NCBI RefSeq assembly: GCF_041886205.1
Contig: NZ_CP169029.1
Origin: Escherichia coli
GTDB lineage: Bacteria > Pseudomonadota > Gammaproteobacteria > Enterobacterales > Enterobacteriaceae
Length of the DNA stretch: 64,000 bases
Reading direction: 5' to 3' (one strand)
Under the pieces are notes generated by a model that worked only from the letters and a program-made list of their open reading frames with translations, had not been told where the DNA came from and did no database searches. This document shows, in pieces, positions 1 to 64,000 of this stretch. The position numbers and the translations under genes are program-made. How positions within the stretch are numbered: position 1 is the stretch's first letter; each line of letters starts with the position of its first letter.

Positions 1-238
1 CATGTTCATGGCAATGATCAGGTAGCTATAAGTACGTTTGAAATGAACATGTTTGATTTCCGTCGTGATAATATAGGAAAAAGTATGCAATCCGGGTTAG
101 ATAAAAAAACTGCTCCTGCAGGAATCATAATGTAATAAATATTAGATATTTTTATATTAGAGGTGAGGAGATGGCGTCACCTCTAATATTTTCGCTGATT
201 GTATTTAGCATCAAATAATAAAGGTACAATTAATTTAA

Positions 239-424
239 GTGACTATCATGAAAAAATTAGTTCCGCCATATCAAGTAACCCCGGCACAAATCTATCGTTC
301 CGTTGCCAGTTCTACAGCCATTGAAACCGGAAAACCCGTGCAAGAAATTGAGCGACAGCTCAAACGTAACCGAACGCTGGCGAAGAACGTCGGCCTCGCC
401 AGCAAATCCAGAGATCCGATTTAA
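239..424 (+). CDS. Hypothetical small protein (61 aa), convergent with integrase
   Basis: ORF in six-frame track; no recognisable family; AT-rich context. Confidence 0.25.
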   Translation: MTIMKKLVPPYQVTPAQIYRSVASSTAIETGKPVQEIERQLKRNRTLAKNVGLASKSRDPI

Positions 425-428
425 GCCT

Positions 429-1736
429 CTATCTCTGCCCAAACAGGTTAACGACATTGTTTTCCTGCTGTTGCTGGTGGTTATTCACCCGAGACTCCCA
501 GATCTCGAGAGCCTTACGCTTTTCAACCAGGTAATCGTAACGATCGTAGTGTTTAGAACTCACATCCTGTAGAGCATGGTTCTGAATGCGGTCACGCAGG
601 TCTTTAGCAATACCCGCTTCGCCCATCAGGGTCTTACAGGTACGACGAATATCACGCGCAATAAAAGATGGGCTCAACGCAAAGTGTTGCCGGTAATAAA
701 TGATGGCTTGTGCAAAGCTGTCTGTGCGTAGATGCTGTTCCGGTTTAATACGCTGCGGGAAGATGTAAGGACTCTGACTATGATTCTCAGCTTTCAACTT
801 TTCGAGTATCTCAATGGCTGACTCAGTCAAAGGCACCAGATGATCCCTTTTATTTTTCGACACATCCGCCACTATCAATAACGTTTTTTCTTCCCAGTTA
901 ACGGCATCCCAACGGCTGGAAACCAGTTCATGAGGCCGCTGGCCACCCGTATAGACACACAAGTTAAGCAATTGGCTGATTAACGGGCCGACCTTTGGTG
1001 CTTTAGGGAAATCCCCCATCAGTTGCTGCAACTCATCCAGCTTCAGCCAGTTTGTCCCTGCCTTCTCCGCTGCAGATTGTTTGGGTATGACACTCACTGG
1101 GTTCATTTGAAGCCCAAACATCACGTTCTGCTGGTGGTTTGCCGGATCGTTGTCAGCCTTCAACCCATAATTGAATGCTGCCATCAGATAAGAGCGAACA
1201 CGATTTGCTTCAACTGATGCGCCACGTTTAATAATGGTGGCCAGAATTTGTTTGATATGAGCGGGGATAACGTCACGCGCTTTCGTCGCTTTAGGTATAA
1301 ATGGATAGGTTTCTTTTTCCAGCCGGTACAAAACCTGTTGCCAGGTGCGTTTACCGTCTTCACGCATTTTGGTGGTGTAACCCAAAATGAGTTGCTCAAT
1401 GCTGCCTTTGAGCTGGTCTTCACGTTGTTGTTGTTCGGCAGAGAAAAGCTGCTCTGCGATTTCAGCTTTGGGGTCTTTCCCTTCTTTAAGAAGACCCGCA
1501 TGTTCTTTACATTGCTGTCTTGCCTGCGCGAGTGACAACTCTGGGAAACGGCCAAGCAGAATGAATTGCCGTTTTCCTTGCCAAAAATAACGATAGTAAA
1601 ATACTCGCTGACCCGATGGCTCAACTTTCACCCCTAATCGCCCTGCCCCACGCTCACCACTTTTATCCCATTCATAATAAGCAGTAGTCTTCGGCTTCAA
1701 GCCACTAATCATTGAGACAGTTAAATTATCAGCCAT
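429..1736 (-). CDS. int: Tyrosine recombinase / phage integrase, P4 family (start probably Met at 1736; longest ORF extends to 1838)
   Basis: N-terminal arm-binding-like segment (FYYRYFWQGKRQFILLGRFPELSLAQARQQ) and C-terminal catalytic region ending HYDRYDY with conserved R/H/R/Y pattern. Confidence 0.8.
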   Translation of the reverse strand: MADNLTVSMISGLKPKTTAYYEWDKSGERGAGRLGVKVEPSGQRVFYYRYFWQGKRQFILLGRFPELSLAQARQQCKEHAGLLKEGKDPKAEIAEQLFSAEQQQREDQLKGSIEQLILGYTTKMREDGKRTWQQVLYRLEKETYPFIPKATKARDVIPAHIKQILATIIKRGASVEANRVRSYLMAAFNYGLKADNDPANHQQNVMFGLQMNPVSVIPKQSAAEKAGTNWLKLDELQQLMGDFPKAPKVGPLISQLLNLCVYTGGQRPHELVSSRWDAVNWEEKTLLIVADVSKNKRDHLVPLTESAIEILEKLKAENHSQSPYIFPQRIKPEQHLRTDSFAQAIIYYRQHFALSPSFIARDIRRTCKTLMGEAGIAKDLRDRIQNHALQDVSSKHYDRYDYLVEKRKALEIWESRVNNHQQQQENNVVNLFGQR

Positions 1737-1930
1737 AGTATTTTTCAGTCCTTTGTTCGTTACGTCACCCAGTCTGATTCTGGGTGACGTAGTGGGTGAC
1801 GTAAGGATGATACTGAAGGTAAAAACGCAGAACAACATGAAACAACAACCAGCAAATAACCTACTGTTATTTATTAAATTTAATCTAACGTGAAAAAAGA
1901 TGCAAAATCATGAAACATGGATTTCATATG

Positions 1931-1976
1931 ACTCATAATCGCTTGGTCGCTGGTTCAAGTCCAGCAGGGGCCACCA
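1931..1976 (+). other. Partial tRNA-Ile(CAU) gene, 3' half only (anticodon loop to CCA); att-site-like remnant
   Basis: ACTCATAATCGCTTGGTCGCTGGTTCAAGTCCAGCAGGGGCCACCA matches the ileX/ileY-type tRNA from the anticodon loop onward; upstream bases do not match the 5' half. Confidence 0.65.
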
Positions 1977-2731
1977 AATCATCATTCATGTATCAGGAAG
2001 AGTTAAGGGTACAAGGGGTACTCGATGGCGGTCTATATTTCACGATTAACGCCATTTCAAGGAAGAAGTGCGGTGGGTGGTTTCGAATGAGGGCTGGTGT
2101 TTTGGTACGTGGCATGCCACTGCAATGTATTTATCCATCAGTACTCATTCAAAAGTACCTGGAAAAAATGCCCGCTATGCCAAGCGGGCAAATTGCTTAC
2201 ATGTGGAATTAAGTAATTAACGATAAAGCCAGAGTATTATCATTTATCATGCCTCTTCATTTAATCAGGTTAATTACTCAAATCACTGAACTATTCTCTG
2301 TTCGCTTACTGATGATAAGTGAAGTGTCACAACCACGATTTGTATGTGGACCAATGCCGTAGAGTAAGGATGAAATGTCTCTGCCACGCATTAAACATCT
2401 ACTACTGACCAGAACACCCGCCGCAGGCAGATGAGTCTTGTGAGTATTACAGAAGCATGGCTATGCTCATTAACCAACTCTAATAGATATAAATTCCTAA
2501 CACTCGAAAAACGAATTTCACTAATAAGTCATAACGGGTGATTTTTATCATACAGCGAAATAACCTTTTGTTTATTAAATTTAACATTCTTGTGCTTATT
2601 TAATTAAAAATTCCATGCGTAGCATGTGAAACAGTTAATGTCAGCAAATGTCTCAAATGAGCGATTTTTTATAGTGACAAACAGTAATAACGTTAAAAAT
2701 AGCCATGAAGACATTAACTGAGGAATAGACA

Positions 2732-4081
2732 ATGTTAGTTAGTAAAAGCAACGAATTTAACACTAGCGCAGTTTTGGCTAGCAGGAATTATAATGAAAAC
2801 AATTCTTCCAACCCCATGGGGCTACTAGCTTATAGTATTTTAAATTTAATTTGTAAGGAAGCTGCCTCAGGGACGTACAACGGTGCTATTGAAATTTTAC
2901 AAAAAATGATGTCTGAATGTAAATATCAAGAAGGCAACGCCTTTGTCATTATGGGATCTGGAGAACAATTAAAACGTATTAAATATGATGTTGATGAAAA
3001 TAACTTAAAAGTATTCAACGTACACTTTAATAATAATGAAGAGTTAGTTACTGATGGTGAGCCTGACGTAGTATGTTTAAGCAAGCAGGAGTGGGAAAAT
3101 CTTCTCATTAAATTAAAACCGGAGATTAAAGAAAATGTGTTTTCTGAAAATAACAAATCATCGAGAGAAAATAATGTTGATCAGTATGTTCAATCCGCTA
3201 AAAGAAATGAACAGGCCCTTTTCGATAATATAATAAAAAGTGATTTTCATGTTGCTTCACTTCAGCCAGGTAGTACGCGTAGTGTTATTTCAGAAACGCC
3301 ACGAAATGTCTGTATGGAACCACGTAATTCCTATGAAACCAAAATAGATGAGATTTCATCTTTGTCAGAGTCAAAGGAACACTCCATAGATATTCAAGAA
3401 AAAACAGATGCGTTTGTGAATGAGTTCAAGGGGATATTATTTGATAAAAATGGAACGTCTTCAGAGTTTCTACTTAATTTTTATGAATGTTGCTATGAGT
3501 TTTTACCAAGAGCGCAGCCTCAGGATAAAATCGATAGCTATAATTCAGCACTGCAAGCTTTTTCCATCTTTTGTTCATCTACGTTGACACATAATAATAT
3601 AGGCTTTGATTTCAAATTATTTCCAGAAGTCAAGCTGTCTAGAGAACATCTTGAAACGGTATTCAAATACAAAAATGGCGATGATGTCCGGGAGATAGCC
3701 AAAATTAACATTACTCTCCAAAAAGAAGAGGGTGGTTTATATAATTTACGTGGATTAGATTTTAAGGGATGCTTCTTTTCTGGACAGAACTTCAGTAACT
3801 ATGATATTCAATATGTGAACTGGGGAACGTCATTGTTTGATCTTGATACTCCATGTATTTTTAATGCGCCTGCTTACAACAAGAGTAATGAAAAATCATT
3901 AGAACGCGTCAGCGAAAACGGTTTAAGTGGAGTCTTGTCTGATCGTAATAAAAAAATAAAACTCATCACGGGCGTGGCACCATTCGATGATATTTTATTT
4001 ATGGATGACGACTTTGATGATAGTTCCTCTGAGGATGATCCCGTTGAGAATAGTCCTGTTGTGACTAGTCCCCTTGTATAA
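2732..4081 (+). CDS. AT-rich hypothetical protein, ypjC-like, with pentapeptide-repeat-like segment near C-terminus
   Basis: 449-aa ORF, low GC, Asn/Ser-rich; segment NLRGLDFKGCFFSGQNFSNYDIQYVNW resembles pentapeptide repeats; position matches ypjC of K-12. Confidence 0.55.
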   Translation: MLVSKSNEFNTSAVLASRNYNENNSSNPMGLLAYSILNLICKEAASGTYNGAIEILQKMMSECKYQEGNAFVIMGSGEQLKRIKYDVDENNLKVFNVHFNNNEELVTDGEPDVVCLSKQEWENLLIKLKPEIKENVFSENNKSSRENNVDQYVQSAKRNEQALFDNIIKSDFHVASLQPGSTRSVISETPRNVCMEPRNSYETKIDEISSLSESKEHSIDIQEKTDAFVNEFKGILFDKNGTSSEFLLNFYECCYEFLPRAQPQDKIDSYNSALQAFSIFCSSTLTHNNIGFDFKLFPEVKLSREHLETVFKYKNGDDVREIAKINITLQKEEGGLYNLRGLDFKGCFFSGQNFSNYDIQYVNWGTSLFDLDTPCIFNAPAYNKSNEKSLERVSENGLSGVLSDRNKKIKLITGVAPFDDILFMDDDFDDSSSEDDPVENSPVVTSPLV

Positions 4082-4389
4082 AGTTCTAAAAGCAGTTTTC
4101 AATGATAAATAAATGGCTATTTTTACGAAGAGATAATAACGTAGATTGAAACAATATGTATTATTGATTGAGTAAACGGGATTATTATTCACACTACATC
4201 CATTTTAGTGTCACTACCAAAGAAAAAGGGGCTACGTTTTCATGTAACCCCTTGATTTATTTGGTGGGCTGGCAGTGACTGAATTGGTGCTGTAATTGGT
4301 TGAAATATTTCATCTAATGTCTGGTTTAACTTTCCTTAGCTGCCTGAAAGTTTTTTGATCTCACCCAGCAATAACAGCGTTACGGTGCA

Positions 4390-4680
4390 CCACGACTGAC
4401 TGAAGAACTGCGTGCTCAGGGTTACCACTTCAACGTAAAACCGTGGCAGGAGGTCCGGACTGAAAAAACTGCTCAGGACATTATCGGCAGGGTACGCACT
4501 GGTAGTCTGTAAACTGAACCGACTGGGGCGCAGTATGTGGCATCTTGTCGTGCTGTTGGAGGAGCTGTGCGAACGTGGTATTAACTTTCGTGCTCTGGCC
4601 CAATCTATATTTGCCCAACAATGGGGGGACGGAAGCTGTAAAAGTAAAACAATCTGCGATCTCAGAGTTATTGTGTGATT
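4390..4680 (+). pseudogene. pinH: Serine invertase (Pin/Hin family) fragment, pinH-like pseudogene
   Basis: Translation KLNRLGRSMWHLVVLLEELCERGINFRALAQSI matches the resolvase/invertase catalytic-domain core; frameshifted upstream, no intact N-terminus or HTH. Confidence 0.7.
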
Positions 4681-5007
4681 TTTATGTGAGCAGAAGATAT
4701 TCATCAGAAACGATTATGTAAATCATTTTATTTTGCCGACTGCCTGATTGTCGAAAGAAAAGAATACGCCCGGGTTTCCTGAATAGATTGACTTTTTTAT
4801 CCAACCACACTTCAGCGCACTGCGTTTAAAAAATGCCTCATTCTTATGCGGAATATCATCATTTCATCATGATGTCTTTGATGAGCGGTGAACACAATAC
4901 ACTTGCGCTGTCTCTTCAGGATGAATCCCCTGGTCTGGTGCCTGTGGGCTGATGTTGCAGCAAAGCTAAGGTCGCTTAAACGCTACTCAGTATTCACTTT
5001 TCAGAGG

Positions 5008-8000
5008 ATGAAATTTATGAACAGGACCAGTCCCTATTATTTTCGCCGCTCAGTACTTTCCTTATTGATATCTGCCCTGATATATGCTCCGCCCGGGATG
5101 GCGGCCTTTACTACTAATGTTATTGGTGTGGTAAATGATGAGACTGTAGATGGCAACCAACGAGTAGATGAACGAGGTACAACAAATAACACTCATATTA
5201 TCAACCATGGCCAGCAGAGTGTTTATGGCGGAGTATCTAATGGAAGTATTATTGAATCGGGTGGATATCAAGATGTTGGAAGGAATAACAATTATATGGG
5301 GCAGTCTAATAATACAACCATTAACGGAGGAAGACAGACAATTCATGACGGGGGCATTTCCACCGGTACGATAATCGACAGTGGCAATCAGGACGTTTAT
5401 ACAGGTGGTATCAGCAATGGAACGACAATTAAGGGTGGTAATTCACACATAAGTGGGGGGACTGCGAATGGAACAATCATTGATGGTGGCAGCCAACGAG
5501 TAACAACGCAGGGGCATGTTGACAGTACAACGATAAATAAGTCTGGCTCTCAGGACATCACGCAAGGAAGTCTGGCGACGAACACAATCATAAATGGTGG
5601 ACGACAGTATGTTGAACAGAGCACAGTAGGAACAACCACCATTAAAAATGGCGGTGAGCAAAGAGTATATGAAAGCCATGCGCTGGACACGACGATTGAA
5701 GGTGGAACTCAGTCTCTGAATAATAAGTCAACGGCAAAAAATACTCAGATCTATTCTGGTGGTACGCAAATTGTTGATAACACCAGCACCTCGGATGTTA
5801 TTGAAGTTTATTCCGGTGGCGTGCTTGATGTTAGTGGTGGTACGGCAACAAATGTTACCCAGCACGATGGTGCAATTTTAAAAACAAACACTAACGGTAC
5901 GACGGTGAACGGTACGAATAGTGAAGGTGCATTCTCCATCCACAATCACGTGGCAGACAATGTGTTGCTGGAAAACGGTGGTCATTTAGACATAAACGCA
6001 TATGGTTCGGCAAACAAGACTATTATCAAAGATAAAGGAACAATGTCAGTTTTAACCAATGCTAAAGCTGATGCGACCCGAATAGATAACGGCGGGGTAA
6101 TGGATGTTGCCGGAAACGCGACCAATACCATAATTAATGGTGGCACACAGAATATTAATAATTATGGCATAGCCACGGGAACCAATATCAACAGCGGAAC
6201 GCAAAATATCAAGAGCGGCGGGAAAGCTGACACGACAATTATATCCTCCGGGAGCCGGCAGGTTGTTGAGAAAGATGGTACGGCAACTGGCAGCAATATT
6301 AGCGCCGGAGGCTCGCTGATTGTCTATACCGGCGGTATTGCACATGGGGTTAACCAGGAGACGGGCAGTGCTTTAGTTGCCAACACGGGTGCAGGGACTG
6401 ATATCGAAGGATACAACAAGCTCTCTCACTTCACTATTACCGGAGGGGAGGCTAATTATGTTGTGCTGGAAAATACCGGCGAACTGACGGTAGTGGCTAA
6501 AACCTCGGCGAAAAATACTACCATTGATACTGGCGGTAAGCTGATTGTCCAGAAGGAGGCTAAAACAGATAGCACCAGACTTAATAATGGCGGCGTTCTG
6601 GAGGTTCAGGACGGTGGTGAGGCTAAGCATGTTGAGCAACAATCCGGCGGCGCATTAATTGCTTCCACGACCTCCGGAACACTTATCGAAGGAACCAACA
6701 GTTATGGTGATGCTTTCTACATCAGGAATTCAGAAGCTAAAAATGTAGTGCTGGAAAACGCTGGCTCATTAACAGTCGTCACTGGTTCCCGGGCAGTTGA
6801 TACGATTATTAATGCCAATGGCAAAATGGATGTTTATGGAAAAGATGTTGGCACTGTACTTAATAGTGCTGGCACCCAAACAATATATGCCAGTGCCACT
6901 TCTGATAAAGCAAATATCAAAGGTGGCAAGCAAACGGTATATGGTTTAGCCACTGAAGCAAATATCGAAAGTGGTGAACAAATTGTTGATGGTGGGTCAA
7001 CAGAGAAAACACACATCAATGGTGGCACGCAAATCGTTCAGAATTATGGTAAGGCAATCAATACCGATATCGTCTCTGGCCTACAACAAATTATGGCAAA
7101 CGGGACAGCGGAAGGTTCCATTATTAATGGGGGTTCACAGGTAGTTAATGAGGGCGGTCTGGCTGAAAACTCGGTGCTTAATGACGGCGGCACACTCGAT
7201 GTGCGGGAGAAAGGCAGCGCAACGGGGATACAGCAGAGTAGCCAGGGCGCTTTGGTTGCAACCACCAGGGCGACGCGGGTCACAGGAACACGCGCGGATG
7301 GCGTCGCGTTCAGCATCGAGCAGGGTGCGGCGAACAATATCCTGCTGGCAAATGGCGGCGTGTTAACCGTGGAGTCAGACACCTCTTCTGACAAAACACA
7401 GGTCAATATGGGCGGACGGGAGATCGTCAAAACAAAAGCCACTGCGACAGGCACGACGCTCACCGGCGGTGAACAAATTGTCGAGGGTGTGGCGAATGAG
7501 ACAACAATTAACGACGGCGGAATACAAACAGTTTCAGCTAACGGAGAGGCAATAAAAACAAAGATCAATGAAGGCGGTACGCTGACAGTCAACGATAATG
7601 GCAAAGCGACAGATATCGTCCAGAACAGCGGTGCCGCTCTCCAGACGAGCACGGCTAACGGTATTGAAATCAGCGGTACTCACCAGTACGGTACTTTTTC
7701 CATTTCCGGCAATTTAGCGACCAATATGTTGCTGGAAAATGGCGGTAATTTATTGGTATTAGCAGGTACCGAAGCTCGCGACTCCACGGTTGGCAAGGGT
7801 GGGGCAATGCAAAACCTGGGTCAGGACTCCGCCACAAAGGTTAACTCTGGCGGGCAATATACCCTTGGGCGGTCAAAAGATGAGTTTCAGGCTCTGGCCC
7901 GGGCAGAAGATCTCCAGGTCGCTGGCGGTACGGCAATCGTCTACGCAGGTACGCTGGCGGATGCATCGGTCAGTGGCGCGACAGGAAGCCTGTCGTTAAT

Positions 8001-9597
8001 GACGCCACGGGATAATGTTACGCCAGTTAAACTCGAAGGGGCGGTCCGGATTACCGATAGCGCGACATTGACTCTGGGAAATGGCGTCGATACCACGCTT
8101 GCCGACCTGACGGCTGCCAGCCGGGGCAGTGTCTGGCTTAACAGCAATAATTCCTGTGCAGGTACCAGCAACTGCGAATATAGAGTAAACAGTTTGCTAC
8201 TCAACGACGGTGATGTTTATTTGTCAGCACAAACAGCAGCGCCTGCCACAACTAACGGTATCTACAATACGCTGACAACCAATGAACTTTCCGGTAGCGG
8301 TAATTTCTACCTGCATACCAACGTTGCAGGCTCCCGGGGCGATCAACTGGTCGTCAACAACAACGCCACTGGTAATTTTAAAATCTTTGTTCAGGATACC
8401 GGCGTCAGCCCACAGTCTGACGACGCGATGACGCTGGTGAAAACAGGGGGAGGGGATGCTTCGTTTACGCTGGGCAATACCGGCGGTTTCGTTGATCTTG
8501 GGACCTATGAGTATGTCCTGAAAAGTGACGGCAACAGCAACTGGAACCTGACCAATGATGTCAAACCCAACCCGGACCCCATCCCAAATCCAAAGCCAGA
8601 CCCAAAACCCGATCCAAAGCCAGACCCAAATCCAAAACCAGACCCTACTCCCGATCCAACGCCGACACCCGTTCCGGAGAAACGCATTACGCCTTCTACG
8701 GCAGCCGTACTCAATATGGCAGCAACATTACCGTTGGTATTTGATGCTGAGCTAAACAGTATTCGCGAGCGGTTGAACATAATGAAAGCGAGTCCACACA
8801 ACAATAATGTCTGGGGGGCGACGTATAACACCCGTAATAATGTCACCACCGATGCGGGTGCCGGGTTTGAGCAGACGCTGACCGGAATGACAGTGGGGAT
8901 CGACAGCCGTAATGATATTCCTGAAGGAATTACCACGCTAGGCGCTTTTATGGGCTATTCCCATTCACATATCGGTTTTGATCGCGGAGGACATGGCAGT
9001 GTGGGCAGTTATTCTCTGGGCGGCTATGCCAGTTGGGAACATGAAAGTGGTTTCTATCTGGACGGTGTCGTGAAGCTGAACCGTTTTAAAAGTAACGTAG
9101 CAGGTAAAATGAGCAGCGGTGGAGCCGCCAATGGCAGTTACCACAGCAACGGGCTGGGCGGTCACATTGAAACCGGGATGCGATTTACCGATGGTAACTG
9201 GAACCTGACGCCGTATGCATCGTTAACGGGGTTCACCGCTGATAACCCCGAATATCATTTATCCAATGGCATGGAATCGAAATCAGTCGATACCCGCAGT
9301 ATATATCGTGAACTGGGTGCAACGCTGAGTTACAACATGCGTCTGGGGAACGGTATGGAAGTTGAGCCGTGGCTGAAGGCGGCTGTGCGCAAAGAATTTG
9401 TCGATGATAACCGGGTGAAGGTGAATAATGACGGTAATTTCGTCAATGATTTGTCGGGCAGACGTGGAATATACCAGGCAGGTATTAAAGCCTCATTCAG
9501 TAGTACGTTAAGCGGGCATCTCGGGGTGGGGTATAGCCATGGTGCCGGTGTGGAATCACCGTGGAACGCGGTGGCTGGTGTGAACTGGTCGTTCTGA
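5008..9597 (+). CDS. ypjA: Large adhesin-like autotransporter (ypjA-like); start assigned to the signal-peptide Met, ORF opens at 4888
   Basis: Signal peptide (MKFMNRTSPYYFRRSVLSLLISALIYAPPGMAA), long passenger of about 19-residue Gly/Thr/Asn-rich repeats, Pro-Asp-Lys linker, C-terminal beta-barrel ending VNWSF. Confidence 0.85.
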   Translation: MKFMNRTSPYYFRRSVLSLLISALIYAPPGMAAFTTNVIGVVNDETVDGNQRVDERGTTNNTHIINHGQQSVYGGVSNGSIIESGGYQDVGRNNNYMGQSNNTTINGGRQTIHDGGISTGTIIDSGNQDVYTGGISNGTTIKGGNSHISGGTANGTIIDGGSQRVTTQGHVDSTTINKSGSQDITQGSLATNTIINGGRQYVEQSTVGTTTIKNGGEQRVYESHALDTTIEGGTQSLNNKSTAKNTQIYSGGTQIVDNTSTSDVIEVYSGGVLDVSGGTATNVTQHDGAILKTNTNGTTVNGTNSEGAFSIHNHVADNVLLENGGHLDINAYGSANKTIIKDKGTMSVLTNAKADATRIDNGGVMDVAGNATNTIINGGTQNINNYGIATGTNINSGTQNIKSGGKADTTIISSGSRQVVEKDGTATGSNISAGGSLIVYTGGIAHGVNQETGSALVANTGAGTDIEGYNKLSHFTITGGEANYVVLENTGELTVVAKTSAKNTTIDTGGKLIVQKEAKTDSTRLNNGGVLEVQDGGEAKHVEQQSGGALIASTTSGTLIEGTNSYGDAFYIRNSEAKNVVLENAGSLTVVTGSRAVDTIINANGKMDVYGKDVGTVLNSAGTQTIYASATSDKANIKGGKQTVYGLATEANIESGEQIVDGGSTEKTHINGGTQIVQNYGKAINTDIVSGLQQIMANGTAEGSIINGGSQVVNEGGLAENSVLNDGGTLDVREKGSATGIQQSSQGALVATTRATRVTGTRADGVAFSIEQGAANNILLANGGVLTVESDTSSDKTQVNMGGREIVKTKATATGTTLTGGEQIVEGVANETTINDGGIQTVSANGEAIKTKINEGGTLTVNDNGKATDIVQNSGAALQTSTANGIEISGTHQYGTFSISGNLATNMLLENGGNLLVLAGTEARDSTVGKGGAMQNLGQDSATKVNSGGQYTLGRSKDEFQALARAEDLQVAGGTAIVYAGTLADASVSGATGSLSLMTPRDNVTPVKLEGAVRITDSATLTLGNGVDTTLADLTAASRGSVWLNSNNSCAGTSNCEYRVNSLLLNDGDVYLSAQTAAPATTNGIYNTLTTNELSGSGNFYLHTNVAGSRGDQLVVNNNATGNFKIFVQDTGVSPQSDDAMTLVKTGGGDASFTLGNTGGFVDLGTYEYVLKSDGNSNWNLTNDVKPNPDPIPNPKPDPKPDPKPDPNPKPDPTPDPTPTPVPEKRITPSTAAVLNMAATLPLVFDAELNSIRERLNIMKASPHNNNVWGATYNTRNNVTTDAGAGFEQTLTGMTVGIDSRNDIPEGITTLGAFMGYSHSHIGFDRGGHGSVGSYSLGGYASWEHESGFYLDGVVKLNRFKSNVAGKMSSGGAANGSYHSNGLGGHIETGMRFTDGNWNLTPYASLTGFTADNPEYHLSNGMESKSVDTRSIYRELGATLSYNMRLGNGMEVEPWLKAAVRKEFVDDNRVKVNNDGNFVNDLSGRRGIYQAGIKASFSSTLSGHLGVGYSHGAGVESPWNAVAGVNWSF

Positions 9598-9607
9598 CCA
9601 TCAACGA

Positions 9608-9630
9608 AAAAGCCCACATCTGTGGGCTTT
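9608..9630 (+). terminator. Hairpin downstream of ypjA (AAAGCCCACA-tctg-TGTGGGCTTT)
   Basis: Perfect 10-bp inverted repeat 11 nt after the stop codon; weak U-tract. Confidence 0.4.
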
Positions 9631-9760
9631 CATGTTACCAGGAGCCGCGGCTCTTTTGCGTATCCTGTTTTGTCTCCTCACCGTCTGGTCGGTGTCCTGC
9701 TGAGGCTGCTAACTTCCTGTTTTTGTTGGTGTTGTCCTTACACCGTCCAATCATGATTGG

Positions 9761-9771
9761 GCTGGCGGAGT
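9761..9771. other. Putative distal att core (imperfect repeat of ssrA 3' end)
   Basis: GCTGGCGGAGT resembles GCTGGCGGGAGT at the tmRNA 3' end (window 21340-21351); short and imperfect. Confidence 0.3.
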
Positions 9772-9825
9772 CTGAATAACATTTGCAACATAATGTTTTT
9801 ATTGTTTATTTTCCAATTCAACTTT

Positions 9826-9853
9826 CATTGGTATACCTAAGCGTATACCAATG
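9826..9853. repeat. Inverted repeat CATTGGTATAC-ctaagc-GTATACCAATG; candidate integrase arm-type site
   Basis: Perfect 11-bp arms; near-identical motif recurs at 21199-21223 at the opposite end of the element. Confidence 0.5.
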
Positions 9854-9937
9854 GCGATTTGTTGCAATGATTCCTGTGGTTAAGCGAACTTGTTGTTGAA
9901 TAGCTCACATCAAGAAAAAAACTTTTTTTACGGAAAA

Positions 9938-10030
9938 CTGTTCACACTGTTCACTCGCCATTATTTGTCTTTAATTTCAATGTGATATACGGTGAATAGT
10001 CCGTGAACAGTGAACACTTTACTGTTCACT
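9938..10030. repeat. Cluster of TGTTCAC iterons (P4 ori-like, alpha-binding type)
   Basis: At least five copies of TGTTCAC/GTGAACA in both orientations just downstream of the alpha gene. Confidence 0.6.
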
Positions 10031-10040
10031 TTCCGGGATT

Positions 10041-10070
10041 TCAGGTAAAAAAAGACCGGCTGATGCCGGT
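10041..10070 (-). terminator. Rho-independent terminator downstream of alpha
   Basis: On minus strand GACCGGCATCAGCCGGTC hairpin followed by TTTTTTT. Confidence 0.55.
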
Positions 10071-10079
10071 CCGGGTAGG

Positions 10080-12413
10080 TTATGTCGCGGTGGTTTCGTC
10101 GCACCGGGGCAGCCAGTCGGCGTTGCTTTCCTCCCTGAGCGCAAGGTTCGTCTGCATCCCCTGATTTGTTCGCCGCCTGGCGTAATTCAGCCCGTACTCT
10201 TTCAGCATCGATGACAGCCCTTTGCCGAACATGGTCAGGCTGAGGGTGTTCTTGTAGCCGTGCGCCTCCATGTAAACCAGATAGGCGTGATACAGGTACA
10301 GGCGCGGCTGTCGCGGGATGATATTCGCATTCCCCATGTACATACCGTCAGGCTCGGGCAGCGCCTCCAGATAGCCACAAAAATCGAATGTCGGGTCAGC
10401 GTCGCGCTTGATGCTGAGTGCCTCGTCGGAGTTCTGCTGCGACTGGAGCAGTGTGCGCGCGGTCATCGGGTCGCTGAACGTCTGCATAAGCTGACGCACG
10501 ATGACGGCCAGCTCGCGGGCAATTTTATCTTTCAGCTTCGGGTCACGCTCCTCCGGGGCAATCTGTTCCGGGAAGTGCATTATCACCCGGCGACGCGACA
10601 CGCCGCCGCTGCGGTCGGTGAAGCGCATCGGATTGTTGTTTACGGCCAGTATCACCGCCGGAATATGGGTGGAGTACGCATCGCGGTATTTCGGGTCAAC
10701 CGAGACCGCATCCCCGCCGGTGATGGCCTTGAGTCCTGCCCCGTCACCGCTCCATTTCTCCTGGTCAGGCAGACGTATCAGCGAGAAGCCAATCAGCGCC
10801 GCGCGCTCGCGGGGGGATTCCAGCGTTTCGATAGTCGCTGACGTGGCGTTATCTTCCCCGGCGAGCATGGTCGCTATTTCGGCCAGAATACTTTTCCCGC
10901 TGCCACCGGGACCGGTCACTTCGAGGAAGAGCTGCCAGTCGTAGCGGTTCGCCAGCACCATAAACAGCGCGGCGAGTATCACGTCACGTTTATCGGCACG
11001 CGAACCGGCGGCGCGGTCGAGCCAGCGCCAGAAATTCGGCGCGTGCGTCTCCAGCGTTTCCCCCTCCACCGGCGGGGTGAAATCCACGTCGCACAGGGTG
11101 CGCAGCCAGTGCGTTTTGCTGTGCGGGCTGAATATACCGGTACTGGTATCAAGCACGCCGTTGCGAAAGCCAATCAGCCGCCGTGGCGGGGCATCCTGCT
11201 GCGGAATAATCAGTTTCAGGGTGTCCACCACCGAGGCAATTTTCCCCGACGAAAACGGGGCGCGCAGACGCTGGAACAGCCCGGCCACGTCGCGCGCAAA
11301 GTCTGACGGCGGAATGATTTTCCATATACCGGCTTCATAGCGGGACAGGAGCTGCCCGTTCGCATCCACCGCCAGCGCTTCGCCGTAATGCTCATGCACC
11401 CGCATGGCTTTCTCACTGGTGCTCATGGCGGTAAATTCCGCCTCGCTCATGGTAGAGAAAGGGCTTTCAGCCGGTGGCCGGATGGCGTCATACATGGCTT
11501 TACGCGTGGCCTCCCCACCGTGCTGTGTATACGCATCATTCCAGTCACCGAACACCGGCGGCAGGGCGACCACGCCCTCACAGGACTCTGCGGCCGCAGA
11601 CGCTTTGGTCTGGCCGTCGCCGTTAAGGTCACGGTCGGCGGCAATGACAATCCGGCAGGCCGGGTATTTGTGACGGGCAAGGCTCGCCAGAGAAAGGAGG
11701 TTCACCGACGACAGCGCCACCATGACGGTTTCGCCGGTCAGGTGATGCACGGTGAGCGCGGTCGCGTAGCCCTCCGCTATCCACAGCCGTTTTCCCGCCT
11801 CTTTTTTCCCGTCGAGAATATGACATGTCCCTTTTACCTGCCCCCCTTTCAGGGTGCGCTTGAGACCGTCCGCGTTAATGAGCTGGACGTTAACCAGTGC
11901 GCCGCTATCGTCATACAGCGGGACAACCACATCCCCGGCACGGTACGTCACACCGCCGGTTTTGTGCATGGCCGTCAGTACCTGACATTCCCGGCCGGGA
12001 AAGCCCTTGCGGGTGAGGTAGGCGTTGCCGGTGGCCGGTTGGGTTTTCTCCATCAGTCTGGCGGCCAGCGCGGCCGCCGCTTTGCGGTCGGCCTCCGTTT
12101 CAGCGTCTGCGGCCGCAGTCACCGCCGGGGATACCGGAGGCAGGTTGCCGGTCACGGCGTTCACCTTCCCGGCCGCCTCTGACGGGGTCACGCCGAACAC
12201 TTTCTCAACCAGTTTCAGACCGTCCCCCGCGCCGCACTGGTTACAGAACCACGTCCCGCGTCCCTCCTTATCGTCAAAGCGAAAGCGGTCGGAGCCGCCA
12301 CACACCGGACAGGCCTGATGACGGTTTTTGATGACCGTTACCCCCAGCGCCGGGAGAATGCGCGGCCAGTGGCCGCACGCCTGTTTCACGGTGTCCGTTA
12401 CGTTCATTTTCAT
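10080..12413 (-). CDS. P4 alpha-like primase-helicase (777 aa)
   Basis: N-terminal zinc-binding cysteine pairs (CPVCGG ... CNQCG), central primase region, Walker A (GPGGSGKS) helicase domain; size identical to P4 alpha. Confidence 0.9.
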   Translation of the reverse strand: MKMNVTDTVKQACGHWPRILPALGVTVIKNRHQACPVCGGSDRFRFDDKEGRGTWFCNQCGAGDGLKLVEKVFGVTPSEAAGKVNAVTGNLPPVSPAVTAAADAETEADRKAAAALAARLMEKTQPATGNAYLTRKGFPGRECQVLTAMHKTGGVTYRAGDVVVPLYDDSGALVNVQLINADGLKRTLKGGQVKGTCHILDGKKEAGKRLWIAEGYATALTVHHLTGETVMVALSSVNLLSLASLARHKYPACRIVIAADRDLNGDGQTKASAAAESCEGVVALPPVFGDWNDAYTQHGGEATRKAMYDAIRPPAESPFSTMSEAEFTAMSTSEKAMRVHEHYGEALAVDANGQLLSRYEAGIWKIIPPSDFARDVAGLFQRLRAPFSSGKIASVVDTLKLIIPQQDAPPRRLIGFRNGVLDTSTGIFSPHSKTHWLRTLCDVDFTPPVEGETLETHAPNFWRWLDRAAGSRADKRDVILAALFMVLANRYDWQLFLEVTGPGGSGKSILAEIATMLAGEDNATSATIETLESPRERAALIGFSLIRLPDQEKWSGDGAGLKAITGGDAVSVDPKYRDAYSTHIPAVILAVNNNPMRFTDRSGGVSRRRVIMHFPEQIAPEERDPKLKDKIARELAVIVRQLMQTFSDPMTARTLLQSQQNSDEALSIKRDADPTFDFCGYLEALPEPDGMYMGNANIIPRQPRLYLYHAYLVYMEAHGYKNTLSLTMFGKGLSSMLKEYGLNYARRRTNQGMQTNLALREESNADWLPRCDETTAT

Positions 12414-12424
12414 GGTGTTCTCCC

Positions 12425-12745
12425 TCAGTGCAGCGCCGGTGCGGTGATATGACGGGCGCAGAGTTCATCCATCACGGCCAGCCCGAGAAAGGACAGCGAC
12501 GGCGCGGCCTTGAGTGGTCCGGCTTCCATTAAATCTTCGAGCAGGGCACAGGCAATCTGACGGCCTTTTTCCTCGCCATGCTGGCGCAGGTAGAAGCCCT
12601 CCAGCTCGGTCGCAATGGCGCTTTCCAGCGTACTGAGCGTGAGCTGCGGGTAGCGGTGCTGACGTTCGCACAGGGTCAGCCATGCACAGGCCACGGCGCG
12701 GCGATAGAGCGCGGCGCGTAAGACGGGCGTTAATGGCTTTTTCAT
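12425..12745 (-). CDS. Hypothetical protein (106 aa), satellite left operon
   Basis: ORF abutting the alpha start in the same operon. Confidence 0.45.
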
Positions 12746-13002
12746 ACGTTGCGCTCCCCGGCCAGCCAGCGCTGATTGCAGCGTTCGACCACACCTTCAA
12801 GCCGGGCGGTCATGAGGTAAATCACCGAGGTGAGCTGTAGCTGCTGCGCCGGATTGTGGCGCAAAGAGGTGCAGTCCTGCACCTGCATCAGTTCGCCGAC
12901 GAGCTGGCCGACGTTGCGAAGATGTTCGAGGCATTCGAGGTCTGCCCGGCTGATGGTGGGCTGGTTTATATTCTGCGACCGTTCCGTACTGTTAACAGGC
13001 AT
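12742..13002 (-). CDS. Hypothetical protein (about 86 aa; start at Met with AGGAG upstream)
   Basis: ORF with Shine-Dalgarno-like AGGAG before ATG at 13002; 4-nt overlap with downstream gene. Confidence 0.4.
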
Positions 13003-13073
13003 TATTTCGTCTCCTGAGGACGTGCGTATCCCTGCGCAGATACGCACATTTTATTTTGGGGTGTCGTTTTTAA

Positions 13074-13523
13074 TTACAGATAACGGCGGTAGCTGTTATC
13101 CGGTTTTATTTCCGTTTCCAGCCTGAAATTATTCCGCCATTTATGCGCCACCGGCGCCGGGCGTTTAACCGGGGGAATATCATCAGGATAGTTATCGATA
13201 TTCCGCGCCCGGTATTGCTGTAATGCCGGGTCGGCCGCTATTTCGCGTAATACGGCGTGGCGGTTTTCAGGGTTGCGCTTAAATACATCGGGATGCTCAC
13301 AGGTAAAGTCCCGCAAAAAACGACTGAGCGGAATTTCTGCCATACGGCCACCGGCAATAATACGAATGAGGATGGTGTAGGTGCGCCGGTAAGGGTTCCA
13401 GACCAGCCCCGGACAGCGGTACGGCATATCCCACGGAATACCGTCGGCCAGCACGCCCGACACCACCACATCAGGAAATCCTGTACAGCGATATGTTTCG
13501 CCCGGCTGAGGGAAATCAAACAT
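13074..13523 (-). CDS. P4 orf151-like protein (149 aa)
   Basis: Position and size match P4 orf151 upstream of alpha; GGAGG before ATG. Confidence 0.5.
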   Translation of the reverse strand: MFDFPQPGETYRCTGFPDVVVSGVLADGIPWDMPYRCPGLVWNPYRRTYTILIRIIAGGRMAEIPLSRFLRDFTCEHPDVFKRNPENRHAVLREIAADPALQQYRARNIDNYPDDIPPVKRPAPVAHKWRNNFRLETEIKPDNSYRRYL

Positions 13524-13815
13524 GGTGCTCCCCTCCGTTTCCCGACGTCGTGGCGAGAAAGTCACGGCACAGGCCTTTGGCTTTCAGCTCTTCCAGGACG
13601 TAGCTGACGTCCTCATGGATATAACTAAAAATCTGCGGCAGGTATAGCTGGTGTAAACCGTTCAGCTCACGGCGCAGCAAATCTCCACCGATGAACTGCG
13701 AGACGGCGCTGGCGCGATTGAGTTTATGGTACGCCTCAATGCTGAGGTGTTCCTGCATGGGGTTAAGGTCATCACGACGCGCTGAGATGGTCTGAGGGGT
13801 GTTTTTATTATGCAT
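13516..13815 (-). CDS. Small protein (99 aa), position of P4 epsilon
   Basis: In-frame Met inside a longer ORF; overlaps neighbours by 8 nt; position equivalent to epsilon. Confidence 0.45.
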
Positions 13816-14005
13816 GTGACACCTCCACAACCGGCAGACGGGCGGCAAGGGAAAGCACGTATTCCCGGACAAGGGTGCGGCGGGCGGCCAGCTCGTCACC
13901 GGCCACGGTGCGGAGCATACAGATACGGGGTTTACGGTCTGCACGACGGACGGCGGCAAACACAAAGACAAACTGAGGGTGTGACGGGGTGAGGGTCGTA
14001 GCCAT
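13808..14005 (-). CDS. Small protein (65 aa), position of P4 kil/eta
   Basis: AGGAGG 7 nt upstream of ATG at 14005; overlaps downstream gene start. Confidence 0.35.
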
Positions 14006-14403
14006 AAGGCAACCTCCTTCGAGTAGCAAATTATTGCTATCGCCGGAGTTCTCACGCTCAGTGGCGATAGCCCAGACGGGGGTGAGAATACCGGCCTCGA
14101 AGAATACCGGCCAGCCCGAGGGCTGCCCCGCCTGAGCTACCATTGACATGACAGCATGATATGCGATTGCGGACAGGAGACACAAAGTGACGTCTGCACG
14201 ACGATCCGCACACCACGCCATTATCTGGCGCTCTGTGGCGTTAGTTGCGACACAAAAAAAGACGCATGGCGCGTCTGGTGTCGCCTTCGAGTTACTCGGG
14301 TTCTCACGCCCGGTTACCGATTTTGCGGCAACAGCAAAACTGTACCAGGAAACACACAACGGATGCAAGCCAGAAAAAGGGGCTTTGTGAAATCGGCTCT
14401 GAT

Positions 14404-14670
14404 TCATGCGTCGTATTTCCGGTTGCGGTGCGCGACACGTTCTTCCATCCATGCCGTGATTTCAGACTGTAGCCAGGCGACATTTTTACCCCCGAGGGAA
14501 ACCTGCGCCGGGAAAGCGTTACGGGCGATTAAATCGTAGAGCGTGGAGCGGGACAGGCCGCACTGATGAATGACTTCCGGGAGACGTAAAAAACGTTCCT
14601 GAGTCGGGGCTGAAACCGGCATCGGGTGCGCGGCAGTGGGGGACGGTGGTGCTGATGAAACTGTGTGCAT
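14404..14670 (-). CDS. Vis/AlpA-family transcriptional regulator (start may be internal Met at 14622)
   Basis: [28 protein letters not shown] is an AlpA-type HTH; 88 aa as for P4 Vis; divergent from sid. Confidence 0.7.
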
Positions 14671-14944
14671 AACGCTACCTCGTTAATATCCGCAGAGATC
14701 CGGACGTATCCGTCCGGTATCAGGTAGCGCTCTATTTTGTGAATATTTTTCTTCAATGCAACAGAGGCATGTTGTGTCGTGGAGCAGTTTTGTCTGTTAT
14801 TTAAGCAGCGACCTGAAAATATGAAAAATAATTGGCACATGACGCGCTGAGACGTTCATAAATCACAGTCAATTGATATCGCCTATCAATAGATAAAAAT
14901 ATAATTATTAAAACAATGACTCTCTAAAAGGAGCTTGCCGAAAC

Positions 14945-15050
14945 CAGTGAACAGTAGTGAACAGTTGGTGAACACTTTTCTCTCAACTGTTCACTCTTTA
15001 ATTTATTGTTTTATTTATATTTTTATACTGAGTGAACAGTAGTGAATAGT
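14945..15050. repeat. Second TGTTCAC iteron cluster in the divergent vis/sid control region (crr-like)
   Basis: Six copies of GTGAACA/TGTTCAC in an AT-rich intergenic region about 5 kb from the first cluster. Confidence 0.5.
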
Positions 15051-15218
15051 TATATGTAAAAAAACAAATAGAGTGAGGGGTTTTCCTGCGACCTTTCTCT
15101 GGCCAGCCGGGTTTTTAAGTCCTGTTTGTGCCATGTCTGCGACAACGGCAATGAATCGAGTTGTTGTCTGAGGGACGGCAGAATGGCGTCAGGTTGAAAA
15201 CACAGAGAGAACCCGACG

Positions 15219-16022
15219 ATGAAACCAGATTTGTTTACCGCAGTAATGAAAACCATCGGCAGCACGCAGGATGAGAACATCCGCACGGCCATTGACAGCG
15301 CACTGGATACCCTTAACGAGAAAGCAAACCAGAACGCAGAGGCCACGATAAATAATGCGCTTGAGGCATTCAGCAAGGCCAAATCCGCGCACACGGAAAA
15401 TATGCTGAAACTGAATGATATTGATGCGGCCATTACCCGCAGTGAGAAAGAGCGTCAGAACGCCCTGAATGAAAGTGCCGAAGCGGAACAGAACTGGCGT
15501 ACCCGTTTTCGCGAACTGCGCGGCATGATGACCCCGGAACTGAAAGCCGAACACAGTCAGCGAGTGGCCGGTCGGGAGCTGGCGGAGGAATTCACCGCCC
15601 TGATTGATGAGCTCAACGATGATAAAGCCAGTACCATGCTGGCCGCCTGTACATCAGGAGATAAGTACGTCGGCACGCATTTTACGGTGTTCTCTGCCTA
15701 CTCCCGGAATGAGTGGGCGACCGTGATGAAAGACATCCCTCCCTCACTGGTGCGCGCATTTGCGTTACGTCTGCGTGAACTCGAAATGAAAGGAGAAGAA
15801 CACCCTCACAACGTTCTCATTCAGGAACTGGGGGAGAATGTACTGGCGCAAAGCAGGTACTACACATTCAACATGGCGCAGGAGCCGGTAATTTCAAAAA
15901 TTGGGCTTCACCGTCCGGCACTCACCGGCGTGGATATGAAACTCTATAAAAGCCCGGTTCTCAGAATGGCGCGGGCTAAAGAGCTGGCACAGAAGAAAAA
16001 ATCGCGGGGGGTTAAGCCATGA
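15219..16022 (+). CDS. sid: Sid-like capsid size-determination (external scaffold) protein
   Basis: Similarity to P4 Sid (NWRTRFRELRGMMTPELKAEHSQRVAGRELAEEF); first gene of sid-delta-psu. Confidence 0.75.
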   Translation: MKPDLFTAVMKTIGSTQDENIRTAIDSALDTLNEKANQNAEATINNALEAFSKAKSAHTENMLKLNDIDAAITRSEKERQNALNESAEAEQNWRTRFRELRGMMTPELKAEHSQRVAGRELAEEFTALIDELNDDKASTMLAACTSGDKYVGTHFTVFSAYSRNEWATVMKDIPPSLVRAFALRLRELEMKGEEHPHNVLIQELGENVLAQSRYYTFNMAQEPVISKIGLHRPALTGVDMKLYKSPVLRMARAKELAQKKKSRGVKP

Positions 16023-16261
16023 TGCGCTGTCCGTACTGCAAACAGGCTGCCCATGTCCGTACCAGCCGTTACCTGTCGGATAACGTCAAACAGAGCTACC
16101 TCCAGTGCGTGAATGTCTTTTGCTCCGCAACCTTTCGCACCACCGAGTCTATCGACGAGGTAATACGGCCACCGGCAGAAGAAAAGCCCGAACCGCCGCA
16201 GACAGTACCAGAAACACCGCCCCGAATTCTGGACTGCGCCCGGTCATCGCTGCGCCACTGA
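16019..16261 (+). CDS. Delta/Ogr-type zinc-finger late transcription activator
   Basis: MMRCPYCKQAAHVRTSRYLSDNVKQSYLQCVNVFCSATF with C-x2-C ... C-x4-C pattern typical of P2 Ogr/P4 Delta; 4-nt overlap with sid. Confidence 0.85.
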   Translation: MMRCPYCKQAAHVRTSRYLSDNVKQSYLQCVNVFCSATFRTTESIDEVIRPPAEEKPEPPQTVPETPPRILDCARSSLRH

Positions 16262-16277
16262 TTCAGGAGAAAAGACA

Positions 16278-16853
16278 ATGGCACGAGCACTACTGGAACA
16301 GGCCTTTGAAACCTGTCAGAAGAATAAATCGGACTGGGTGAGCAGCAAGTCAGCACTGGCGCGGGCTGAAATGGCGCTGAAAGAGCTGGAGCTGACCTGC
16401 ACCCGTTATGAACCGGAGGCCGCACAGGCGCTGCGGGATGATATTGACCTGAAAAAATGGGCGGTAAATCAGTCGGCCGGGCAGTACATCCGGTCACATG
16501 AGGCCGTGCAGCGTATCAGTATCCGGCGTCAGCTCCACGCCTTTATGCAGGTAAGCGGCGACGCGCTGGCCGCCGCACTGGCACCGGAATTAATGCATCT
16601 CTGCGAACAACCTGACATTGTCAGAGAACGGGCTCTCGACCGGGCGGCCGCCAGTGTTCGCGAAGCGCTGTCCGTTTATGTAACCCGCGGAGGAAATATT
16701 GATTACGCAGAGGATGATCGCGACATTCTGACAACCATCGGTTTCCGGCCTGACAGAGCATCGAGAGACGACAACCGGGCAAAATATACGCCTGAACAGA
16801 GTCAGATTTTCATGCGCCGACAGGCCGCGCAGACCCGCAAAAAATCCGCATAA
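16278..16853 (+). CDS. psu: Psu-like polarity suppression / capsid decoration protein
   Basis: KWAVNQSAGQYIRSHEAVQRISIRRQL and ALAAALAPEL and DILTTIGFRPD match P4 Psu; 191 aa. Confidence 0.85.
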   Translation: MARALLEQAFETCQKNKSDWVSSKSALARAEMALKELELTCTRYEPEAAQALRDDIDLKKWAVNQSAGQYIRSHEAVQRISIRRQLHAFMQVSGDALAAALAPELMHLCEQPDIVRERALDRAAASVREALSVYVTRGGNIDYAEDDRDILTTIGFRPDRASRDDNRAKYTPEQSQIFMRRQAAQTRKKSA

Positions 16854-17017
16854 AACGCCCCGAAAATACCCGTCTTTTTAATAAAAATAGCCATGCATGC
16901 CTACGCTGCATGGCTTTGCATGCAAAAACCTGAATTTTCCACACCCCGCCGCACCAGCACTGGCGCGGCCTGAGTCCCTTCATGCGCCTGCATTAAAAGT
17001 GCCCCACGAAGCGGGCA

Positions 17018-17036
17018 GGCGTGGCGGGGAGAGCAT
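17018..17036. other. cos-like cohesive-end site
   Basis: GGCGTGGCGGGGAGAGCAT matches 16 of 19 positions of the P2/P4 cohesive end as I recall it; lies after psu as in integrated P4. Confidence 0.45.
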
Positions 17037-17113
17037 TGCGCGCCAAGCGATATATAATTAATTAATGAAGAAGGATAGAATTAACCATATAGCCATAAAA
17101 AAGGATGCGGGTG

Positions 17114-18685
17114 ATGAAGGCGAGTGATATGCAGCACTTATGTAATATAGCCAGAGAGCTTGTTTCTGATGGCAAGTTTGAAAAGGCGTATGAGTTCACG
17201 TTGCAGATTTATAAATCCCTTGACGAAAATATCTTTGGGGATAATTACTATATACTTCTTTATAATATGGCTGCGAATTTTGTTGATATAGGAGGAATGC
17301 AACCGAATAAAGAGGCTTCTCTGCTAGGCTATAACTTAATGAATGAGCACTTTGACTCTTTTTCTAAAATTATGGATGAATCTACGCTCTATTATAACCT
17401 AGCAAACGCAAAGTCAAACTTGGTTGAAAAAGGCAGTGTTTTTAAACAAACGTTTACAACAATTGAGGATATGGTGGATGTAAAAAATTTATACTGGAAG
17501 GCATTTAAATTACTCGGTGATGATAATACTATATATAGCAAAGAACTGAAGGTCAATTTAGCAAACTCACTCAAGCAACAGTTTAGAGTTGTAGAGTCTA
17601 TTTCATATTATGATGATGTTATTTCCTCGGGGGAAGATATACCGCAAGCATGGATTAACAGGTCTGAAGCCTTAATGCTATTGCTGCAACTCTCTGGTTC
17701 TCATACTATAAAGCATATAAGAGAGATTAGACTTGGATATATGAAAGCAATTGAATCAACAGAGATGCCACCGCCATGGAAACCACACTTTCAATCACGT
17801 GCTGAAAAACTCACGGAAGATATAATCGAAATGTCGGGAAAACCATTTTTTGAAAAAGAAGATGAGCTTGATGAAAAACAGACGCTAGAAGAATATAGCA
17901 AACTTAATAATTATCAAAAATTCGTTTTAGATAACCACTTTGTTCTTTCTGAGCATGGGGTGTATTGTCCTTGCGTAGTTGGGGCTAAAGATAACCTAAC
18001 AATATTACCAACACATAATGATGTTTCTGGTGATTTTATTATTCCCATGGAAATGGTTTTGAATAGGCTAAAGTCTGAATATGCTTTGGCAAGGCGCTCG
18101 TTATTCGAGTATGAGTACATGGAGGAAGTTGATGATGTGGCCTGTTATTCAGAGTTGTATAACGATGAAGTTTTAAATGTTGGTGTTGAGAAGATAAGAA
18201 ATGCATTTCGTATATGTTTTGGTGTGTTAGATAAAATAGCTATTGCAATATGTGAGTTATACGATGTTTATCCAGCCAATAAAATAGTGTACTTTGAAAA
18301 TTTTTGGCAATTAAACCAAAATGGGCGAAGGGATAAGTTTGAAGAAATAAAAACTCCAGCTTTACTGGCTTTATATAGTCTAGCTACTGACCTAAATGAT
18401 AGAAAGAATGGTGAATTATCCTTTTATAAGGATTGGAGAAATGATTTGGAACATAATATAGTGATCGTTCATAAAGATTGCGAGCCTTTAGATATATATA
18501 ATTCCTACGGTTACATGAAGAATATTAGGTTGATATCGGAGTCTGATTTTACTAGACATTTTAAAGTGTTATTGCAAATAGTACGCTCAGCAATTTTTCT
18601 TTTTACCTTTATGGTAAGAGAAGAGGGGGGTAAAAGTAACAAGGATTCATTTTTGATATCAAACTCACTAGATTGGAAAATATGA
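17114..18685 (+). CDS. Cargo protein A (523 aa): TPR-like N-terminal half, C-terminal Rx4H HEPN-like motif; function unknown, candidate defence protein
   Basis: AT-rich ORF with AAGGA 8 nt before ATG at 17114 (ORF opens at 17105); helical repeat-like N-terminus; motif WRNDLEHN near C-terminus; lies in the cos/psu-int variable slot. Confidence 0.7.
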   Translation: MKASDMQHLCNIARELVSDGKFEKAYEFTLQIYKSLDENIFGDNYYILLYNMAANFVDIGGMQPNKEASLLGYNLMNEHFDSFSKIMDESTLYYNLANAKSNLVEKGSVFKQTFTTIEDMVDVKNLYWKAFKLLGDDNTIYSKELKVNLANSLKQQFRVVESISYYDDVISSGEDIPQAWINRSEALMLLLQLSGSHTIKHIREIRLGYMKAIESTEMPPPWKPHFQSRAEKLTEDIIEMSGKPFFEKEDELDEKQTLEEYSKLNNYQKFVLDNHFVLSEHGVYCPCVVGAKDNLTILPTHNDVSGDFIIPMEMVLNRLKSEYALARRSLFEYEYMEEVDDVACYSELYNDEVLNVGVEKIRNAFRICFGVLDKIAIAICELYDVYPANKIVYFENFWQLNQNGRRDKFEEIKTPALLALYSLATDLNDRKNGELSFYKDWRNDLEHNIVIVHKDCEPLDIYNSYGYMKNIRLISESDFTRHFKVLLQIVRSAIFLFTFMVREEGGKSNKDSFLISNSLDWKI

Positions 18686-18814
18686 AAACATTACGTTGCA
18701 AGTATATCTTGTATTCGTTCAACTTTGACCTGACACACCTCTGGCACAAAGCCCCAATCTCATAGGCGGTTCTATGCCAGGGGCTGAAAGTCTGTCTCTG
18801 GTAACATACACTTA

Positions 18815-19801
18815 TTATGTTATATTGAGGAAATCTGGGATATTAGCTGGTTCAAGGTCAAAAATATATTTAATGATTCCGGCTTTTAGGTTCTCCTCAA
18901 TTCCTTTCCTGAAATCTAGAATACTTGAGATTGTTGCATCATGTTGTAAATGATGTCGCCAGTGAACATCTTTTTCTCGACTATGAAAAGATAACAATCG
19001 GGTTAGAGCCATATGTGCGAACATTCCTGATTGTTCATCGATTGTATAATGGGCAACCACGTGGGAATCAGAATATGATTCTTTCGTAGAAAGATCCCAA
19101 GAATGAAATAATTGCTGAGCAATTGGTGATAGATCCCTTATTTGTTCATTTCTTCCGTTAGTGAAGTAAACATCATCTATGACGGTATGCCAGTTTTCTT
19201 GTGTCCCTTCATCTGTTTCAATGGTTTCAATAATATTTTCTTTCTTGAAACTTATATGAACACCTGAATTAACTTGTGGAGTGTAGGTGAAGTCACCTAA
19301 AACTTTACTCATTAAGCTATTACGCATTGCATCATTGAAATTAAGATTGAAATTTGTTTTTGCCTTTGTAAATAAATCTAGATCTACCAGGCTCCAAATT
19401 CCATGTCTTCTCCAGGCAATTAAAACGGGCAGCCCTAATAATTGGCCGTAAGCTCTTAATCTGGACACGTAATCTGGACGAAAAGACAAAACATTTCCCA
19501 TGTAAGATTTAACTTCAATCAAAACAGTAGTCTTGCCTGCGCCACGCACATTAAAATTTGCTAGTAAATCTGGAACCTGAAAAGTCTTGTTAGAAGTAGT
19601 TGGATACTGCTGTTGATCCAATTTATGGACTAGGTTGCATTGACCTAGCCAACCACAGATAATCGAAAACTCGTCTTCTAACGGGAGGCCAATATTAAGT
19701 CTATTTACACGTTCAGCGATAGCCTTAGCGTCAGCCTCCCAACCCAGTTGCTCTAGAGATTCATGTATAAGTCTCTCTAAATCTGTCGGCTTATCTTTCA
19801 A
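18815..19801 (-). CDS. Cargo protein B (328 aa): putative PD-(D/E)xK-fold nuclease; function unknown, candidate defence protein
   Basis: AT-rich ORF; VPDLL ... 16 residues ... VLIEVKS fits the PD-(D/E)xK spacing; convergent with protein A. Confidence 0.7.
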   Translation of the reverse strand: MKDKPTDLERLIHESLEQLGWEADAKAIAERVNRLNIGLPLEDEFSIICGWLGQCNLVHKLDQQQYPTTSNKTFQVPDLLANFNVRGAGKTTVLIEVKSYMGNVLSFRPDYVSRLRAYGQLLGLPVLIAWRRHGIWSLVDLDLFTKAKTNFNLNFNDAMRNSLMSKVLGDFTYTPQVNSGVHISFKKENIIETIETDEGTQENWHTVIDDVYFTNGRNEQIRDLSPIAQQLFHSWDLSTKESYSDSHVVAHYTIDEQSGMFAHMALTRLLSFHSREKDVHWRHHLQHDATISSILDFRKGIEENLKAGIIKYIFDLEPANIPDFLNIT

Positions 19802-19960
19802 GGTAGCTCCCTATAGGTTTAGTTCGAACTCAATAAGTTATATGTCATTAACATATTACAAAGTTATGCCATTATCGCTTAAAGCCGATCATCATGTAAG
19901 AATACATTATATCCGTGGCAACGGTTAGTGCTAATTCACAGATATACTGAGCAAAAATTT

Positions 19961-21148
19961 TTAATGATTTACTTTATCTCCCCACCAATCCATCAACTCA
20001 ACTCTTTGAAGTAAATAAGTTGAACGGTTGTAAGCTTTTCGAACTTCATTTTTGTCTGAGTGTGCTAATGCTGCTTCAATAACATCAGAATTAAATCCGG
20101 CTTCATTGAGTGCAGTACTTGCGATGGACCGTAACCCGTGAGCAACTAATTTCCCACCATAACCAATACGCTTAAGTGCGGCATTAGCAGTCTGACTATT
20201 CATTGGTTGCTTAGGGTTATTTCTGCTGGGAAAAACATGTTCACGGTGAGCGCTGATTGGTTTCATCACTTCCAGAATATCTAACGCCTGAGGAGATAGT
20301 GGGACTATGTGCTCACGCTTAGCTTTCATCCGTTCGGCAGGAATTGTCCAGAGCTTTGCATCAAGATCGATCTCTGCCCACCGGGTACTGGAAGCCTCAG
20401 AAGGGCGCACAAGGGTCAGGAGTTGCCATTCGATTAGACAGCGAGTCGGAACAGACAGATTTGACATGACTAAAGAACGCATCAGCTTCGGCAATTCTTC
20501 TGGCCGCAACGTCGGCATGTTTTGCTTTTTGGGCTTCTCAAAGGCCATGCCAACACCGGATGCTGGATTGGCATCAATCAGACCAGTGTTTACGGCATAA
20601 ATCATGATTTCGTTAATGCGCTGCACCAGTCGACGTACAGTCTCAAGCGCCCCACGTGCTTTTATTGGCTCAAGGGCTTCAACCAAAGTTCGGGCTTTGA
20701 TTTGCTGAACGGGGATCTCACCGATGGCAGGGAATACATCTTTCTCCAGTGAACGCCAAATGTCTTTTGCGTAATCAGGGGTAACGCTTTTGCTTTTGAG
20801 ATGGAACCAGTTAGCGGCGACCGTTGAAAAAATACTGTCCAGAGCGATTTGCTGCTGTTCCTCTGCAACTTCGGCCTGAATTTGCGGGTCAATTCCGTTG
20901 GCTAACAAGGCAAGGTAATCCGCTCTTAACCCTCGGGCGTCAGCAAGTGAGAGGGCGGGGAAAGCACCTAGCCCCATCATTGTCCGCTGTTTTGTCGCCG
21001 GACGTTGATAACGGAAACGCCAGAGCTTTTTCCCGCTGGTTTTCACTATCAGGAAAAGGCCATCGCCATCATGCAGCGTTAGATCCTTCTCTAACGCTTT
21101 AGCGCGCAGAACTTCGGTGTTGGTCAGGGGGCGTGTTGTCCGTGCCAC
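19961..21148 (-). CDS. int: P4-family integrase (IntA-like) next to ssrA
   Basis: 395 aa; N-terminal LWRFRYQRPATKQRTMMGLGAFPALSLADAR arm-binding-like domain; catalytic C-terminal domain; immediately downstream of tmRNA 3' end. Confidence 0.9.
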   Translation of the reverse strand: MARTTRPLTNTEVLRAKALEKDLTLHDGDGLFLIVKTSGKKLWRFRYQRPATKQRTMMGLGAFPALSLADARGLRADYLALLANGIDPQIQAEVAEEQQQIALDSIFSTVAANWFHLKSKSVTPDYAKDIWRSLEKDVFPAIGEIPVQQIKARTLVEALEPIKARGALETVRRLVQRINEIMIYAVNTGLIDANPASGVGMAFEKPKKQNMPTLRPEELPKLMRSLVMSNLSVPTRCLIEWQLLTLVRPSEASSTRWAEIDLDAKLWTIPAERMKAKREHIVPLSPQALDILEVMKPISAHREHVFPSRNNPKQPMNSQTANAALKRIGYGGKLVAHGLRSIASTALNEAGFNSDVIEAALAHSDKNEVRKAYNRSTYLLQRVELMDWWGDKVNH

Positions 21149-21167
21149 TGTGGCCGCTCCTTCATGA

Positions 21168-21232
21168 ATTGGTATACGCTTTTAGGTATACATCCTACCG
21201 TATACCTAAACGTATACCAATAATCACCGGAT
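21168..21232. repeat. Cluster of GGTATAC motifs incl. CGTATACCTAAACGTATACCAAT; candidate integrase arm sites between int and ssrA
   Basis: Three or more GTATACC/GGTATAC copies; 23-nt block nearly identical to 9832-9852. Confidence 0.45.
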
Positions 21233-21332
21233 TTAGCCGGATGTTCTCGGACAACTACAGACACAAAAAAGCCCGCAGAGCTTGTGCTATACGGGCTTTC
21301 TGTACTTCACCGGACGTATCCGGATCATCATT

Positions 21333-21695
21333 TGGTGGAGCTGGCGGGAGTTGAACCCGCGTCCGAAATTCCTACGTCCTCGGTACTACATGCTTAGTCA
21401 GTCTTTACATTCGCTTGCCAGCTGCGGACGGACACGCCACTAACAAACTAGCCTGATTAAGTTTTAACGCTTCAACCCCAGGCAGGGCTTCCACGCGATC
21501 TCTTTTGGGTTTGACCTCTCTTGATCCCCGTCCTAAGAGCGGAGGCTAGGGAGAGAGGGCTCTAAGCAGGTTATTAAGCTGCTAAAGCGTAGTTTTCGTC
21601 GTTTGCGACTATTTTTTGCGGCTTTTTACGAGGCCAACCGCCCCTCGGCATGCACCTTGGGTTTCGCAAATCCCGTCGAATCCAGAATCAGCCCC
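21333..21695 (-). ncRNA. ssrA: tmRNA (SsrA), 363 nt
   Basis: Reverse complement begins GGGGCTGATTCTGGATTCGACGGGATTTGCGAAACC and ends GGTTCAACTCCCGCCAGCTCCACCA; ANDENYALAA tag template region present. Confidence 0.95.
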
Positions 21696-21909
21696 AATGT
21701 GTAACGATAAGTATACCAGATTTATGAGCGCCATGACCAGCCTCAATGGCGTTATCGTTAAAGATTTAGCACCCATGTAGCCTGATTTTTATTCGATTAA
21801 GCAATGGGATGGCAACATTTTCGTCGGATGTGATAGCCAATAAGATGTTCATTCGCGCCGCCGGAGAGGGAGGCGCGGTGAGGAACTGGTCAATAATTGG
21901 AGTGCAGGT

Positions 21910-22392
21910 TTAACGGTGGGCGTTTTTCATGATACGCGCTTTATCCACCTGCCATTCGCGCTCTTTGATATCTGAACGTTTATCGTGCTGTTTCTTACCT
22001 TTGGCGACGCCGATTTTCACTTTGCACCAGGCATTTTTCCAGTACAGGGAGAGCGCCACTACGGTATAGCCTTCTCGATTGACGCGACCGTACAATGAGT
22101 CCAGTTCGCGCTGGTTGAGAAGTAACTTGCGGGTACGGGTAGGATCGCACACCACATGCGTGGAGGCCACTGCCATTGGCGTGATGTTTGCGCCAAACAG
22201 GAACGCTTCTCCGTCACGCAGAAGGACATAGCTGTCGCTGATATTGGCTTTTCCTGCGCGCAGGGATTTAACTTCCCAGCCTTGCAGGGCAAGTCCCGCT
22301 TCGAACTCTTCTTCGATAAAGTATTCGTGACGGGCGCGCTTGTTAAGCGCGATGGTCGCTGAACCAGGTTTATGTGCTTTTTTCTTCGTCAT
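21910..22392 (-). CDS. smpB: SsrA-binding protein SmpB
   Basis: 160 aa, [45 protein letters not shown]; directly upstream of ssrA. Confidence 0.95.
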
Positions 22393-22562
22393 AAGCGTCG
22401 TGAATCATCGGTAATCTGAAATCGAAAACACCCCATATCAATCCTGCGGGGGACAAGGCTCTATCTTAGCATGAACCCGATGTTACCCAGCGCCGGGATA
22501 GCGTTTTTTTTACAGCAGGATAAATGATATTATTTGTTGGATTTTTGTTGATGGAAATTGTT

Positions 22563-23000
22563 ATGCCTCAGATTAGCCGGACCGCACTGGTACCCTACAG
22601 CGCGGAGCAAATGTATCAGTTAGTGAATGACGTTCAGTCTTATCCTCAGTTTTTGCCGGGTTGTACCGGAAGTCGGATTCTGGAGTCCACTCCTGGGCAG
22701 ATGACTGCGGCGGTAGATGTCTCTAAGGCTGGGATCAGCAAAACGTTTACTACCCGCAACCAGTTGACCAGTAACCAAAGTATTCTTATGAATCTGGTGG
22801 ATGGGCCGTTTAAGAAATTGATCGGCGGCTGGACGTTTACGCCGCTGAGCCAGGAGGCGTGTCGTATCGAGTTTCATCTCGACTTTGAGTTTACCAATAA
22901 GTTGATTGAACTCGCCTTTGGTCGCGTGTTTAAAGAGCTGGCGGCTAATATGGTCCAGGCTTTTACGGTTCGTGCGAAAGAGGTTTACAGTGCCAGGTAA
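22563..23000 (+). CDS. ratA: Ribosome association toxin RatA (SRPBCC family)
   Basis: [37 protein letters not shown]; ORF opens at 22524, start chosen at conserved Met. Confidence 0.85.
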
Positions 23001-23280
23001 AATTGCCGTTGAGGTGGCTTATGCGCTACCTGAGAAGCAGTACATGCAGCGTGTGACGCTGCAGGAGGGTGCGACGGTTGAAGAAGCTATTCGCGCCAGT
23101 GGCTTGCTGGAATTGCGTACCGATATCGATTTAACTAAAAACAAAGTCGGCATTTACAGCCGTCCGGCAAAACTAAGCGATAGTGTGCATGATGGCGATC
23201 GGGTGGAGATTTATCGCCCTCTCATTGCCGATCCGAAAGAGCTGCGCAGGCAACGAGCAGAAAAATCAGCAAATAAATAA
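22990..23280 (+). CDS. ratB: RatB (UPF0125 protein), probable GTG start
   Basis: In-frame GTG at 22990 overlapping ratA stop; 96 aa; ORF track opens earlier at an internal Met of the overlap. Confidence 0.7.
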
Positions 23281-23341
23281 CAGACAGGAAAAAGGTGCTC
23301 ATTGAGCACCTTTTTTAACGTTTTTGAGAGCAACTTTATTA

Positions 23342-23683
23342 TTAATTACCACTCAGCGCAGGTTTGTTATCAATGTTGGTCAACACACCGCTACTGTTAA
23401 AGGTCAGCGTCAGCGTTTGCTGCGTTACACCTTCATGACCTGGTTGCTGGCGGAAGACATAGAACCAGGTATTCGTACCAAATGGATCGGACATCAGCGG
23501 TGTACCCAATGCGTACGCAACTTGTTGTTGCGTCATGCCAACACGTATTTTGGATACGTCGTTAGCGGTCAGATAGTTCCCCTGGTTGATGTCAGGACGG
23601 TAAACCACTCGCTCCAGAGTGGAACAGCCTGCGGTCAACATCAATAGTACTGCTGCTGCAGCAGTCAGCGTTTTACAGCGCAT
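23342..23683 (-). CDS. bamE: Outer membrane assembly lipoprotein BamE
   Basis: 113 aa, lipobox LTAGCS, conserved BamE core. Confidence 0.9.
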
Positions 23684-23831
23684 AGTGATTTGATTCCTTT
23701 TCGGGCCCGAGCAGTACGTGGCTCATCTGTAATATGCCGATGATAATAGACCTTTCATCACTTTAAAACCTTTTGCTTTCCGGTCTTACGGCGTTTTGCT
23801 GTTTACTCTGACCGTGAAGCAGGAAAAAAGT

Positions 23832-25493
23832 TTACGCCGCAAGCAGTTCTTTCGCATTCGCCAGTGTGTTACGTGTGACTTCGCTGCCACCAAGCAGGCG
23901 CGCCAGCTCTTGTAACCGCGCTTTTTTATCCAGGGATTGCATATGCGTTTCTGTCATCGCACCATCGGTTTCTTTGCTGACAAAATAGTGTTGATGACCA
24001 CATCCCGCGACTTGTGGCAGGTGGGTAACACACATTACCTGAGTTGATTCGCCGAGTTGACGCAGCAGTTTGCCGACAACTGCCGCTGTTGGACCGCTAA
24101 TCCCTACATCCACTTCATCAAAAATCAGTGCCGGGGTTTCCATTTTACGCGCGGTAATGACCTGGATTGCCAGTGCGATGCGGGACAATTCACCACCGGA
24201 TGCGACTTTGGCAATAGGCTGCATTGGCTGACCAGGGTTGGTGGTTACCCGAAATTCAATACGATCGGCACCGTCAGCGCCCAGGTGATGCTCGTCAAAT
24301 TTAACATCGATCGTAAACTGCCCATGCGGCATTGAGAGCGCATGCATACTGTCGGTGATCAGCTGTGCAAGTTCTTCTGCATATTGCTGGCGTTGTTGGT
24401 GTAATGCGCGCGCGGTTTCCAGTGCCTGCTGATGATGTTTCGTTACCGCCAGCGCGAGCGTTTCTTGTGAGTCGGCCTGATCGTCCAGTTGCTGCTGTTC
24501 TTCCAGTAGCGACTGGTAATACTGTGGTAATGCCTCAGGGCTGACGTGATGTTTACGTGCCAGCGAAATCTGTTTTGAGAGGCGCTGTTCAAGTTCAAAC
24601 AGTCGGTTGGGATCGAGATCCAGATGATCGCAGTAGTGGCGAAGTTCATCGCTGGCTTCAGCAATCTGGATGGTAGCTTCTTCCAGCATATCAAGTACGC
24701 CGGACAGTTTGCTGTCCATGCCAATCAATTCGCTCACCAGTTGTTTAGCCGTGTAAAGCTGACTTTGCAGGTTTGCGTCTTCACCGTCGGCCATTAATGC
24801 CAATGCATTCTGGCTGGTAGTCAGCAATTGACCGCTGTTCGCCAGACGTTTGTACTCTTCGTCGATTTGCTCAAACTCTCCGGGCTGCGGATTAAATTCG
24901 TTAAGTTCTTTCAATTGGTATTGCAGTAGTTCCGCACGGGCGGCGCGTTCCTGACTTAACTGTTGATGATGCGCGAGGTCGCGGCAGCTTTGATGCCACA
25001 ACTGATAACGTGCGGTCATTTCCTGAAGCAGAGAGGTTTCATTGGCATAGCCATCAAGCAGGAATTTTTGGTGCTCGGGTTTGGTGAGTAACTGATGAGC
25101 GTGCTGACCATGGATCTGAATCAGCAACTGACCCAGTTCGCGCAGTTGTGACAGAGGAACAGCTGTACCGTTGATGAAACCACGGGAGCGACCATCGCTG
25201 CTGATTACGCGACGAAGCAAACATTCATGCCCGTCTTCAAGCTGGTTTTCTTCCAGCCAGCGCAGGGCCGCTGGCGTATCTTTCAGAGAAAAACGGGCGC
25301 ACAGGTCAGCGCGAGCAGCGCCATTACGCACCATGTCGGCTTCAGCTCGACCACCGAGACAAAGGCCGAGGGCATCTATCGCAATAGATTTACCCGCGCC
25401 GGTTTCACCGGTTATTACGGTCATGCCGCTGTGAAAATCAATCTCAAGCTCACGAACGATAGCAAAGTTGCTGATGGTCAGTTGTGCCAACAT
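23832..25493 (-). CDS. recN: DNA repair protein RecN
   Basis: 553 aa, N-terminal Walker A GETGAGKS, coiled-coil middle, SMC-like C-terminus. Confidence 0.95.
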
Positions 25494-25578
25494 AGTCGTT
25501 TTCCTGTATGAAAAACCATTACTGTTATTGTGTACAGTATAAACTGGTTTTATATACAGTAAAGAGGCTGGCGTAAAA

Positions 25579-26457
25579 TTAGAATAATTTTTTTGACCAG
25601 CCGAGCTTTGTGCTTAATGTATTGAAATAACTGTAATCTTTAGGATGAATCAGATTCAGATGGTAATCACAGCGACGAATCAAGACATCTTCACCTTCCT
25701 GAATAGGTAGTGCTATCTGGCTGTCGCAACTGATTTCCAGGTCGTTACGGCGATGCGAAAAACGCAGACGGATCGTGCTGCTGCTGTTTATGACCAGTGG
25801 TCTTGCTGACAACGTATGCGGGAACATGGGCACCAGGGTAATCGCATCCAGAGAGGGGGTCAGAATAGGACCGCCTGCAGAGAGGGAATAAGCGGTGGAG
25901 CCTGTTGGTGTCGAAATAATCAGGCCATCAGATCGCTGAGAAAACGCAAAGATCTCGTCGATATACACTTCGAACTCAATCATATGCGCCACTTTACCAG
26001 GATGAAGTACCACTTCATTTATCGCGGTGCTGATGCGCTTTTGGCAATCTTGCTGACAGACTTGCGCTTCCAGCAAAAAACGTTTCTCGCTGATGTAGTG
26101 ACCTTCCAGCACATCGGCTAATTGTTGCTGGGCGTTATCGGGGTCAAGATCAGTCAGGAAACCCAGGTTGCCACGGTTGATTCCAATAACTTTTATATCG
26201 TAACGGGCGAGCGTGCGCGCCGCGCCCAGCATATTACCGTCGCCACCAACGACTACCGCGAGATCAGCCAGTTGCCCAATCTCCGCGAGCGTGCCAGTTT
26301 TCACATTCTTCAGTTGCAGTTCGTGAGCGATTTGCTGCTCAACGATGACCTCGTAACCTTTTGTGCACAGCCAGCGGTAGAGCATTTCATGTGTTGTCAG
26401 TGCAGTGGGGTGCCGTGGGTGTCCCACAATGCCAATACACTTGAAATGATTATTCAT
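25579..26457 (-). CDS. nadK: NAD kinase
   Basis: 292 aa with [11 protein letters not shown] motif. Confidence 0.95.
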
Positions 26458-26546
26458 TTTTCCGAGGTCCTTGTTGCGAAGATTGATGACAATGTGAGTG
26501 CTTCCCTTGAAACCCTGAAACTGATCCCCATAATAAGCGAAGTTAG

Positions 26547-27173
<627 letters not shown>

Positions 27174-27194
27174 TTTCTGTTTTCGTAATAAATA

Positions 27195-27228
27195 ACGGCC
27201 CAGCATGCGAATGCCGGGCCGTTTTTTT
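27195..27228. terminator. Hairpin ACGGCCC-(14 nt)-GGGCCGT plus T7 between convergent grpE and yfjD
   Basis: Perfect 7-bp stem followed by TTTTTTT. Confidence 0.6.
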
Positions 27229-28489
27229 ACTCCGCCACACTCTCGCGCAGCGGTTTCACAGGAAAAACTTTTACCTGCTTAATCATATTGTCCTGTACGT
27301 CGAGAATATCGATATCGTACTCGCCAATACGCACGCGGGTGCCAGCGACAGGGATCTCTTCCAGAGCTTCAAGAATGACGCCATTAACCGTGCGGGCATC
27401 GTCTTCAGGTAGATGCCAGTTAAAGGCTTTGTTGATTTCTCGCACGTTGGCGGTGCCATCGATAATCACCGAACCGTCGTTTTGCGGCGTAACCTCTTCG
27501 GCAAGTGTTGGCGACATCGACGTAGTGAAATCGCCGACAATCTCTTCCAGAATATCTTCAACCGTCACCAGCCCCTGAATGTCTCCATACTCGTTGACGA
27601 CCAGGCCGACTTTCTTTTTGTTGCGCTGAAACTTCACCAACTGTGTGCTGAGCGGCGTACCTTCCGGTACAAAATAGATCTCGTCCGCGGCGCGCAGCAT
27701 GGTTTCTTTGGTGAACTCTTTTTTCTCCGACATCAACCGCCAGGCTTCACGTACTCGCAGCATACTGATGGCGTCGTCCAGCGAATCACGGTAGAGCACG
27801 ATGCGCCCGTGAGGTGAGTGGGAGAGTTGGCGCAGAATCGATTTCCAGTCATCGTTGATATCAATACCGATAATTTCACTGCGCGGCACCATGATGTCAT
27901 CAACGGTCATCTTTTCCAGATCGAGCACAGACAGCAGCATATCCTGATTGCGACGGGAAATTTGTGAGCGTGATTCGTGCACGATAGTGCGCAACTCTTC
28001 TTTGCTCAAAGAGCCGCTAACCACGATATCGGTTTTGATACCCATCATGCGCATCAGCATACGGGTGATAGCATTCAGCAACCAGACCAGCGGCATCATC
28101 AAAATTTGCAGCGGAGCCAGCAGAAAACTACTCGGATAAGCGACTTTTTCCGGGTACAGCGCGGCAATGGTTTTCGGCAATACCTCAGCAAAAACCAGTA
28201 CGACAAAAGTCAGCACACCAGTCGCAATTGCCACGCCCGCATCGCCGTACAAACGCATCCCGACAATAGTGCCGAGCGCAGAGGCAAGAATATTGACCAG
28301 GTTATTGCCGATTAACACCAGGCTTATCAGGCGGTCTGGCTTACGCAGCAATTTTTCGACGCGTTTGGCCGAGCGATTACCCTGTTTCGCCATATGTCGA
28401 AGACGATAGCGGTTGAGGGTCATCATTCCGGTTTCGGACCCGGAAAAATAGGCTGAAATGACCACCATGATGATCAGAATAATGATCAA
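27227..28489 (-). CDS. yfjD: CNNM/CorC-family inner membrane protein with CBS domains (YfjD)
   Basis: DUF21-type membrane N-terminus, CBS pair, CorC_HlyC C-terminus; true start may lie slightly upstream. Confidence 0.85.
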   Translation of the reverse strand: MIIILIIMVVISAYFSGSETGMMTLNRYRLRHMAKQGNRSAKRVEKLLRKPDRLISLVLIGNNLVNILASALGTIVGMRLYGDAGVAIATGVLTFVVLVFAEVLPKTIAALYPEKVAYPSSFLLAPLQILMMPLVWLLNAITRMLMRMMGIKTDIVVSGSLSKEELRTIVHESRSQISRRNQDMLLSVLDLEKMTVDDIMVPRSEIIGIDINDDWKSILRQLSHSPHGRIVLYRDSLDDAISMLRVREAWRLMSEKKEFTKETMLRAADEIYFVPEGTPLSTQLVKFQRNKKKVGLVVNEYGDIQGLVTVEDILEEIVGDFTTSMSPTLAEEVTPQNDGSVIIDGTANVREINKAFNWHLPEDDARTVNGVILEALEEIPVAGTRVRIGEYDIDILDVQDNMIKQVKVFPVKPLRESVAE

Positions 28490-28533
28490 CGTAGTAGTAG
28501 AAATGTGTTCCAGGGGAAACTCCTTTTCTGGGT

Positions 28534-29400
28534 TTAGCTGATTAACTGCTGGACAATTCGGCTGCCGAAGTAGGCCAGTGTCAGAATTACCGCGCCCGCA
28601 ACGTTAAACCAGACGACGCGGCGTCCACGCCATCCTTCATGGTAATGTCCCCACAGCAGCACAATATAGACAAACCACGCCACGATAGAGAGCACAGCCT
28701 TGTCGATATTTTCCATGCTAAATAGGTTGTGCATGTAGAACAGGCCAGTGCAAAGCGTGAGCGTTAGCAGCACCACGCCAATCTGCGTGATGTGGAACAT
28801 TTTACGCTCGATACTCATCAATGGCGGCATTTCCTGGTTAAATGCCAGCTTCTTGTTCTTCAGTTGGTAATCAATCCACGCCAGTTGCAGCGCGTACAGG
28901 GCGGCGATAATTAGCGTGGCATAGGAAAAGAGCGATAAGCCAATGTGCACCAGCATCCCAGGCGTTGCTTCCAGATGGGTGATGTATTCATTGGGCATGA
29001 AGGTCGCCAGCGCCAGGTTGATAAGCGCAAAGGCATAGACAATGGGTAGCAGCAACCAGCCACGATTGCGAGAAGCCACAATGGTCATTACCGTACAGAT
29101 CATCAAACTGACCAATGAACCAACGTTCAGCAGGCTGAGGTTTTGTCCGCTATCACCGTCGGGTAGGATGCGGGCTTCCAGAGCGATTGCGTGGCAGACC
29201 AGCGCGATGACCGCAGAAATAATAGCCATGCGCCGCCAGCCGCCGTTTTTTTGCAGCAGACCGGGAACAATCAGCGCAAGACTGACGGAGTAGGCGACAA
29301 GCGCGAGCAGAGCAAAAACGGGCATAGTAATGTCGACAGTTTGAGCAATAAGAAAGAGAAGCAGTATAGCGTCAGGTGAACGCTGCTCCAACCGTTGCAT
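28534..29400 (-). CDS. ypjD: Inner membrane protein YpjD (cytochrome c assembly-like)
   Basis: Multi-pass hydrophobic protein divergent from ffh. Confidence 0.8.
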   Translation of the reverse strand: MQRLEQRSPDAILLLFLIAQTVDITMPVFALLALVAYSVSLALIVPGLLQKNGGWRRMAIISAVIALVCHAIALEARILPDGDSGQNLSLLNVGSLVSLMICTVMTIVASRNRGWLLLPIVYAFALINLALATFMPNEYITHLEATPGMLVHIGLSLFSYATLIIAALYALQLAWIDYQLKNKKLAFNQEMPPLMSIERKMFHITQIGVVLLTLTLCTGLFYMHNLFSMENIDKAVLSIVAWFVYIVLLWGHYHEGWRGRRVVWFNVAGAVILTLAYFGSRIVQQLIS

Positions 29401-29491
29401 AACAACAAAGACGCCTTCATGTTATACTGCGGCAAAATACTGATGATGTGTCGCGATTGCGGCCAACCGTTTCCACCCCAGGCGAGAGACA

Positions 29492-30853
29492 ATGTTTGAT
29501 AATTTAACCGATCGTTTGTCGCGCACGCTGCGCAATATCAGTGGCCGTGGACGCCTCACTGAAGACAACGTAAAAGATACGCTGCGCGAAGTGCGCATGG
29601 CGCTGCTGGAGGCGGATGTCGCTCTGCCGGTAGTGCGTGAGTTTATCAATCGCGTAAAAGAGAAAGCGGTTGGTCATGAAGTTAATAAGAGCCTGACGCC
29701 GGGGCAGGAGTTCGTCAAAATCGTCCGTAACGAACTGGTTGCGGCGATGGGCGAAGAGAACCAGACCCTGAATCTTGCAGCACAACCGCCTGCGGTCGTG
29801 CTGATGGCAGGCCTGCAAGGTGCTGGTAAAACAACCAGCGTTGGTAAACTTGGTAAGTTCCTGCGCGAGAAGCACAAGAAGAAAGTGCTGGTGGTTTCTG
29901 CCGACGTTTATCGCCCGGCGGCAATCAAACAGCTTGAGACGCTGGCAGAGCAGGTGGGCGTTGATTTCTTCCCTTCTGATGTTGGTCAGAAGCCGGTTGA
30001 TATTGTTAACGCGGCGCTGAAAGAAGCCAAACTGAAATTCTACGACGTGCTGCTGGTGGATACCGCTGGTCGTCTGCACGTTGACGAAGCGATGATGGAC
30101 GAGATCAAACAAGTCCATGCGTCGATTAACCCGGTTGAAACCCTGTTTGTGGTTGACGCCATGACCGGTCAGGATGCGGCCAATACGGCAAAAGCATTCA
30201 ATGAAGCGTTACCGCTTACCGGCGTAGTGTTGACCAAAGTGGACGGCGATGCCCGCGGCGGTGCGGCGCTCTCTATTCGTCACATCACTGGCAAACCGAT
30301 CAAGTTCCTCGGTGTTGGCGAGAAAACAGAGGCGCTGGAGCCGTTCCATCCGGACCGCATCGCGTCGCGTATTCTCGGCATGGGCGACGTACTGTCGCTG
30401 ATCGAAGATATCGAAAGCAAAGTTGACCGCGCGCAGGCAGAGAAATTAGCCAGCAAGCTGAAAAAAGGCGACGGCTTCGATCTCAACGATTTTCTTGAGC
30501 AACTGCGCCAGATGAAAAATATGGGCGGCATGGCTAGCCTGATGGGCAAGCTGCCGGGCATGGGGCAGATCCCGGATAATGTTAAGTCTCAGATGGACGA
30601 TAAAGTGCTGGTGCGTATGGAAGCCATCATCAACTCGATGACGATGAAAGAGCGCGCTAAGCCAGAAATCATCAAAGGTTCGCGTAAGCGTCGTATCGCT
30701 GCCGGTTGCGGTATGCAGGTGCAGGACGTTAACCGCCTTCTGAAGCAGTTCGACGACATGCAGCGCATGATGAAGAAAATGAAGAAAGGCGGAATGGCGA
30801 AGATGATGAGAAGCATGAAAGGGATGATGCCACCGGGATTTCCTGGTCGCTAA
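29492..30853 (+). CDS. ffh: Signal recognition particle protein Ffh
   Basis: 453 aa, GLQGAGKTT G-domain, Met-rich C-terminal M-domain. Confidence 0.95.
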   Translation: MFDNLTDRLSRTLRNISGRGRLTEDNVKDTLREVRMALLEADVALPVVREFINRVKEKAVGHEVNKSLTPGQEFVKIVRNELVAAMGEENQTLNLAAQPPAVVLMAGLQGAGKTTSVGKLGKFLREKHKKKVLVVSADVYRPAAIKQLETLAEQVGVDFFPSDVGQKPVDIVNAALKEAKLKFYDVLLVDTAGRLHVDEAMMDEIKQVHASINPVETLFVVDAMTGQDAANTAKAFNEALPLTGVVLTKVDGDARGGAALSIRHITGKPIKFLGVGEKTEALEPFHPDRIASRILGMGDVLSLIEDIESKVDRAQAEKLASKLKKGDGFDLNDFLEQLRQMKNMGGMASLMGKLPGMGQIPDNVKSQMDDKVLVRMEAIINSMTMKERAKPEIIKGSRKRRIAAGCGMQVQDVNRLLKQFDDMQRMMKKMKKGGMAKMMRSMKGMMPPGFPGR

Positions 30854-30911
30854 ATGACCTTATGCGATAGAGTTATTAACTGCTGATTGCATTTTCTCCA
30901 GAAATCAGTAA

Positions 30912-31238
<327 letters not shown>

Positions 31239-31256
31239 TCTGTCACGGTGGTCATG

Positions 31257-31805
31257 ATGAGCAAACAACTCACTGCGCAAGCACCTGTTGATCCCATCGT
31301 TTTGGGAAAAATGGGTTCGTCTTACGGTATTCGTGGGTGGCTCAGAGTGTTTTCTTCCACCGAAGACGCCGAAAGCATTTTTGACTATCAGCCCTGGTTT
31401 ATCCAGAAGGCGGGTCAGTGGCAGCAAGTCCAGCTGGAAAGCTGGAAGCACCACAATCAGGACATGATCATCAAGCTGAAAGGCGTTGACGATCGTGATG
31501 CGGCGAACCTGCTGACGAATTGTGAAATTGTCGTGGATTCATCGCAACTGCCTCAGCTTGAAGAGGGTGACTACTACTGGAAAGACCTGATGGGCTGCCA
31601 GGTAGTAACCACTGAAGGCTACGATCTCGGTAAAGTCGTCGATATGATGGAAACCGGATCCAATGACGTTCTCGTCATTAAGGCAAACCTGAAAGATGCG
31701 TTTGGTATCAAGGAACGCCTCGTACCGTTCCTCGATGGGCAGGTTATCAAGAAAGTCGATCTCACTACTCGTTCAATCGAAGTAGATTGGGATCCTGGTT
31801 TTTAA
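31257..31805 (+). CDS. rimM: Ribosome maturation factor RimM
   Basis: [33 protein letters not shown]. Confidence 0.9.
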
Positions 31806-31835
31806 ACCACCGGATAAACGGTAAAAGACGGCGCT

Positions 31836-32603
31836 ATGTGGATTGGCATAATTAGCCTGTTTCCTGAAATGTTCCGCGCAATTACCGATTACGGGGTAAC
31901 TGGCCGGGCAGTTAAAAATGGCCTGCTGAGCATCCAGAGCTGGAGTCCTCGCGACTTCACGCATGACCGGCACCGTACCGTGGACGATCGTCCTTACGGC
32001 GGCGGACCGGGGATGTTAATGATGGTGCAACCCTTGCGGGACGCCATTCATGCAGCAAAAGCCGCGGCGGGTGAAGGCGCAAAGGTGATTTATCTGTCAC
32101 CACAGGGACGCAAGCTTGATCAAGCGGGCGTCAGCGAACTGGCAACGAATCAAAAATTGATTCTGGTGTGCGGTCGCTACGAAGGTATAGATGAGCGCGT
32201 GATCCAAACCGAAATTGACGAAGAATGGTCAATCGGCGATTACGTTCTCAGTGGTGGTGAGTTACCAGCAATGACGCTGATTGACTCCGTTTCCCGGTTT
32301 ATTCCGGGAGTACTGGGACATGAAGCCTCAGCAACAGAAGATTCCTTTGCTGAAGGATTGCTGGATTGCCCGCACTATACGCGGCCTGAGGTGTTAGAAG
32401 GGATGGAAGTTCCGCCAGTGTTACTGTCGGGCAACCATGCCGAGATACGTCGCTGGCGTTTGAAACAGTCGCTGGGCCGTACCTGGCTTAGAAGACCTGA
32501 ACTTCTGGAAAACCTGGCTCTGACTGAAGAGCAAGCAAGGTTGCTGGCGGAGTTCAAAACGGAACACGCACAACAGCAACATAAACATGATGGGATGGCG
32601 TAA
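31836..32603 (+). CDS. trmD: tRNA (guanine37-N1)-methyltransferase TrmD
   Basis: 255 aa, [13 protein letters not shown] start and SPOUT fold motifs. Confidence 0.95.
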
Positions 32604-32641
32604 GCCCCCGAGATATCAGTTTACCCAGGATAAGAGATTAA

Positions 32642-32992
<351 letters not shown>

Positions 32993-33022
32993 GATTTCGC
33001 TTAAGCGACATCCTGTTAAGAA

Positions 33023-33051
33023 GGGCTGGCCAATTGGCTGGCCCTTTTTTT
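33023..33051 (+). terminator. Rho-independent terminator of the rpsP-rplS operon
   Basis: GGGCTGGCCAATTGGCTGGCCC hairpin (two G-U pairs) followed by TTTTTTT. Confidence 0.6.
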
Positions 33052-33068
33052 ATCTGTTTGCTCGTGTT

Positions 33069-33551
33069 TTAAGGGGTAGTAATCACCACTGCGACGCGGC
33101 GGTTCTCGGCGCGGCCCTGGGCGGTCTTGTTACTGGCTATGGGATATTTTTTTCCTAAACCCTGTGTGGTGAGATTGCTGCGCGGAATTTGTCCACCCTT
33201 AGCCCATGCATCGGCCACGACATTCGCCCGTTTCAATGATAAGCCTTCGTTGTAACTGTCTTCAACATAGTTATCGGTGTGTCCATCCATACGGGCATGT
33301 GTTAGCCCTGTCGAGGCCAATTTGGCTGCCATGGTTTGGATCTGTTGCTGGCTTTCCGGGAGCAATTTGTAGTCATTTTTGGCGAACAGAATGGCATCTG
33401 ATAAGCCCAGCGACCAGTCGCCGGCGGATTCAGTAAATCCATAAGATTGCATAGCGGCGACTTGCTCAGGAGTAAACTTTCCCTGAGGGGACTGGCAGCC
33501 AGTCAGTATTAGTGAGGTGAAAATCAGGGGTGCTACCAGGTGCTTTATCAT
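33069..33551 (-). CDS. yfiB: OmpA-family outer membrane lipoprotein YfiB
   Basis: 160 aa, lipobox LTGC, OmpA-like C-terminal domain; last gene of yfiR-dgcN-yfiB. Confidence 0.85.
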   Translation of the reverse strand: MIKHLVAPLIFTSLILTGCQSPQGKFTPEQVAAMQSYGFTESAGDWSLGLSDAILFAKNDYKLLPESQQQIQTMAAKLASTGLTHARMDGHTDNYVEDSYNEGLSLKRANVVADAWAKGGQIPRSNLTTQGLGKKYPIASNKTAQGRAENRRVAVVITTP

Positions 33552-33566
33552 ATCGATATATCCTTG

Positions 33567-34793
33567 TTATCTCACCAGCTTTTCGGCACGCTGGTGTTTG
33601 GCCTGATACATATTGTGATCGGCAAGCTCTTGTAATTTTTCCGCAGAGGAGTGCTCAATGGTCATCGCGTAACCAATGCTTAATGTCATGGTGGTCTGAT
33701 AGCCATTATGAAGATCAAACGGGAGATTAAAGATTTGTGTCAGTGCTGAACATATCTGCTGCACTTCAGATTCCGACTGTACATCATAGAGCACCATAGC
33801 GAATTCATCGCCGCCTATGCGGTATGCTTTATGTCGCAGCCCGCCAAATTCAGCTAACCGTTTTGCGATTTCAATCAAGACTCGATCGCCCGTCGCATGA
33901 CCCCAGGTATCATTGATATATTTGAAATTATCGCCATCAAGAAATAGTAACGCCGACGTTTTTCGGGCATCGGAACTGTTCATCAACGTGTTGATACCGC
34001 TACGAAACGCTGCGCGGTTAGCCAGCCCGGTTAATGGGTCATGTAGTGCGGTACGTAGAAGCTGCGCATTTTTGGCCTGTAAACGAAGCTGCCACTCTTC
34101 CATTTCATCCAGCAGACTGTTGAAGTCGAGAGCGAATCGGTGAAACTCAGCGATACGTTCTTCCGAAACTCGTCGGGAAAAATTGCGGTTGGAACGCACA
34201 TCATGTACGACATCGGTGATATTTTTCAGCGCTTCCACCAGGCCATTGTGCAAATGGCGGGTGAGGGTAATTGCGATGCCTGATGCCAGCAGAATACAAC
34301 CGGTCAGTACGGCGAGCGAAAACCAGATAAAATGGCTGATTGAACTGTCGCGAGCGGTTAAGCGTACTTCGCCAATGGTTTCACCATTGTGACGAATCGG
34401 CTGAATGATGGGGGCAGGGAAGAGCCAGTGGCTTATGAAATTGCTGAAAGTATCGCCTGGATCCTTACGGGTGTAATGCCAGGATGCCAGAATATTTTGC
34501 TGCTTATCACGCACTTCTGCAGTTGAAAATTGGCCTTGCTGGCCCAGCGCTGCCAGCGTTTCAGTTGCTGCAGGGCCATCGGCAAAAACGACCGCTGCTT
34601 CCAGACTGTAAGTCATTGTTGCTGCTGTCAGTGCCAGGTTTTTTTGCGCGTACTGTTTCAGGGTCAGCACCGAGGTCACGGAAAGCAGCAACCAGATCAG
34701 CATCATAGTGATAAATATGCTGGTCATACTGATGTTGCGTAATGCTCTTTTAAACGTGGGGCGCTTATTAAGAGAATTATCGTTATCCATCAT
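33567..34793 (-). CDS. dgcN: Diguanylate cyclase DgcN (YfiN)
   Basis: 408 aa, two TM segments, HAMP, GGDEF domain with RIGGDEF. Confidence 0.9.
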
Positions 34794-35301
34794 TTTTCTT
34801 CCGTGCGAGCATTAAGACATCCGGGTTGACCTTTACACCGCTACGCGATAAGGCATGCAGGTTTACGGCAAATCTGACGTCATTATTGTGGATGATCAGA
34901 CAAAAGGCGCTACCAATAATGCACTCGGTATTTTGTTCGGCAATTAATAATAACGCCTTTGACGGATATTGTTCGGTTAATTCCATCTGGAATGTCGGTG
35001 ACTCGTTGCCAAAATAAAAACCATTGCAGCCTGAAATCATCGCCTCTTGTTGAGTGTGAATGATGACAGGCAGATAAGGCAAAGATGTCGCGGCATTCTC
35101 TTGTAGGGCGGTACTAAAACGTGAAGATGAAAAGATACATAACTTTGGTGGCCCTGATAGCGCAGGCCAGCGGGTGTAACTGACAATACCGGAAACCATC
35201 ATACGCACGTTTTTCGCAACGTCAGAAGGCTCCTGAGCGAGTATTGGTGCTCCCGTCAGCAGGAGAATCAGAAGTAAGAACAGTCGGTGAGAAAAACGCA
35301 T
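34783..35301 (-). CDS. yfiR: Periplasmic repressor of DgcN, YfiR
   Basis: 172 aa with signal peptide; overlaps dgcN start by 11 nt. Confidence 0.85.
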
Positions 35302-35450
35302 TCAGGGATCCCCACCATCTTCGCTCGAAATGCATCGATATTTTTTCAGAATACTCATTAAAATATCATTTTTTCATGCGATAGTCATCAATGTGAGAAA
35401 TAAAACACAATGAGTAAAATTTTATGTTTAATTTATTTGTGGGGTTTTAA

Positions 35451-35813
35451 TTAATTTAATCGTATTGTGCTGGCATTTTCATCAGCCCCTTTTTGCCATA
35501 CTTCATGCAATTGGCTGGCATTTTCAACATTGTTGCAGCTGGCAGGAAAGCTTTTACCGGAAAGTCCTCGGGCATAAGTAAAATCGGTCTGGCAAGTTTT
35601 CTTTTGTCCTTCGGCATATCCTTTAAGGTATAGACCGCGATCCGCCTGTGAATCGCTAAATGCATCGTCATCTTTTATGGCGCTGCCCGATATCGCATCT
35701 TCCATACCAACATCATACCAGTCGGTGCTGGTCAAGGTTGGCGCGTGAGTATAAGGATCAATCTGACATCCGCTAACCAGTAAAGCCAACAAGGGGGCGA
35801 TAAATTTTTTCAT
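35451..35813 (-). CDS. yfiL: Lipoprotein YfiL
   Basis: Signal peptide with lipobox LVSGC; start chosen at MKKFIAPLLALL. Confidence 0.7.
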   Translation of the reverse strand: MKKFIAPLLALLVSGCQIDPYTHAPTLTSTDWYDVGMEDAISGSAIKDDDAFSDSQADRGLYLKGYAEGQKKTCQTDFTYARGLSGKSFPASCNNVENASQLHEVWQKGADENASTIRLN

Positions 35814-35912
35814 CATTTCTTTCTCCTTTTTCAAAGCATAGCGGATTGTTTTTAAAGGAGGTGTAAATTTATTTGTACGAAAATAAGCGTCAAAGCGCGA
35901 ATAAATTGTTTT

Positions 35913-35953
35913 TGTAAAGAAAAATGTACGAAATATGGATTGAAAACTTTACT
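35913..35953. promoter_or_regulatory. Candidate TyrR boxes upstream of aroF
   Basis: TGTAAAGAAAAATGTACG and TGGATTGAAAACTTTACT resemble TGTAAA-N6-TTTACA. Confidence 0.4.
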
Positions 35954-36024
35954 GTATGTGTTATCGTTACGTCATCCTCGCTGAGGATCAACTATCGCAA
36001 ACGAGCATAAACAGGATCGCCATC

Positions 36025-37095
36025 ATGCAAAAAGACGCGCTGAATAACGTACATATTACCGACGAACAGGTTTTAATGACTCCGGAACAACTGAAGGCCG
36101 CTTTTCCATTGAGCCTGCAACAAGAAGCCCAGATTGCTGACTCGCGTAAAACCATTTCAGATATTATCGCCGGGCGCGATCCTCGTCTGCTGGTAGTATG
36201 TGGTCCTTGTTCCATTCATGATCCGGAAACTGCTCTGGAATATGCTCGTCGATTTAAAGCCCTTGCCGCAGAGGTCAGCGATAGCCTCTATCTGGTAATG
36301 CGCGTCTATTTTGAAAAACCCCGTACCACTGTCGGCTGGAAAGGGTTAATTAACGATCCCCATATGGATGGCTCTTTTGATGTAGAAGCCGGGCTGCAGA
36401 TCGCGCGTAAATTGCTGCTTGAGCTGGTGAATATGGGACTGCCACTGGCGACGGAAGCGTTAGATCCGAATAGCCCGCAATACCTGGGCGATCTGTTTAG
36501 CTGGTCAGCAATTGGTGCTCGTACAACGGAATCGCAAACTCACCGTGAAATGGCCTCCGGGCTTTCCATGCCGGTTGGTTTTAAAAACGGCACCGATGGC
36601 AGTCTGGCAACGGCAATTAACGCTATGCGCGCCGCCGCCCAGCCGCACCGTTTTGTTGGCATTAACCAGGCAGGGCAGGTTGCGTTGCTACAAACTCAGG
36701 GAAATCCGGACGGGCATGTTATCCTGCGTGGTGGTAAAGCGCCGAACTATAGCCCTGCGGATGTTGCGCAATGTGAAAAAGAGATGGAACAGGCGGGACT
36801 GCGCCCGTCTCTGATGGTAGATTGCAGCCACGGTAATTCCAATAAAGATTATCGCCGTCAGCCTGCGGTGGCAGAATCCGTGGTTGCTCAAATCAAAGAT
36901 GGCAATCGCTCAATTATTGGTCTGATGATCGAAAGTAATATCCACGAGGGCAATCAGTCTTCCGAGCAACCGCGCAGTGAAATGAAATACGGTGTATCCG
37001 TAACCGATGCCTGCATTAGCTGGGAAATGACCGATGCCTTGCTGCGTGAAATTCACCAGGATCTGAACGGGCAGCTGACGGCTCGCGTGGCTTAA
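36025..37095 (+). CDS. aroF: DAHP synthase, Tyr-sensitive (AroF)
   Basis: [30 protein letters not shown]; ORF opens upstream at 35956. Confidence 0.95.
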
Positions 37096-37105
37096 GAGGT
37101 TTATT

Positions 37106-38227
37106 ATGGTTGCTGAATTGACCGCATTACGCGATCAAATTGATGAAGTCGATAAAGCGCTGCTGAATTTATTAGCGAAGCGTCTGGAACTGGTTGCTGA
37201 AGTGGGCGAGGTGAAAAGCCGCTTTGGACTGCCTATTTATGTTCCGGAGCGCGAGGCATCTATGCTGGCCTCACGTCGTGCAGAGGCGGAAGCTCTGGGT
37301 GTACCGCCAGATCTGATTGAGGATGTTTTGCGTCGGGTGATGCGTGAATCTTACTCCAGTGAAAACGACAAAGGATTTAAAACACTTTGTCCGTCACTGC
37401 GTCCGGTGGTTATCGTCGGTGGTGGCGGTCAGATGGGACGTCTGTTCGAGAAGATGCTGATACTCTCGGGTTATCAGGTGCGGATTCTGGAGCAACATGA
37501 CTGGGATCGAGCGGCTGATATTGTTGCCGATGCTGGAATGGTGATTGTTAGTGTGCCCATTCATGTTACTGAGCAAGTTATCGGCAAATTACCGCCTTTA
37601 CCGAAAGATTGTATTCTGGTTGATCTGGCATCAGTGAAAAATGGACCGTTACAGGCCATGCTGGCGGCGCACGATGGCCCGGTACTGGGGTTACACCCAA
37701 TGTTCGGTCCGGACAGCGGTAGCCTGGCAAAGCAAGTTGTGGTCTGGTGTGATGGACGTAAGCCGGAAGCATACCAATGGTTTCTGGAGCAAATTCAGGT
37801 CTGGGGCGCTCGGCTGCATCGTATTAGCGCTGTCGAGCACGATCAGAATATGGCGTTTATTCAGGCTCTGCGCCACTTTGCTACTTTTGCTTATGGGCTG
37901 CACCTGGCAGAAGAAAATGTTCAGCTTGAGCAACTTCTGGCGCTCTCTTCGCCGATTTACCGCCTTGAACTGGCGATGGTTGGGCGACTGTTTGCTCAGG
38001 ATCCGCAGCTTTATGCCGACATTATTATGTCGTCAGAGCGTAATCTGGCGTTAATCAAACGTTACTATAAGCGTTTCGGCGAGGCGATTGAGTTGCTGGA
38101 GCAGGGCGATAAGCAGGCGTTTATTGACAGTTTCCGCAAGGTGGAGCACTGGTTCGGCGATTACGCACAGCGTTTTCAGAGTGAAAGCCGCGTGTTATTG
38201 CGTCAGGCGAATGACAACCGCCAGTAA
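37106..38227 (+). CDS. tyrA: Chorismate mutase / prephenate dehydrogenase (TyrA)
   Basis: 373 aa, [30 protein letters not shown]. Confidence 0.95.
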
Positions 38228-38269
38228 TAATCCAGTGCCGGGTGATTCACATCATCCGGCACCTTTTCA

Positions 38270-39430
38270 TCAGGTTGGATCAACAGGCACTACGTTCTCA
38301 CTTGGGTAACAGCCCAATACCTTCATCGAACGGGTGATGTCCCCTAACTCTTTCAATGCTTTTTGCATTTCCGCTGATTCAAGATTGGCCTGAATATCCA
38401 GATAAAACATCTCTTCCCATGGATTACCGTGAATCGGGCGTGACTCCAGACGGGTCATAATCAGATTGTGGTTGCGCAATACCAGCAATGCTTCAACCAG
38501 CGCACCAGCTTGTTGTCCGGTCGCCATTAACAACGTCGTTTTCGCCGGAACCTGGTCAGACACATTAATGGCTTTACGTGCCAACACCACAAATCGGGTG
38601 AAGTTTTGTCGCTGATTCGCTTCAATACGCTCCAGTACCTGCAAACCGTACAAAGTGCCGCCAGCTTCGCTTCCCAACGCAGCAACATGCGGTGATTTTG
38701 CCTGTGCAACCTTTTCCATTGCCGCAGACGTACTTTCGGTATATTCAATCTTCCAGTGCGGATAACGATTAAGGAATTTGCTGCATTGCTGGAATGGCTG
38801 CGGATGGCTGTAGACCGTATTAATGGTGGATAAATCAGTCGTGCCGGAGACCAACAAACAATGGTCGATAGTTAACGTCATCTCGCCAACAATCGACAAG
38901 CTGGTATGTTGCAGCAGATCGTAAACGTCGTTTATGGCACCGGAGCTGGTATTTTCAATCGGTACGACGGCATAGTCGGCCTGGCCGGTTTCCACCTGAT
39001 TAAAAATATCGGCAAATTTGGCGCAGCCACTTTCAATGAATTGCTCAAAGTGACGGGCAGCATACTGGCGCGCCGCAAGATGGGAATAAGAACCTTTGGG
39101 GCCGAGAAAAGCGATGCGTGCTGAGTGCGGATTAATTTTATTGAGATGTTGCTGGAGCAAAGCCTGCTGAGTTAATACGGAATCTTCAATGATGAGCTGG
39201 AACAGGCGAGTAATGTAATGGGCGTCCAGATGGTGCGCTTTACCGAGCGTAATTAATCTTTCCAGTAAATCGCGTTCACGATCAATATCACGTACCGGGC
39301 GATGCGAGAGCAGTTTGGCTTTTCCCACCTCGACGGCCAGTTCGCGCCGCTCTGCGAGTAATGCTAATAATTTTTCATCCAGCGCGCTGATTTTCTCTCG
39401 CAGCGCCAGTAACGGGTTTTCCGATGTCAT
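38270..39430 (-). CDS. pheA: Chorismate mutase / prephenate dehydratase (PheA)
   Basis: 386 aa, [32 protein letters not shown]; ACT domain at C-terminus. Confidence 0.95.
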
Positions 39431-39452
39431 AGTGTTGCCTTTTTGTTATCAA

Positions 39453-39482
39453 TAAAAAAGGCCCCCCGATTTGGGAGGCCTT
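39453..39482 (-). terminator. pheA attenuator terminator
   Basis: On minus strand GGCCTCCC-aaatc-GGGGGGCC hairpin followed by T-run, between pheL and pheA. Confidence 0.6.
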
Positions 39483-39528
39483 ATTGTTCGTCTTCGCATT
39501 CTGTTTCACACGACGAAACGCCTCCCAT

Positions 39529-39576
39529 TCAGGGGAAGGTAAAAAAGAATGCGAAGAAAAACGGTGTGTGTTTCAT
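39529..39576 (-). CDS. pheL: pheA leader peptide (15 aa, [15 protein letters not shown])
   Basis: Seven Phe codons in 15; not in the ORF track because of its size. Confidence 0.85.
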   Translation of the reverse strand: [15 protein letters not shown]

Positions 39577-39629
39577 GTTTGTTTCCTTAAGTGACTTTAG
39601 TACAGTACCCGTACTGTTTTCACGCTGTC

Positions 39630-39656
39630 AACAAAAAACGCGCCCGAAGGCGCGTT
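39630..39656 (-). terminator. Terminator downstream of raiA
   Basis: On minus strand GCGCC-ttcg-GGCGC hairpin plus TTTTTT. Confidence 0.5.
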
Positions 39657-39679
39657 GGCGATACACTCAATATAAAGGA

Positions 39680-40075
<396 letters not shown>

Positions 40076-40291
40076 TCAAAATGTGTGATGGAAATCTCAT
40101 AATTTTGTCACTTTTTGTCAACGAATCTTTTTTGTGAGAAATCGCAGGAAGAGGTGTTTTTTTACTTGAGGAATATCTCAAAGCGAGCCATATTTGATGA
40201 GATAGATAGTGACTAAATCGCTTCAGTTTCACAACTAACAGAATAAAAAAACGGCAGCTCAAGGGCTGCCGTTTTGTGTTTCAGGTTTCTG

Positions 40292-41029
40292 TTATGTATT
40301 GCTGCTGTTTGCGGCGATGATTTTCGCTACTTTTTCAGCTTGCGCATTCATCTGCATCTGACGGTATGCATTTTCCATCAGCGGCAGCGCATCACGCGTA
40401 GCCTGGGTATCCGGGTAGTCGCGCAACATGCCTTCTACGCGGTTAACGACGGCAACCCATGCGCCACGTTCTGTATAGTACTCGGCCACGGAGTATTCAT
40501 ATTTCGCCAGACGATCTTTCAGGAATACCAGACGTTTGGTGGCATCGGTGGTGTACTGACTGTTTGGATAGCCGCGCACCAGTTTGGAAAAGTCACTAAA
40601 CGCAGCTCGTGCATGTTGAGGATCGCGATCGCTACGATCGACGCCAAAGAACCCTTGCAGCGCACTGTCATCCAGCGCCATATTGGTCAGGCCACGCATG
40701 TACATAACATAATCGATATTCGGATGGGTCGGGTTAAGGCGAATAAAACGATCGATGGCAGCCTGTGCTAACGGCAAATCGGCGTTTTTATAGTAGGCGT
40801 AGATGAGATCCAGCTGCACCTGCTGCGAATACGGACCAAACGGATAGCGATTATCTAACGCTTCCAGTTGCGTTATTGCCTGTCTCCAGTTACCGTCCTG
40901 CAGCTTTTGTTGTGCAGTCGCGTAAATTTCATTTGGCGGATTATCAGGTACTTCTTCCTTTGACCCCGAGCAACCCGCCAAAAACAGGCTTAGTGTGGCG
41001 GCTGCCACCAGATATTTCATGCGCGTCAT
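40292..41029 (-). CDS. bamD: Outer membrane assembly lipoprotein BamD
   Basis: 245 aa, lipobox LAGCSGS, TPR repeats. Confidence 0.95.
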
Positions 41030-41163
41030 GACGTTTTGACTTTCCTCAAAATGTAATACGGGAGATTCTCTGTTCCTGCTCCCGGTTAAGACCAGCTACA
41101 ATAGCACACTATATTAAACGGCAAAGCCGTAAAACCCCAACGATAAACGAAGAAGCAGTATAT

Positions 41164-42144
41164 ATGGCACAACGAGTACAGCTCACTGCAACGGTGTCCG
41201 AAAACCAACTCGGTCAACGCTTAGATCAGGCTTTGGCCGAAATGTTCCCGGATTATTCACGTTCGCGGATAAAAGAATGGATCCTCGACCAGCGCGTGCT
41301 GGTTAACGGCAAAGTTTGTGATAAGCCGAAAGAAAAAGTATTGGGTGGCGAGCAGGTTGCCATCAACGCTGAGATTGAAGAAGAAGCGCGTTTTGAACCG
41401 CAGGATATCCCGCTGGATATCGTCTATGAAGATGAAGACATTATTATCATTAATAAACCGCGCGACCTGGTGGTACATCCTGGCGCGGGTAACCCGGATG
41501 GCACGGTACTGAATGCGTTGCTTCATTACTATCCACCCATTGCCGATGTACCGCGTGCGGGCATCGTCCATCGTCTGGATAAAGACACCACTGGCCTGAT
41601 GGTTGTGGCAAAAACCGTTCCGGCTCAGACGCGTTTAGTCGAATCTTTGCAACGGCGTGAAATTACTCGTGAGTATGAAGCGGTGGCGATTGGTCATATG
41701 ACCGCTGGCGGTACAGTAGATGAACCAATCAGCCGCCACCCGACCAAACGTACTCACATGGCGGTGCATCCGATGGGCAAACCAGCGGTGACTCACTATC
41801 GCATCATGGAACACTTCCGTGTGCACACGCGTCTGCGGTTGCGTCTGGAAACTGGACGTACGCACCAGATCCGCGTGCATATGGCCCATATCACTCATCC
41901 GCTGGTGGGCGATCCGGTTTATGGTGGTCGTCCGCGTCCGCCAAAAGGTGCTTCGGAAGCATTTATCTCCACGCTGCGTAAGTTTGACCGCCAGGCGCTT
42001 CATGCAACCATGCTGCGTCTTTATCACCCGATCTCCGGCATCGAAATGGAATGGCATGCGCCTATTCCACAAGATATGGTGGAGCTGATTGAGGTGATGC
42101 GCGCCGATTTCGAAGAGCATAAAGATGAAGTGGACTGGTTATGA
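41164..42144 (+). CDS. rluD: 23S rRNA pseudouridine synthase RluD
   Basis: 326 aa, S4 domain then RluA-family catalytic domain (HRLDKDTTGLMVVAK). Confidence 0.95.
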   Translation: MAQRVQLTATVSENQLGQRLDQALAEMFPDYSRSRIKEWILDQRVLVNGKVCDKPKEKVLGGEQVAINAEIEEEARFEPQDIPLDIVYEDEDIIIINKPRDLVVHPGAGNPDGTVLNALLHYYPPIADVPRAGIVHRLDKDTTGLMVVAKTVPAQTRLVESLQRREITREYEAVAIGHMTAGGTVDEPISRHPTKRTHMAVHPMGKPAVTHYRIMEHFRVHTRLRLRLETGRTHQIRVHMAHITHPLVGDPVYGGRPRPPKGASEAFISTLRKFDRQALHATMLRLYHPISGIEMEWHAPIPQDMVELIEVMRADFEEHKDEVDWL

Positions 42145-42872
42145 GTAAGCTGATTGTCCCGCAGTGGCCGCTGCCAAAAGGTGTTGCGGCCTGTAGCTCT
42201 ACTCGTATCGGCGGCGTGAGCTTGCCCCCGTATGACTCGCTCAACCTCGGTGCCCATTGTGGCGATAACCCGGATCACGTTGAGGAGAATCGCAAGCGAC
42301 TTTTTGCTGCGGGCAATTTGCCTTCTAAACCGGTCTGGCTTGAGCAGGTACACGGCAAAGATGTGCTTAAGCTTACTGGCGAACCTTATGCCTCAAAACG
42401 AGCAGATGCCTCTTATAGCAATACGCCTGGCACGGTTTGCGCAGTGATGACTGCCGACTGCCTCCCTGTGCTGTTTTGCAATCGAGCGGGAACGGAAGTC
42501 GCCGCCGCTCATGCTGGCTGGCGTGGACTGTGCGCAGGCGTGCTGGAAGAGACGGTTTCCTGTTTTGCTGATAAACCTGAAAACATTCTCGCCTGGTTAG
42601 GGCCGGCAATTGGTCCACGCGCGTTCGAAGTGGGGGCGGAGGTTCGCGAGGCGTTTATGGCAGTAGACGCTAAAGCAAGTGCAGCTTTCATTCAGCATGG
42701 TGATAAGTATCTGGCGGATATTTATCAGCTTGCCCGGCAGCGTCTGGCGAACGTGGGTGTTGAGCAAATTTTCGGCGGCGACCGTTGTACATATACGGAA
42801 AATGAGACTTTCTTCTCTTATCGTCGCGACAAGACCACCGGTCGTATGGCAAGTTTCATTTGGCTGATATAA
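42141..42872 (+). CDS. yfiH: Purine nucleoside phosphorylase / laccase-domain protein YfiH (PgeF)
   Basis: 243 aa; 4-nt overlap with rluD stop. Confidence 0.9.
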   Translation: MSKLIVPQWPLPKGVAACSSTRIGGVSLPPYDSLNLGAHCGDNPDHVEENRKRLFAAGNLPSKPVWLEQVHGKDVLKLTGEPYASKRADASYSNTPGTVCAVMTADCLPVLFCNRAGTEVAAAHAGWRGLCAGVLEETVSCFADKPENILAWLGPAIGPRAFEVGAEVREAFMAVDAKASAAFIQHGDKYLADIYQLARQRLANVGVEQIFGGDRCTYTENETFFSYRRDKTTGRMASFIWLI

Positions 42873-43001
42873 CCTAAAGAATCAAGACGATCCGGTACGC
42901 GTGATTTTCTTTTCACATTAATCTGGTCAATAACCTTGAATAATTGAGGGATGACCTCATTTAATCTCCAGTAGCAACTTTGATCCGTTATGGGAGGAGT
43001 T

Positions 43002-45575
43002 ATGCGTCTGGATCGTCTTACTAATAAATTCCAGCTTGCTCTTGCCGATGCCCAATCACTTGCACTCGGGCACGACAACCAATTTATCGAACCACTTCAT
43101 TTAATGAGCGCCCTGCTGAATCAGGAAGGGGGTTCGGTTAGTCCTTTATTAACATCCGCTGGCATAAATGCTGGCCAGTTGCGCACAGATATCAATCAGG
43201 CATTAAATCGTTTACCGCAGGTTGAAGGTACTGGTGGTGATGTCCAGCCATCACAGGATCTGGTGCGCGTTCTTAATCTTTGCGACAAGCTGGCGCAAAA
43301 ACGTGGTGATAACTTTATCTCGTCAGAACTGTTCGTTCTGGCGGCACTTGAGTCTCGCGGCACGCTGGCCGACATCCTGAAAGCAGCAGGGGCGACCACC
43401 GCCAACATTACTCAAGCGATTGAACAAATGCGTGGAGGTGAAAGCGTGAACGATCAAGGTGCTGAAGACCAACGTCAGGCTTTGAAAAAATATACCATCG
43501 ACCTTACCGAACGAGCCGAACAGGGCAAACTCGATCCGGTGATTGGTCGTGATGAAGAAATTCGCCGTACCATTCAGGTGCTGCAACGTCGTACTAAAAA
43601 TAACCCGGTACTGATTGGTGAACCCGGCGTCGGTAAAACTGCCATCGTTGAAGGTCTGGCGCAGCGTATTATCAACGGCGAAGTGCCGGAAGGATTGAAA
43701 GGCCGCCGCGTGCTGGCGCTGGATATGGGCGCGCTGGTGGCTGGGGCGAAATATCGCGGTGAGTTTGAAGAACGTTTAAAAGGCGTGCTTAACGATCTTG
43801 CCAAACAGGAAGGCAACGTCATCCTGTTTATCGACGAATTACATACCATGGTCGGCGCGGGTAAAGCTGATGGCGCAATGGACGCCGGAAACATGCTGAA
43901 ACCGGCGCTGGCGCGTGGTGAATTGCACTGCGTAGGTGCCACGACGCTTGACGAATATCGCCAGTACATTGAAAAAGATGCTGCGCTGGAACGTCGTTTC
44001 CAGAAAGTGTTTGTTGCCGAGCCTTCTGTTGAAGATACCATTGCGATTCTGCGTGGCCTGAAAGAACGTTACGAATTGCACCACCATGTGCAAATTACTG
44101 ACCCGGCAATTGTTGCAGCGGCGACGTTGTCTCATCGCTACATTGCTGACCGTCAGCTGCCGGATAAAGCCATCGACCTGATCGATGAAGCAGCATCCAG
44201 CATTCGTATGCAGATTGACTCAAAACCAGAAGAACTCGACCGACTCGATCGTCGTATCATCCAGCTCAAACTGGAACAACAGGCGTTAATGAAAGAGTCT
44301 GATGAAGCCAGTAAAAAACGCCTGGATATGCTCAACGAAGAACTGAGCGACAAAGAACGTCAGTACTCCGAGTTAGAAGAAGAGTGGAAAGCAGAGAAAG
44401 CATCGCTTTCTGGTACGCAGACCATTAAAGCGGAACTGGAACAGGCGAAAATCGCTATTGAACAGGCTCGCCGTGTGGGGGACCTGGCGCGGATGTCTGA
44501 ACTGCAATACGGCAAAATCCCGGAACTGGAAAAGCAACTGGAAGCCGCAACGCAGCTCGAAGGCAAAACTATGCGTCTGTTGCGTAATAAAGTGACCGAT
44601 GCCGAAATTGCTGAAGTGCTGGCGCGTTGGACTGGGATTCCGGTTTCTCGCATGATGGAAAGCGAGCGCGAAAAACTGCTGCGTATGGAGCAAGAACTGC
44701 ACCATCGCGTTATTGGTCAGAACGAAGCGGTTGATGCGGTATCTAACGCTATTCGTCGTAGCCGTGCGGGGCTGGCGGATCCAAATCGCCCGATTGGTTC
44801 ATTCCTGTTCCTCGGCCCAACGGGTGTGGGGAAAACAGAGCTTTGTAAGGCGCTGGCGAACTTTATGTTTGATAGCGACGAGGCGATGGTCCGTATCGAT
44901 ATGTCCGAGTTTATGGAGAAACACTCGGTGTCTCGTTTGGTTGGTGCGCCTCCGGGATATGTCGGTTATGAAGAAGGTGGCTACCTGACCGAAGCGGTGC
45001 GTCGTCGTCCGTATTCCGTCATCCTGCTGGATGAAGTGGAAAAAGCGCATCCGGATGTCTTCAACATTCTGTTGCAGGTACTGGATGATGGGCGTCTGAC
45101 TGACGGGCAGGGGAGAACGGTCGACTTCCGTAATACGGTTGTCATTATGACCTCTAACCTCGGTTCCGATTTGATTCAGGAACGCTTCGGTGAACTGGAT
45201 TATGCGCACATGAAAGAGCTGGTGCTCGGTGTGGTAAGCCATAACTTCCGTCCGGAATTCATTAACCGTATCGATGAAGTGGTGGTTTTCCATCCGCTGG
45301 GTGAACAGCACATTGCGTCGATTGCGCAGATTCAGTTGAAACGTCTGTACAAACGTCTGGAAGAACGTGGTTATGAAATCCACATTTCTGACGAGGCGCT
45401 GAAACTGCTGAGCGAGAACGGTTACGATCCGGTCTATGGTGCACGTCCTCTGAAACGTGCAATTCAGCAGCAGATCGAAAACCCGCTGGCACAGCAAATA
45501 CTGTCTGGTGAATTGGTTCCGGGTAAAGTGATTCGCCTGGAAGTTAATGAAGACCGGATTGTCGCCGTCCAGTAA
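43002..45575 (+). CDS. clpB: Chaperone/disaggregase ClpB
   Basis: [35 protein letters not shown]; two AAA+ modules ([17 protein letters not shown]); ORF opens at 42990. Confidence 0.95.
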
Positions 45576-45584
45576 ATGATAAAA

Positions 45585-45607
45585 CGAGCCCTTCGGGGCT
45601 CGTTTTT
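45585..45607 (+). terminator. clpB terminator
   Basis: CGAGCCC-ttcg-GGGCTCG hairpin followed by TTTTTG. Confidence 0.6.
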
Positions 45608-45690
45608 GTCTATAAGTTAGACGGGAAAGACTATATTTAAGATGTTTTGCCTGAAAAGTGAGCGAACGATAAAGTTTTTATATTTTTCGC

Positions 45691-45718
45691 TTGTCAGGCC
45701 GGAATAACTCCCTATAAT
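45691..45718 (+). promoter_or_regulatory. rRNA operon promoter P1
   Basis: TTGTCA -35 and TATAAT -10 with 16-bp spacer, AT-rich UP region upstream. Confidence 0.6.
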
Positions 45719-45809
45719 GCGCCACCACTGACACGGAACAACGGCAAACACGCCGCCGGGTCAGCGGGGTTCTCCTGAGAATTCCGGCAGAGAAAGCAAA
45801 AATAAATGC

Positions 45810-45837
45810 TTGACTCTGTAGCGGGAAAGCGTATTAT
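45810..45837 (+). promoter_or_regulatory. rRNA operon promoter P2
   Basis: TTGACT -35 and TATTAT -10 with 16-bp spacer; boxA-like GCTCTTTAACAA follows. Confidence 0.55.
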
Positions 45838-46018
45838 GCACACCCCGCGCCGCTGAGAAAAAGCGAAGCGGCACTGCTCTTTAACAATTTATCAGACAAT
45901 CTGTGTGGGCACTCGAAGATACGGATTCTTAACGTCGCAAGACGAAAAATGAATACCAAGTCTCAAGAGTGAACACGTAATTCATTACGAAGTTTAATTC
46001 TTTGAGCATCAAACTTTT

Positions 46019-47561
<1,543 letters not shown>

Positions 47562-47645
47562 CTTAAAGAAGCGTACTTTGCAGTGCTCACACAGATTGTC
47601 TGATAGAAAGTGAAAAGCAAGGCGTCTTGCGAAGCAGACTGATAC

Positions 47646-47721
47646 GTCCCCTTCGTCTAGAGGCCCAGGACACCGCCCTTTCACGGCGGTAACAGGGGTT
47701 CGAATCCCCTAGGGGACGCCA
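47646..47721 (+). tRNA. gltW: tRNA-Glu(UUC) in 16S-23S spacer
   Basis: GTCCCCTTCGTCTAGAGGCCCAGGACACCGCCCTTTCACGGCGGTAACAGGGGTTCGAATCCCCTAGGGGACGCCA. Confidence 0.95.
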
Positions 47722-47914
47722 CTTGCTGGTTTGTGAGTGAAAGTCACCTGCCTTAATATCTCAAAACTCATCTTCGGGTGATGTTTGAGATATTTGCTCT
47801 TTAAAAATCTGGATCAAGCTGAAAATTGAAACACTGAACAACGAAAGTTGTTCGTGAGTCTCTCAAATTTTCGCAACACGATGATGAATCGCAAGAAACA
47901 TCTTCGGGTTGTGA

Positions 47915-50818
<2,904 letters not shown>

Positions 50819-50911
50819 ACAACGCCGAAGATGTTTTGGCGGATTGAGAGAAGATTTTCAGCCTGATACAGATTAAATCAGAACGCAGAAGCGGTCTGAT
50901 AAAACAGAATT

Positions 50912-51031
50912 TGCCTGGCGGCCTTAGCGCGGTGGTCCCACCTGACCCCATGCCGAACTCAGAAGTGAAACGCCGTAGCGCCGATGGTAGTGTGGGGTCT
51001 CCCCATGCGAGAGTAGGGAACTGCCAGGCAT
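50912..51031 (+). rRNA. rrfG: 5S ribosomal RNA
   Basis: TGCCTGGCGGCCTTAGCGCGGTGGTCCCACCTGACCCCATGCCGAACTCAG ... GGAACTGCCAGGCAT; 120 nt. Confidence 0.95.
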
Positions 51032-51043
51032 CAAATCATGCGA

Positions 51044-51069
51044 AAGGCCATCCGTCAGGATGGCCTTTT
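51044..51069 (+). terminator. rRNA operon terminator T1
   Basis: AAAGGCCATCC-gtca-GGATGGCCTTT hairpin followed by T-run. Confidence 0.6.
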
Positions 51070-51382
51070 TGCGCTGGCGGCAGAAACAATGCCGGATGCG
51101 ACGCCAGCGCGTCTTATCCAGCCTGCGCGAGGACATAAATGATGTAATTTCAGCAAGTTATCTCGACATCCTCTACCTGCAAGTCAAAGTGCTTATTCAC
51201 GATCAATCCCAACCACATCGATTTTCTATATAACCAGAATCCCCCAAAATCATTCTCCTGCTAACGAATTCACATTTGTGGTTGTATAATTATATGCAAC
51301 AATTACATAACATTTAATTCACCAAAAAACAAACAAAGCAATCGACAGAAAACATCAGGTTTATGGCAGGAGTAATATTCAC

Positions 51383-52681
51383 ATGACAGAAAGCACTGTA
51401 ACGACAGGCGATGAACTGACGTCCAAAGAGACCCGCCGTCGCATATGGGCAATTGTAGGGGCATCATCCGGCAATCTGGTAGAGTGGTTTGATTTCTATG
51501 TCTACTCGTTCTGCTCCCTCTACTTTGCTCACATATTTTTCCCTTCAGGTAACACTACTACGCAACTATTACAAACAGCTGGCGTTTTTGCTGCGGGCTT
51601 TCTAATGCGCCCTATAGGCGGCTGGCTATTTGGCCGCATAGCCGATAAACATGGTCGCAAAAAATCGATGCTTTTATCGGTGTGTATGATGTGTTTCGGC
51701 TCACTGATTATCGCCTGTTTGCCAGGCTACGAAACAATCGGTACCTGGGCCCCGGCATTATTGCTTCTTGCTCGTTTATTCCAGGGATTATCCGTTGGCG
51801 GAGAATATGGCACCAGCGCCACCTATATGAGTGAAGTCGCTGTCGAAGGGCGCAAAGGATTCTATGCCTCGTTCCAGTATGTCACGTTAATTGGTGGGCA
51901 ACTGCTGGCGTTACTGGTTGTGGTTGTTCTGCAACAGACGCTTGATGACACCACGTTGAGACAGTGGGGCTGGCGCATACCTTTTGTGATCGGTGCCGTG
52001 TTGGCAATTGTGGCTTTGTGGTTACGTCGCCAGTTAGATGAAACTTCGCAACATGAAACGCGAGCGTTAAAAGAAGCGGGCTCAATGAAAGGGCTATGGC
52101 GCAATCGCCGTGCATTCATGATGGTGCTAGGCTTTACTGCTGCGGGCTCGCTCTGCTTTTACACCTTCACCACCTATATGCAAAAGTATCTGGTCAACAC
52201 CGCTGGTATGCATGCCAACATGGCGAGTGGCATTATGACTGCTGCATTGTTTGTATTCATGCTTATTCAACCACTCATTGGTGCACTGTCGGATAAAATT
52301 GGCCGCCGGACATCAATGTTATGCTTCGGTTCGCTGGCTGCTATTTTTACCGTCCCGATCCTGTCGGCATTGCAGAATGTCACCTCACCTTATGCAGCCT
52401 TTGGGCTGGTGATGTGCGCATTGCTGATTGTCAGTTTTTATACCTCTATCAGTGGCATCCTTAAAGCAGAAATGTTTCCGGCACAGGTTCGCGCCCTGGG
52501 CGTCGGCCTTTCTTATGCAGTTGCTAACGCCTTATTTGGCGGCTCTGCGGAGTATGTGGCGCTGTCGCTGAAATCGGTAGGGATGGAAACAGCATTCTTC
52601 TGGTATGTGACCTTGATGGCCGTGGTGGCGTTTCTGGTTTCTTTGATGCTACATCGCAAAGGGAAGGGGATGCGTCTTTAG
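51383..52681 (+). CDS. kgtP: Alpha-ketoglutarate permease (MFS)
   Basis: 432 aa, 12 predicted TM segments, MFS signature [13 protein letters not shown]. Confidence 0.9.
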
Positions 52682-53022
52682 TGACGGGTCAGTTGCCAGA
52701 CGGTATAGCCGGTGCTTGCACCGGCGACATCCCAGGCCAAATCCTTCCAGCTCCAGCCGCTCCCTTCGGGGCGGCTATCCCAAAGCTCTTTTGACGCCCC
52801 CAAACTGACAGAGAACATCAATCCAAACATGGCACTGCGATCCCGGCTCATCCCCTGATGCTGTGAATATTCATTTCCGGCGGCGGAAAGCATCGCCGAG
52901 GCGATAAAGTGTTGAGCTTTATCCTGCCCGCTCCAGCTATCGTTAGCCATATGGCTGCATCCAGAAAGTAACAATAGCGAACAGACAAAAAGAATACGCA
53001 AAACGTGGCCTCCAAAAAACAA
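52678..53022 (-). CDS. yfiM: Lipoprotein YfiM (start uncertain within ORF)
   Basis: Lipobox LLSGCS; overlaps kgtP stop by 4 nt. Confidence 0.7.
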
Positions 53023-53046
53023 ACCCCGTACAGGACGGGGTTGTGA

Positions 53047-54405
53047 TTACAGGATGCGGCTAATTAATCGGTCGATGCGGATACGGCGCAAACGGCGGAT
53101 GAGTTTACGAACCTTCACCGGATAATCGGCAATACTTTGCAGATCGCGATAGTGCTTAACGATGGTGGTATGCTCGCGGATCAGCTCCAGTTCTTTCTCT
53201 CGCTGCGGCGCAAGCTCCAGTTGTGGATCGTGGATCAAAATGGCGTTTTCCAGATCCAGACGCCAGGCGCGCGGGTTCAGGTTATTACCGGTGATCAACA
53301 TCCACTTATCATCAACCCACATCCCTTTTAGGTGATAGGTGTTGTCGTCATCTTTCCATAACCGAACCACTAGCTGGTCAGTATTGACGTAATACTGCAA
53401 ACGGCTCAGGAAACGACGCAGATTGATCTCATAGAGATAAGGCAATGCGCCAATTATCTTGAAAGGTTCATCTTCCGGAATGTAGAAGTCATTCGCGGTT
53501 TTATCACCAACAATAATTTCGACCTTTTTCCCTTCGCGCAGCAACTGGATAATATTGCGCACAAGGATTGCAGGCAGGTTGAAGTATGGCGTACAGATGG
53601 TTAGTTTCTGCTCGGCACAAGGCATAAGATGGAAAATGGTTTTGTTCAACAGACTCGATTTCCCCAGCCCCACTAGCGGCGTTACGGAAAGCTGATCGTT
53701 GTCGGCATCGCCCTGGAAATGATAAGCGGCATCACGCAGCTCCTGGCGGAACAGACGAATATCGTTCTTGATTTCCGGGCTTTTTGGCCGATTAACATCA
53801 TCCAGACGATTAACGCCGCGACCATTCATAATATTCTGTGTAACCCATTCAAACATAATGTCTGACATCTTACGGTTACGGATCAGATGATAACGGTCGT
53901 AGCGATATTTATCGTGCTGATGCAGGTAAACATCGTTCAGGCTGGCACCGCTATAAAGTACGCTATCGTCGATGATAAAGCCTTTAAAGTGCAGAACACC
54001 AAGAGCTTCACGGGTATTGATTGGAACGCCATAAACCGGAACATCTACGCCCGGATTTTCCTGCGCCATGCGGCAGTACCAGTCAGCGTTAGTGTTAGAT
54101 GCCGCAGCGCCAATGCGTCCACGTTGTGCACGATGCCAGTCGACCAGCACCCGCACATCCAGTTCCGGACGCTGCCTTTTAGCCTCATACAACGCGTTCA
54201 GAATGCCTTTGCCACCGTCATCCTGTTCGAGATACAGGGCGACAATGCAAATGCGCTGCTTCGCGCTGGCTATTTTTTCCAGCAGCGTCTCCCGGAAGTC
54301 GGCGGGAGCGTAAAAGAAATCGACATCATCAACTGATTGAGAAATCTTGGGTAGTTGGGCAAGGTGTTGTTGATGTTTATTACGCTTAAATTTTGACAAC
54401 ATCAC
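53047..54405 (-). CDS. pssA: CDP-diacylglycerol-serine O-phosphatidyltransferase (phosphatidylserine synthase)
   Basis: 452 aa, two phospholipase-D-like HKD halves (HFKGFIIDD; HLKGMWVDD). Confidence 0.95.
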   Translation of the reverse strand: MMLSKFKRNKHQQHLAQLPKISQSVDDVDFFYAPADFRETLLEKIASAKQRICIVALYLEQDDGGKGILNALYEAKRQRPELDVRVLVDWHRAQRGRIGAAASNTNADWYCRMAQENPGVDVPVYGVPINTREALGVLHFKGFIIDDSVLYSGASLNDVYLHQHDKYRYDRYHLIRNRKMSDIMFEWVTQNIMNGRGVNRLDDVNRPKSPEIKNDIRLFRQELRDAAYHFQGDADNDQLSVTPLVGLGKSSLLNKTIFHLMPCAEQKLTICTPYFNLPAILVRNIIQLLREGKKVEIIVGDKTANDFYIPEDEPFKIIGALPYLYEINLRRFLSRLQYYVNTDQLVVRLWKDDDNTYHLKGMWVDDKWMLITGNNLNPRAWRLDLENAILIHDPQLELAPQREKELELIREHTTIVKHYRDLQSIADYPVKVRKLIRRLRRIRIDRLISRIL

Positions 54406-54515
54406 AGTGCATTTCTTCTCTGTTCATTGAAGGGTCCTCTGTGCAATGCAGACGACATAAGCGGGCAATAATAACACCAGTCCCGATTAAGTGGTCAACA
54501 TTTCCAGTACCTTAC

Positions 54516-57176
54516 TCATGATTCCTCGCGCTGGGCAAGATTTAGCGTAAGCCCAACGATCCCCTCTTCGAGCTGGATATCAACGTTAAACCCGAGCTTG
54601 CGGGCCAGCGCCACCATGCCACGATTGTTTGGCATCGTAATACCATTCAGACGTTGTAGTCCGTGATCTCGCGTATAGGTAATCAACTTTTCCATTAAGC
54701 GTCGACCTAAGCCTAACCCTTTGAGATCCGAGCGAACCAGCACGGCAAATTCGGCATCGATGTTATCAGGATCGGAAATCGCACGCGTGACGCCGAGGAT
54801 CTCTTCCGTTTGATCAATACGTCGTACCGCTACAAACGCCATTTCCCGATCGTAGTCGATCTGTGTCATGTTGGCTAAATCTTCATGGGTAAATTCGTTG
54901 ATCTCGCTAAAGTAGCGGTAATAAAGATCTTCTTTGGTGACTCGCGAAATGAATTGCTGAAGTTGTGGCTCATCTTCTGGCAAAATCGGGCGGAACAAGC
55001 AGCGTTCACCGTTTTTCAATTCTACCCATTCTTCCAGCTGATGCGGATAAGGGCGCACTGCCAGCCGACTCTCGTTATCGCCTTCAAACGGCGAGATATC
55101 CAGCGTGACATCCAGCGCGGTAAATTCACTGCCAGAAGCCAGCAAAGGATGAATATCCAGACGCTGAATTTCCGGGCAATCGACAATCAAGTTGGAAACC
55201 TGCACCAGAAGCTGGCTCAAGCCTGCAACATCCAATGGGCGTAGCGCACTGCGCGCACGAATCTTTTTACTTTTGATCCCCTGAATAACCAGATAGCGGG
55301 CCAGGTTCATATTCAGCGGCGGCAGTGCGACGACGGCTTGATCTTCAGGACGCCACTCCACACCGCCTTCACCCAGCATGATCAACGGCCCGAAAACCGG
55401 ATCGTGCTCAACCACAACCCGCAACTCCTGAGCGCCAGCACGGTTAGCCATACTTTGCACCAACAGGCCGTGGACCCGCGCCTGTGGCCAGGCCATTTTT
55501 ACGCGATCGAAAATAGCGTTCGCCGCTTGCTGGACTTCATTGGCTGTACGCAGGTAAAGCATGACGCCCTGAACTTCCGATTTATGTGGAATATCCGGCG
55601 AACGCAATTTCAGCGCCACCGGATAACCAATCTGTTCGGCAATATGCACCGCTTCGGTGCTATCGCTGGCAATCCAGGTAGGGAGCGTGTTCATGCCATA
55701 CGCTTGCAGGATGGGCTGAACTTCATGGGTATCGAGCGACGTAGCCCCTTCGGCAATCGCCTGTTGCAACAGAAGATGCGCTTCTGCGGTATTGGAAGTC
55801 AGATTGCTGGGCAACGCCGGCGTTTCGCGTAGTTGCTTCTGATTACGCCGGTACTCCACCATATGCATAAAAGCAGTGATGGTTCCTTCCGGGGTACGGT
55901 AGGTCGGCAGCCCGGCTTCGCTGAATAAACGTCGTGCCTCTTGCGAGGAGTGCTCGCCGCACCAGTTCGTCAGCAAAGAGACATATTTGCTGCGGGGATG
56001 ATGCTTTACCGCTTCAATTAATACTTGCGCGCTTTCTGTTGCGGGAGCAGCGGCGCTGGGCGAATGAATAACCATCAGCGCATCAAAATCCTGGCTGTGG
56101 AGCAGAATGTCCAGCGTTTTGACATAATGCTCGCTGCTGGCGTCATCGCGCAGATCGAGCGGGTTAGAGACTGCCACATGTTCTGGCAATGCATCGCGCA
56201 ATTTCTGGCAGGTTTCTTCGCTTAGCGTTGCCAGCTTGCCATTGCGTGACCATAAGGCATCCAGCGCCAGCGCGGCAGGCGCAGCACCGTTGCTGATAAT
56301 CATCAGCCGGTCGCCACGTAGCGGGCGCATATGGCTAAGGGTTTCCACCGCCGAAAACAGCTCGTGGGTGTCCTGTACCCGCAACAAACCGGCACGCTGA
56401 ATAGCCGCATCCCATGCCGGGTCCATTCCTGCCGTGGTGTTGAGCAGTCGCTGTGCCGCCGGGCTACGTCCGCTTTTAATCACCAGTATCGGTTTATTAC
56501 GCGAGGCACTACGGGCCGCCGAAACAAAGCGTCGCGCGTCGCTTAACTGTTCGAGATAGAGCAGGATGGCGCTGGTTTTACTGTCGCGTGCCAGATAGTC
56601 AAGCAATTCATCAACGTCGATATCCAGGCTGTCGCCGAGCGCAATAAAGTAGGAAAAGCCCATCTTACGCTGTTGCGCCCAGTCGAGGATGGTGTTGGAG
56701 ACGGCAGCCGATTGCGAAATAAACGCCAGCTTGCCGCGTTTAATCGGCACAGGCGAAAAGCTGGCATTCAGACCTTGCCAGGGAGCCAGTAAACCCAGAC
56801 TGTTTGGTCCAAGCAGGCGCATGTTATGGCGCAGGGCGCAGACGCGTAGCTCTTCGTGTTGTGATGCCGGTGCAGAAAGAATAATGCAGGTTTTACAGCC
56901 TTTCTCGCCGAGCTCTTCCAGAAGAGCAAGATTACGGCTGGCATTGGTACATAAAACCGCAAGGTCGGGTGTAAAGGGCAAGCTGGCAATATCCGGCCAG
57001 GCCAACACACCCAACACCTCTTTCCAGGCTGGCGTCACCGGGAGTACCGGTCCGTTAAAGCCTCCCGCCAGCAGGTTACGCATCATCAGGTAACCTGCGC
57101 GATTGGGTTTCATCGACGCGCCAATTACCGCTATCGATTTTGGTCGCAGTAGTGCTTCCAGTCCTCGCTGACTCAT
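54516..57176 (-). CDS. pat: Protein lysine acetyltransferase Pat/PatZ (YfiQ): ADP-forming acyl-CoA synthetase-like domain plus C-terminal GNAT
   Basis: 886 aa; CoA-binding/succinyl-CoA synthetase-like N-terminal region, GNAT motif (KGLGLGRRLMEKL) at C-terminus. Confidence 0.9.
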   Translation of the reverse strand: MSQRGLEALLRPKSIAVIGASMKPNRAGYLMMRNLLAGGFNGPVLPVTPAWKEVLGVLAWPDIASLPFTPDLAVLCTNASRNLALLEELGEKGCKTCIILSAPASQHEELRVCALRHNMRLLGPNSLGLLAPWQGLNASFSPVPIKRGKLAFISQSAAVSNTILDWAQQRKMGFSYFIALGDSLDIDVDELLDYLARDSKTSAILLYLEQLSDARRFVSAARSASRNKPILVIKSGRSPAAQRLLNTTAGMDPAWDAAIQRAGLLRVQDTHELFSAVETLSHMRPLRGDRLMIISNGAAPAALALDALWSRNGKLATLSEETCQKLRDALPEHVAVSNPLDLRDDASSEHYVKTLDILLHSQDFDALMVIHSPSAAAPATESAQVLIEAVKHHPRSKYVSLLTNWCGEHSSQEARRLFSEAGLPTYRTPEGTITAFMHMVEYRRNQKQLRETPALPSNLTSNTAEAHLLLQQAIAEGATSLDTHEVQPILQAYGMNTLPTWIASDSTEAVHIAEQIGYPVALKLRSPDIPHKSEVQGVMLYLRTANEVQQAANAIFDRVKMAWPQARVHGLLVQSMANRAGAQELRVVVEHDPVFGPLIMLGEGGVEWRPEDQAVVALPPLNMNLARYLVIQGIKSKKIRARSALRPLDVAGLSQLLVQVSNLIVDCPEIQRLDIHPLLASGSEFTALDVTLDISPFEGDNESRLAVRPYPHQLEEWVELKNGERCLFRPILPEDEPQLQQFISRVTKEDLYYRYFSEINEFTHEDLANMTQIDYDREMAFVAVRRIDQTEEILGVTRAISDPDNIDAEFAVLVRSDLKGLGLGRRLMEKLITYTRDHGLQRLNGITMPNNRGMVALARKLGFNVDIQLEEGIVGLTLNLAQREES

Positions 57177-57207
57177 ACCGGTCTCCCGCAGAAGTGACCG
57201 AATGATT

Positions 57208-57906
57208 TTAAACGCTTTCTAACTGTTCTGCTGTGATGCTACCCAGATGTTGCGTTTTTCCTGCCAGATAGCGTGTTTTAAAGCGGGTAAAATGCTCGCC
57301 TAACCCTGCTGCCGCCCCGGTATCGCCGGCCATATCTAACAGTGCGATGGCTACCTCGGCAGTACAATATTGGCCTTCAGCCTGGGCTTCACGCAGGCGA
57401 TAGGCAGAAAGCCGGGAAAGATCGACGGAAATGACGGGAAGATTATCCAGATACGGACTTTTACGAAACATCTTGCGAGCTTCCGGCCAGGTACCATCGA
57501 GCATGATAAACAGCGGTGGCTTACCGGCAGGTGGTGTGAAGATCACTTCCCGTTGCTCATCAGCATACGAGGCGGGAAAGACCACCATTGGCTGATAGTC
57601 CGGGTTTTGTACCAGATCCAGCAAATCTTGCGAGGGTTCGGTACGCGACCATTGAAACGCAACGGTATCAGGCAAAATATCAGCAATCAGACGCCCGGTA
57701 TTACTGGGCTTCATTGGCTCGGTGTCGAACATCAGCAAACAGAAGCGACTTTTTGCTTGCGCTGGGGTAATTGTCGAACAGAGACATAATTTCTCTGGTA
57801 AAAGGCAGCGTTGGCAGCGACGAACGCGATTACCGCGGGCAAGAAAAGGACGTGTTGCGCGCGCAATACGCTCGGCGCGTAACTGGAGAACAGCGTTTTC
57901 GGTCAT
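57208..57906 (-). CDS. yfiP: DTW-domain tRNA-uridine aminocarboxypropyltransferase (YfiP/TapT)
   Basis: CQRCLLPEKLCLC zinc motif and LDGTW motif; start chosen at MTENAVLQL, ORF opens at 57957. Confidence 0.8.
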   Translation of the reverse strand: MTENAVLQLRAERIARATRPFLARGNRVRRCQRCLLPEKLCLCSTITPAQAKSRFCLLMFDTEPMKPSNTGRLIADILPDTVAFQWSRTEPSQDLLDLVQNPDYQPMVVFPASYADEQREVIFTPPAGKPPLFIMLDGTWPEARKMFRKSPYLDNLPVISVDLSRLSAYRLREAQAEGQYCTAEVAIALLDMAGDTGAAAGLGEHFTRFKTRYLAGKTQHLGSITAEQLESV

Positions 57907-57974
57907 AAGAGAGCGTCGAAAAAACGCCATTGTCGCAGAGGAGAAAACGGGGCACAAGATGCGCCCCGGTAAGA

Positions 57975-58394
57975 TTAAAGAGATTCGTTCAGCCAGCTAT
58001 CAAACGGCGCTTTCGGTACTGCGCCATTAAGCATGTCGACAACCTGACCGTTTTTGAAAATCATGATCGTCGGTATACTACGAATTCCAAAGCGGCTGCT
58101 TAATTCACGTTCAGCTTCGGTATTCACTTTCACAAAGCGCACTTTACCGCTACGCTCTTGCGCGACATCTTCAAAAATTGGTGCGAAATTACGGCAGGGG
58201 CCGCACCACGGTGCCCAGAAGTCGATCACCACAGGTAGATCATCTTTCAGCAATTTGTCGAGCGTTTCACCGGTCGCATTAATCACCTCTCCGTCAAACA
58301 AGTCGTGACCGCAGCGTCCGCATTTTGCCGCATCTTCGATCCGATCGTCGGGAATGCGATTGATGGCCTGACAATGGGTACAAACGGTATTCAT
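57975..58394 (-). CDS. trxC: Thioredoxin 2
   Basis: 139 aa, N-terminal zinc-finger CxxC pairs (CTHCQ, CGRCG), WCGPC active site. Confidence 0.95.
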
Positions 58395-58600
58395 AACTAA
58401 CCTCGGGATGAGTAAGGAGACTTATCGGCAACGACGCCGGTATGTTTCTAATATGTTACATATTATCGGGGACATTGTTCCAGACAACAATCTGTTTTAT
58501 TCAATAGGTATGATAGTCGCAGGCTTTGGTACGAAATCATGGCGAACCGCGCGGACTTCGGGTAATCTGCGCGCTTCGCGCAGCGCTGGTGGAGAAAAGC

Positions 58601-59638
58601 ATGAACGATGAAATGAAAGGTAAAAGCGGCAAGGTCAAAGTGATGTATGTCCGCAGTGATGATGATTCTGATAAACGTACCCACAACCCGCGTACCGGGA
58701 AAGGGGGCGGGCGTCCAGGAAAATCTCGTGCTGACGGTGGCCGTCGCCCCGCCCGCGATGACAAACAGAGTCAGCCCCGTGACCGCAAGTGGGAAGATTC
58801 GCCGTGGCGCACGGTTTCCCGCGCGCCGGGTGATGAGACGCCGGAAAAGGCCGATCACGGTGGCATCAGTGGTAAAAGTTTTATTGATCCGGAAGTTTTG
58901 CGTCGTCAGCGTGCGGAAGAAACCCGCGTCTACGGCGAAAATGCATGTCAGGCACTGTTCCAGAGCCGTCCGGAAGCGATTGTTCGCGCCTGGTTTATCC
59001 AGAGCGTAACGCCACGTTTTAAAGAAGCCTTGCGCTGGATGGCGGCAAACCGCAAAGCGTACCATGTGGTGGATGAAGCGGAATTGACAAAAGCGTCAGG
59101 CACGGAACATCACGGCGGCGTTTGCTTCCTGATCAAAAAGCGTAATGGCACAACCGTGCAGCAGTGGGTAAGCCAGGCAGGTGCGCAGGATTGCGTTCTG
59201 GCACTGGAAAACGAATCTAACCCGCATAACCTGGGTGGCATGATGCGCAGCTGCGCGCACTTCGGCGTGAAAGGCGTTGTGGTGCAGGATGCGGCACTGC
59301 TGGAGTCGGGTGCGGCTATCCGTACCGCAGAAGGCGGCGCAGAGCACGTTCAGCCGATTACTGGCGACAACATTGTTAACGTGCTGGATGATTTTCGTCA
59401 GGCGGGTTACACCGTAGTGACCACTTCCAGCGAGCAGGGGAAACCGCTGTTCAAAACCAGCCTGCCAGCGAAAATGGTACTGGTGCTGGGTCAGGAATAT
59501 GAAGGGTTACCGGATGCCGCACGCGATCCGAACGATCTGCGCGTGAAGATTGACGGTACGGGCAACGTTGCCGGGCTGAATATCTCTGTTGCAACAGGCG
59601 TTTTGCTTGGTGAATGGTGGCGTCAGAATAAAGCCTGA
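58601..59638 (+). CDS. yfiF: SpoU-family RNA 2'-O-methyltransferase YfiF
   Basis: Basic Arg/Lys-rich N-terminus then SPOUT methyltransferase domain; start chosen at [13 protein letters not shown] opens at 58526. Confidence 0.8.
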
Positions 59639-59685
59639 TAAATCAGCCGGGTGGCAACGCTGCCATCCGGCATTTTCCCGCAAAT

Positions 59686-60375
59686 TTACTCACTCTCTGC
59701 CGGTAATACTGGCATCCAGTCAATCGGCGTCTCGCCATGTTGTTCCAGCCACTGATTTGCCAGCACAAAATGGTTACAGCCAAAGAATCCACGATGCGCA
59801 GAAAGCGGTGACGGATGCGGTGCTTTCAGTACGTGATGGCGTTGCTTATCTATAATCGCCCCTTTCTTTTGCGCATGCGATCCCCACAACAAAAACACCA
59901 CGCCTTCGCGATGCTGGTTAATCAGGCTGATGACTTTATCGGTGAAGGTCTCCCAGCCGAGGCTGGCATGGGAATGCGCCTGACCTGCGCGTACCGTCAA
60001 CACAGTATTGAGTAGCAGAACGCCCTGACGCGCCCAGCTTTCAAGATAACCATGATTAGGGCGGGTGAAGCCCGGAATAGTATTTTCCAGCTCTTTATAC
60101 ATATTCAGCAGTGACGGAGGAGTGGCGATTCCGGGGCGAACGGAAAATGCCAGCCCATGCGCCTGTCCCGGTCCGTGATAAGGATCCTGGCCGAGAATCA
60201 CCACTTTAACGTCACCCAACTCGGTAAAGCGGAACGCGTTAAAGACATCTTTTTGTGGCGGATAGATAGTGACGCCGGACTGCCGCTCGCTGGCGACGGT
60301 CTGAAGGGTATTAAGAAAATAGGGTTGCTTCTTCTCTTCAGCCAGCACGTCATGCCAGGTTAATTCGTTAGCCAT
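59686..60375 (-). CDS. ung: Uracil-DNA glycosylase
   Basis: 229 aa, [20 protein letters not shown]; GQDPYH motif; HPSPLS motif. Confidence 0.95.
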
Positions 60376-60678
60376 CTCGCTCTCCTGCGAATCTTCAATC
60401 CGCCTAGCTTAACTGCTTCTTTCTACAGAACAAAATCATGCTCATTTTTAGACTTAAACGAGTGCAAAAAAATGTAAATTGGTAAAATTTCACACCTGCA
60501 TAAGTTGATGTAAAACAATAAAATCCATTTGCGACCATACTTGATGTGTGGTTTTTGTTGATTTAAATCAAAGATTCAAGGGTGTTTGAGGAGTATATAT
60601 ACACTCAAGCAACAATGGTTTTACCAATTGGCCGCGACAGGCTGAACAAATCAAATAATTTTGCCGGGGAGGCATCAC

Positions 60679-61062
60679 ATGATTACAGGTATCCAGATTA
60701 CTAAAGCCGCTAACGACGATCTGCTGAACTCTTTCTGGCTGCTGGACAGCGAAAAAGGCGAAGCACGTTGCATCGTTGCGAAAGCAGGTTTTGCAGAAGA
60801 TGAAGTGGTTGCAGTAAGCAAACTGGGTGACATTGAGTACCGTGAAGTTCCAGTAGAAGTGAAACCAGAAGTTCGCGTTGAAGGTGGTCAGCACCTGAAC
60901 GTTAACGTTCTGCGTCGTGAAACTCTGGAAGATGCAGTTAAGCATCCGGAAAAATATCCGCAGCTGACCATCCGTGTATCCGGATATGCAGTTCGCTTTA
61001 ACTCTCTGACTCCGGAACAGCAACGCGACGTTATTGCTCGTACCTTTACTGAAAGCCTGTAA
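60679..61062 (+). CDS. grcA: Autonomous glycyl radical cofactor GrcA (YfiD)
   Basis: [22 protein letters not shown] ... glycyl-radical C-terminal motif RVSGYAV. Confidence 0.95.
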
Positions 61063-61117
61063 GGCTTAAGTAGCAAGTTACTAAGCGGAAGAGGGCGACT
61101 TCTTCCGCTTTTTTTCG

Positions 61118-61705
61118 TTAATAGAAAATGCGTACCGCGCAATAGACCAGCAACAGTGCAAGCACGATATTCAACTGGCGACCATACTGGCGAAACAATC
61201 GCTGAAACAGATGCCCCGCCAGCGCCCAGCACACATTGCCAAACGTCCCAATCATCGCCAGCAAAACGCTGACGCCAACTACCCAGCTTAACGCCTGTGT
61301 TTGCGGCAGAACAAATGTCGACAGTGCCGTAACACCGTACAAAATGATTTTGACGTTCACAAACTGCAAAGCAAAGCTGGCCCAAAAACTGATTGGTTTT
61401 GTCTGAAGTCCATCTTCCTTTGTTGGACTGGTAGCGATTTTCCACGCCAGCCAGACAATATATGCCGCTCCTGCCCAACTCAACAGATGCACTGCTGCCG
61501 GGTCGATAACAGCCAGTGAAAACGAAATGCCCGCACACAGCAACATGACGATTAAAAATCCCAGACTCATCCCTGCCAGCACGCGGGTACTCTGACGAAA
61601 TCCGTGCGTTGTAGCTGAGCTAAGGGCGAGAATATTGTTCGGTCCTGGCGTCATGGCGGTAATCAGGGTGTAAGTCCAAAAAGCACTTAAAAGGGTCGGT
61701 GTCAC
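61118..61705 (-). CDS. eamB: Cysteine/O-acetylserine exporter (LysE family) EamB/YfiK
   Basis: 195 aa, six hydrophobic segments, LysE-type. Confidence 0.85.
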   Translation of the reverse strand: MTPTLLSAFWTYTLITAMTPGPNNILALSSATTHGFRQSTRVLAGMSLGFLIVMLLCAGISFSLAVIDPAAVHLLSWAGAAYIVWLAWKIATSPTKEDGLQTKPISFWASFALQFVNVKIILYGVTALSTFVLPQTQALSWVVGVSVLLAMIGTFGNVCWALAGHLFQRLFRQYGRQLNIVLALLLVYCAVRIFY

Positions 61706-61806
61706 TTGTTATCTCCTCTGTTTTGGTAGACAGTACCCGACACGGAACATTTAAAAAAATGAATGTTTTTACATTCTAAATTCGATATTTTCGATAGGTT
61801 TGGGTT

Positions 61807-62688
61807 ATGGATCTGCGCCGTTTTATTACGCTTAAAACCGTGGTGGAAGAGGGTTCCTTTTTGCGTGCTTCGCAAAAATTGTGCTGCACACAATCGACGG
61901 TGACTTTTCATATTCAGCAGCTTGAGCAGGAGTTCTCGGTACAGTTGTTTGAGAAAATTGGTCGACGGATGTGCCTTACCCGCGAGGGGAAAAAGCTGCT
62001 GCCGCACATCTATGAACTTACCAGAGTGATGGATACGCTTCGTGAGGCTGCCAAAAAAGAGTCGGATCCGGACGGGGAACTACGCGTTGTTTCGGGCGAA
62101 ACGCTGCTCTCTTACCGAATGCCGCAGGTGTTGCAGCGTTTTCGGCAACGCGCACCAAAAGTACGTTTATCGTTGCAGTCACTGAACTGTTACGTGATCC
62201 GTGATGCGCTACTGAATGATGAGGCCGATGTCGGAGTTTTTTATCGCGTAGGGAATGATGATGCTCTGAATCGACGAGAGTTGGGTGAACAATCACTGGT
62301 GCTGGTGGCTTCACCGCAAATTGCAGATGTCGATTTTACTGAGCCGGGAAGACATAACGCCTGTAGCTTTATTATCAATGAACCACAATGTGTCTTCCGG
62401 CAGATATTTGAGAGCACGCTGCGCCAGCGACGGATCACGGTGGAAAACACCATTGAGCTTATAAGTATCGAAAGCATCAAGCGTTGTGTCGCGGCAAATA
62501 TCGGGGTCAGTTACTTACCGCGTTTTGCGGTGGTAAAAGAGTTGGAGTGCGGAGAATTAATTGAATTGCCTTTTGGCGAACAGTCGCAGACCATTACGGC
62601 AATGTGCGCTCACCATGCCGGAAAAGCGGTTAGCCCGGCGATGCACACTTTTATTCAGTGTGTTGAAGAGAGTTTTGTGGCTGGATAA
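61807..62688 (+). CDS. yfiE: LysR-family transcriptional regulator YfiE
   Basis: N-terminal HTH (ITLKTVVEEGSFLRASQKLCCTQSTVTFHIQQLEQE) plus LysR substrate-binding domain; divergent from eamB. Confidence 0.8.
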   Translation: MDLRRFITLKTVVEEGSFLRASQKLCCTQSTVTFHIQQLEQEFSVQLFEKIGRRMCLTREGKKLLPHIYELTRVMDTLREAAKKESDPDGELRVVSGETLLSYRMPQVLQRFRQRAPKVRLSLQSLNCYVIRDALLNDEADVGVFYRVGNDDALNRRELGEQSLVLVASPQIADVDFTEPGRHNACSFIINEPQCVFRQIFESTLRQRRITVENTIELISIESIKRCVAANIGVSYLPRFAVVKELECGELIELPFGEQSQTITAMCAHHAGKAVSPAMHTFIQCVEESFVAG

Positions 62689-62746
62689 AAATAATGTCGG
62701 GATTAAACCCGGCATTTAACTTGTCGACAAAGTGCGCTTTATTCAT

Positions 62747-62844
62747 GCCGGATGCGGCGTGAACGCCTTATCCGGCCTACAAGATCGTGCAAATTCAATA
62801 TATTGCATGAGCCACGTAGGCCTGATAAGCGTAGCGCATCAGGC
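62747..62844. repeat. REP/BIME palindromic elements (two units)
   Basis: GCCGGATGCGGCGTGAACGCCTTATCCGGCCTAC and GTAGGCCTGATAAGCGTAGCGCATCAGGC are canonical REP units in opposite orientation. Confidence 0.6.
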
Positions 62845-62896
62845 AGTTTTGCGTTTGCCAGCACTTTTAATACCAGGCTTAAACCCGGCATTGAGA

Positions 62897-64000
62897 TTAC
62901 TCTTCTGTCGTTTGCGGTGGCACGCCCGTTCCGCTCGGTTTACGGCGCTTACCAATATTTTTGGTGTCGCGATGGCGTTTTTTCACCCGCGGCTTCTCTT
63001 TCTCTTTAGCTTTTTTCTTCTCGGCGCGTTTTGCCAGTACTTTCTTCGATGGCTTGCCGGTCTGCTTCTCGCTTGGCGCACGCGTTTTCGGGCGTAACTC
63101 ATCAATTACGCGAGCTTTAATTGGCTCTTCAATATAGCGACCAACTTTGCCCAGCAGCAGATGGTCATGGGCTTCTACCAGCGAAATTGCGGTGCCTTTA
63201 CGACCGGCGCGCGCGGTACGTCCGATACGGTGCAAATAAGTATCGCCACTGCGCGGCATATCGAAGTTAAAGACGTGGCTGACGTCAGGAATGTCGATAC
63301 CGCGCGCGGCAACATCGGTTGCAACCAGTACGTTTACGCGACCTTCGGTCAAACGCTTGATCGCTTCGTTACGCTTGCCTTGTACCATCTCACCTTCGAG
63401 ATAGCAGTTGTTGATGCCCGCTTCGCGCAGCCAGTTTGCCAGCTCATGCACACGTTCACGCTTACGCACAAACACAATTGAGCGGGTCGCTTCCGGCTGT
63501 TTTAACAGATGCACCAGCAACGCGGTTTTATGCTCAAGATCATCGGCGCGGTAATACCACTGATGAATTTTTTTGCGCTCACGGGTGGACGGATTGGCAG
63601 AAACTTCCACCGGGTCTTCCAGCAGACGCTCGGCAAAGTCCTGAATCGCATCGCCTTCCAGCGTTGCCGAAAAGAGCAGGGTCTGTTTACGCCAGCGCGT
63701 TTCGCCAGCAATATGTTCGATATCCTGAGCGAAGCCCATATCCAGCATACGGTCTGCTTCGTCGAGGATCAGCGTTTCAACCGCGCGGCAATCGAAGTTC
63801 TCTTCTTTTATGTATTGCAGCAGACGTCCGGTCGTGGCGACCACGATGTCCTGATTTTCGCTGAACACTTCCGCGTGGTTCATATAGGCTACGCCGCCGG
63901 TGATGGTGGCGATATCCAGATGCGTATGTTTCGCCAGTTCGCGGGCATGATCGGCTACCTGCATCGCCAGCTCGCGAGTTGGGGTGAGGATCAAAATACG
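62897..64000 (-). CDS. srmB: DEAD-box RNA helicase SrmB, C-terminal part (N-terminus beyond window end)
   Basis: DEAD box (ILDEADRML), SAT, HRIGRTARAG motifs; basic C-terminal tail; ORF runs off the window. Confidence 0.9.
   Translation of the reverse strand, partial: RILILTPTRELAMQVADHARELAKHTHLDIATITGGVAYMNHAEVFSENQDIVVATTGRLLQYIKEENFDCRAVETLILDEADRMLDMGFAQDIEHIAGETRWRKQTLLFSATLEGDAIQDFAERLLEDPVEVSANPSTRERKKIHQWYYRADDLEHKTALLVHLLKQPEATRSIVFVRKRERVHELANWLREAGINNCYLEGEMVQGKRNEAIKRLTEGRVNVLVATDVAARGIDIPDVSHVFNFDMPRSGDTYLHRIGRTARAGRKGTAISLVEAHDHLLLGKVGRYIEEPIKARVIDELRPKTRAPSEKQTGKPSKKVLAKRAEKKKAKEKEKPRVKKRHRDTKNIGKRRKPSGTGVPPQTTEE

What the first reader, a model, noticed from the sequence alone, without database searches (positions are those of the whole stretch)
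5008..9597. ypjA-like autotransporter with a highly repetitive passenger and a Pro-Asp-Lys linker
The passenger consists of dozens of degenerate ~19-residue units (pattern ...GG.Q.V..G.A..T.I..GG...) consistent with a long beta-helix, followed by PNPDPIPNPKPDPKPDPKPDPNPKPDPTPDPTPTP (8569-8680) and a C-terminal beta-barrel. The tandem and short-period DNA repeats make length variation by recombination plausible. It sits between two mobile elements, so it may be island-associated.
Basis: partly seen in the sequence, partly recalled or inferred. Interest (0 to 1): 0.3.

Follow-up and report, generated by a model that had tools for sequence, protein, structure and literature searches.

The report
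Known E. coli autotransporter adhesin ypjA/ehaD
This is the already-described E. coli surface adhesin gene ypjA (ehaD), intact and ordinary; only its short proline-rich spacer changes length between strains, while its ~50 beta-helix repeats almost never do.

Summary
The ORF is real and is ypjA/ehaD itself, not merely ypjA-like. It is 100% identical to the RefSeq allele of strain LHM10-1 and 97.8% identical to K-12 ypjA, with the same 1526-aa length. The likely start is ATG 5017, not 5008.

Architecture is confirmed:
- a 29-aa signal peptide
- 50 degenerate 16-24-aa units (period 18-19, z about 9)
- a pertactin-type autochaperone domain
- a Pro-Asp/Lys/Asn spacer
- a C-terminal beta-barrel

The length-variation idea is only partly right. 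At DNA level only the spacer is a tandem repeat. I found six spacer lengths (35 to 49 aa), all in-frame, including perfect 12- and 24-nt duplications. They are stable within clones such as K-12 and O157.

Passenger unit number is essentially fixed. One genome, in a sample of 45 full-length alleles, lacks a single unit. Larger in-register differences of 12 and 11 units, and a hypervariable (NP)n spacer, occur only in the paralogue at the ycgV locus.

The commonest changes are gene decay: a 1320-bp deletion, IS insertions and frameshifts. A near-full-length copy is present in about 45% of 5,426 genomes.

The mobile-element context is confirmed, with a P4-like satellite in ssrA downstream and an integrase upstream. 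The gene is already known and of low interest.

The parts
   Evidence: 100% match to the LHM10-1 CDS annotated 'adhesin-like autotransporter YpjA/EhaD'. Same length as K-12 ypjA. SD-like AGAGGA at 5003-5008.
5017..5103 (+). Sec signal peptide, 29 aa (MNRTSPYYFRRSVLSLLISALIYAPPGMA|A)
   Evidence: Read from the sequence: basic n-region, hydrophobic core, GMA|A site. A 29-aa YpjA signal peptide is listed in PMC13101318. No signal-peptide predictor was run.
5185..7959 (+). Passenger repeat region: 50 degenerate units of 16-24 aa (mostly 18-19), presumed beta-helix rungs
   Evidence: Pfam AIDA x11 and TIGR04415 x9. Sequence homology to solved beta-helix passengers: 7KO9 AidA-I family, 7KOH/4KH3 Ag43, 4Q1Q TibA, E=1e-27 to 1e-36.
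6908..6955 (+). The one passenger unit (KANIKGGKQTVYGLAT) seen deleted in another genome. It is bounded by the 11-nt direct repeat AAGCAAATATC (6908-6918 and 6956-6966).
   Evidence: strain AR_0061. This is the most similar adjacent unit pair in the gene, 76% identity (family D2). The deletion junction was found as a single piece only in AR_0061.
8185..8553 (+). Pertactin-type autochaperone domain at the C-terminal end of the passenger
   Evidence: Pfam PF03212, E=2.4e-45. Matches P.69 pertactin 1DAB residues 414-534. The EhaD autochaperone domain is listed in PMC5767081.
8560..8682 (+). Pro-rich spacer VKPNPDPIPNPKPDPKPDPKPDPNPKPDPTPDPTPTPVPEK (41 aa), an imperfect 6/12/42-nt tandem repeat and the only length-polymorphic part
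   Evidence: TRF arrays at 8583-8663 and repeat family D1. Allele lengths of 35/39/41/43/45/49 aa. Sample frequencies.
8683..9594 (+). Translocator: predicted pore-spanning alpha-helical segment (RITPSTAAVLNMAATLPLVFDAELNSIRERLN...) followed by the beta-barrel, ending in ...NWSF
   Evidence: PF03797 covers nt 8809-9528. TIGR01414 runs to the last residue. BrkA translocator 3QQ2 aligns to residues 1244-1526, E=4e-23. The helix assignment is an inference from that homology.
4833..4952 (+). Conserved 39-codon ORF just upstream of ypjA; status as a gene unknown
   Evidence: Annotated WP_001120794.1 in every ypjA locus fetched. A paralogous copy precedes the ycgV-locus gene.
4442..4609 (+). Remnant of a recombinase/invertase gene (pinH-type pseudogene)
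   Evidence: PGAP annotation of the identical LHM10-1 sequence, transferred by the coordinate offset.
2732..4081 (+). ypjCB (DUF5507 + DUF5508), low G+C
429..1838 (-). Tyrosine integrase of an upstream element. Window sequence left of about 1917 differs from LHM10-1.
   Evidence: Pfam Arm-DNA-bind_3, Phage_int_M and Phage_integrase.
9761..21323 (.). P4-like satellite prophage inserted in the 3' end of ssrA, between ypjA and ssrA. Contents: primase 10080-12413(-), Ash 13808-14452(-), Psu 16278-16853(+), HEPN_LA2681 protein 17105-18685(+), integrase 19961-21148(-).
   Evidence: Absent from the otherwise identical LHM10-1. Empty-site junction seen in SRY206. Pfam domains.
21333..21695 (-). ssrA (tmRNA), the integration site
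   Evidence: ARAGORN.

Best explanation
Window 5017-9597 is an intact allele of the E. coli gene ypjA (ehaD in O157:H7), a classical type Va autotransporter adhesin of the AIDA-I/Ag43 group.

Mechanism, inferred from homology to solved and studied relatives:
1. The 29-aa signal peptide takes the protein through Sec.
2. The C-terminal ~280 residues form an outer-membrane beta-barrel with a helix in its pore.
3. The passenger is threaded out and folds, nucleated by the pertactin-type autochaperone domain, into a long right-handed beta-helix with one ~18-19-aa unit per rung (about 50 rungs).
4. The Pro-Asp/Lys/Asn segment between autochaperone and pore helix acts as an extended spacer that holds the helix away from the barrel.

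Published work reports that forced expression of YpjA/EhaD promotes adhesion and biofilm formation.

Variation:
- The spacer is an imperfect hexanucleotide-based repeat that gains or loses 6-24 nt in frame, most likely by slippage. These changes are slow enough to be fixed within clones.
- The passenger units are too diverged at DNA level to recombine often, so unit number is stable among ypjA alleles.
- The dominant evolutionary process at this locus is loss or inactivation.
For: Identity:
- 100% over 4901 nt to LHM10-1 ypjA.
- 97.8% to K-12 ypjA, with the same neighbours (pinH remnant, ypjCB, ssrA side).

Domains. Repeats.

Function, from the literature:
- YfaL, YpjA and YcgV are involved in adhesion and biofilm formation (Roux 2005, cited in PMC3796261).
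- EhaD is associated with biofilm formation (PMC4076661; PMC12547504).
- YpjA is placed in the SAAT-containing group 4 with a predicted full-length beta-helix and an unknown mechanism (PMC9289746).

Spacer variation:
- Every indel in the spacer is a multiple of 6 nt and maps to about nt 8620.
- The +12 (CCAGACCCAAAT) and +24 (CCAAAACCCGATCCAAAGCCAGAC) variants are perfect tandem duplications on an otherwise identical spacer.
- All sampled K-12 derivatives share one length, and all sampled O157:H7 strains share another.

Passenger stability: of 45 full-coverage alleles, 30 have identical length, 9 carry one 6-nt non-repeat indel, 5 differ by a non-multiple of 3, and 1 lacks a 48-nt unit.

Purifying selection: pN/pS is 0.09-0.39.

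Decay:
- Only 2435 of 5426 genomes have at least 80% of the gene.
- A 1320-bp deletion class exists.
- IS insertions or truncations are seen.
Against: - No expression, secretion or adhesion data exist for this allele.
- The crude promoter scan found no sigma-70-like site on the + strand upstream of the start. This fits a silent gene but proves nothing.
- No structure was predicted here; the beta-helix and spacer geometry rest on sequence homology.
- Frequent inactivation across the species suggests the gene is dispensable in many niches.
- The allele census is based on evenly spaced samples of 60 rows from a collection rich in lab strains and O157, not on all genomes.
Confidence: 0.9

Rival explanations
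1. The gene is a decaying relic. It is intact here by chance, not maintained by selection, and contributes nothing to the cell.
For: - More than half of complete E. coli genomes lack a near-full-length copy.
- Recurrent independent lesions occur: the 1320-bp deletion class (about 6 of 60 sampled rows), IS2/IS3/ISVsa5 insertions, and 1-nt frameshifts.
- No promoter-like site was found upstream.
- Published phenotypes needed forced expression; that detail is from my own knowledge of Roux 2005. The review only cites the paper.
Against: - The 4.6-kb ORF is uninterrupted.
- pN/pS between intact alleles is 0.09-0.39, and synonymous divergence reaches 0.19, so intact alleles have been under purifying selection for a long time.
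- Length is conserved between alleles that are 5% diverged.
Confidence: 0.15
2. The repeats make ypjA a contingency (rapidly switching) locus. Repeat-number changes in the passenger and spacer would arise at high frequency within populations, giving antigenic or phase variation.
For: - The spacer is a genuine tandem repeat with at least six length alleles and two perfect recent duplications.
- The paralogue at the ycgV locus has a pure (NP)n tract with 8 different lengths in 9 sampled genomes.
- One in-register unit deletion lies between 11-nt direct repeats.
Against: - All spacer changes are in frame, so they cannot switch expression on or off.
- The spacer is identical in about 20 sampled K-12 derivatives separated by decades of laboratory passage, and in all sampled O157:H7 strains.
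- TRF detects no tandem DNA repeat in the passenger.
- Unit number changed in 1 of 45 sampled alleles, and that junction was found in one genome only.
Confidence: 0.05
3. ypjA is cargo of one of the flanking mobile elements and arrived with it.
For: - It lies between an integrase-bearing element and a P4-like satellite, next to a recombinase pseudogene and low-G+C DNA.
- The whole ssrA-glaH segment is absent in strain N64.
Against: - ypjA sits 160 bp from ssrA in the same orientation in strains with no insert.
- It is in the same slot in K-12, where a different element (CP4-57 genes ypjF, yfjZ) lies in the position occupied here by the satellite.
- The satellite's left junction is at 9760, outside the gene, and an empty site is seen in LHM10-1 and SRY206.
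- So ypjA predates both present neighbours. At most it belongs to an older, degraded island.
Confidence: 0.1

Closest known systems
E. coli K-12 YpjA (b2647) / O157:H7 EhaD
   Same: Same gene and same locus. 97.8% (K-12) and 96.7% (O157-type) nucleotide identity. K-12 has the identical 1526-aa length and the identical spacer. Domain order is the same.
   Different: The window allele has a divergent 5' third (pS 0.149 against 0.014 elsewhere, compared with K-12), so it is a mosaic allele. The O157-type spacer is 2 aa longer and has a different unit order.
Paralogous autotransporter at the ycgV locus (ymgJ-minE), long form as in ETEC4068, also named ypjA by PGAP
   Same: 91.7% aa identity over aligned positions. 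It shares the upstream small ORF, signal peptide, autochaperone domain and barrel.
   Different: - It lacks exactly 12 and 11 passenger units, as in-register gaps of 217 and 199 aa.
- Its spacer is a pure (NP)n tract of about 17-36 units that differs in nearly every genome sampled.
- In many genomes it is reduced to a 344-nt remnant.
Self-associating autotransporters Ag43, AIDA-I and TibA
   Same: The same 19-aa AIDA/strand-loop-strand repeats and beta-helix passenger, with significant sequence similarity to their solved structures. YpjA is placed in the same phylogenetic group in PMC9289746.
   Different: - It scores far below the NCBIfam equivalog cut-offs: Ag43 346 against 1200 bits, AIDA-I 266 against 1200.
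- The passenger is about twice as long.
- There is no adjacent heptosyltransferase gene such as aah or tibC; the upstream neighbour is ypjCB.
- Self-association has not been shown.
Bordetella pertactin (P.69), repeat regions R1 and R2
   Same: It has a pertactin-type C-terminal passenger domain. A proline-rich repeat near the C-terminal end of the passenger varies in copy number between alleles on a slow, between-strain timescale (PMC8931430).
   Different: Pertactin's repeats are GGxxP and PQP loops within a 16-rung helix and are immunologically studied. The YpjA spacer is a PD/PK/PN dipeptide run located after the autochaperone domain, and its function is untested.

Membership tests
Classical (type Va) autotransporter | C-terminal outer-membrane beta-barrel translocator ending in an aromatic residue | tested here: met
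   PF03797 E=2.4e-46; TIGR01414 E=1.2e-99 to the last residue; BrkA translocator 3QQ2 E=4e-23; C-terminus ...NWSF.
Classical (type Va) autotransporter | N-terminal Sec signal peptide | tested here: met
   Judged by inspection of residues 1-29. A 29-aa YpjA signal peptide is listed in PMC13101318. No dedicated predictor was available.
Classical (type Va) autotransporter | Single polypeptide carrying the passenger between signal peptide and barrel, with an autochaperone domain for beta-helical passengers | tested here: met
   One uninterrupted ORF. PF03212 Pertactin domain at residues 1060-1182 of the 1529-aa translation, E=2.4e-45.
Classical (type Va) autotransporter | Actual surface display or secretion of the passenger | not testable with these tools
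   Requires experiment.
YpjA/EhaD orthologue group | Near-identity to reference YpjA over the full length | tested here: met
   100% to WP_072025354.1 (LHM10-1); 97.8% nt identity to K-12 ypjA; same 1526 aa.
YpjA/EhaD orthologue group | Conserved chromosomal position (ileY / ypjCB / pinH remnant / ypjA / ssrA side) | tested here: met
   The window differs only by the satellite inserted in ssrA and the upstream integrase element.
AIDA-I-type / self-associating autotransporters (SAAT) | Passenger built of ~19-aa AIDA repeats forming a beta-helix | tested here: met
   PF16168 x11 and TIGR04415 x9. Period 18-19 and 50 units. Homology to Ag43, TibA and AidA-I structures. The fold itself is inferred, not predicted here.
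AIDA-I-type / self-associating autotransporters (SAAT) | Self-association causing cell aggregation | not testable with these tools
   PMC9289746 states that the mechanism for YpjA is unknown.
AIDA-I-type / self-associating autotransporters (SAAT) | Orthology to Ag43 or AIDA-I (NCBIfam equivalog cut-off) | tested here: not met
   auto_Ag43 scores 345.7 bits against a cut-off of 1200; auto_AIDA-I scores 266 against 1200. It is a relative, not an orthologue.
AIDA-I-type / self-associating autotransporters (SAAT) | Adjacent dedicated heptosyltransferase (as aah-aidA, tibC-tibA); not universal in the group | tested here: not met
   The upstream genes are ypjCB (DUF5507/DUF5508), a recombinase remnant and a 39-aa ORF. 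No glycosyltransferase is present.
Simple-sequence contingency (phase-variable) locus | Repeat-length changes that shift the reading frame or promoter spacing and so switch expression | tested here: not met
   All spacer indels are multiples of 6 nt and lie inside the ORF.
Simple-sequence contingency (phase-variable) locus | High-frequency variation within a clone | tested here: not met
   Spacer length is constant among all sampled K-12 derivatives and among all sampled O157:H7 strains. Within-culture heterogeneity could not be tested.

The most novel reading that the evidence does not exclude
The in-frame length of the proline-rich spacer may be a selected 'stand-off' setting. It spans 35-49 aa at ypjA and up to 89 aa as (NP)n in the ycgV-locus paralogue. 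Slippage in the hexanucleotide repeat would let lineages match how far the adhesive beta-helix projects to the thickness of their O-antigen or capsule layer. That would be a non-switching, length-tuning kind of contingency repeat in E. coli autotransporters.
Probability: 0.1. Interest if true: 0.4.

Novelty: already known. Interest (0 to 1): 0.1.

Why it matters
It matters little for discovery. The gene, its family, its general mechanism and its patchy distribution are already in the literature and in routine annotation.

The useful outcomes are calibrations:
- Degenerate protein repeats that look recombinogenic are not so at DNA level. Only the near-perfect short-period spacer actually varies.
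- Spacer length could serve as a minor typing marker, and as a handle for testing how adhesin stand-off distance interacts with surface shielding.
- Annotation pipelines give the name ypjA to two different loci, which can confuse presence/absence studies of this adhesin.

Tried and rejected
- TRF and repeat finding on the passenger found no tandem DNA arrays, only 60-76% identical scattered copies. Frequent unequal recombination among units was therefore rejected.
- Phase variation was rejected because all spacer indels are in frame and clonally stable.
- Gene conversion from the ycgV-locus paralogue as the source of the divergent 5' third: at sites where the window and K-12 differ, the paralogue agrees with the window 12 times and with K-12 17 times. 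This is uninformative, so no claim is made.
- Positive selection on the variable N-terminal third: pN/pS is 0.29-0.39 with high pS. This points to a recombinational mosaic with somewhat relaxed constraint, not positive selection overall.
- The promoter scan upstream of ypjA found no + strand consensus match. The tool is too crude to conclude anything.
- The PADLOC scan of the satellite's low-G+C cargo gave no hits for the HEPN_LA2681 protein or its neighbour.
- The 1320-bp deletion class was examined as a possible repeat-mediated event. It joins passenger nt ~7802 to barrel nt ~9113 at a short imperfect GGCA..GGTGG..GC microhomology, not between repeat units.
- Structure prediction and large protein-database searches were deliberately not run. 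Sequence homology to solved relatives already answers the fold question for a known gene.

Full report
**What is there**

A single ORF runs to a stop at 9597. A megablast of window 4800-9700 against 5,426 complete E. coli genomes gave a 100% full-length match to strain LHM10-1, where the CDS is annotated 'adhesin-like autotransporter YpjA/EhaD'. It also gave 97.9% matches to K-12 derivatives.

PGAP places the start at the ATG that corresponds to window 5017. The sequence supports this. From 5017 the product is 1526 aa, the same length as K-12 YpjA.

**Architecture**

- Pfam finds 11 AIDA stretches (E=2e-145), a Pertactin domain (residues 1060-1182 of the 1529-aa translation) and the Autotransporter beta-domain (1268-1507).
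- NCBIfam finds the autotransporter barrel model to the last residue and 9 copies of the strand-loop-strand repeat. Ag43 and AIDA-I equivalogs score far below their cut-offs.
- By sequence alone the passenger matches solved beta-helix passengers: an AidA-I family adhesin 7KO9, Ag43 7KOH/4KH3/7KOB and TibA 4Q1Q.
- The autochaperone region matches P.69 pertactin, and the C-terminus matches the BrkA translocator 3QQ2.

Repeats were checked in two ways. A BLOSUM62 autocorrelation of the passenger peaks at lags 18 and 19 (z=9.3 and 8.3 against 300 shuffles), with harmonics at 35-37 and 54. Residues 57-981 (nt 5185-7959) divide completely into 50 units, 40 of them 18 or 19 aa long, with consensus ..T.I..GG.Q.V.....A.

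**Does length vary?**

At DNA level, Tandem Repeats Finder reports arrays only in the spacer (8583-8663; periods 6, 12, 18 and 42). Passenger units are scattered copies of 60-76% identity.

I fetched eight further ypjA-locus sequences and aligned them with the window's gene.
- Every indel in the spacer maps to about nt 8620 and is a multiple of 6.
- The only other common indel is a 6-nt non-repeat difference at 5990.

Spacer lengths between the conserved NLTND and RITPS motifs, found in all: 35, 39, 41 (window and K-12), 43 (O157 type), 45 and 49 aa. The 45- and 49-aa forms are perfect tandem duplications of 12 nt (CCAGACCCAAAT) and 24 nt (CCAAAACCCGATCCAAAGCCAGAC) on a spacer otherwise identical to the window's. 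This is the signature of slippage.

| Spacer length relative to the window | Genomes (of 58 informative) |
|---|---|
| same | 30 |
| 6 nt shorter | 21 |
| 6 nt longer | 7 |

All K-12 derivatives in that sample share one length, and all O157:H7 strains share another. The variation is therefore between lineages, not rapid.

For the passenger (nt 5017-8560), 45 evenly sampled full-coverage alleles gave the following:

| Passenger length relative to the window | Alleles (of 45) |
|---|---|
| identical | 30 |
| 6-nt indel at 5990 | 9 |
| differs by a non-multiple of 3 (frameshift or sequencing error) | 5 |
| 48 nt shorter | 1 |

The 48-nt case (strain AR_0061) is an exact loss of one unit, KANIKGGKQTVYGLAT (6908-6955). 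It is bounded by the 11-nt direct repeat AAGCAAATATC, at the most similar adjacent unit pair in the gene. Its junction was found as an unbroken match only in that one genome. Lower-identity single-piece matches further down that list cannot be strictly excluded.

**The paralogue shows what the family can do over longer times**

Some strains carry, at the ycgV locus between ymgJ and minE, a gene that PGAP also calls ypjA.
- It is 91.7% identical in protein over aligned positions.
- It lacks two in-register blocks of exactly 12 and 11 units (217 and 199 aa).
- Its spacer is a pure (NP)n run: 89 aa in ETEC4068 and 51 aa in O17_K12a.
- Nine sampled genomes gave eight different lengths, all multiples of 6 nt.

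Repeat-number change by recombination between units, and microsatellite behaviour of the spacer, are therefore real in this family. At ypjA itself the interrupted PD/PK/PN spacer is much more stable, and the unit number is essentially fixed.

**Decay is the main theme at the locus**

- Only 2,435 of 5,426 genomes have at least 80% of the query, and 3,103 have any passenger match.
- A recurrent 1320-bp deletion joins nt ~7802 to ~9113 at a short imperfect microhomology. It removes the autochaperone domain, the spacer and part of the barrel (about 6 of 60 sampled rows).
- Other lesions are IS insertions or truncations and frameshifts.
- Intact alleles nevertheless show purifying selection, with pN/pS of 0.09-0.39.
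- Alleles are mosaics. Against K-12 the window has pS=0.149 in nt 5017-6216 but 0.014-0.015 in the remaining two thirds, and it is identical to K-12 from about nt 7400 to 9200, spacer included.

**Context**

Downstream, 9761-21323 is a P4-like satellite prophage with integrase, Psu, Ash, a primase-helicase and a low-G+C cargo that includes a HEPN_LA2681 protein. It is inserted in the 3' end of ssrA (tmRNA at 21333-21695). It is absent from the otherwise identical LHM10-1, and the empty site is visible in SRY206.

Upstream lie a recombinase pseudogene remnant, ypjCB and a tyrosine integrase at 429-1838. 'Between two mobile elements' is therefore correct.

However, ypjA occupies the same slot 160 bp from ssrA in strains without inserts. 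In K-12 a different element lies in the position occupied here by the satellite. So ypjA is not cargo of either present neighbour. The larger ssrA-glaH segment that includes it is missing in strain N64, so it belongs to the flexible genome.

**How it works**

The following is inferred from family knowledge and was not tested here:
1. Sec export via the 29-aa signal peptide.
2. Insertion of the barrel in the outer membrane.
3. C-to-N emergence of the passenger, with folding nucleated by the autochaperone domain.
4. A ~50-rung beta-helix displayed on a proline-rich spacer.

Reviews report that YpjA (K-12) and EhaD (O157) promote adhesion and biofilm formation. They also note that the mechanism and structure remain undetermined. 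The closest analogy for the variable spacer is the proline-rich repeat region R2 of pertactin, whose copy number differs between alleles on a slow timescale.

**Verdict**

This is a correctly spotted but already known gene. The recombination and length-variation hypothesis holds only for the spacer, where the changes are small, in frame and lineage-stable. Interest is low.

Noticed in passing
window 9761-21323: An 11.6-kb P4-like satellite prophage sits in the 3' end of ssrA, with integrase, Psu, Ash and a primase-helicase. It is absent from the otherwise identical strain LHM10-1. Its low-G+C cargo (17105-19801, G+C 0.34-0.37) encodes a 526-aa HEPN_LA2681-domain protein and a 328-aa protein. 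Neither has a PADLOC match, and the second has no Pfam match. This could be an undescribed defence cargo in the P4 hotspot.
   Followed up: partly
L010 1718-5182; L016 2319-5669; L018 3501-6899 (ycgV locus of other strains): A second gene annotated 'ypjA' lies at the ycgV locus between ymgJ and minE. It is 91.7% identical in protein to YpjA and is missing exactly 12 and 11 passenger units. Its spacer is a pure (NP)n hexanucleotide microsatellite of about 17-36 units, with 8 different lengths in 9 sampled genomes. Sharing one name across two loci can confuse adhesin presence/absence surveys.
   Followed up: partly
L013 4188-4531: In many genomes the ycgV-locus autotransporter is reduced to a 344-nt remnant that fuses its upstream region and extreme 5' end to the last ~350 nt of the barrel.
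   Followed up: partly
window 5017-6216 versus 6217-9594: The ypjA allele is a mosaic. Synonymous divergence from K-12 is 0.149 in the first 1.2 kb (the distal tip of the passenger) but about 0.015 in the rest, with zero differences from about nt 7400 to 9200. This implies recombination between alleles. pN/pS is also highest (0.3-0.4) in the tip.
   Followed up: partly
window 4833-4952 (+): A 39-codon ORF (MPHSYAEYHHFIMMSLMSGEHNTLALSLQDESPGLVPVG, WP_001120794.1) is conserved 64 nt upstream of ypjA in every strain fetched. A paralogous copy lies upstream of the ycgV-locus gene. Whether it is translated or regulatory is unknown.
   Followed up: no
window 1-1917: An integrase-bearing element upstream of ypjCB differs from the one in LHM10-1; similarity starts only at window 1917. 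No tRNA-Ile (ileY) is found where K-12 and CE10 have it, upstream of ypjCB.
   Followed up: no
L017 (strain N64, CSF isolate): The whole region from ypjA through ypjCB and the K-12 ygaQ side is absent. glaH lies about 1 kb from a P4-like satellite at ssrA.
   Followed up: no
L018 (NZ_JBRAXZ010000002.1): A 517-kb record labelled as a plasmid carries the chromosomal minCDE-ycgV region. It is probably a mislabelled chromosomal contig or a very large chromid-like replicon.
   Followed up: no

Follow-up and report, generated by a model that had tools for sequence, protein, structure and literature searches.

A P4-like satellite with two uncharacterised nuclease-type cargo genes at the ssrA site of Escherichia coli

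The stretch of Escherichia coli DNA analysed here (64,000 nucleotides of contig NZ_CP169029.1, assembly GCF_041886205.1; hereafter the window) carries an insert of ~11.6 kb in the 3' end of ssrA. Its limits were defined against E. coli LHM10-1, whose ssrA site is empty and whose flanks are 99.9% identical to the window. In LHM10-1 the unoccupied junction is ...CCAATCATGAT|TGGTGGAGCTGGCGGGAG...; the window matches it exactly through position 9760 and again from 21332. Because LHM10-1 combines matching flanks with an empty site, both ends of the insert could be placed to the base, at 9761-21332. A first-pass annotation had proposed the same span and had placed the element at the ssrA 3' end with the ypjA side immediately adjacent; both statements hold. 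The ssrA gene is intact as long as the element stays integrated.

P4 proteins were searched against the window by tblastn. Together with an iteron scan, RNA and protein family searches and alignment of cos, this gave the following map, in which percentages for proteins are amino acid identities:

9939-10029, no strand: crr, one unit with five TGTTCAC type-1 iterons in the order + + - - +; aligns with P4 crr
10080-12413, minus strand: alpha primase-helicase, 777 aa, 84% to P4 alpha over 775 aa
12425-12745, minus strand: orf106/cnr homologue (DUF5375), 89% to P4 orf106; phrog_5991, 1e-53
13074-13565, minus strand: orf151 homologue, 64% to P4 orf151; phrog_10748, 5e-73
13516-13815, minus strand: epsilon (helper derepression protein), 67% to P4 epsilon, full length; phrog_10016, 7e-47
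14060-14147, minus strand: CI immunity RNA (C4 antisense RNA family); Rfam RF01695, 74.4 bits against a gathering threshold of 45
14255-14345, minus strand: leader with CI-RNA target-like sequences (isrK, c4-a1b1); Rfam RF01394, 68.1 bits (gathering 50)
14404-14670, minus strand: vis/alpA (excisionase, regulator), 88 aa, 64% to P4 Vis over 88 aa
14947-15038, no strand: ori, five type-1 iterons (GTGAACA x3, TGTTCAC, GTGAACA); aligns with P4 ori 9311-9413
15127-15144, plus strand: Psid operator for delta/Ogr, TGT-N12-ACA dyad TGTGCCATGTCTGCGACA; aligns with the P4 dyad at 9493
15219-16022, plus strand: sid (capsid size-determination scaffold), 267 aa, divergent type, 28% to P4 Sid, E 1e-20
16019-16261, plus strand: delta late-gene activator, 80 aa, a single Ogr/Delta zinc-finger domain that matches both P4 delta halves
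16278-16853, plus strand: psu (polarity suppression, capsid decoration), 191 aa, 50.5% to P4 Psu over 190 aa, E 8e-49
17018-17036, plus strand: cos cohesive end GGCGTGGCGGGGAGAGCAT, 16 of 19 positions as in the P4 cohesive end, aligned with the joined P4 ends
19961-21148, minus strand: tyrosine integrase, ssrA-specific P4 subfamily, 395 aa; NF007246, 589.8 bits (cut-off 434), residues 1-394
21333-21695, minus strand: ssrA (tmRNA), found by ARAGORN; Rfam RF00023, 292.8 bits

Further comparisons agree with these assignments. Alpha is 97% identical to its counterpart in satellite L009 over 777 residues and matches TIGR01613; its translation shows a Zn ribbon, TOPRIM motifs and the Walker A sequence GPGGSGKS. 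Translation of the integrase shows the R, K, HxxR and Y motifs; the protein is 36% identical to P4 Int, 62% to K-12 IntA and 95% to the L002 protein. Sid matches the P4 sid family (phrog_6165, 2.5e-60, positions 3-235 of 242) and is 97% identical to its relative in L008; Psu (99%) and Delta (100%) have even closer relatives there, and Delta is 42% identical to P4 Delta and matches NF007241 (2.9e-22). PF05930 (Phage_AlpA) was found in the L002 homologue of vis/alpA, 70% identical to it. DNA around the CI RNA shares 75% identity with the P4 cI region, and a further family, RF03163, scores 43.6 bits in the leader, slightly under its gathering threshold of 46.7. The cos region can be aligned to P4 over ~200 bp (conserved at ~16857-17065), also gives blastn matches to the ends of P2-like phage genomes and lies between psu and int, as in the annotated P4 gene order. 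For Psid, the alignment with the P4 dyad is the evidence; the TGT-N12-ACA pattern is not enriched in the window (19 matches against 15.7 expected) and was not counted by itself. The complete P4-like gene map put forward in the first-pass annotation was thus recovered item by item, including the TGTTCAC iterons downstream of the 777-aa alpha gene. Similarity to P4 extends well beyond the integrase, alpha, int and sid are undisrupted, and end-to-end alignment with close relatives (93-100% amino acid identity) upholds the earlier view that the large genes are free of frameshifts.

The element shares its order with phage P4 (NC_001609): int, cargo, cos, psu-delta-sid, ori, vis, CI RNA, epsilon, orf151, orf106, alpha, crr and att. 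The seven P4 hallmarks among these (int, psu, delta, sid, vis/alpA, epsilon and alpha) are all full length and in P4 order. Besides the close match in alpha, the two have a P2-type cos in common, and the DNA from crr to vis is 75-81% identical. Differences lie in the integration module, since the divergent integrase goes with ssrA as target, whereas P4 uses leuX; in the cargo, which is gop, beta and cII in P4 and here a TPR-HEPN gene and a gene for an Hjc-like nuclease; in Delta, a 166-aa double-domain protein in P4; in the divergence of Sid; in crr, of which P4 has two units; and in an additional small ORF between orf106 and orf151. Because all seven hallmark components of the P4-like family as defined by Moura de Sousa and Rocha (2021; bioRxiv 10.1101/2021.03.30.437493) are present, the element belongs to Type A. 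We consider it very probable that 9761-21332 is an intact Type-A P4-like satellite, put into the ssrA 3' end by a P4-subfamily tyrosine integrase.

The satellite is a mosaic in which a crr-to-cos core, 95% identical to a selC-integrated satellite, is joined to an ssrA-type int/att module; likeness to L009 stops at 17043, right after cos. The same integrase type was found in 379 of 5,426 complete E. coli genomes. In other E. coli the ssrA-ypjA site is likewise occupied by satellites, whose cargo is of the SIR2, retron, PARIS-like, NACHT or restriction type. P4-like elements that sit at ssrA and vary in their psu-int cargo are common and have been well described; the only unusual parts here are the 4-base attR scar and the two cargo genes, both nuclease-type and uncharacterised.

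In K-12, CP4-57 is likewise attached at the ssrA 3' end next to ypjA. This shared site, and an integrase related to IntA at 62% amino acid identity, would fit a decayed cryptic remnant like CP4-57 that is only superficially P4-like. Here, however, none of the seven hallmark genes is truncated, cos, ori, crr and CI RNA are present, and the complete P4 replication, late-gene and packaging module is retained, unlike in CP4-57. Blastn against K-12 gave matches only to the flank, to ssrA and, at 68% identity, to part of int, so that no CP4-57 gene (alpA, yfjI, abpAB, rnlAB and on to ypjF) is shared in the insert, as had been anticipated when the element was first annotated. The P4 tblastn matches, the full-length relatives and the missing CP4-57 cargo together refute a cryptic remnant, an explanation that we find scarcely credible.

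With its insertion at the ssrA 3' end and an imperfect flanking repeat, the satellite is nonetheless an ssrA island of the CP4-57 type. Its attachment features are as follows:

9758-9779, no strand: attR, a degenerate copy of the ssrA 3' end, TGG----GCTGGCGG-AGTCTGAATAA
9780-9938, no strand: attP arm on the alpha side; two GGTATAC-type repeats, inverted to each other, at ~9826-9852
21149-21332, no strand: int-side attP arm with four GGTATAC-type repeats
21333-21356, minus strand: attL core, identical with the ssrA 3' end, TGGTGGAGCTGGCGGGAGTTGAAC

No exact direct repeat of the ssrA 3' end of at least 10 bp was found near the far end of the element; the boundary was settled with the empty-site genome and a multi-element att alignment, attR being delimited against the empty site and the attR sequences of K-12, BKQWHE, wlxctx60 and L002. 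Identity between attL and attR is confined to the 8 bp GCTGGCGG (9761-9768 in attR, 21340-21347 in attL). On the sense strand attR reads CGCCAGC----CCA, a 4-nt scar relative to ssrA. The GGTATAC-type motif, a putative Int arm-type repeat, emerged from k-mer analysis of the reconstructed attP and occurs in both arms.

As far as Kirby (1994) and Williams (2003) are relayed in PMC10107115, attR of CP4-57 and of other ssrA islands is also an imperfect copy of the ssrA 3' end with a small deletion, and excision therefore mutates ssrA; such damage is documented for CP4-57 and other ssrA islands (PMC10107115). The lesion is 4 nt here and 1 nt in CP4-57. Because CP4-57 excision reportedly carries the attR lesion into ssrA, the crossover would lie within CCGCCAGC or 5' to it; one at the terminal TGGTGG (CCACCA) was rejected on the same ground (PMC10107115). 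When recombined in silico within GCTGGCGG, the sites gave a circle of 11,579 bp, compared with 11,624 bp for P4, and a chromosome left with CGCCAGC----CCA. Lesions of this type are listed in Table 1 of PMC10107115 and inactivate tmRNA (PMC10107115). Given the 4-nt attR scar, excision would therefore leave a truncated tmRNA gene, one predicted to lack U357 and a proper CCA end, and loss of the element would then be costly to the host.

The first-pass annotation had also suggested that a P2-like helper might still induce and package the element, and this is consistent with the sequence. In addition to the intact genes, possible mobility is supported by cis features, namely cos, ori and crr, the Psid operator, the CI RNA and Int arm-type repeats in both arms. 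The divergence of Sid and the half-length Delta weigh against an intact satellite, but both variants are common to many other satellites. If the element behaves like P4, the CI RNA would silence the left operon in the lysogen; on infection by or induction of a P2-like helper, helper Cox and Ogr and satellite Epsilon and Delta would cross-activate; Int and Vis would excise the circle by a crossover in the 8 bp common to attL and attR; Alpha would replicate it from ori/crr; and Sid would redirect the helper capsid protein into small heads, into which helper terminase would package the satellite from cos. Caveats on mobility are the 4-nt attR deletion, the presence of one crr copy and not two, and the lack of a helper prophage in the 64-kb window, where tblastn with six P2-like prophage proteins found no structural or replication genes.

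The same element could instead be a domesticated island, structurally intact and mainly a fixed carrier of defence genes, which has no productive exit because it is held by its scarred attR and by the reliance of the host on it for an intact ssrA 3' end. The attR deletion adjoins the 8-bp crossover identity and the presumed overlap region, and Int binding could be weakened by it. The near-isogenic strain wlxctx60 has the same scar beside a different satellite at ssrA, and both the defective ssrA expected after excision (the in-silico product; PMC10107115) and the window's want of a helper would also suit a locked-in element. Against this, CP4-57 with its 1-nt attR lesion still excises upon AlpA overproduction (PMC10107115), and the mobility genes and sites are all intact, with no decay seen. 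Moreover, strains with 99.9-100% identical flanks hold two different satellites and, in one case, an empty site, which indicates recent turnover at the ssrA site. We therefore regard a locked-in island as a doubtful alternative, if one to be taken seriously, and favour an intact satellite that may still be mobile.

Right after cos, the psu-int hotspot of this satellite contains two unrelated single-gene cargo modules:

17105-18685, plus strand: cargo 1, a TPR-HEPN protein of the LA2681 family, 526 aa
18815-19801, minus strand: cargo 2, 328 aa; Hjc-like PD-(D/E)xK nuclease domain at the N-terminus, domain of unknown fold at the C-terminus

Cargo 1 may also start at a Met at 17114, as in homologues. 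The protein has a PF18733 domain with the conserved Rx4-6H motif, fused to TPR repeats, which places it in the LA2681 HEPN family; a C-terminal LA2681 HEPN domain with an Rx4H motif and the N-terminal TPR fusion are as described for this family by Anantharaman et al. (2013; PMC3710099). Cargo 2 combines a restriction-endonuclease-like fold with the conserved D...(D/E)xK catalytic motif and is accordingly a PD-(D/E)xK protein, but it scores only 20.3 bits against the archaeal Hjc equivalog model NF040854 (cut-off 70) and has an extra C-terminal domain of ~180 aa. The invariant catalytic motifs are kept in both proteins. PDB profile searches gave only generic TPR and Hjc domains, NCBIfam and PHROG searches nothing more than the weak Hjc match, and neither protein matched a PADLOC-DB 2.0 model at E <= 0.01.

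The arrangement is that of P4-like satellites with a psu-int hotspot (Rousset et al. 2022, PMC9122126), which have the same seven core components and cargo starting directly after cos. The cargo itself differs: in addition to the negative PADLOC result, megablast against 5,426 complete E. coli genomes gave no match to the pair, and the only other copies found are on two public metagenome/read-assembly contigs, at 90% amino acid identity. The two genes do not form one system, as the nuclease was found within 10 kb at 0 of 25 HEPN loci in a genome-wide scan and also occurs alone on a plasmid. Nor is cargo 1 the "HEPN-TPR" gene tested by Rousset et al., to which its sequence is unrelated.

Homologues of the TPR-HEPN protein are spread over many bacterial phyla; their locations include islands with an integrase, a Tn7-like element and, in a P2-like prophage, the hotspot next to cos. 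A search for sequence motifs in the supplements of two recent defence papers returned one entry, an LA2681 protein listed computationally as "Predicted novel defense gene" in the DefensePredictor supplement. That LA2681 genes occupy hotspots of both this P4-like satellite and a P2-like prophage argues circumstantially for a role in defence. Most likely, the cargo genes are anti-phage defence genes expressed by the satellite in the lysogen. Cargo 1 would combine a TPR sensor with a predicted HEPN RNase, a typical abortive-infection design, sensing a phage protein through its TPR repeats and shutting down translation through its RNase domain. Cargo 2, a predicted Hjc-like DNase, would be guided by its C-terminal domain.

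Both genes could alternatively serve the element itself, as selfish toxin/addiction modules or in DNA processing. The Hjc-like nuclease might, for instance, be a recombination or establishment factor, as a homologue positioned next to anti-restriction and psiB genes in the leading region of a plasmid might suggest. The failure of either protein to match defence families in PADLOC, NCBIfam or PHROG points the same way, as does our literature search, in which no experimental report on the LA2681 TPR-HEPN or the cargo 2 nuclease family was found. A non-defence role nevertheless seems unlikely to us: for P4-like satellites, the role of the psu-int locus as a defence hotspot is established (PMC9122126), six of eight randomly picked loci of unknown function proved protective in a 2026 preprint (10.64898/2026.02.27.708500), an LA2681 homologue also lies in the P2 defence hotspot, and both proteins retain their invariant catalytic motifs. 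On balance, we lean towards one or both cargo genes being new single-gene anti-phage defence systems, carried by satellites and helpers alike.

As a satellite, the element adds one more intact P4-like member and one more modular exchange at cos, and its annotation is otherwise routine. Between them, the three near-isogenic strains, with this satellite, a different one and an empty site, capture recent satellite turnover at a single attachment site in a clean natural setting. Curing of the satellite is predicted to inactivate tmRNA, which is relevant to deleting or mobilising the element. Finally, its psu-int locus offers two compact, widely conserved candidate defence genes that are directly clonable.

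Comparison with the empty site of E. coli LHM10-1, in which ypjA is followed directly by ssrA and both flanks match the window at 99.9%, delimited the P4-like satellite. Identity between the window and the empty site runs up to 9760 and resumes from 21332, so the boundaries proposed in the first-pass annotation (9761–21332) are right to the base. The tmRNA gene is intact at 21333–21695 on the minus strand (ARAGORN and Rfam). The ypjA-side flank is shared with K-12 up to the same point, where K-12 carries "psaA", a remnant of the ssrA 3′ end. The CP4-57 content of K-12 had been described as absent, and indeed a blastn search against K-12 returned only the flank, ssrA, and a 68%-identical part of int. 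Left of ssrA, the GC content changes from 57–64% at 10.0–13.0 kb to 33–38% at 17.0–20.0 kb, a swing expected of a mosaic insert.

The element had also been read as following the P4 map without frameshifts in its large genes. When P4 proteins were searched against the window by tblastn, matches were obtained across the element, with int, psu, delta, sid, vis, epsilon, and alpha all found.

Matches of P4 proteins in the window (tblastn; percentages are identities)
10080–12413: alpha, 84% over 775/777 aa
12425–12745: orf106/cnr, 89%
13074–13565: orf151, 64%
13516–13815: epsilon, 67%
within 13808–14452: cI-region ORF, 75%
14404–14670: Vis, 64%
15219–16022: Sid, 28% (E = 1e-20)
16019–16261: Delta, 42% and 37% to the two halves of P4 Delta
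16278–16853: Psu, 50.5%
19961–21148: Int, 36%

At the DNA level, P4 aligns at ∼79% from crr to vis (megablast). Membership of Sid in the P4 Sid family was confirmed by a match to phrog_6165 (2.5e-60), and Int scored 589.8 bits on NF007246 (cut-off 434 bits), matching from residue 1. All hallmark genes align end to end with those of close relatives at 93–100% amino acid identity; hence none is truncated or frameshifted. The product of delta (16019–16261), at 80 aa, has one Ogr/Delta domain and half the length of its P4 counterpart; this short form is common to the closest satellites (a metagenomic relative and those of strains BKQWHE and L1_E925), and the satellite of strain wlxctx60 has the long P4 form. 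Between orf106/cnr and orf151 there is an additional small ORF (12742–13047, minus strand), located in a stretch of ∼250 bp without a P4 counterpart (alignment gap 12745–12997), a position at which relatives carry other small ORFs.

The control, replication, and packaging sites of P4 were likewise recognized. An Rfam scan recovered the CI RNA as a member of the C4 family (74.4 bits), together with an isrK-type leader. TGTTCAC iterons follow alpha as one crr unit of five repeats, and five more between vis and sid mark ori. A TGT-N12-ACA dyad at 15127–15144 aligns with the P4 Psid dyad. The cos sequence GGCGTGGCGGGGAGAGCAT is located at 17018–17036, in a post-psu region that aligns with the joined P4 ends and that is also similar to the genome termini of many P2-like phages. 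As far as sequence can tell, the original observation and its interpretation are correct.

No long exact repeat was found between the two att sites. The attL site, the ssrA 3′ end, reads TGGTGGAGCTGGCGGGAGTTGAAC, attR reads TGG----GCTGGCGG-AGTCTGAATAA, and the two have only GCTGGCGG in common. On its right-hand side, attR has AGTCTGAATA, a sequence also seen in K-12 CP4-57, two other E. coli satellites, and one metagenomic relative; it therefore belongs to the attP of these elements. The left-hand part carries small deletions that differ in size: K-12 and the metagenomic relative lack 1 nt, the present strain and wlxctx60 lack 4 nt, and BKQWHE lacks 5 nt. Both att arms contain GGTATAC-type repeats, with four copies in the int-side arm and two in the alpha-side arm, which could plausibly serve as arm-type binding sites for protein.

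Joining the sites in silico at GCTGGCGG yielded a 3′ end CGCCAGC----CCA and an 11,579-bp circle (P4: 11,624 bp), with predicted junctions ...ATCATCATTTGGTGGAGCTGGCGGAGTCTGAATAACATTTGC... for attP and ...CATGATTGGGCTGGCGGGAGTTGAACC... for attB. Excision of CP4-57 is reported to move its 1-nt lesion (ΔT357) into ssrA, inactivating tmRNA (PMC10107115). The 3′ end obtained here is exactly the lesion listed for another ssrA island in Table 1 of the same paper, which attributes the CP4-57 entry to Wang 2009 and most of the remaining ssrA islands to Williams 2003. After excision, the tmRNA gene would be left without U357 and a proper acceptor end.

Three strains with 99.9–100% identical flanks differ at this site (window 9758–9779): LHM10-1 is empty and lacks the 4-nt scar, and wlxctx60, with essentially identical flanks, carries the same scar beside a different P4-like satellite (SIR2 cargo, 166-aa delta, 244-aa sid). 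This indicates recent satellite turnover at ssrA, possibly by Int-mediated replacement. Being chromosomal with respect to the crossover, the lesion would survive an Int-mediated swap of one satellite for another, which fits the situation in wlxctx60.

The crr-to-cos core (9902–17043) is 95% identical to a satellite at tRNA-Sec in L1_E925, the similarity ending just past cos. The Sid, Delta, and Psu proteins are 97–100% identical to those of the BKQWHE ssrA satellite, whose cargo consists of SIR2 and an ATPase. A metagenomic P4-like element is closest for int (95% amino acid identity) and cargo (90%).

The psu-int locus is a defence hotspot bounded by cos (PMC9122126); here it holds a TPR-HEPN protein of the LA2681 family and a 328-aa Hjc-like PD-(D/E)xK nuclease. 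Neither protein was matched in PADLOC or PHROGs, nor above the cut-off in NCBIfam, and a megablast search with the cargo DNA found nothing in 5,426 complete E. coli genomes. Besides this element, two related contigs were the only sequences in which both genes occurred together. They are not a conserved pair: at 25 HEPN loci sampled across many phyla, the nuclease was never present within 10 kb of the HEPN gene, and it was found by itself in the leading region of a plasmid. That homologue, 84% identical, lies at 10001–10990 of locus L004, a Kosakonia cowanii plasmid contig, and its surroundings also encode ParM/StbA partition proteins, an orphan methyltransferase, anti-restriction functions, psiB, and psiA. 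Of the 5,426 genomes, 25 have an LA2681 gene at 66% identity. In ECONIH5, the one of these examined, this diverged TPR-HEPN gene (6136–7677 of locus L043) is flanked by a dinI-like gene and portal gene Q in the hotspot next to cos of a P2-like prophage; hotspots of helpers and satellites thus share the family. Other LA2681 homologues lie beside integrases or within a Tn7-like element, and DefensePredictor lists one family member as a predicted, not validated, defence gene. We infer that the cargo represents two independent single-gene defence candidates.

A tblastn search with six P2-like prophage proteins found no such genes in the 64-kb window, the remainder of which is core chromosome and an rRNA operon. 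Right of ssrA, core chromosome extends from smpB to clpB without prophage genes and includes the complete operon (46019–51029; 16S, tRNA-Glu, 23S, 5S). The end of a second island lies at 429–1976, with an integrase-like ORF (469 aa, 429–1838, minus strand, 20% identity to P4 Int) and, immediately to its right, a 47-nt 3′ fragment of tRNA-Ile (anticodon CAU; 1930–1976), presumably ileY, judging by position in K-12. ARAGORN detected no complete tRNA at this position, and related strains have an intact tRNA-Ile, inside which their homology to the window starts.

An integrase of this type, at ≥80% nucleotide identity, is present in 379 of 5,426 complete E. coli genomes, and in several genomes the ypjA–ssrA interval is occupied by a P4-like satellite with other cargo, such as a retron, a restriction enzyme, PARIS-like genes, or NACHT. 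P4-like satellites have been described as abundant and are defined by seven components (bioRxiv 10.1101/2021.03.30.437493), all of which are present in this element. Judged by its sequence, it is an intact yet ordinary member of a well-described family, and is therefore of modest interest; the features that merit follow-up are the predicted tmRNA cost of losing the element and the two uncharacterised cargo genes.

What the first reader, a model, noticed from the sequence alone, without database searches (positions are those of the whole stretch)
9826..9853. Near-identical 23-bp GTATACC motif block at both ends of the satellite
CATTGGTATAC-ctaagc-GTATACCAATG (perfect 11-bp inverted repeat) lies about 70 bp inside the left boundary, and CGTATACCTAAACGTATACCAAT plus further GGTATAC copies lies at 21168-21232 between the int start and ssrA. 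Shared short repeats close to both junctions and next to int are what integrase arm-type binding sites look like.
Basis: seen in the sequence. Interest (0 to 1): 0.4.

Follow-up and report, generated by a model that had tools for sequence, protein, structure and literature searches.

The report
Integrase arm-binding repeats of P4-like satellite
The GGTATAC repeats at both ends of this E. coli P4-like satellite are almost certainly the accessory ("arm-type") docking sites of its own integrase, laid out as in phage P4: an expected part of a well-understood integration machine, with a different recognition sequence.

Summary
The palindrome lies at 9826-9853. Four more GGTATAC copies lie at 21168-21221, between the int start (21148) and the 3' end of ssrA (21333). 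The 22-mer shared by the two ends is the only long-range repeat of that quality in the 64-kb window.

The integrase has a P4-type arm-binding domain. The repeat layout matches the "attP arm sequence repeats" annotated in P4, with near-identical spacing: two tandem 12-bp units about 55 bp from the core on one arm, two tandem units plus inverted copies about 115 bp away on the int arm.

Across 79 related loci the layout is constant but the motif changes: GGTATAC, GGTACAC, GGCCCA in K-12 CP4-57, GTAACAC in Colwellia. It was the same type at both ends in all 14 elements, the window included, where both ends could be located.

The GGTATAC/GGTACAC split tracks seven residues, all within integrase residues 4-76. 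The catalytic part stays about 92% identical, and the excisionase Vis shows no such split.

The conserved unit is a tandem direct repeat. The perfect palindrome is a local by-product.

The int-side sites probably overlap the int promoter, which would allow autorepression (inferred).

This is a new member of a known kind, of modest interest.

The parts
9758..9776 (-). Distal att junction. The minus strand reads TTCAGACTCCGCCAGCCCA: the element-side core plus a remnant of the original ssrA 3' end (equivalent to psaA in K-12). This is the left boundary of the 11.6-kb satellite.
   Evidence: The same TTCAGACTCCGCCAGC|host-flank junction occurs in 12 related elements and in K-12 CP4-57/psaA. It matches CTCCCGCCAGCTCCACCA at the ssrA 3' end.
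9815..9825 (-). Conserved box AAAGTTGAATT, next to the distal repeats on their core side. Its function is unknown; it could be an accessory-protein site.
   Evidence: It is conserved in both GGTATAC-type and GGTACAC-type elements and in CP4-57 (AAAATTGAAC), while the following ~45 nt of AT-rich sequence varies.
9829..9840 (-). Distal arm site D2. The minus strand reads TTAGGTATACCA.
   Evidence: It is the second unit of a tandem pair with 12-bp period, found with the matching motif type in 13 related elements.
9841..9852 (-). Distal arm site D1. The minus strand reads ATTGGTATACGC.
   Evidence: Its position matches P4 repeats 4174-4163 and 4162-4151, which lie 53 bp from the P4 core.
21168..21179 (+). 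int-proximal arm site P'4, inverted relative to P'1 and P'2. The plus strand reads ATTGGTATACGC. It ends 19 nt before the int start codon.
   Evidence: It is nearly invariant across 58 non-redundant upstream regions apart from the type-specific T/C position. It corresponds to the inverted P4 repeat 3915-3926 at the P4 int start.
21180..21191 (+). int-proximal arm site P'3, inverted. The plus strand reads TTTTAGGTATAC. It is perfect here but degenerate in many relatives.
   Evidence: Searches show lower conservation than for P'1, P'2 and P'4.
21192..21197 (-). Predicted -10 hexamer of the int promoter (TAGGAT), between P'2 and P'3.
   Evidence: TAnnnT lies 17 nt after TTGGTA in 58 of 59 loci, although the inner bases vary. 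It falls below the threshold of the consensus scan. Inferred.
21198..21209 (-). int-proximal arm site P'2. The minus strand reads TTAGGTATACGG.
   Evidence: It forms a tandem with P'1 at 12-bp period, like P4 repeats 3965-3954 and 3953-3942.
21210..21221 (-). int-proximal arm site P'1. The minus strand reads ATTGGTATACGT. It contains the predicted -35 hexamer TTGGTA (21215-21220) and lies about 112-119 bp from the core.
   Evidence: The P4 equivalent lies 112 bp from its core.
21228..21251 (-). Three TCCG boxes exactly 10 bp apart, in phase with P'1. They are candidate binding sites for the AlpA/Vis-type excisionase.
   Evidence: TCC(G/A) is kept at -30, -20 and -10 from P'1 in 59 loci. The same three boxes at 10-bp spacing occur in P4 at 3996, 3986 and 3976, and similar boxes occur in CP4-57. 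That Vis binds them is inference only.
21263..21300 (-). Replacement ssrA terminator supplied by the element.
   Evidence: Terminator-like hairpin plus T-run, conserved in the relatives.
21333..21350 (-). Proximal att core, at the 3' end of ssrA. The minus strand reads CTCCCGCCAGCTCCACCA. This is the right boundary of the satellite.
   Evidence: The K-12 annotation places the CP4-57 boundary in the same CCGCCAGC.
19961..21148 (-). int: a heterobivalent tyrosine integrase of 395 aa. It is 62% identical to K-12 IntA and 36% identical to P4 Int.
   Evidence: Pfam Arm-DNA-bind_3 at 8-92, Phage_int_M at 107-198, Phage_integrase at 213-377. Identities. PDB 3JU0 and 3JTZ arm-binding domains match residues 8-94.
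14404..14670 (-). vis: an AlpA-family excisionase and regulator of 88 aa, 64% identical to P4 Vis.
   Evidence: Pfam Phage_AlpA; comparison with P4 ORF88.
21333..21695 (-). ssrA (tmRNA), the integration target.
   Evidence: ARAGORN.

Best explanation
The GGTATAC blocks are the arm-type binding sites of the satellite's own integrase.

When the element is excised as a circle, its two ends join. The order, read in the direction of int, is then:
- D1-D2 (two tandem 12-bp units);
- about 55 bp of AT-rich DNA;
- the core, which is the last ~15 nt of ssrA;
- a replacement ssrA terminator;
- three phased TCCG boxes;
- P'1-P'2 (two tandem units);
- P'3-P'4 (inverted units);
- int.

The N-terminal domain of Int (residues ~1-95) would bind these units while the C-terminal domains bind and cut the core. 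The bridging folds the DNA into the recombination complex needed to insert into and leave ssrA. The AlpA-type Vis protein and host bending proteins would set the direction of the reaction.

P'1 carries a -35-like TTGGTA, P'2 lies in the spacer, and P'3/P'4 cover the predicted transcription start. The same binding should therefore repress int transcription in the prophage.

Shown here: the sequence layout, its homology to P4, and the covariation with the Int N-terminal domain. Inferred: the binding itself, the promoter and its autorepression, and the assignment of the TCCG boxes to Vis.
For: 1. Int has the P4-type arm-binding domain, PF13356, at residues 8-92. This region matches the solved arm-binding domains of the HAI7 and HPI integrases.

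2. The P4 record annotates attP arm repeats at 4174-4151 (two tandem), the core at 4097-4078, then 3965-3942 (two tandem) and an inverted copy at 3915-3926 at the int start. The window has the same order. Gaps are about 52-58 and 111-118 bp here, against 53 and 112 bp in P4. Flanking sequence (TCCGAG...AAATCCGG...ATTGG) is recognisably homologous.

3. In 79 related loci the sites sit at fixed positions upstream of int.

4. The motif comes in types: GGTATAC (31 loci), GGTACAC (24), GGCCCA (K-12 CP4-57), GTAACAC (Colwellia) and GGGGGCA (P4). In each of the 14 elements where both ends were located, the window among them, the distal pair carries the same motif type as the int-proximal sites.

5. 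All 7 alignment columns that perfectly separate GGTATAC-type from GGTACAC-type integrases lie at residues 4-76 (T4, T11, V13, L19, L23, M57, A76). None lies in residues 103-395.

6. Between the two types, residues 1-95 are 66% identical on average and residues 105-390 are 82% identical. Window versus L028: 65% against 92%. L054 (GGTACAC) versus L044 (GGTATAC): catalytic part 93%. The switch has therefore happened on at least two catalytic-domain backgrounds.

7. Vis shows no discriminating column in 17 versus 15 sequences.

8. The AlphaFold model places T11 and V13 in the N-terminal helix, L23 on strand 1 and M57 on strand 4 of the beta-sheet.

9. TTGGTA, then 17 nt, then TAnnnT is kept in 58 of 59 loci. 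Repression of the P4 int promoter by Int and by Vis is reported in PMC7286903, citing Piazzolla 2006. Overlap of attL with the int promoter, with autorepression, was shown for KplE1 in PMC2951348.
Against: - There is no binding, footprint or genetic evidence for this integrase.
- The whole ssrA-int intergenic region is well conserved, so conservation alone does not single out the repeats.
- In the excised circle the distal arm, core, int-side arm and the N-domain coding sequence lie within about 600 bp. They could be inherited as one recombination tract, so part of the covariation may reflect linkage rather than function. Linkage would still not explain why all five units within a tract carry the same base change.
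- The consensus promoter scan found no promoter at its threshold; the proposed one matches 8 of 12 positions.
- P'3 is degenerate in many relatives.
Confidence: 0.85

Rival explanations
1. The repeats are operators for a host GntR-family regulator (UxuR/ExuR). The E. coli UxuR operator is AAATTGGTATACCAATTT, so sugar-acid metabolism could control int or excision.
For: The UxuR site quoted in PMC8092373 contains TTGGTATACCAA. The left-end block ATTGGTATACCTAA matches its central 10 bp exactly and 12 of 18 positions overall.
Against: - Only the window-type distal block comes close to the full palindrome.
- The int-side units read GGTATACG, which breaks the symmetry.
- Close relatives with the same layout use GGTACAC, GGCCCA or GTAACAC, and none of these is a UxuR site.
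- The motif type tracks the integrase N-terminal domain.
- Occasional cross-binding in E. coli is not excluded.
Confidence: 0.04
2. The left-end palindrome acts as a hairpin: an intrinsic terminator or cruciform marking the end of the element. The right-end copies are then coincidental.
For: The scan flags 9825-9854 on the plus strand as terminator-like, with a 12-pair stem. As single-stranded DNA it folds at -8.7 kcal/mol, z = -4.1.
Against: - Only 4 of the 12 pairs are G-C, and the tail CGATTTGTTG is a poor T-run.
- ypjA already has its own terminator at about 9610-9632, and alpha has one at 10053-10072.
- The stem is not conserved: 7 bp and z = -1.4 in E. coli a7, and absent in GGTACAC-type elements.
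- The hairpin idea does not explain the matching copies at the other end.
Confidence: 0.03
3. The repeats are bound by another element-encoded protein, not by the integrase N-terminal domain. Candidates are the Vis/AlpA excisionase or an immunity factor.
For: Excisionases typically bind direct repeats about one helical turn apart near att (PMC7498355 abstract). P4 Vis binds in the attP region (PMC2603039).
Against: - Vis has no residue that separates GGTATAC-type from GGTACAC-type elements, whereas the Int N-domain has seven.
- Vis identity ranges overlap between the two types.
- The repeats correspond position by position to the units annotated as attP arm repeats in P4.
- A better Vis candidate exists: the three TCCG boxes at 10-bp spacing. 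They are conserved across motif types and in P4, as is Vis itself.
Confidence: 0.06

Closest known systems
Phage P4 attP and Int (NC_001609; Pierson & Kahn 1987, as cited in PMC7286903)
   Same: - Same satellite family: alpha, DUF5375, Vis, delta/ogr and psu genes.
- int lies next to att and is transcribed away from the core.
- Two tandem 12-bp units on the far arm, two tandem units plus an inverted unit on the int arm, with almost the same distances to the core.
- Units begin (A)TTGG.
- Three phased TCCG boxes precede the int-side pair.
- Vis is 64% identical.
   Different: - Int is only 36% identical.
- The target is ssrA, not tRNA-Leu (leuX).
- The unit is ATTGGTATACG rather than ATTGGGGGCATA.
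- There are two inverted units here, against one annotated in P4.
E. coli K-12 cryptic prophage CP4-57 (IntA/AlpA) at ssrA
   Same: - Same integration site and the same junction sequence next to ypjA.
- IntA is 62% identical.
- Same layout of tandem and inverted repeats at both ends.
   Different: - The motif is GGCCCA near int and GGACCA at the far end.
- CP4-57 is a 22-kb island, not a P4-like satellite.
- I found no paper in the searchable library that describes arm sites for this integrase lineage.
KplE1 (CPS-53) IntS/TorI at argW (PMC2951348)
   Same: The int promoter is embedded in attL, so arm-type sites overlap the promoter and Int represses its own gene. That paper predicts this for most tRNA-linked integrases in this orientation.
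   Different: A different integrase lineage, arm consensus and excisionase family. Autorepression was shown experimentally there and is only inferred here.
Phage lambda Int arm-type sites (P1, P2, P'1-P'3)
   Same: General mechanism: a heterobivalent integrase bridges arm and core sites, with an excisionase and host bending proteins setting the direction (background in PMC2951348).
   Different: The arm-binding domain belongs to a different Pfam family (PF13356 here). The site sequence, number and spacing also differ.
Arm-binding domains of the HPI and HAI7 integrases (PDB 3JTZ, 3JU0)
   Same: Solved structures of the same domain family. 3JU0 aligns with residues 8-94, E = 6e-16.
   Different: They come from other islands and targets. 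Their cognate arm sequences could not be checked because the paper is not held.

Membership tests
P4-type attP with arm-type integrase sites | The integrase carries an N-terminal arm-binding domain in addition to the core-binding and catalytic domains. | tested here: met
   PF13356 at 8-92 (E = 4e-22), PF22022 at 107-198, PF00589 at 213-377. PDB 3JU0 and 3JTZ match.
P4-type attP with arm-type integrase sites | Repeated units on both sides of the core: tandem pairs at 12-bp period plus an inverted copy next to the int start. | tested here: met
   Units D1, D2, P'1, P'2, P'3 and P'4. Their layout and spacing match the annotated P4 repeats.
P4-type attP with arm-type integrase sites | Integration into the 3' end of a tRNA-like gene, with the element supplying a replacement 3' end and leaving a partial copy at the far junction. 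| tested here: met
   ssrA 3' end at 21333-21350 and a remnant at 9758-9768. The junction recurs in 12 relatives and in K-12.
P4-type attP with arm-type integrase sites | The repeat sequence co-evolves with the integrase arm-binding domain. | tested here: met
   Motif type against N-domain signature is 31/31 and 24/24. All 7 discriminating columns lie in residues 4-76, with none in the catalytic part or in Vis. Both ends are concordant in all 14 elements checked, counting the window.
P4-type attP with arm-type integrase sites | Int physically binds the repeats, and the repeats are required for recombination. | not testable with these tools
   This needs gel-shift, footprinting and attP mutagenesis.
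P4-type attP with arm-type integrase sites | An AlpA/Vis-family excisionase is encoded by the element. | tested here: met
   ORF 14404-14670 matches PF05930 and is 64% identical to P4 Vis.
Autoregulated integrase promoter embedded in attL (KplE1/P4 type) | The int promoter elements overlap the arm-type sites. | tested here: inconclusive
   TTGGTA (inside P'1), a 17-nt spacer and TAnnnT are kept in 58 of 59 loci. The match here is 8 of 12, and the consensus scan reports no promoter. No transcript data are available.
UxuR/ExuR (GntR-family) operator | An 18-bp palindrome, AAATTGGTATACCAATTT. | tested here: not met
   The best match is 12 of 18 at the left end. The int-side units break the symmetry, and the motif is replaced in close relatives.
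Intrinsic terminator | A G+C-rich stem followed by a T-run, conserved among relatives. | tested here: not met
   Only 4 of 12 pairs are G-C, the T-run is weak, and the stem is lost in relatives.

The most novel reading that the evidence does not exclude
Among integrases that all target the same ssrA core, the arm-binding domain and its five or six arm sites may be exchanged or co-evolve as a cassette. This would produce recombination modules that share a target but use different arm sequences.

The GGTATAC/GGTACAC pair differs by one base per site and by at most seven integrase residues: T4, T11, V13, L19, L23, M57 and A76. It would then be a natural specificity switch. It could give a first recognition rule for the PF13356 arm-binding domain, and it could let different islands at ssrA excise independently of each other.
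Probability: 0.35. Interest if true: 0.5.

Novelty: new member of a known kind. Interest (0 to 1): 0.3.

Why it matters
It defines the full attachment site of a common E. coli and enterobacterial P4-like satellite lineage that uses ssrA. About 8% of complete E. coli genomes carry a close int homologue.

It lets the boundaries of this 11.6-kb element be set to the base.

It also gives a clean, testable pair of arm specificities on nearly identical catalytic domains. That pair is useful for working out how P4-type arm-binding domains read DNA, and for building orthogonal integration tools.

It does not reveal a new mechanism.

Tried and rejected
- Full-text search for the repeat sequences returned no work on integrase sites. 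It returned only the UxuR operator, which I kept as a weak rival.
- Searches for arm-type sites of ssrA or P4-like integrases found general background (KplE1, PAI I536, Gifsy-1 Xis) but nothing on this lineage.
- The structural paper on the HPI and HAI7 arm-binding domains is not held, so their cognate sites could not be compared.
- The consensus promoter scan found no promoter in either arm. The int promoter I propose rests on conservation only.
- I looked by eye for an IHF consensus (WATCAANNNNTTR) in both arms and found no convincing match. IHF involvement is untested.
- I considered that different arm types keep tandem islands at ssrA from cross-reacting. The one tandem array examined (Yersinia pestis L050) has GGTATAC sites on both copies, so the idea has no support so far.
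- The perfect palindrome is not a functional hairpin, because it is not conserved.
- No complete E. coli genome in the collection carries this exact satellite; best coverage is 60%.

Full report
**What is in the sequence.**

The window is E. coli chromosome. The ssrA-smpB-ratA-recN flank is 100% identical to several complete genomes.

- ssrA (tmRNA) lies at 21333-21695 on the minus strand.
- A 395-aa tyrosine integrase gene lies just downstream of it, at 19961-21148 on the minus strand.
- From there to about 9760 runs a P4-like satellite. It encodes an alpha primase-helicase, DUF5375, an Ash-like protein, an AlpA/Vis homologue, a delta/ogr zinc finger, Psu and a HEPN cargo gene.
- ypjA lies to its left. 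The element therefore occupies the same ssrA-ypjA slot as the K-12 cryptic prophage CP4-57.

**Checking the observation.**

- CATTGGTATACctaagcGTATACCAATG is at 9826-9853.
- On the other side, 21168-21221 holds four GGTATAC copies: two on each strand.
- Seven of the nine GGTATAC hits in the 64-kb window fall in these two blocks. The shuffled expectation for the whole window is 3.5, and about 0.003 hits are expected in the 82 bp concerned.
- 9831-9852 and 21200-21221 agree at 21 of 22 positions.
- Only two direct 22-mer pairs with one mismatch or fewer exist anywhere in the window. The other is a local tandem inside ypjA.

**Boundaries.**

On the minus strand, ssrA ends ...GGTTCAACTCCCGCCAGCTCCACCA at 21333. 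The left end carries ...TTATTCAGACTCCGCCAGCCCA, at 9776 down to 9758, followed by the sequence that flanks CP4-57 in K-12. The same TTCAGACTCCGCCAGC|host-flank junction recurs in twelve related elements. The K-12 annotation places the CP4-57 boundary and the ssrA pseudo-copy psaA in the same CCGCCAGC.

The satellite is about 11.58 kb. The palindrome starts about 58 bp inside the left junction. The nearest right-end unit lies about 112-119 bp from the core.

**Anatomy.**

Reading in the direction of int, with the ends joined as in the excised circle:
- D1 ATTGGTATACGC (9852-9841) and D2 TTAGGTATACCA (9840-9829);
- a conserved AAAGTTGAATT box;
- about 45 nt of AT-rich DNA;
- the core;
- a replacement ssrA terminator;
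- three TCCG boxes exactly 10 bp apart;
- P'1 ATTGGTATACGT (21221-21210) and P'2 TTAGGTATACGG (21209-21198);
- TAGGAT;
- the inverted units P'3 (21191-21180) and P'4 (21179-21168);
- AGGAG, then the GTG start of int.

**Comparison with P4.**

The P4 GenBank record annotates "attP arm sequence repeat" features:
- 4174-4163 and 4162-4151 on one side of the core (4097-4078);
- 3965-3954 and 3953-3942 on the other side;
- an inverted copy at 3915-3926, at the int start.

That is the same order and orientation as here, with the same 12-bp period. The gaps are 53 and 112 bp in P4, against about 52-58 and 111-118 bp here. P4 units read ATTGGGGGCATA. They share the leading ATTGG and differ in the rest. 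The stretch before the int-side pair is also recognisably homologous, including three TCCG boxes at 10-bp spacing. Int is 36% identical to P4 Int and Vis is 64% identical to P4 Vis.

**The integrase.**

Pfam finds the P4-type arm-binding domain (PF13356, residues 8-92), the central domain and the catalytic domain. Residues 8-94 match the solved arm-binding domains of the HAI7 and HPI island integrases.

**Relatives.**

A scan of one genome per species returned 79 loci with integrases 54-95% identical. In 51 of the 69 that could be checked, the ssrA 5' end lies within 700 nt upstream of int. Aligned on the start codon, all show the same arrangement of two direct and two inverted units at fixed positions, but the unit sequence comes in types:
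- GGTATAC in 31 loci;
- GGTACAC in 24 loci;
- GGCATAC in Tolumonas;
- GGTACC in Zophobihabitans;
- GTAACAC in Colwellia;
- GGCCCA in K-12 CP4-57, whose IntA is 62% identical.

A tandem pair with 12-bp spacing was found at the far end of 13 related elements: 4 of GGTATAC type, 8 of GGTACAC type, and Colwellia. With the window that makes 14 elements, and in all of them the far-end motif type matches the int-side sites. No other such cluster occurred in the 20-kb loci, apart from a second tandem element in Yersinia pestis. CP4-57 shows the same layout with a slightly diverged distal motif, GGACCA.

**Covariation with the protein.**

- In an alignment of 60 full-length integrases, seven columns perfectly separate GGTATAC-type from GGTACAC-type proteins. 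All seven lie at residues 4-76: T4, T11, V13, L19, L23, M57, A76. None lies in residues 103-395.
- Between the two types the N-terminal 95 residues are on average 66% identical, and residues 105-390 are 82% identical.
- The window protein and L028 are 65% identical in the N-domain and 92% in the rest.
- L054 (GGTACAC type) has a catalytic part 93% identical to L044 (GGTATAC type).
- The switch therefore appears on at least two catalytic-domain backgrounds.
- The Vis homologues of 17 and 15 elements of the two types show no discriminating column, and their identity ranges overlap.
- An AlphaFold model of residues 1-110 (mean pLDDT 84) places T11 and V13 in a short N-terminal helix, L23 at the start of strand 1, M57 on strand 4 and A76 on the following helix. 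That these residues face the DNA is inference.

**A caveat.**

In the excised circle the distal arm, the core, the int-side arm and the N-domain coding sequence all lie within about 600 bp. They could travel as one recombination tract, so some of the covariation may be linkage. Linkage does not explain why all five well-conserved units inside a tract carry the same single-base change. That needs a common reader, and the only candidate that varies with it is the Int N-domain.

**Likely regulation (inferred).**

TTGGTA inside P'1, a 17-nt spacer containing P'2, and a TAnnnT hexamer are kept in 58 of 59 loci. The inner bases of the hexamer vary: TATACT, TAGGAT, TAAGAT, TATAAT, TAAAAT. This looks like the int promoter. 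Here it matches 8 of 12 consensus positions, below the threshold of the scan. Int bound at P'1-P'4 would occlude it.

Repression of the P4 int promoter by Int and Vis is reported in the literature (PMC7286903 citing Piazzolla 2006). Overlap of attL with the int promoter, with autorepression, was demonstrated for KplE1 and predicted to be general (PMC2951348).

The three phased TCC(G/A) boxes are conserved in 59 loci, in P4 and in CP4-57. They are the best candidates for Vis sites, because excisionases bind direct repeats one helical turn apart (PMC7498355 abstract) and P4 Vis footprints in attP (PMC2603039). This assignment is a guess.

**The palindrome itself.**

The perfect 11-bp inverted repeat exists because GTATAC is self-complementary and D2 happens to be followed by CAATG. 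In E. coli a7 the stem is 7 bp (-3.8 kcal/mol, z = -1.4, against -8.7 kcal/mol and z = -4.1 here). In GGTACAC-type elements it is absent. The conserved feature is the tandem direct pair. A terminator or cruciform role is therefore unlikely, although the scan flags the stem as terminator-like.

**Host-factor rival.**

The E. coli UxuR operator AAATTGGTATACCAATTT (PMC8092373) shares its central 10 bp with the left-end block. The resemblance disappears in the int-side units and in relatives with other motifs. It is at most incidental cross-binding.

**Verdict.**

These are arm-type integrase sites of a P4-family attachment site, in a lineage (CP4-57 IntA-like, specific for ssrA) for which I found no published description of arm sites. 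The kind is well known and annotated in P4 itself, so this is a new member of a known kind and of modest interest.

The most useful by-product is the natural GGTATAC/GGTACAC switch, coupled to a handful of N-domain residues on nearly identical catalytic domains. It is directly testable.

Noticed in passing
window 21228-21251 (minus strand); also P4 L081 3973-3996 and K-12 L082 550-583: Three TCCG boxes lie exactly 10 bp apart and in phase with the first int-side arm unit. They are conserved in 59 related loci, in P4 and, with one gap, in CP4-57. They look like excisionase (Vis/AlpA) sites.
   Followed up: partly
window 9815-9825: An AAAGTTGAATT box lies on the core side of the distal arm pair. 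It is conserved across motif types and in CP4-57, while the neighbouring AT-rich spacer varies. Its function is unknown.
   Followed up: partly
window 9923-10041 and 14946-15064: Clusters of GTGAACAG/CTGTTCAC repeats lie just inside the left end and again upstream of the sid-like operon. Their positions match the P4 crr and ori 'type 1 repeats' for the alpha protein.
   Followed up: no
window 17105-19801: Two cargo genes lie between psu and int: a 526-aa protein with an LA2681-like HEPN domain, and a 328-aa protein with no Pfam match. This is the position where P4-like satellites carry variable, probably anti-phage, genes.
   Followed up: no
window 9826-9840: ATTGGTATACCTAA matches the central 10 bp of the E. 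coli UxuR operator AAATTGGTATACCAATTT. Incidental binding by UxuR or ExuR is possible.
   Followed up: partly
L050 (Yersinia pestis), +10070 to +10345 from the int start: There is a tandem array. The distal arm and core of one element are followed directly by the terminator, arm sites and int of a second element, and both use GGTATAC. The first int is no longer next to ssrA, which suggests a rearrangement.
   Followed up: partly
L055, L068, and the second copy in L050: These variants have lost one 12-bp unit of the P'1-P'2 tandem, leaving a single direct unit. The number of int-side units is therefore not fixed.
   Followed up: no
L028, -520 to -150 from the int start: This GGTACAC-type element is preceded by the 3' end of a different integrase gene and by only a ~35-nt ssrA fragment, not by a full ssrA. 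Unrelated islands appear to be stacked in tandem at ssrA.
   Followed up: no
window 9755-9762 versus K-12 L082 22478-22490: The host side of the left junction reads CCAGCCCAATCATG here and CCAGCCCACCAATCATG in K-12. The 3-bp difference lies in the remnant of the ssrA CCA end.
   Followed up: no
window 21146-21148: int starts with GTG here and in the closest relatives, but with ATG in most other loci. The Shine-Dalgarno sequence is AGGAG, 8 nt upstream.
   Followed up: no

What the first reader, a model, noticed from the sequence alone, without database searches (positions are those of the whole stretch)
9938..10030. Iteron cluster (TGTTCAC) downstream of alpha: probable satellite replication origin
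At least five copies of the heptamer TGTTCAC in both orientations are packed into about 90 bp immediately 3' of the alpha gene. In P4 the alpha protein binds repeated TGTTCACC-type octamers at ori, so this is the likely origin of the element.
Basis: partly seen in the sequence, partly recalled or inferred. Interest (0 to 1): 0.35.

Follow-up and report, generated by a model that had tools for sequence, protein, structure and literature searches.

The report
P4-type satellite crr replication site
The repeat cluster is real and matches the "crr" site of a P4-like satellite prophage, a helper DNA site that the element's replication protein is expected to bind, while the true replication origin lies 5 kb away; this is an ordinary, well-understood feature.

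Summary
There are five exact TGTTCAC copies (9939+, 9948+, 10003-, 10010-, 10023+) and a sixth degenerate one (9992-9998-) within 91 bp. They sit 50 bp downstream of an intact 777-aa alpha primase-helicase (10080-12413, minus strand). No shuffle of the window gave more than 2 copies per 100 bp.

By sequence, synteny and iteron layout, this cluster is the homologue of P4 crr, the "cis required region for replication". It is not the homologue of P4 ori. That cluster has six iterons in the P4 ori pattern around an 89% AT spacer, the most AT-rich 40-mer of the element.

The window carries one 120-bp crr unit (9914-10035) where P4 has two. Among 48 related loci from many enterobacterial genera, single units are common. 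Across 38 of these sequences the iteron columns are 93% conserved against 65% for the rest of the unit.

The host element is a complete-looking 11.6-kb P4-like prophage at ssrA (about 9757-21333).

The most likely mechanism is that alpha's winged-helix domain binds crr and ori1, crr acts in cis, and unwinding starts at ori1. This is a new member of a known kind, of low interest.

The parts
9914..10035 (.). Single crr unit, the homologue of one P4 120-bp crr direct repeat. This is the flagged feature.
   Evidence: It is 76.8% identical over 163 nt to P4 4468-4631, annotated as the crr repeat plus t-alpha. Both P4 repeats map onto this one unit. No second unit exists anywhere in the window. Conservation across 38 relatives falls from about 65-93% inside the unit to 29% left of 9916.
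9939..9945 (+). Iteron 1 (TGTTCAC)
   Evidence: aligned with the P4 type-1 repeat at 4494-4501
9948..9954 (+). Iteron 2 (TGTTCAC)
   Evidence: aligned with the P4 type-1 repeat at 4503-4510
9992..9998 (-). Iteron 3, degenerate (TATTCAC)
   Evidence: aligned with the annotated P4 type-1 repeat at 4546-4553, which is also GGTGAATA
10003..10009 (-). Iteron 4 (TGTTCAC). The corresponding P4 position is degenerate (GGTGAAGG).
10010..10016 (-). Iteron 5 (TGTTCAC)
   Evidence: aligned with the P4 type-1 repeat at 4564-4571
10023..10029 (+). Iteron 6 (TGTTCAC)
   Evidence: aligned with the P4 type-1 repeat at 4578-4585. The 84-bp distance from iteron 1 to iteron 6 is the same in the window and P4 and recurs in the related loci where both outer iterons are exact.
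9915..9929 (.). A7-N-T7 palindrome at the left edge of the crr unit. It is strongly conserved and its role is unknown.
10046..10072 (-). Rho-independent terminator of alpha (t-alpha homologue)
   Evidence: aligned with the P4 terminator at 4604-4628
10080..12413 (-). alpha: primase, SF3 helicase and C-terminal winged-helix origin-binding domain
   Evidence: 777 aa, 84% identical to P4 alpha. Pfam finds Zn_Ribbon_Prim, Toprim_3, D5_N, DUF5906 and Pox_D5. Residues 671-770 match PDB 1KA8, the P4 alpha C-terminal domain, at E=1.7e-44.
12425..12745 (-). cnr / ORF106 homologue (negative regulator of alpha in P4)
   Evidence: 106 aa, Pfam DUF5375 at E=1e-63. It is collinear with P4 ORF106.
14940..15060 (.). 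ori1 homologue, the probable true initiation site. Iterons lie at 14947-, 14957-, 14968-, 14988+ and 15032-, with a degenerate copy at 15042-15048-.
   Evidence: 77.1% identical over 164 nt to P4 9311-9475, annotated 'origin of DNA replication' with six type-1 repeats. The - - - + [AT] - - pattern matches P4. Iteron columns are 97% conserved in 39 sequences.
14995..15031 (.). AT-rich spacer inside ori1, the candidate unwinding element
   Evidence: 89% AT. The most AT-rich 40-mer of the whole element starts at 14997. The crr spacer at 9955-9991 is 70% AT.
9830..9852 (.). Integrase arm-type repeats (GGTATAC palindrome) on the crr side of the attachment site
   Evidence: The same motif is repeated four times at 21171-21221 next to int.
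9757..9779 (.). Probable left end of the element (attL), holding an imperfect copy of the ssrA 3' end
   Evidence: Homology to 18 other P4-like loci starts at 9757-9762. TTGGGCTGGCGGAGTCTGAA resembles TTGGTGGAGCTGGCGGGAGTTGAA at 21331-21355. The exact core is not resolved.
16875..17064 (.). cos region homologue
   Evidence: 72.8% identical over 195 nt to the P4 cos junction
19961..21148 (-). Tyrosine integrase
   Evidence: Pfam Arm-DNA-bind_3, Phage_int_M and Phage_integrase
21333..21695 (-). ssrA (tmRNA), the integration target and right boundary

Best explanation
The flagged cluster is the crr site of a P4-like satellite prophage integrated at ssrA. It is a single 120-bp unit with six binding sites (TGTTCAC) for the C-terminal winged-helix domain of the element's own alpha protein, arranged + + [70% AT spacer] - - - +. 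It lies directly behind the alpha terminator. By analogy with P4, it is not the initiation site. It is a second alpha-binding site that must be on the same molecule as the origin. After excision and alpha expression, alpha would occupy both crr (9914-10035) and ori1 (14940-15060, 4.9 kb away on the 11.6-kb circle). The two complexes would cooperate. The 89% AT spacer of ori1 would melt, alpha's helicase would load and its primase would prime bidirectional theta replication. Cnr (12425-12745) would limit this by modulating alpha's DNA binding. Shown here: the identity, position, architecture and purifying conservation of the iterons, and the presence of every partner (alpha, cnr, ori1). Inferred from P4 work: alpha binding, the cis requirement, cooperation between the two sites and the start site.
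For: (1) The best and only phage-database match of the flagged region is P4 crr plus t-alpha (76.8% over 163 nt, E=7e-22). The second cluster matches P4 ori (77.1% over 164 nt, E=1e-24).
(2) Synteny is exact. The order att-side arm repeats, crr, t-alpha, alpha, cnr ... CI/C4 RNA ... ori, sid, delta, psu, cos ... int is collinear with P4.
(3) Iteron order, orientation and the 84-bp span match each P4 crr repeat.
(4) In 38 distinct sequences (window, P4 and 36 related loci), the 42 iteron columns are 93% conserved, against 65% for the other 78 columns of the unit and 29% outside it. This indicates selection on the sites themselves.
(5) Alpha is intact, and its C-terminal domain matches the solved P4 origin-binding domain 1KA8.
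(6) The ori1 homologue, not crr, carries the most AT-rich segment of the element.
(7) Single-unit crr elements are frequent: 15 of 48 loci have one unit adjacent to alpha and nothing else. A 96%-identical single unit with a 98%-identical alpha occurs in two other genera, which suggests such elements are mobile.
Against: No experiment here shows alpha binding or a cis requirement. P4 has two crr repeats and this element has one. Whether one repeat suffices is only my uncertain recollection of the 1987 P4 paper plus the comparative frequency. The attL copy of the ssrA end is imperfect, so the prophage may no longer excise.
Confidence: 0.85

Rival explanations
1. The flagged cluster is itself the origin where replication starts. 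This is the layout in SaPI/PICI-type satellites, where iterons flank an AT-rich segment just 3' of the replicase gene.
For: There are six alpha-type iterons around a moderately AT-rich (70%) spacer directly behind alpha. From my own recollection, in P4 crr is also part of a second replicon (oriII = crr plus a site inside alpha), so it is a component of an origin.
Against: It is homologous to P4 crr and not to P4 ori. A separate cluster with the exact P4 ori1 layout and an 89% AT spacer exists at 14940-15060. In P4, initiation was mapped to ori, as recorded by the rep_origin annotation in X51522.
Confidence: 0.07
2. The cluster is a negative copy-number control locus. It would titrate alpha or handcuff ori, like P1 incA or the extra iteron clusters of F and RK2.
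For: It is an extra cluster of initiator-binding iterons lying outside the AT-rich origin. The number of units varies between relatives from 0 to 3, as might be expected of a dosage-tuning element.
Against: [quoted passage not shown] P4 already has a dedicated negative regulator, Cnr, and it is present here.
Confidence: 0.05
3. The cluster is a relic: a chance or decaying repeat with no present function, in a prophage that can no longer excise or replicate.
For: The attL copy of the ssrA end is imperfect. Only one of P4's two crr repeats is present.
Against: Shuffles never approach the observed density. All six sites are kept, and the iteron columns are the best-conserved part of the unit across genera. 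Alpha, cnr, ori1, the CI RNA, sid, delta, psu, cos and int are all intact, and the element is 11.6 kb, the size of P4.
Confidence: 0.03

Closest known systems
crr (cis replication region / cis required region) of satellite phage P4 (X51522 4291-4590; X05623)
   Same: It occupies the same position, behind t-alpha and between alpha and the attachment site. It has the same iteron (TGTTCAC), the same order and orientation of sites, and the same 84-bp span. It is 77% identical, lies about 4.9 kb from ori1 (about 4.7 kb in P4), and has a similar alpha (84% identical) and Cnr.
   Different: There is one 120-bp unit instead of two separated by 60 bp. The eighth base of the iteron is mostly T, A or G rather than the C of P4's TGTTCACC. 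The fourth site is a perfect iteron here but degenerate in P4. The element is integrated at ssrA with a different integrase module.
ori1 of P4 (X51522 type-1 repeats 9310-9413)
   Same: It uses the same iteron and is bound by the same protein in P4. A 39-nt stretch of the flagged unit resembles part of the window's own ori (repeat D10).
   Different: The site arrangement differs (- - - + [AT] - -). The spacer is 89% AT against 70%. It lies between the immunity region and sid. The window has its own ori1 homologue at 14940-15060, so the flagged cluster is not it.
R6K gamma-origin iterons acting in cis on the distant alpha and beta origins; more generally, auxiliary iteron clusters of iteron plasmids (from general knowledge)
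   Same: An initiator-binding iteron cluster several kb from the start site is required in cis, which suggests initiator-mediated looping.
   Different: The initiator is unrelated (pi/Rep versus a primase-helicase with a winged-helix tail). There is no sequence homology. P4-type replication is independent of DnaA, DnaB and DnaG.
SaPI/PICI origins immediately 3' of the pri-rep genes (from general knowledge)
   Same: Iterons in a satellite lie directly downstream of the replicase gene.
   Different: In SaPIs that cluster is the origin itself and has no distant partner. Here the downstream cluster is the accessory half and the origin is elsewhere.

Membership tests
P4 crr | Sequence homology to the P4 120-bp crr repeat | tested here: met
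   76.8% over 163 nt, E=7e-22, on features annotated as crr. Both P4 repeats align to window 9909-10040.
P4 crr | Position directly downstream of alpha and its terminator, on the attachment-site side | tested here: met
   Alpha's stop is at 10080, the terminator at 10072-10046 and the unit at 10035-9914. Arm repeats are at 9830-9852 and the element end is at about 9757.
P4 crr | Type-I iterons in the + + ... - (-) - + arrangement | tested here: met
   All P4-annotated positions are occupied and the iteron 1-6 span is 84 bp, as in P4.
P4 crr | Two 120-bp direct repeats separated by 60 bp | tested here: not met
   There is only one unit in the 64-kb window. This describes phage P4 rather than the family: 15 of 48 relatives have a single adjacent unit and 9 have the P4-type tandem pair.
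P4 crr | A partner ori1 with six iterons and an AT-rich segment several kb away on the same element | tested here: met
   Window 14940-15060, 4.9 kb away.
P4 crr | Bound by the alpha C-terminal winged-helix domain | not testable with these tools
   Only indirect evidence: the domain is present and matches 1KA8 at E=1.7e-44, and the iteron columns are under stronger conservation.
P4 crr | Required in cis for alpha-dependent replication | not testable with these tools
   This needs a plasmid replication assay.
   The flagged cluster matches crr. The ori layout and homology are found at 14940-15060 instead.
P4-like satellite (host element) | Core gene set alpha, alpA/vis-like, sid, delta, psu and int, plus cos and the CI RNA | tested here: met
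   Pfam hits for alpha, Phage_AlpA, Ogr_Delta, Psu and the integrase. Rfam C4 RNA at 14060-14147. cos homology. The ORF at the sid position (15219-16022) has no Pfam hit and was assigned by position only.

The most novel reading that the evidence does not exclude
P4-like satellites may fall into replication-specificity groups. The alpha winged-helix domain occurs in two sequence types (P4 type ...KMFGLGLP...KRHTKQG, window type ...TMFGKGLS...RRTNQGM). These types track the iteron flavour: TGTTCACC with a degenerate fourth site versus mostly TGTTCACT with a perfect fourth site. This might let co-resident satellites avoid cross-initiation or incompatibility. Separately, the crr repeats may mark a cargo-insertion hotspot: about 19 of 48 relatives carry 0.6-2.7 kb of variable genes between alpha and crr or between two crr units.
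Probability: 0.12. Interest if true: 0.4.

Novelty: new member of a known kind. Interest (0 to 1): 0.15.

Why it matters
The result matters mainly for correct annotation. In P4-like satellites, which occur in a large share of Enterobacterales genomes, the iteron cluster behind alpha should be labelled crr. The origin should be sought between the immunity region and sid. Anyone building a minimal replicon or a P4-based delivery cosmid from such an element needs both sites. The comparative survey adds a modest point: one crr unit is a common natural state, and the crr neighbourhood often holds variable cargo.

Tried and rejected
Chance clustering was rejected by shuffles.

The "ori" identity was rejected by homology and layout.

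A second crr unit was sought by BLAST with both the window unit and the P4 units, and none was found in the window.

Integrase arm sites were considered as an alternative meaning of the repeats. The arm motif is different (GGTATAC, at 9830-9852 and 21171-21221).

A coding role was considered. Only a 53-aa GTG ORF (10003-10164, + strand) runs from the right-hand iterons into the 3' end of alpha, and there are no promoter-like sites. I judged it spurious.

The primary P4 replication literature could not be read: look-ups of PMID 10438819, PMID 8253092, PMC372931 and PMC413647 failed. Full-text searches (errored) gave only passing mentions.

Covariation between the iteron's eighth base and the alpha C-terminal subtype was examined. 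It is confounded by there being essentially two clades, and T and C are mixed at ori in the window-type clade, so it was not pursued.

The exact att core could not be resolved. Only an imperfect copy of the ssrA 3' end was found.

PADLOC gave no hit for the two cargo ORFs.

P4's ori2, a site inside alpha in my recollection, was not tested because I do not have its coordinates.

Full report
**Observation.** Window 9938-10030 contains exact TGTTCAC at 9939(+), 9948(+), 10003(-), 10010(-) and 10023(+). A one-mismatch copy, TATTCAC(C), lies at 9992-9998(-). The whole window has 18 hits against 8.0 +/- 2.7 expected. Ten of these fall in two 90-bp clusters. In 1000 dinucleotide-preserving shuffles of the window, no 100-bp span held more than 2 copies. 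In 5000 shuffles of the local 161 bp the count never exceeded 2. The cluster lies 50 bp beyond the stop codon of a 777-aa minus-strand ORF at 10080-12413. A stem-loop plus T-run terminator (10072->10046, minus strand) sits in between.

**The neighbouring gene.** The ORF is 84% identical over 775 residues to P4 alpha and has the same length. It carries the primase zinc ribbon, Toprim, D5_N/SF3 helicase and Pox_D5 C-terminal domains. Residues 671-770 match PDB 1KA8 at E=1.7e-44. 1KA8 is cited as the origin-binding winged-helix domain of P4 alpha in PMC2777425, ref. 47.

**What the cluster is.**
- A sensitive BLAST of 9800-10100 against 50,697 phage records hits only P4. The match is at 4468-4631 (76.8% over 163 nt, E=7e-22).
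[quoted passage not shown] The older record X05623 calls it 'cis replication region (crr)'.
- The three-way alignment shows every annotated P4 iteron position occupied in the window, with identical order and orientation.
- The distance from the first to the last iteron is 84 bp in the window and in P4, and it recurs in the related loci where both outer iterons are exact.
- P4 has two such 120-bp units separated by 60 bp. Both align to the same window stretch, and a BLAST with all units finds only one copy in the window, at 9914-10035.

**Where the origin is.**
- The motif scan shows a second cluster at 14947(-), 14957(-), 14968(-), 14988(+) and 15032(-), with a degenerate copy at 15042-15048(-).
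- This region matches P4 9311-9475 (77.1% over 164 nt, E=1e-24). That P4 stretch is annotated 'origin of DNA replication' with six type-1 repeats.
- The pattern - - - + [AT-rich] - - is the same as in P4.
- Its spacer, 14995-15031, is 89% AT and contains the most AT-rich 40-mer of the whole element. The crr spacer is 70% AT.

**Context.**
- The element is collinear with P4. Its parts are crr, t-alpha, alpha, cnr (DUF5375, 106 aa), a Derepression-family ORF (PF25738, 13516-14055, at the position of P4 epsilon), C4/CI RNA (14060-14147), isrK, an AlpA-family ORF, ori1, a sid-position ORF, delta (Ogr_Delta), psu, a cos homologue (16875-17064), two cargo ORFs and int.
- It abuts ssrA at 21333-21695.
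- GGTATAC arm-type repeats occur at 9830-9852 and, four times, at 21171-21221.
- Homology to 18 other P4-like loci begins at 9757-9762. An imperfect copy of the ssrA 3' end sits there.
- The element is therefore about 11.6 kb, the size of P4.

**Comparative evidence.**
- A scan of one genome per species with alpha returned 48 loci from Citrobacter, Enterobacter, Kluyvera, Raoultella, Edwardsiella, Mangrovibacter, Kosakonia, Buttiauxella, Rosenbergiella, Hafnia and others.
- Most have a crr unit starting about 55 bp after alpha, and an ori-type cluster about 4.0-5.0 kb before the end of alpha.
- In an alignment of 38 distinct sequences, the 42 iteron columns are 93% conserved. The other 78 columns of the unit are 65% conserved, the terminator 82%, and the region left of 9916 is 29% conserved.
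- At ori the figures are 97% for iteron columns against 69% for the rest.
- The architectures vary:

| crr architecture | Number of loci (of 48) |
|---|---|
| One adjacent unit only | 15 |
| P4-type tandem pair | 9 |
| Adjacent unit plus one or two further units 0.7-2.7 kb away | 12 |
| Units displaced from alpha by 0.7-2.7 kb | 7 |
| No unit detected | 4 |
| Disrupted alpha (L025) | 1 |

- A single-unit element with 98%-identical alpha and a 96%-identical crr is present in two other genera, Tenebrionibacter and Intestinirhabdus. This argues that one unit is compatible with a mobile element. That conclusion is an inference.

**Mechanism.**
- Shown here: alpha-type iterons under purifying selection in a fixed geometry behind alpha, a separate ori1 with a strongly AT-rich core, and intact alpha and cnr.
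- Taken from P4 knowledge, as recorded in GenBank annotation and a statement that crr is essential for replication: crr acts in cis.
- Taken from my own recollection of the work of Flensburg & Calendar 1987, Ziegelin et al. 1993/1995 and Tocchetti et al. 1999, which I could not read here: alpha binds type-I iterons in both ori and crr. Initiation is at ori1, bidirectional, and independent of DnaA, DnaB and DnaG. Cnr modulates alpha binding.
- I therefore propose that the flagged site is the accessory, cis-acting alpha-binding half of a bipartite origin (confidence 0.85).
- The rivals are: the origin proper (0.07), a negative handcuffing or titration locus (0.05), and a relic (0.03).

**Novelty and interest.** The feature is a textbook component of P4 in a new P4-like prophage, so it is a new member of a known kind. 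The survey of P4-like elements in PMC8628076 is gene-centred and does not mention ori, crr or iterons. The tabulation of crr unit number is therefore a small addition, not a surprise. Interest is 0.15.

Noticed in passing
related loci L007-L048, region 3' of alpha (e.g. L008:5206-7708, L019:3582-4855, L010:5652-7550): In about 19 of 48 P4-like loci, 0.6-2.7 kb of highly variable genes lies between t-alpha and crr or between two crr units. Examples are a 710-aa CHAT-domain protein and a 324-aa FRG-domain protein, and many ORFs have no Pfam hit. The crr neighbourhood looks like a cargo hotspot. The window has no such insert.
   Followed up: partly
window 17105-18685 (+) and 18815-19801 (-): Two cargo ORFs lie between cos and int, the classical P4 variable region. 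One is a 526-aa protein with a C-terminal LA2681-like HEPN domain (E=1.5e-35). The other is a 328-aa ORF with no Pfam hit. Neither has a PADLOC hit, so this may be an uncharacterised defence candidate.
   Followed up: partly
window 429-9597: Left of the satellite lies what looks like another island. It holds a 469-aa tyrosine integrase (429-1838, -), a DUF5507/DUF5508 protein (2732-4081, +) and a 1569-aa AIDA/pertactin autotransporter (4888-9597, +). The autotransporter has 10 AIDA repeats and a 12-nt-periodic repeat tract at 8563-8670 whose unit AAGCCAGACCCA would encode K-P-D-P.
   Followed up: partly
window 14060-14147 (-) and 14255-14332 (-): Rfam finds C4 antisense RNA, the family of the P4 CI immunity RNA (74 bits). 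It also finds the Hfq-binding sRNA isrK (68 bits) inside the satellite's immunity region.
   Followed up: no
window alpha residues about 700-760 (10080-10400) and iterons; loci L002-L046: Two sequence types of the alpha winged-helix domain track the iteron flavour. The P4 type goes with TGTTCACC and a degenerate fourth crr site. The window type goes with mostly TGTTCACT and a perfect fourth site. There are essentially only two clades, and the eighth base is mixed at ori, so this is not evidence of co-evolution.
   Followed up: partly
window 9757-9852 and 21171-21355: The attachment-site anatomy includes a GGTATAC arm-type palindrome at 9825-9854 and four copies at 21171-21221. A terminator-like hairpin occurs on both sides (9607-9632 and 21266-21300). 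The copy of the ssrA 3' end at 9757-9779 is imperfect and contains indels. L002, L003 and L011 share the crr-alpha module but lack this arm region, which implies exchange of integration modules at the left edge of crr.
   Followed up: partly
window 15053-15110: A block just right of the ori iterons (AAAAAAACAAA...TTTCCTGCGACCTTTCTCTGGCCAGCCGGG) is as conserved as the iterons across 39 sequences. By position it is presumably the late (sid) promoter and activator site.
   Followed up: no
L005:8494-8843 and L030:8763-9049: In two relatives the crr-side arm region is followed within about 40 bp by sequence homologous to the window's int-side arm region (21140-21312). This is an attP-like junction and suggests tandem satellites at one site.
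   Followed up: no
L025 (Edwardsiella hoshinae) around the 3' end of alpha: The 3' end of alpha is disrupted, with stops in the translated C-terminus. A crr-like unit lies at -286..-170 relative to the end of the match, in addition to one at +44..161.
   Followed up: no

What the first reader, a model, noticed from the sequence alone, without database searches (positions are those of the whole stretch)
14945..15050. Second TGTTCAC iteron cluster inside the divergent vis/sid control region (crr-like)
Six more copies of the same heptamer lie about 5 kb from the first cluster, in the AT-rich region between the leftward vis operon and the rightward sid-delta-psu operon. P4 needs a second cis-acting region (crr) several kb from ori with the same repeats; the position here also overlaps where Delta/Ogr-dependent late promoters are expected, so replication and late transcription signals may be interleaved.
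Basis: partly seen in the sequence, partly recalled or inferred. Interest (0 to 1): 0.35.

Follow-up and report, generated by a model that had tools for sequence, protein, structure and literature searches.

The report
P4-type satellite replication origin (ori, not crr)
The repeat cluster is real.

Summary
Window 14947-15048 carries five exact copies of GTGAACA/TGTTCAC and one single-mismatch copy (GTGAATA). About 0.014 exact copies are expected in 110 bp, and no more than 2 clustered in any of 300 simulated sequences.

The window holds a complete P4-like satellite prophage of about 11.6 kb, integrated at ssrA. Its alpha primase-helicase is 84% identical to P4 alpha.

The interpretation has the two site names swapped. 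GenBank record X51522 of P4 annotates the origin of replication between orf88 (vis) and sid. It has six 'ori type 1 repeats' in the order - - - + [AT-rich] - -, at spacings of 10, 11, 22, 43 and 10 bp. The window cluster aligns to that site with the same order and near-identical spacing (10, 11, 20, 44, 10).

The annotated crr lies directly downstream of alpha.

The 37-bp spacer between iterons 4 and 5 is 89% A+T and is the least stable stretch of the whole element. The architecture recurs in 78 of 80 related satellites.

The late promoters flank the iterons and do not overlap them: the Psid delta box starts 79 bp to the right.

Verdict: a new member of a known kind, of low interest.

The parts
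14945..15051 (.). Homologue of the P4 replication origin (ori / ori1): six alpha iterons plus an AT-rich spacer
   Evidence: It aligns to P4 9308-9415 at 72% identity, with all six annotated 'ori type 1 repeats' in register.
14947..14953 (-). Iteron 1 (TGTTCAC on the - strand; octamer TGTTCACT)
   Evidence: Exact match; aligns to P4 9310-9317; invariant in 76 distinct family sequences.
14957..14963 (-). Iteron 2
   Evidence: Exact match; aligns to P4 9320-9327; 10 bp from iteron 1.
14968..14974 (-). Iteron 3
   Evidence: Exact match; aligns to P4 9331-9338; 11 bp from iteron 2.
14988..14994 (+). Iteron 4, the only one in inverted orientation
   Evidence: Exact match; aligns to P4 9353-9360, which is also the only + strand repeat in the P4 ori.
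14995..15031 (.). 37-bp AT-rich spacer, the presumed DNA-unwinding element
   Evidence: 89% A+T. It is the most AT-rich and least stable 37-bp window of the whole 11.6-kb element: -35.2 kcal/mol against a mean of -51.1. Its length is conserved to within about 1 bp in the family.
15032..15038 (-). Iteron 5
   Evidence: Exact match; aligns to P4 9396-9403.
15042..15048 (-). Iteron 6, degenerate (GTGAATA)
   Evidence: One mismatch; aligns to P4 9406-9413. GTGAATA is the commonest form at this position in the family.
   Evidence: It aligns to the second 120-bp crr repeat of P4 (4471-4590), directly downstream of the conserved alpha terminator.
10080..12413 (-). alpha gene: primase-helicase and origin-binding protein, 777 aa
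   Evidence: 84% identical to P4 alpha over 775 aa. It has Zn-ribbon, Toprim, D5_N and Pox_D5 domains. Residues 671-770 match the P4 origin-binding domain PDB 1KA8, E = 1.7e-44.
12425..12745 (-). orf106 homologue (DUF5375). From memory, this is the P4 cnr copy-number regulator
   Evidence: Pfam DUF5375, E = 1e-63; same position as P4 ORF106.
14404..14670 (-). vis (orf88 / AlpA family), first gene of the leftward operon
   Evidence: Pfam Phage_AlpA, E = 6e-19; same position as P4 ORF88.
15127..15144 (+). Psid Delta/Ogr box TGT-N12-ACA. A -10-like CAGAAT at 15179-15184 and a start near 15191 are inferred
   Evidence: Pattern match. A box is present at a fixed 84-86 bp after the start of iteron 6 in about 78 related loci and in P4.
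15219..16022 (+). sid, first gene of the rightward late operon
   Evidence: BLASTP against P4 Sid: 28% identity, E = 1e-23. It is followed by delta (Ogr_Delta) and psu (Psu).

Best explanation
The cluster at 14945-15051 is the replication origin (ori1-type) of a complete P4-like satellite prophage integrated at ssrA in an E. coli chromosome.

Proposed mechanism, carried over from P4. The satellite's own alpha protein (primase + SF3 helicase + C-terminal winged-helix origin-binding domain) binds the six TGTTCAC iterons here and the matching iterons of crr, 5 kb away just downstream of the alpha gene. The two sites are brought together. The 37-bp, 89% A+T segment between iterons 4 and 5 melts. 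Alpha then loads as a helicase, primes with its own primase, and replication proceeds from this site.

What is shown here: the sites, their order, orientation and spacing; homology to the annotated P4 ori; the intact alpha protein with its origin-binding domain; the partner crr; the exceptional instability of the spacer; and conservation across 78 related satellites.

What is inferred from P4: binding, ori-crr pairing, melting and the initiation point.
For: (1) P4 record X51522 annotates 'origin of DNA replication' at 9086..9809, between ORF88 and sid. It has six 'ori type 1 repeats' at 9310, 9320 and 9331 (-), 9353 (+), and 9396 and 9406 (-). It annotates crr at 4291-4590, next to the alpha terminator. 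X05623 agrees on crr.

(2) The window cluster aligns to the P4 ori repeats one for one, with the same orientations. Spacings are 10, 11, 20, 44, 10 bp against 10, 11, 22, 43, 10 in P4. Identity over the core is 72%.

(3) The other cluster (9939-10029) aligns to a crr unit and the alpha terminator.

(4) Alpha is full length, 84% identical to P4 alpha, and its C-terminus matches the solved P4 origin-binding domain 1KA8.

(5) The spacer is the least stable 37-bp window of the element.

(6) In 78 of 80 IMG/VR P4-like loci the same cluster lies 268-302 bp from the vis ATG, with the same spacing pattern. The two loci without it lack enough upstream sequence. Iteron heptamers show 93-100% mean pairwise identity, against 53% for the left flank.

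(7) The element looks intact: int, cos (17018-17036), sid, delta, psu, and att at the 3' end of ssrA.
Against: Binding by alpha, ori-crr looping and the initiation point are carried over from P4, partly from my memory of papers that the library does not hold.

The eighth base of the P4 octamer (TGTTCACC) is T in five of the six repeats here.

crr has one 120-bp-type unit rather than P4's two.

The prophage could be replication-defective for reasons not visible in the sequence.
Confidence: 0.9

Rival explanations
1. One reading: this cluster is the crr-like auxiliary cis region, and the cluster at 9939-10029 is the origin.
For: Both sites carry the same heptamer and lie about 5 kb apart. Without the P4 annotation the two cannot be told apart by the motif alone.
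Against: In P4, crr is annotated directly downstream of alpha, as 120-bp units with repeats ordered + + - - +. The origin is annotated between ORF88 and sid, with repeats ordered - - - + - -. The window cluster aligns to the latter, and the 9939-10029 cluster aligns to crr and the alpha terminator.
Confidence: 0.03
2. The repeats are operator sites for a transcription regulator (Vis, Delta or a helper protein) that controls the divergent PLL/Psid promoters. On this reading they are not replication sites.
For: The cluster lies in the divergent control region. A highly conserved block and the Psid delta box follow it at a fixed distance.
Against: The same heptamer array recurs downstream of alpha, where there is no promoter. 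Delta/Ogr boxes have a different sequence (TGT-N12-ACA), and none lies inside the cluster. The integrase arm-type repeats near the attachment sites (att) are GGTATACC-type, not TGTTCAC. P4's annotation assigns these repeats to the origin.
Confidence: 0.03
3. The site is a true ori homologue but an inactive relic in a domesticated or defective prophage.
For: Many P4-like elements lack components (PMC8628076). Here crr has a single unit, and the strict PLL delta box is lost through a 7-bp deletion relative to P4.
Against: All six repeats, their spacing and the AT spacer are intact. Alpha, orf106, int, cos, sid, delta and psu are all full length. Single-unit crr is common in the family: 29 of 68 loci.
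Confidence: 0.06
4. The cluster is a chance or low-complexity repeat in AT-rich DNA.
For: The region is AT-rich.
Against: Five exact heptamers fall within 92 bp, against an expectation of about 0.014 per 110 bp. No simulation out of 300 exceeded 2. The heptamers are invariant across 76 distinct related sequences while the adjacent flank is not.
Confidence: 0

Closest known systems
Bacteriophage P4 origin of replication (ori / ori1; X51522 rep_origin 9086..9809, type 1 repeats 9310-9413)
   Same: Position between vis (orf88) and sid. Six TGTTCAC repeats in the order - - - + [AT-rich] - -. Spacing of about one helical turn within the triplet and the pair. An AT-rich spacer of about 37 bp. A cognate alpha protein with a 1KA8-type origin-binding domain. 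A partner crr about 5 kb away.
   Different: Only 72% identical over the core. The eighth base of the octamer is T rather than C in five of six repeats. The sixth repeat is GTGAATA. The spacer between iterons 3 and 4 is 2 bp shorter. P4's 'ori type 2 repeats' (9176-9205), to the left of the iterons, have no counterpart.
Bacteriophage P4 crr (cis replication region; X51522 4291-4590, X05623)
   Same: It uses the same alpha iterons and is required together with ori. The requirement is from the annotation note 'cis required region for replication' and from my memory of Flensburg & Calendar 1987.
   Different: crr lies directly downstream of the alpha terminator next to att. It is built of 120-bp units with repeats ordered + + - - +, and it has no long AT-rich spacer. 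The finding matches none of these. The window's crr is at 9939-10029 and has one unit instead of two.
Iteron-type origins of plasmids and of Gram-negative phage-inducible chromosomal islands (PICIs; two iteron sets flanking an AT-rich melting region)
   Same: The general logic is shared: initiator-binding repeats flank an AT-rich segment. PICI origins are described this way in PMC6092414.
   Different: The initiator here is a single primase-helicase-winged-helix polypeptide. The origin is bipartite, with a distant second site (crr). PICI Pri-Rep proteins are reported to differ in sequence from P4 alpha (PMC6092414).

Membership tests
P4-type ori (ori1) | Six type 1 repeats (core TGTTCAC) in the order and orientation - - - + / - - | tested here: met
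   against the P4 annotation, with the alignment.
P4-type ori (ori1) | AT-rich segment of about 35 bp between repeats 4 and 5 | tested here: met
   37 bp, 89% A+T; the least stable window of the element.
P4-type ori (ori1) | Location between orf88/vis and sid | tested here: met
   vis at 14404..14670 (-) and sid at 15219..16022 (+); P4 map.
P4-type ori (ori1) | Sequence homology to the P4 ori core | tested here: met
   77 of 107 aligned columns identical; alignment A1.
P4-type ori (ori1) | Cognate alpha protein with a C-terminal origin-binding winged-helix domain | tested here: met
   84% identity to P4 alpha; residues 671-770 match PDB 1KA8 at E = 1.7e-44.
P4-type ori (ori1) | Partner crr with the same repeats elsewhere on the element | tested here: met
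   9939-10029 aligns to the P4 crr unit.
P4-type ori (ori1) | Full octamer TGTTCACC as annotated in P4 | tested here: inconclusive
   The eighth base is T in five of six repeats here. However, P4's own annotated type 1 repeats include TGTTCACA and GGTGAATA, and the family shows C, T and mixed forms. The eighth base therefore does not look like a defining feature.
P4-type ori (ori1) | Bound by alpha; site where replication starts; needed in cis | not testable with these tools
   Needs footprinting, replication assays or origin mapping.
P4 crr | Lies directly downstream of the alpha terminator, next to att | tested here: not met
   The finding lies 2.5 kb upstream of the alpha start codon, on the other side of the gene.
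P4 crr | 120-bp unit(s) with repeats ordered + + - - +, homologous to P4 4291-4590 | tested here: not met
   The repeat order is - - - + - -, and the region aligns to the P4 ori, not to crr.
Delta/Ogr-dependent late promoter | TGT-N12-ACA dyad centred near -55, inside the flagged interval | tested here: not met
   No such box lies in 14945-15050. The nearest is at 15127-15144 and belongs to Psid.

The most novel reading that the evidence does not exclude
This lineage may form a separate replication-specificity group. Five of six ori repeats and about half of the crr repeats carry TGTTCACT instead of P4's TGTTCACC. This goes together with a distinct class of alpha origin-binding domain (LSLTMFGKG...RRRTNQGMQ against P4's LSLKMFGLG...KRHTKQGIQ).

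Among 75 classified loci, 17 of 24 class-A domains sit with an ori that has three or more T-type repeats. None of 51 class-B domains do.

If the eighth base is read by the winged helix, co-resident P4-like satellites of the two classes would replicate independently of each other.

A second open point is the 67-bp conserved block, and the fixed 84-86-bp distance between iteron 6 and the Psid delta box. These could couple origin activity and late transcription.
Probability: 0.12. Interest if true: 0.4.

Novelty: new member of a known kind. Interest (0 to 1): 0.1.

Why it matters
It matters mainly for correct annotation. In P4-like satellites the repeat cluster between vis and sid is the origin, and the one downstream of alpha is crr.

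The comparison of 80 related elements shows that the six-repeat/AT-spacer architecture and its distance to the sid promoter are nearly invariant. That agrees with the published sensitivity of the P4 origin to small insertions, which I cite from memory.

Nothing here changes the current understanding of P4 replication.

Tried and rejected
**Literature.** Primary P4 replication papers are not in the held library: Tocchetti 1999, Ziegelin 1993, Saha 1989 and the Christie & Dokland review. Text searches for ori/crr/iteron terms returned only peripheral papers. I therefore relied on the feature tables of X51522 and X05623, and I mark recalled details as memory.

**Promoter overlap.** A strict TGT-N12-ACA search found only the Psid box near the finding. 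The generic sigma-70 and terminator scan of 14600-15260 gave no more hits than shuffles.

**Integrase arm sites.** I considered this and rejected it. The arm-type repeats near the attachment sites (att) are GGTATACC-type in the window and GGGGGCA-type in P4.

**Specificity switch.** I considered a strict alpha/iteron specificity switch and did not adopt it. Three loci (L010, L012, L020) combine a class-A alpha domain with an all-C ori. The crr association can be explained by physical linkage to the alpha 3' end. The loci are also not phylogenetically independent.

**Not run.** I did not run a genome-wide or metagenome scan for more distant P4-like origins. The cost was not justified for an element this well explained.

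Full report
**Observation.** The flagged interval reads ccaGTGAACAgtaGTGAACAgttgGTGAACActtttctctcaacTGTTCACtc, then a 37-bp AT-rich stretch, then gaGTGAACAgtaGTGAATAgtt. Exact heptamers lie at 14947, 14957 and 14968 (- strand), 14988 (+ strand) and 15032 (- strand). A sixth, one-mismatch copy (GTGAATA) lies at 15042. The window has 18 exact matches against 8.0 +/- 2.7 in shuffles, and ten of the 18 sit in two clusters. In 300 first-order Markov simulations the largest number within 110 bp was 1 or 2, against 5 observed. The Poisson probability is about 4e-12 per position.

**Context.** Megablast of 8000-20000 hits phage P4 at 79% identity, covering window 9939-14749 against P4 4494-9109 in the same orientation. 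Protein searches identify the following genes:

| Gene | Coordinates (strand) | Note |
|---|---|---|
| alpha | 10080..12413 (-) | 84% identical to P4 alpha |
| orf106 / DUF5375 | 12425..12745 (-) | |
| Ash/Icd-like | 13808..14452 (-) | |
| vis / AlpA | 14404..14670 (-) | |
| sid | 15219..16022 (+) | 28% identical to P4 Sid |
| delta | 16019..16261 (+) | 80 aa |
| psu | 16278..16853 (+) | |
| integrase | 19961..21148 (-) | |

- A cos-like site lies at 17018-17036.
- The tmRNA gene ssrA lies at 21333..21695 (-).
- A short att-like match joins 9758-9776 and 21335-21354.
- The flank is E. coli recN-smpB-ssrA.

The window therefore carries a complete P4-like satellite prophage of about 11.6 kb, at roughly 9758-21354.

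**What the cluster is.** The feature table of the P4 genome (X51522) places 'origin of DNA replication' at 9086..9809, between ORF88 (vis) and sid. It lists six 'ori type 1 repeats' there: 9310, 9320 and 9331 on the - strand, 9353 on the + strand, and 9396 and 9406 on the - strand. The same record places 'crr (cis required region for replication)' at 4291-4590, directly after the alpha terminator. crr is made of two 120-bp direct repeats, each with type 1 repeats ordered + + - - +. X05623 agrees on crr.

A pairwise alignment puts the six window repeats in register with the six P4 ori repeats. Orientations are identical. Spacings are 10, 11, 20, 44, 10 bp against 10, 11, 22, 43, 10 in P4. Identity over the core is 72%.

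The cluster at 9939-10029 instead aligns to the second crr unit of P4 and to the alpha terminator.

**Anatomy that bears on mechanism.**
- Repeats 1-3 and repeats 5-6 are spaced by about one helical turn.
- A 21-bp unit holding repeats 1-2 recurs 85 bp downstream as repeats 5-6, at 95% identity.
- The 37-bp spacer between repeats 4 and 5 is 89% A+T. It is both the most AT-rich and the thermodynamically least stable 37-bp window of the whole element: -35.2 kcal/mol against a mean of -51.1 +/- 5.6.
- Alpha has zinc-ribbon, Toprim, D5_N and Pox_D5 domains. Its residues 671-770 match the solved P4 origin-binding domain 1KA8 at E = 1.7e-44.
- Published summaries state that P4 alpha binds the origin repeats through a winged-helix domain and then unwinds and primes (PMC4234260; PMC8628076).
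- From memory, not verifiable here: Flensburg & Calendar 1987, Ziegelin et al. 1993 and Tocchetti et al. 1999 showed that alpha binds the type I repeats of both ori and crr. They also showed that a minimal ori1 of about 123 bp holds the six repeats and a 35-bp AT-rich region, and that deleting a repeat or inserting 6-10 bp inactivates it.

**Comparative test.** A scan of IMG/VR with the alpha protein returned 80 loci, 83-98% identical in alpha.
- In 78 of them a heptamer cluster lies upstream of alpha. The two exceptions lack enough upstream sequence.
- Measured from the vis ATG, the cluster starts at 268-302 bp with spacings of 10, 11, 20-22, 43-45 and 10 bp.
- Over 76 distinct sequences, mean pairwise identity is 0.93-1.00 for the six heptamers. 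It is 0.82 for the AT spacer, 0.74 for the spacer between repeats 3 and 4, and 0.53 for the left flank 14880-14944.
- Where enough downstream sequence is available, a crr-type cluster usually begins 53-70 bp after the alpha stop codon. It has a single unit in 29 loci and a double unit in 39.

The architecture is a conserved feature of the family, and the single-unit crr seen here is common.

**Promoters.** No TGT-N12-ACA box lies inside the cluster.
- The Psid box is at 15127-15144, starting 79 bp after the last repeat. Together with a -10-like CAGAAT at 15179-15184, it predicts a start near 15191. This start is an inference.
- A box at the same relative position, 84-86 bp after the start of repeat 6, occurs in P4 and in essentially all related loci.
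- P4 also has a second box 38 bp further on. The window has only a degenerate version of it.
- On the vis side, P4 has a box 103 bp from the vis ATG. The window lacks a strict box there, because of a 7-bp deletion relative to P4.

Replication and late-promoter signals share one intergenic region, but they lie side by side rather than interleaved.

**Variation that might matter.**
- The eighth base of the octamer is C throughout the P4 ori, but T in five of six repeats here and in about half of the crr repeats.
- Across the family this goes with two classes of alpha C-terminal domain. For class A (LSLTMFGKG), 17 loci have three or more T-type ori repeats, 4 have one or two, and 3 have none. For class B (LSLKMFGLG, including P4), the counts are 0, 12 and 39.
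- Three loci (L010, L012, L020) combine class A with an all-C ori. crr is physically linked to the alpha 3' end, and the loci are not independent. I therefore regard a specificity switch as possible but unproven.

**Verdict.** The cluster is real and is the orthologue of the P4 replication origin. This is a new member of a well-known kind, of low interest.

Noticed in passing
window 9939-10029; loci L010, L014, L018, L022, L059, L069, L082: crr here has a single 120-bp-type unit, whereas P4 has two. In the family, 29 loci have a single unit and 39 a double unit. Several loci carry a crr-like cluster 1.3-2.3 kb beyond alpha, either as a second cluster or in place of the adjacent one, as if DNA had been inserted between or before the units.
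   Followed up: partly
window 15052-15118: A 67-bp block between iteron 6 and the Psid delta box (...GGTTTTCCTGCGACCTTTCTCTGGCCAGCCGGGTTTT) has mean pairwise identity of 0.82, and most columns are at least 90% conserved, across 76 P4-like sequences. Its length is fixed, with iteron 6 to the delta box always 84-86 bp. Its function is unknown. It includes a weak terminator-like hairpin at 15098-15111.
   Followed up: partly
window 14739-14745: An iteron-like GTGAATA lies 69 bp from the vis ATG, inside the conserved block TATTTTGTGAATATTTT of the PLL region. It is found at the same offset (68-69 bp) in most related loci and in P4. Whether alpha binds it is unknown.
   Followed up: no
window 14760-14945: The window lacks the strict Delta box that P4 has 103 bp from the vis ATG, because of a 7-bp deletion relative to P4. 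It also lacks any counterpart of P4's three 'ori type 2 repeats' (CCACTTAAAGTCATTTAAAGCCACTTAAAG). The segment between PLL and the iterons is poorly conserved in the family. From memory, the P4 type 2 repeats resemble helper Cox-protein boxes, so this could reflect a different helper specificity.
   Followed up: partly
window 16019-16261 and 15219-16022: Delta is an 80-aa single Ogr/Delta zinc-finger protein, whereas P4 Delta is 166 aa. Sid is only 28% identical to P4 Sid although alpha is 84% identical. The left and right halves of the element therefore have a mosaic history.
   Followed up: no
window 17105-19801: Two cargo genes lie between cos and int, the usual variable region of P4-like satellites. 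One is a 526-aa protein with a C-terminal HEPN_LA2681 domain (+ strand). The other is a 328-aa protein with a weak Hjc-like nuclease match (- strand). Neither hits PADLOC models. They are a candidate uncharacterised defence pair.
   Followed up: partly
window 429-9760: A second island lies directly to the left of the satellite. It has another tyrosine integrase (429..1838 -), a DUF5507/DUF5508 protein (2732..4081 +) and a 1569-aa AIDA/pertactin-type autotransporter adhesin (4888..9597 +). A stretch at about 9607-9760 matches an annotated 'tmRNA pseudogene' in a phage record. This suggests tandem integrations at ssrA.
   Followed up: partly
ori and crr repeats, window and loci L003-L082: The eighth base of the repeat (C or T) varies in concert between ori and crr, and with two sequence classes of the alpha origin-binding domain. 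There are three apparent recombinants: L010, L012 and L020.
   Followed up: yes
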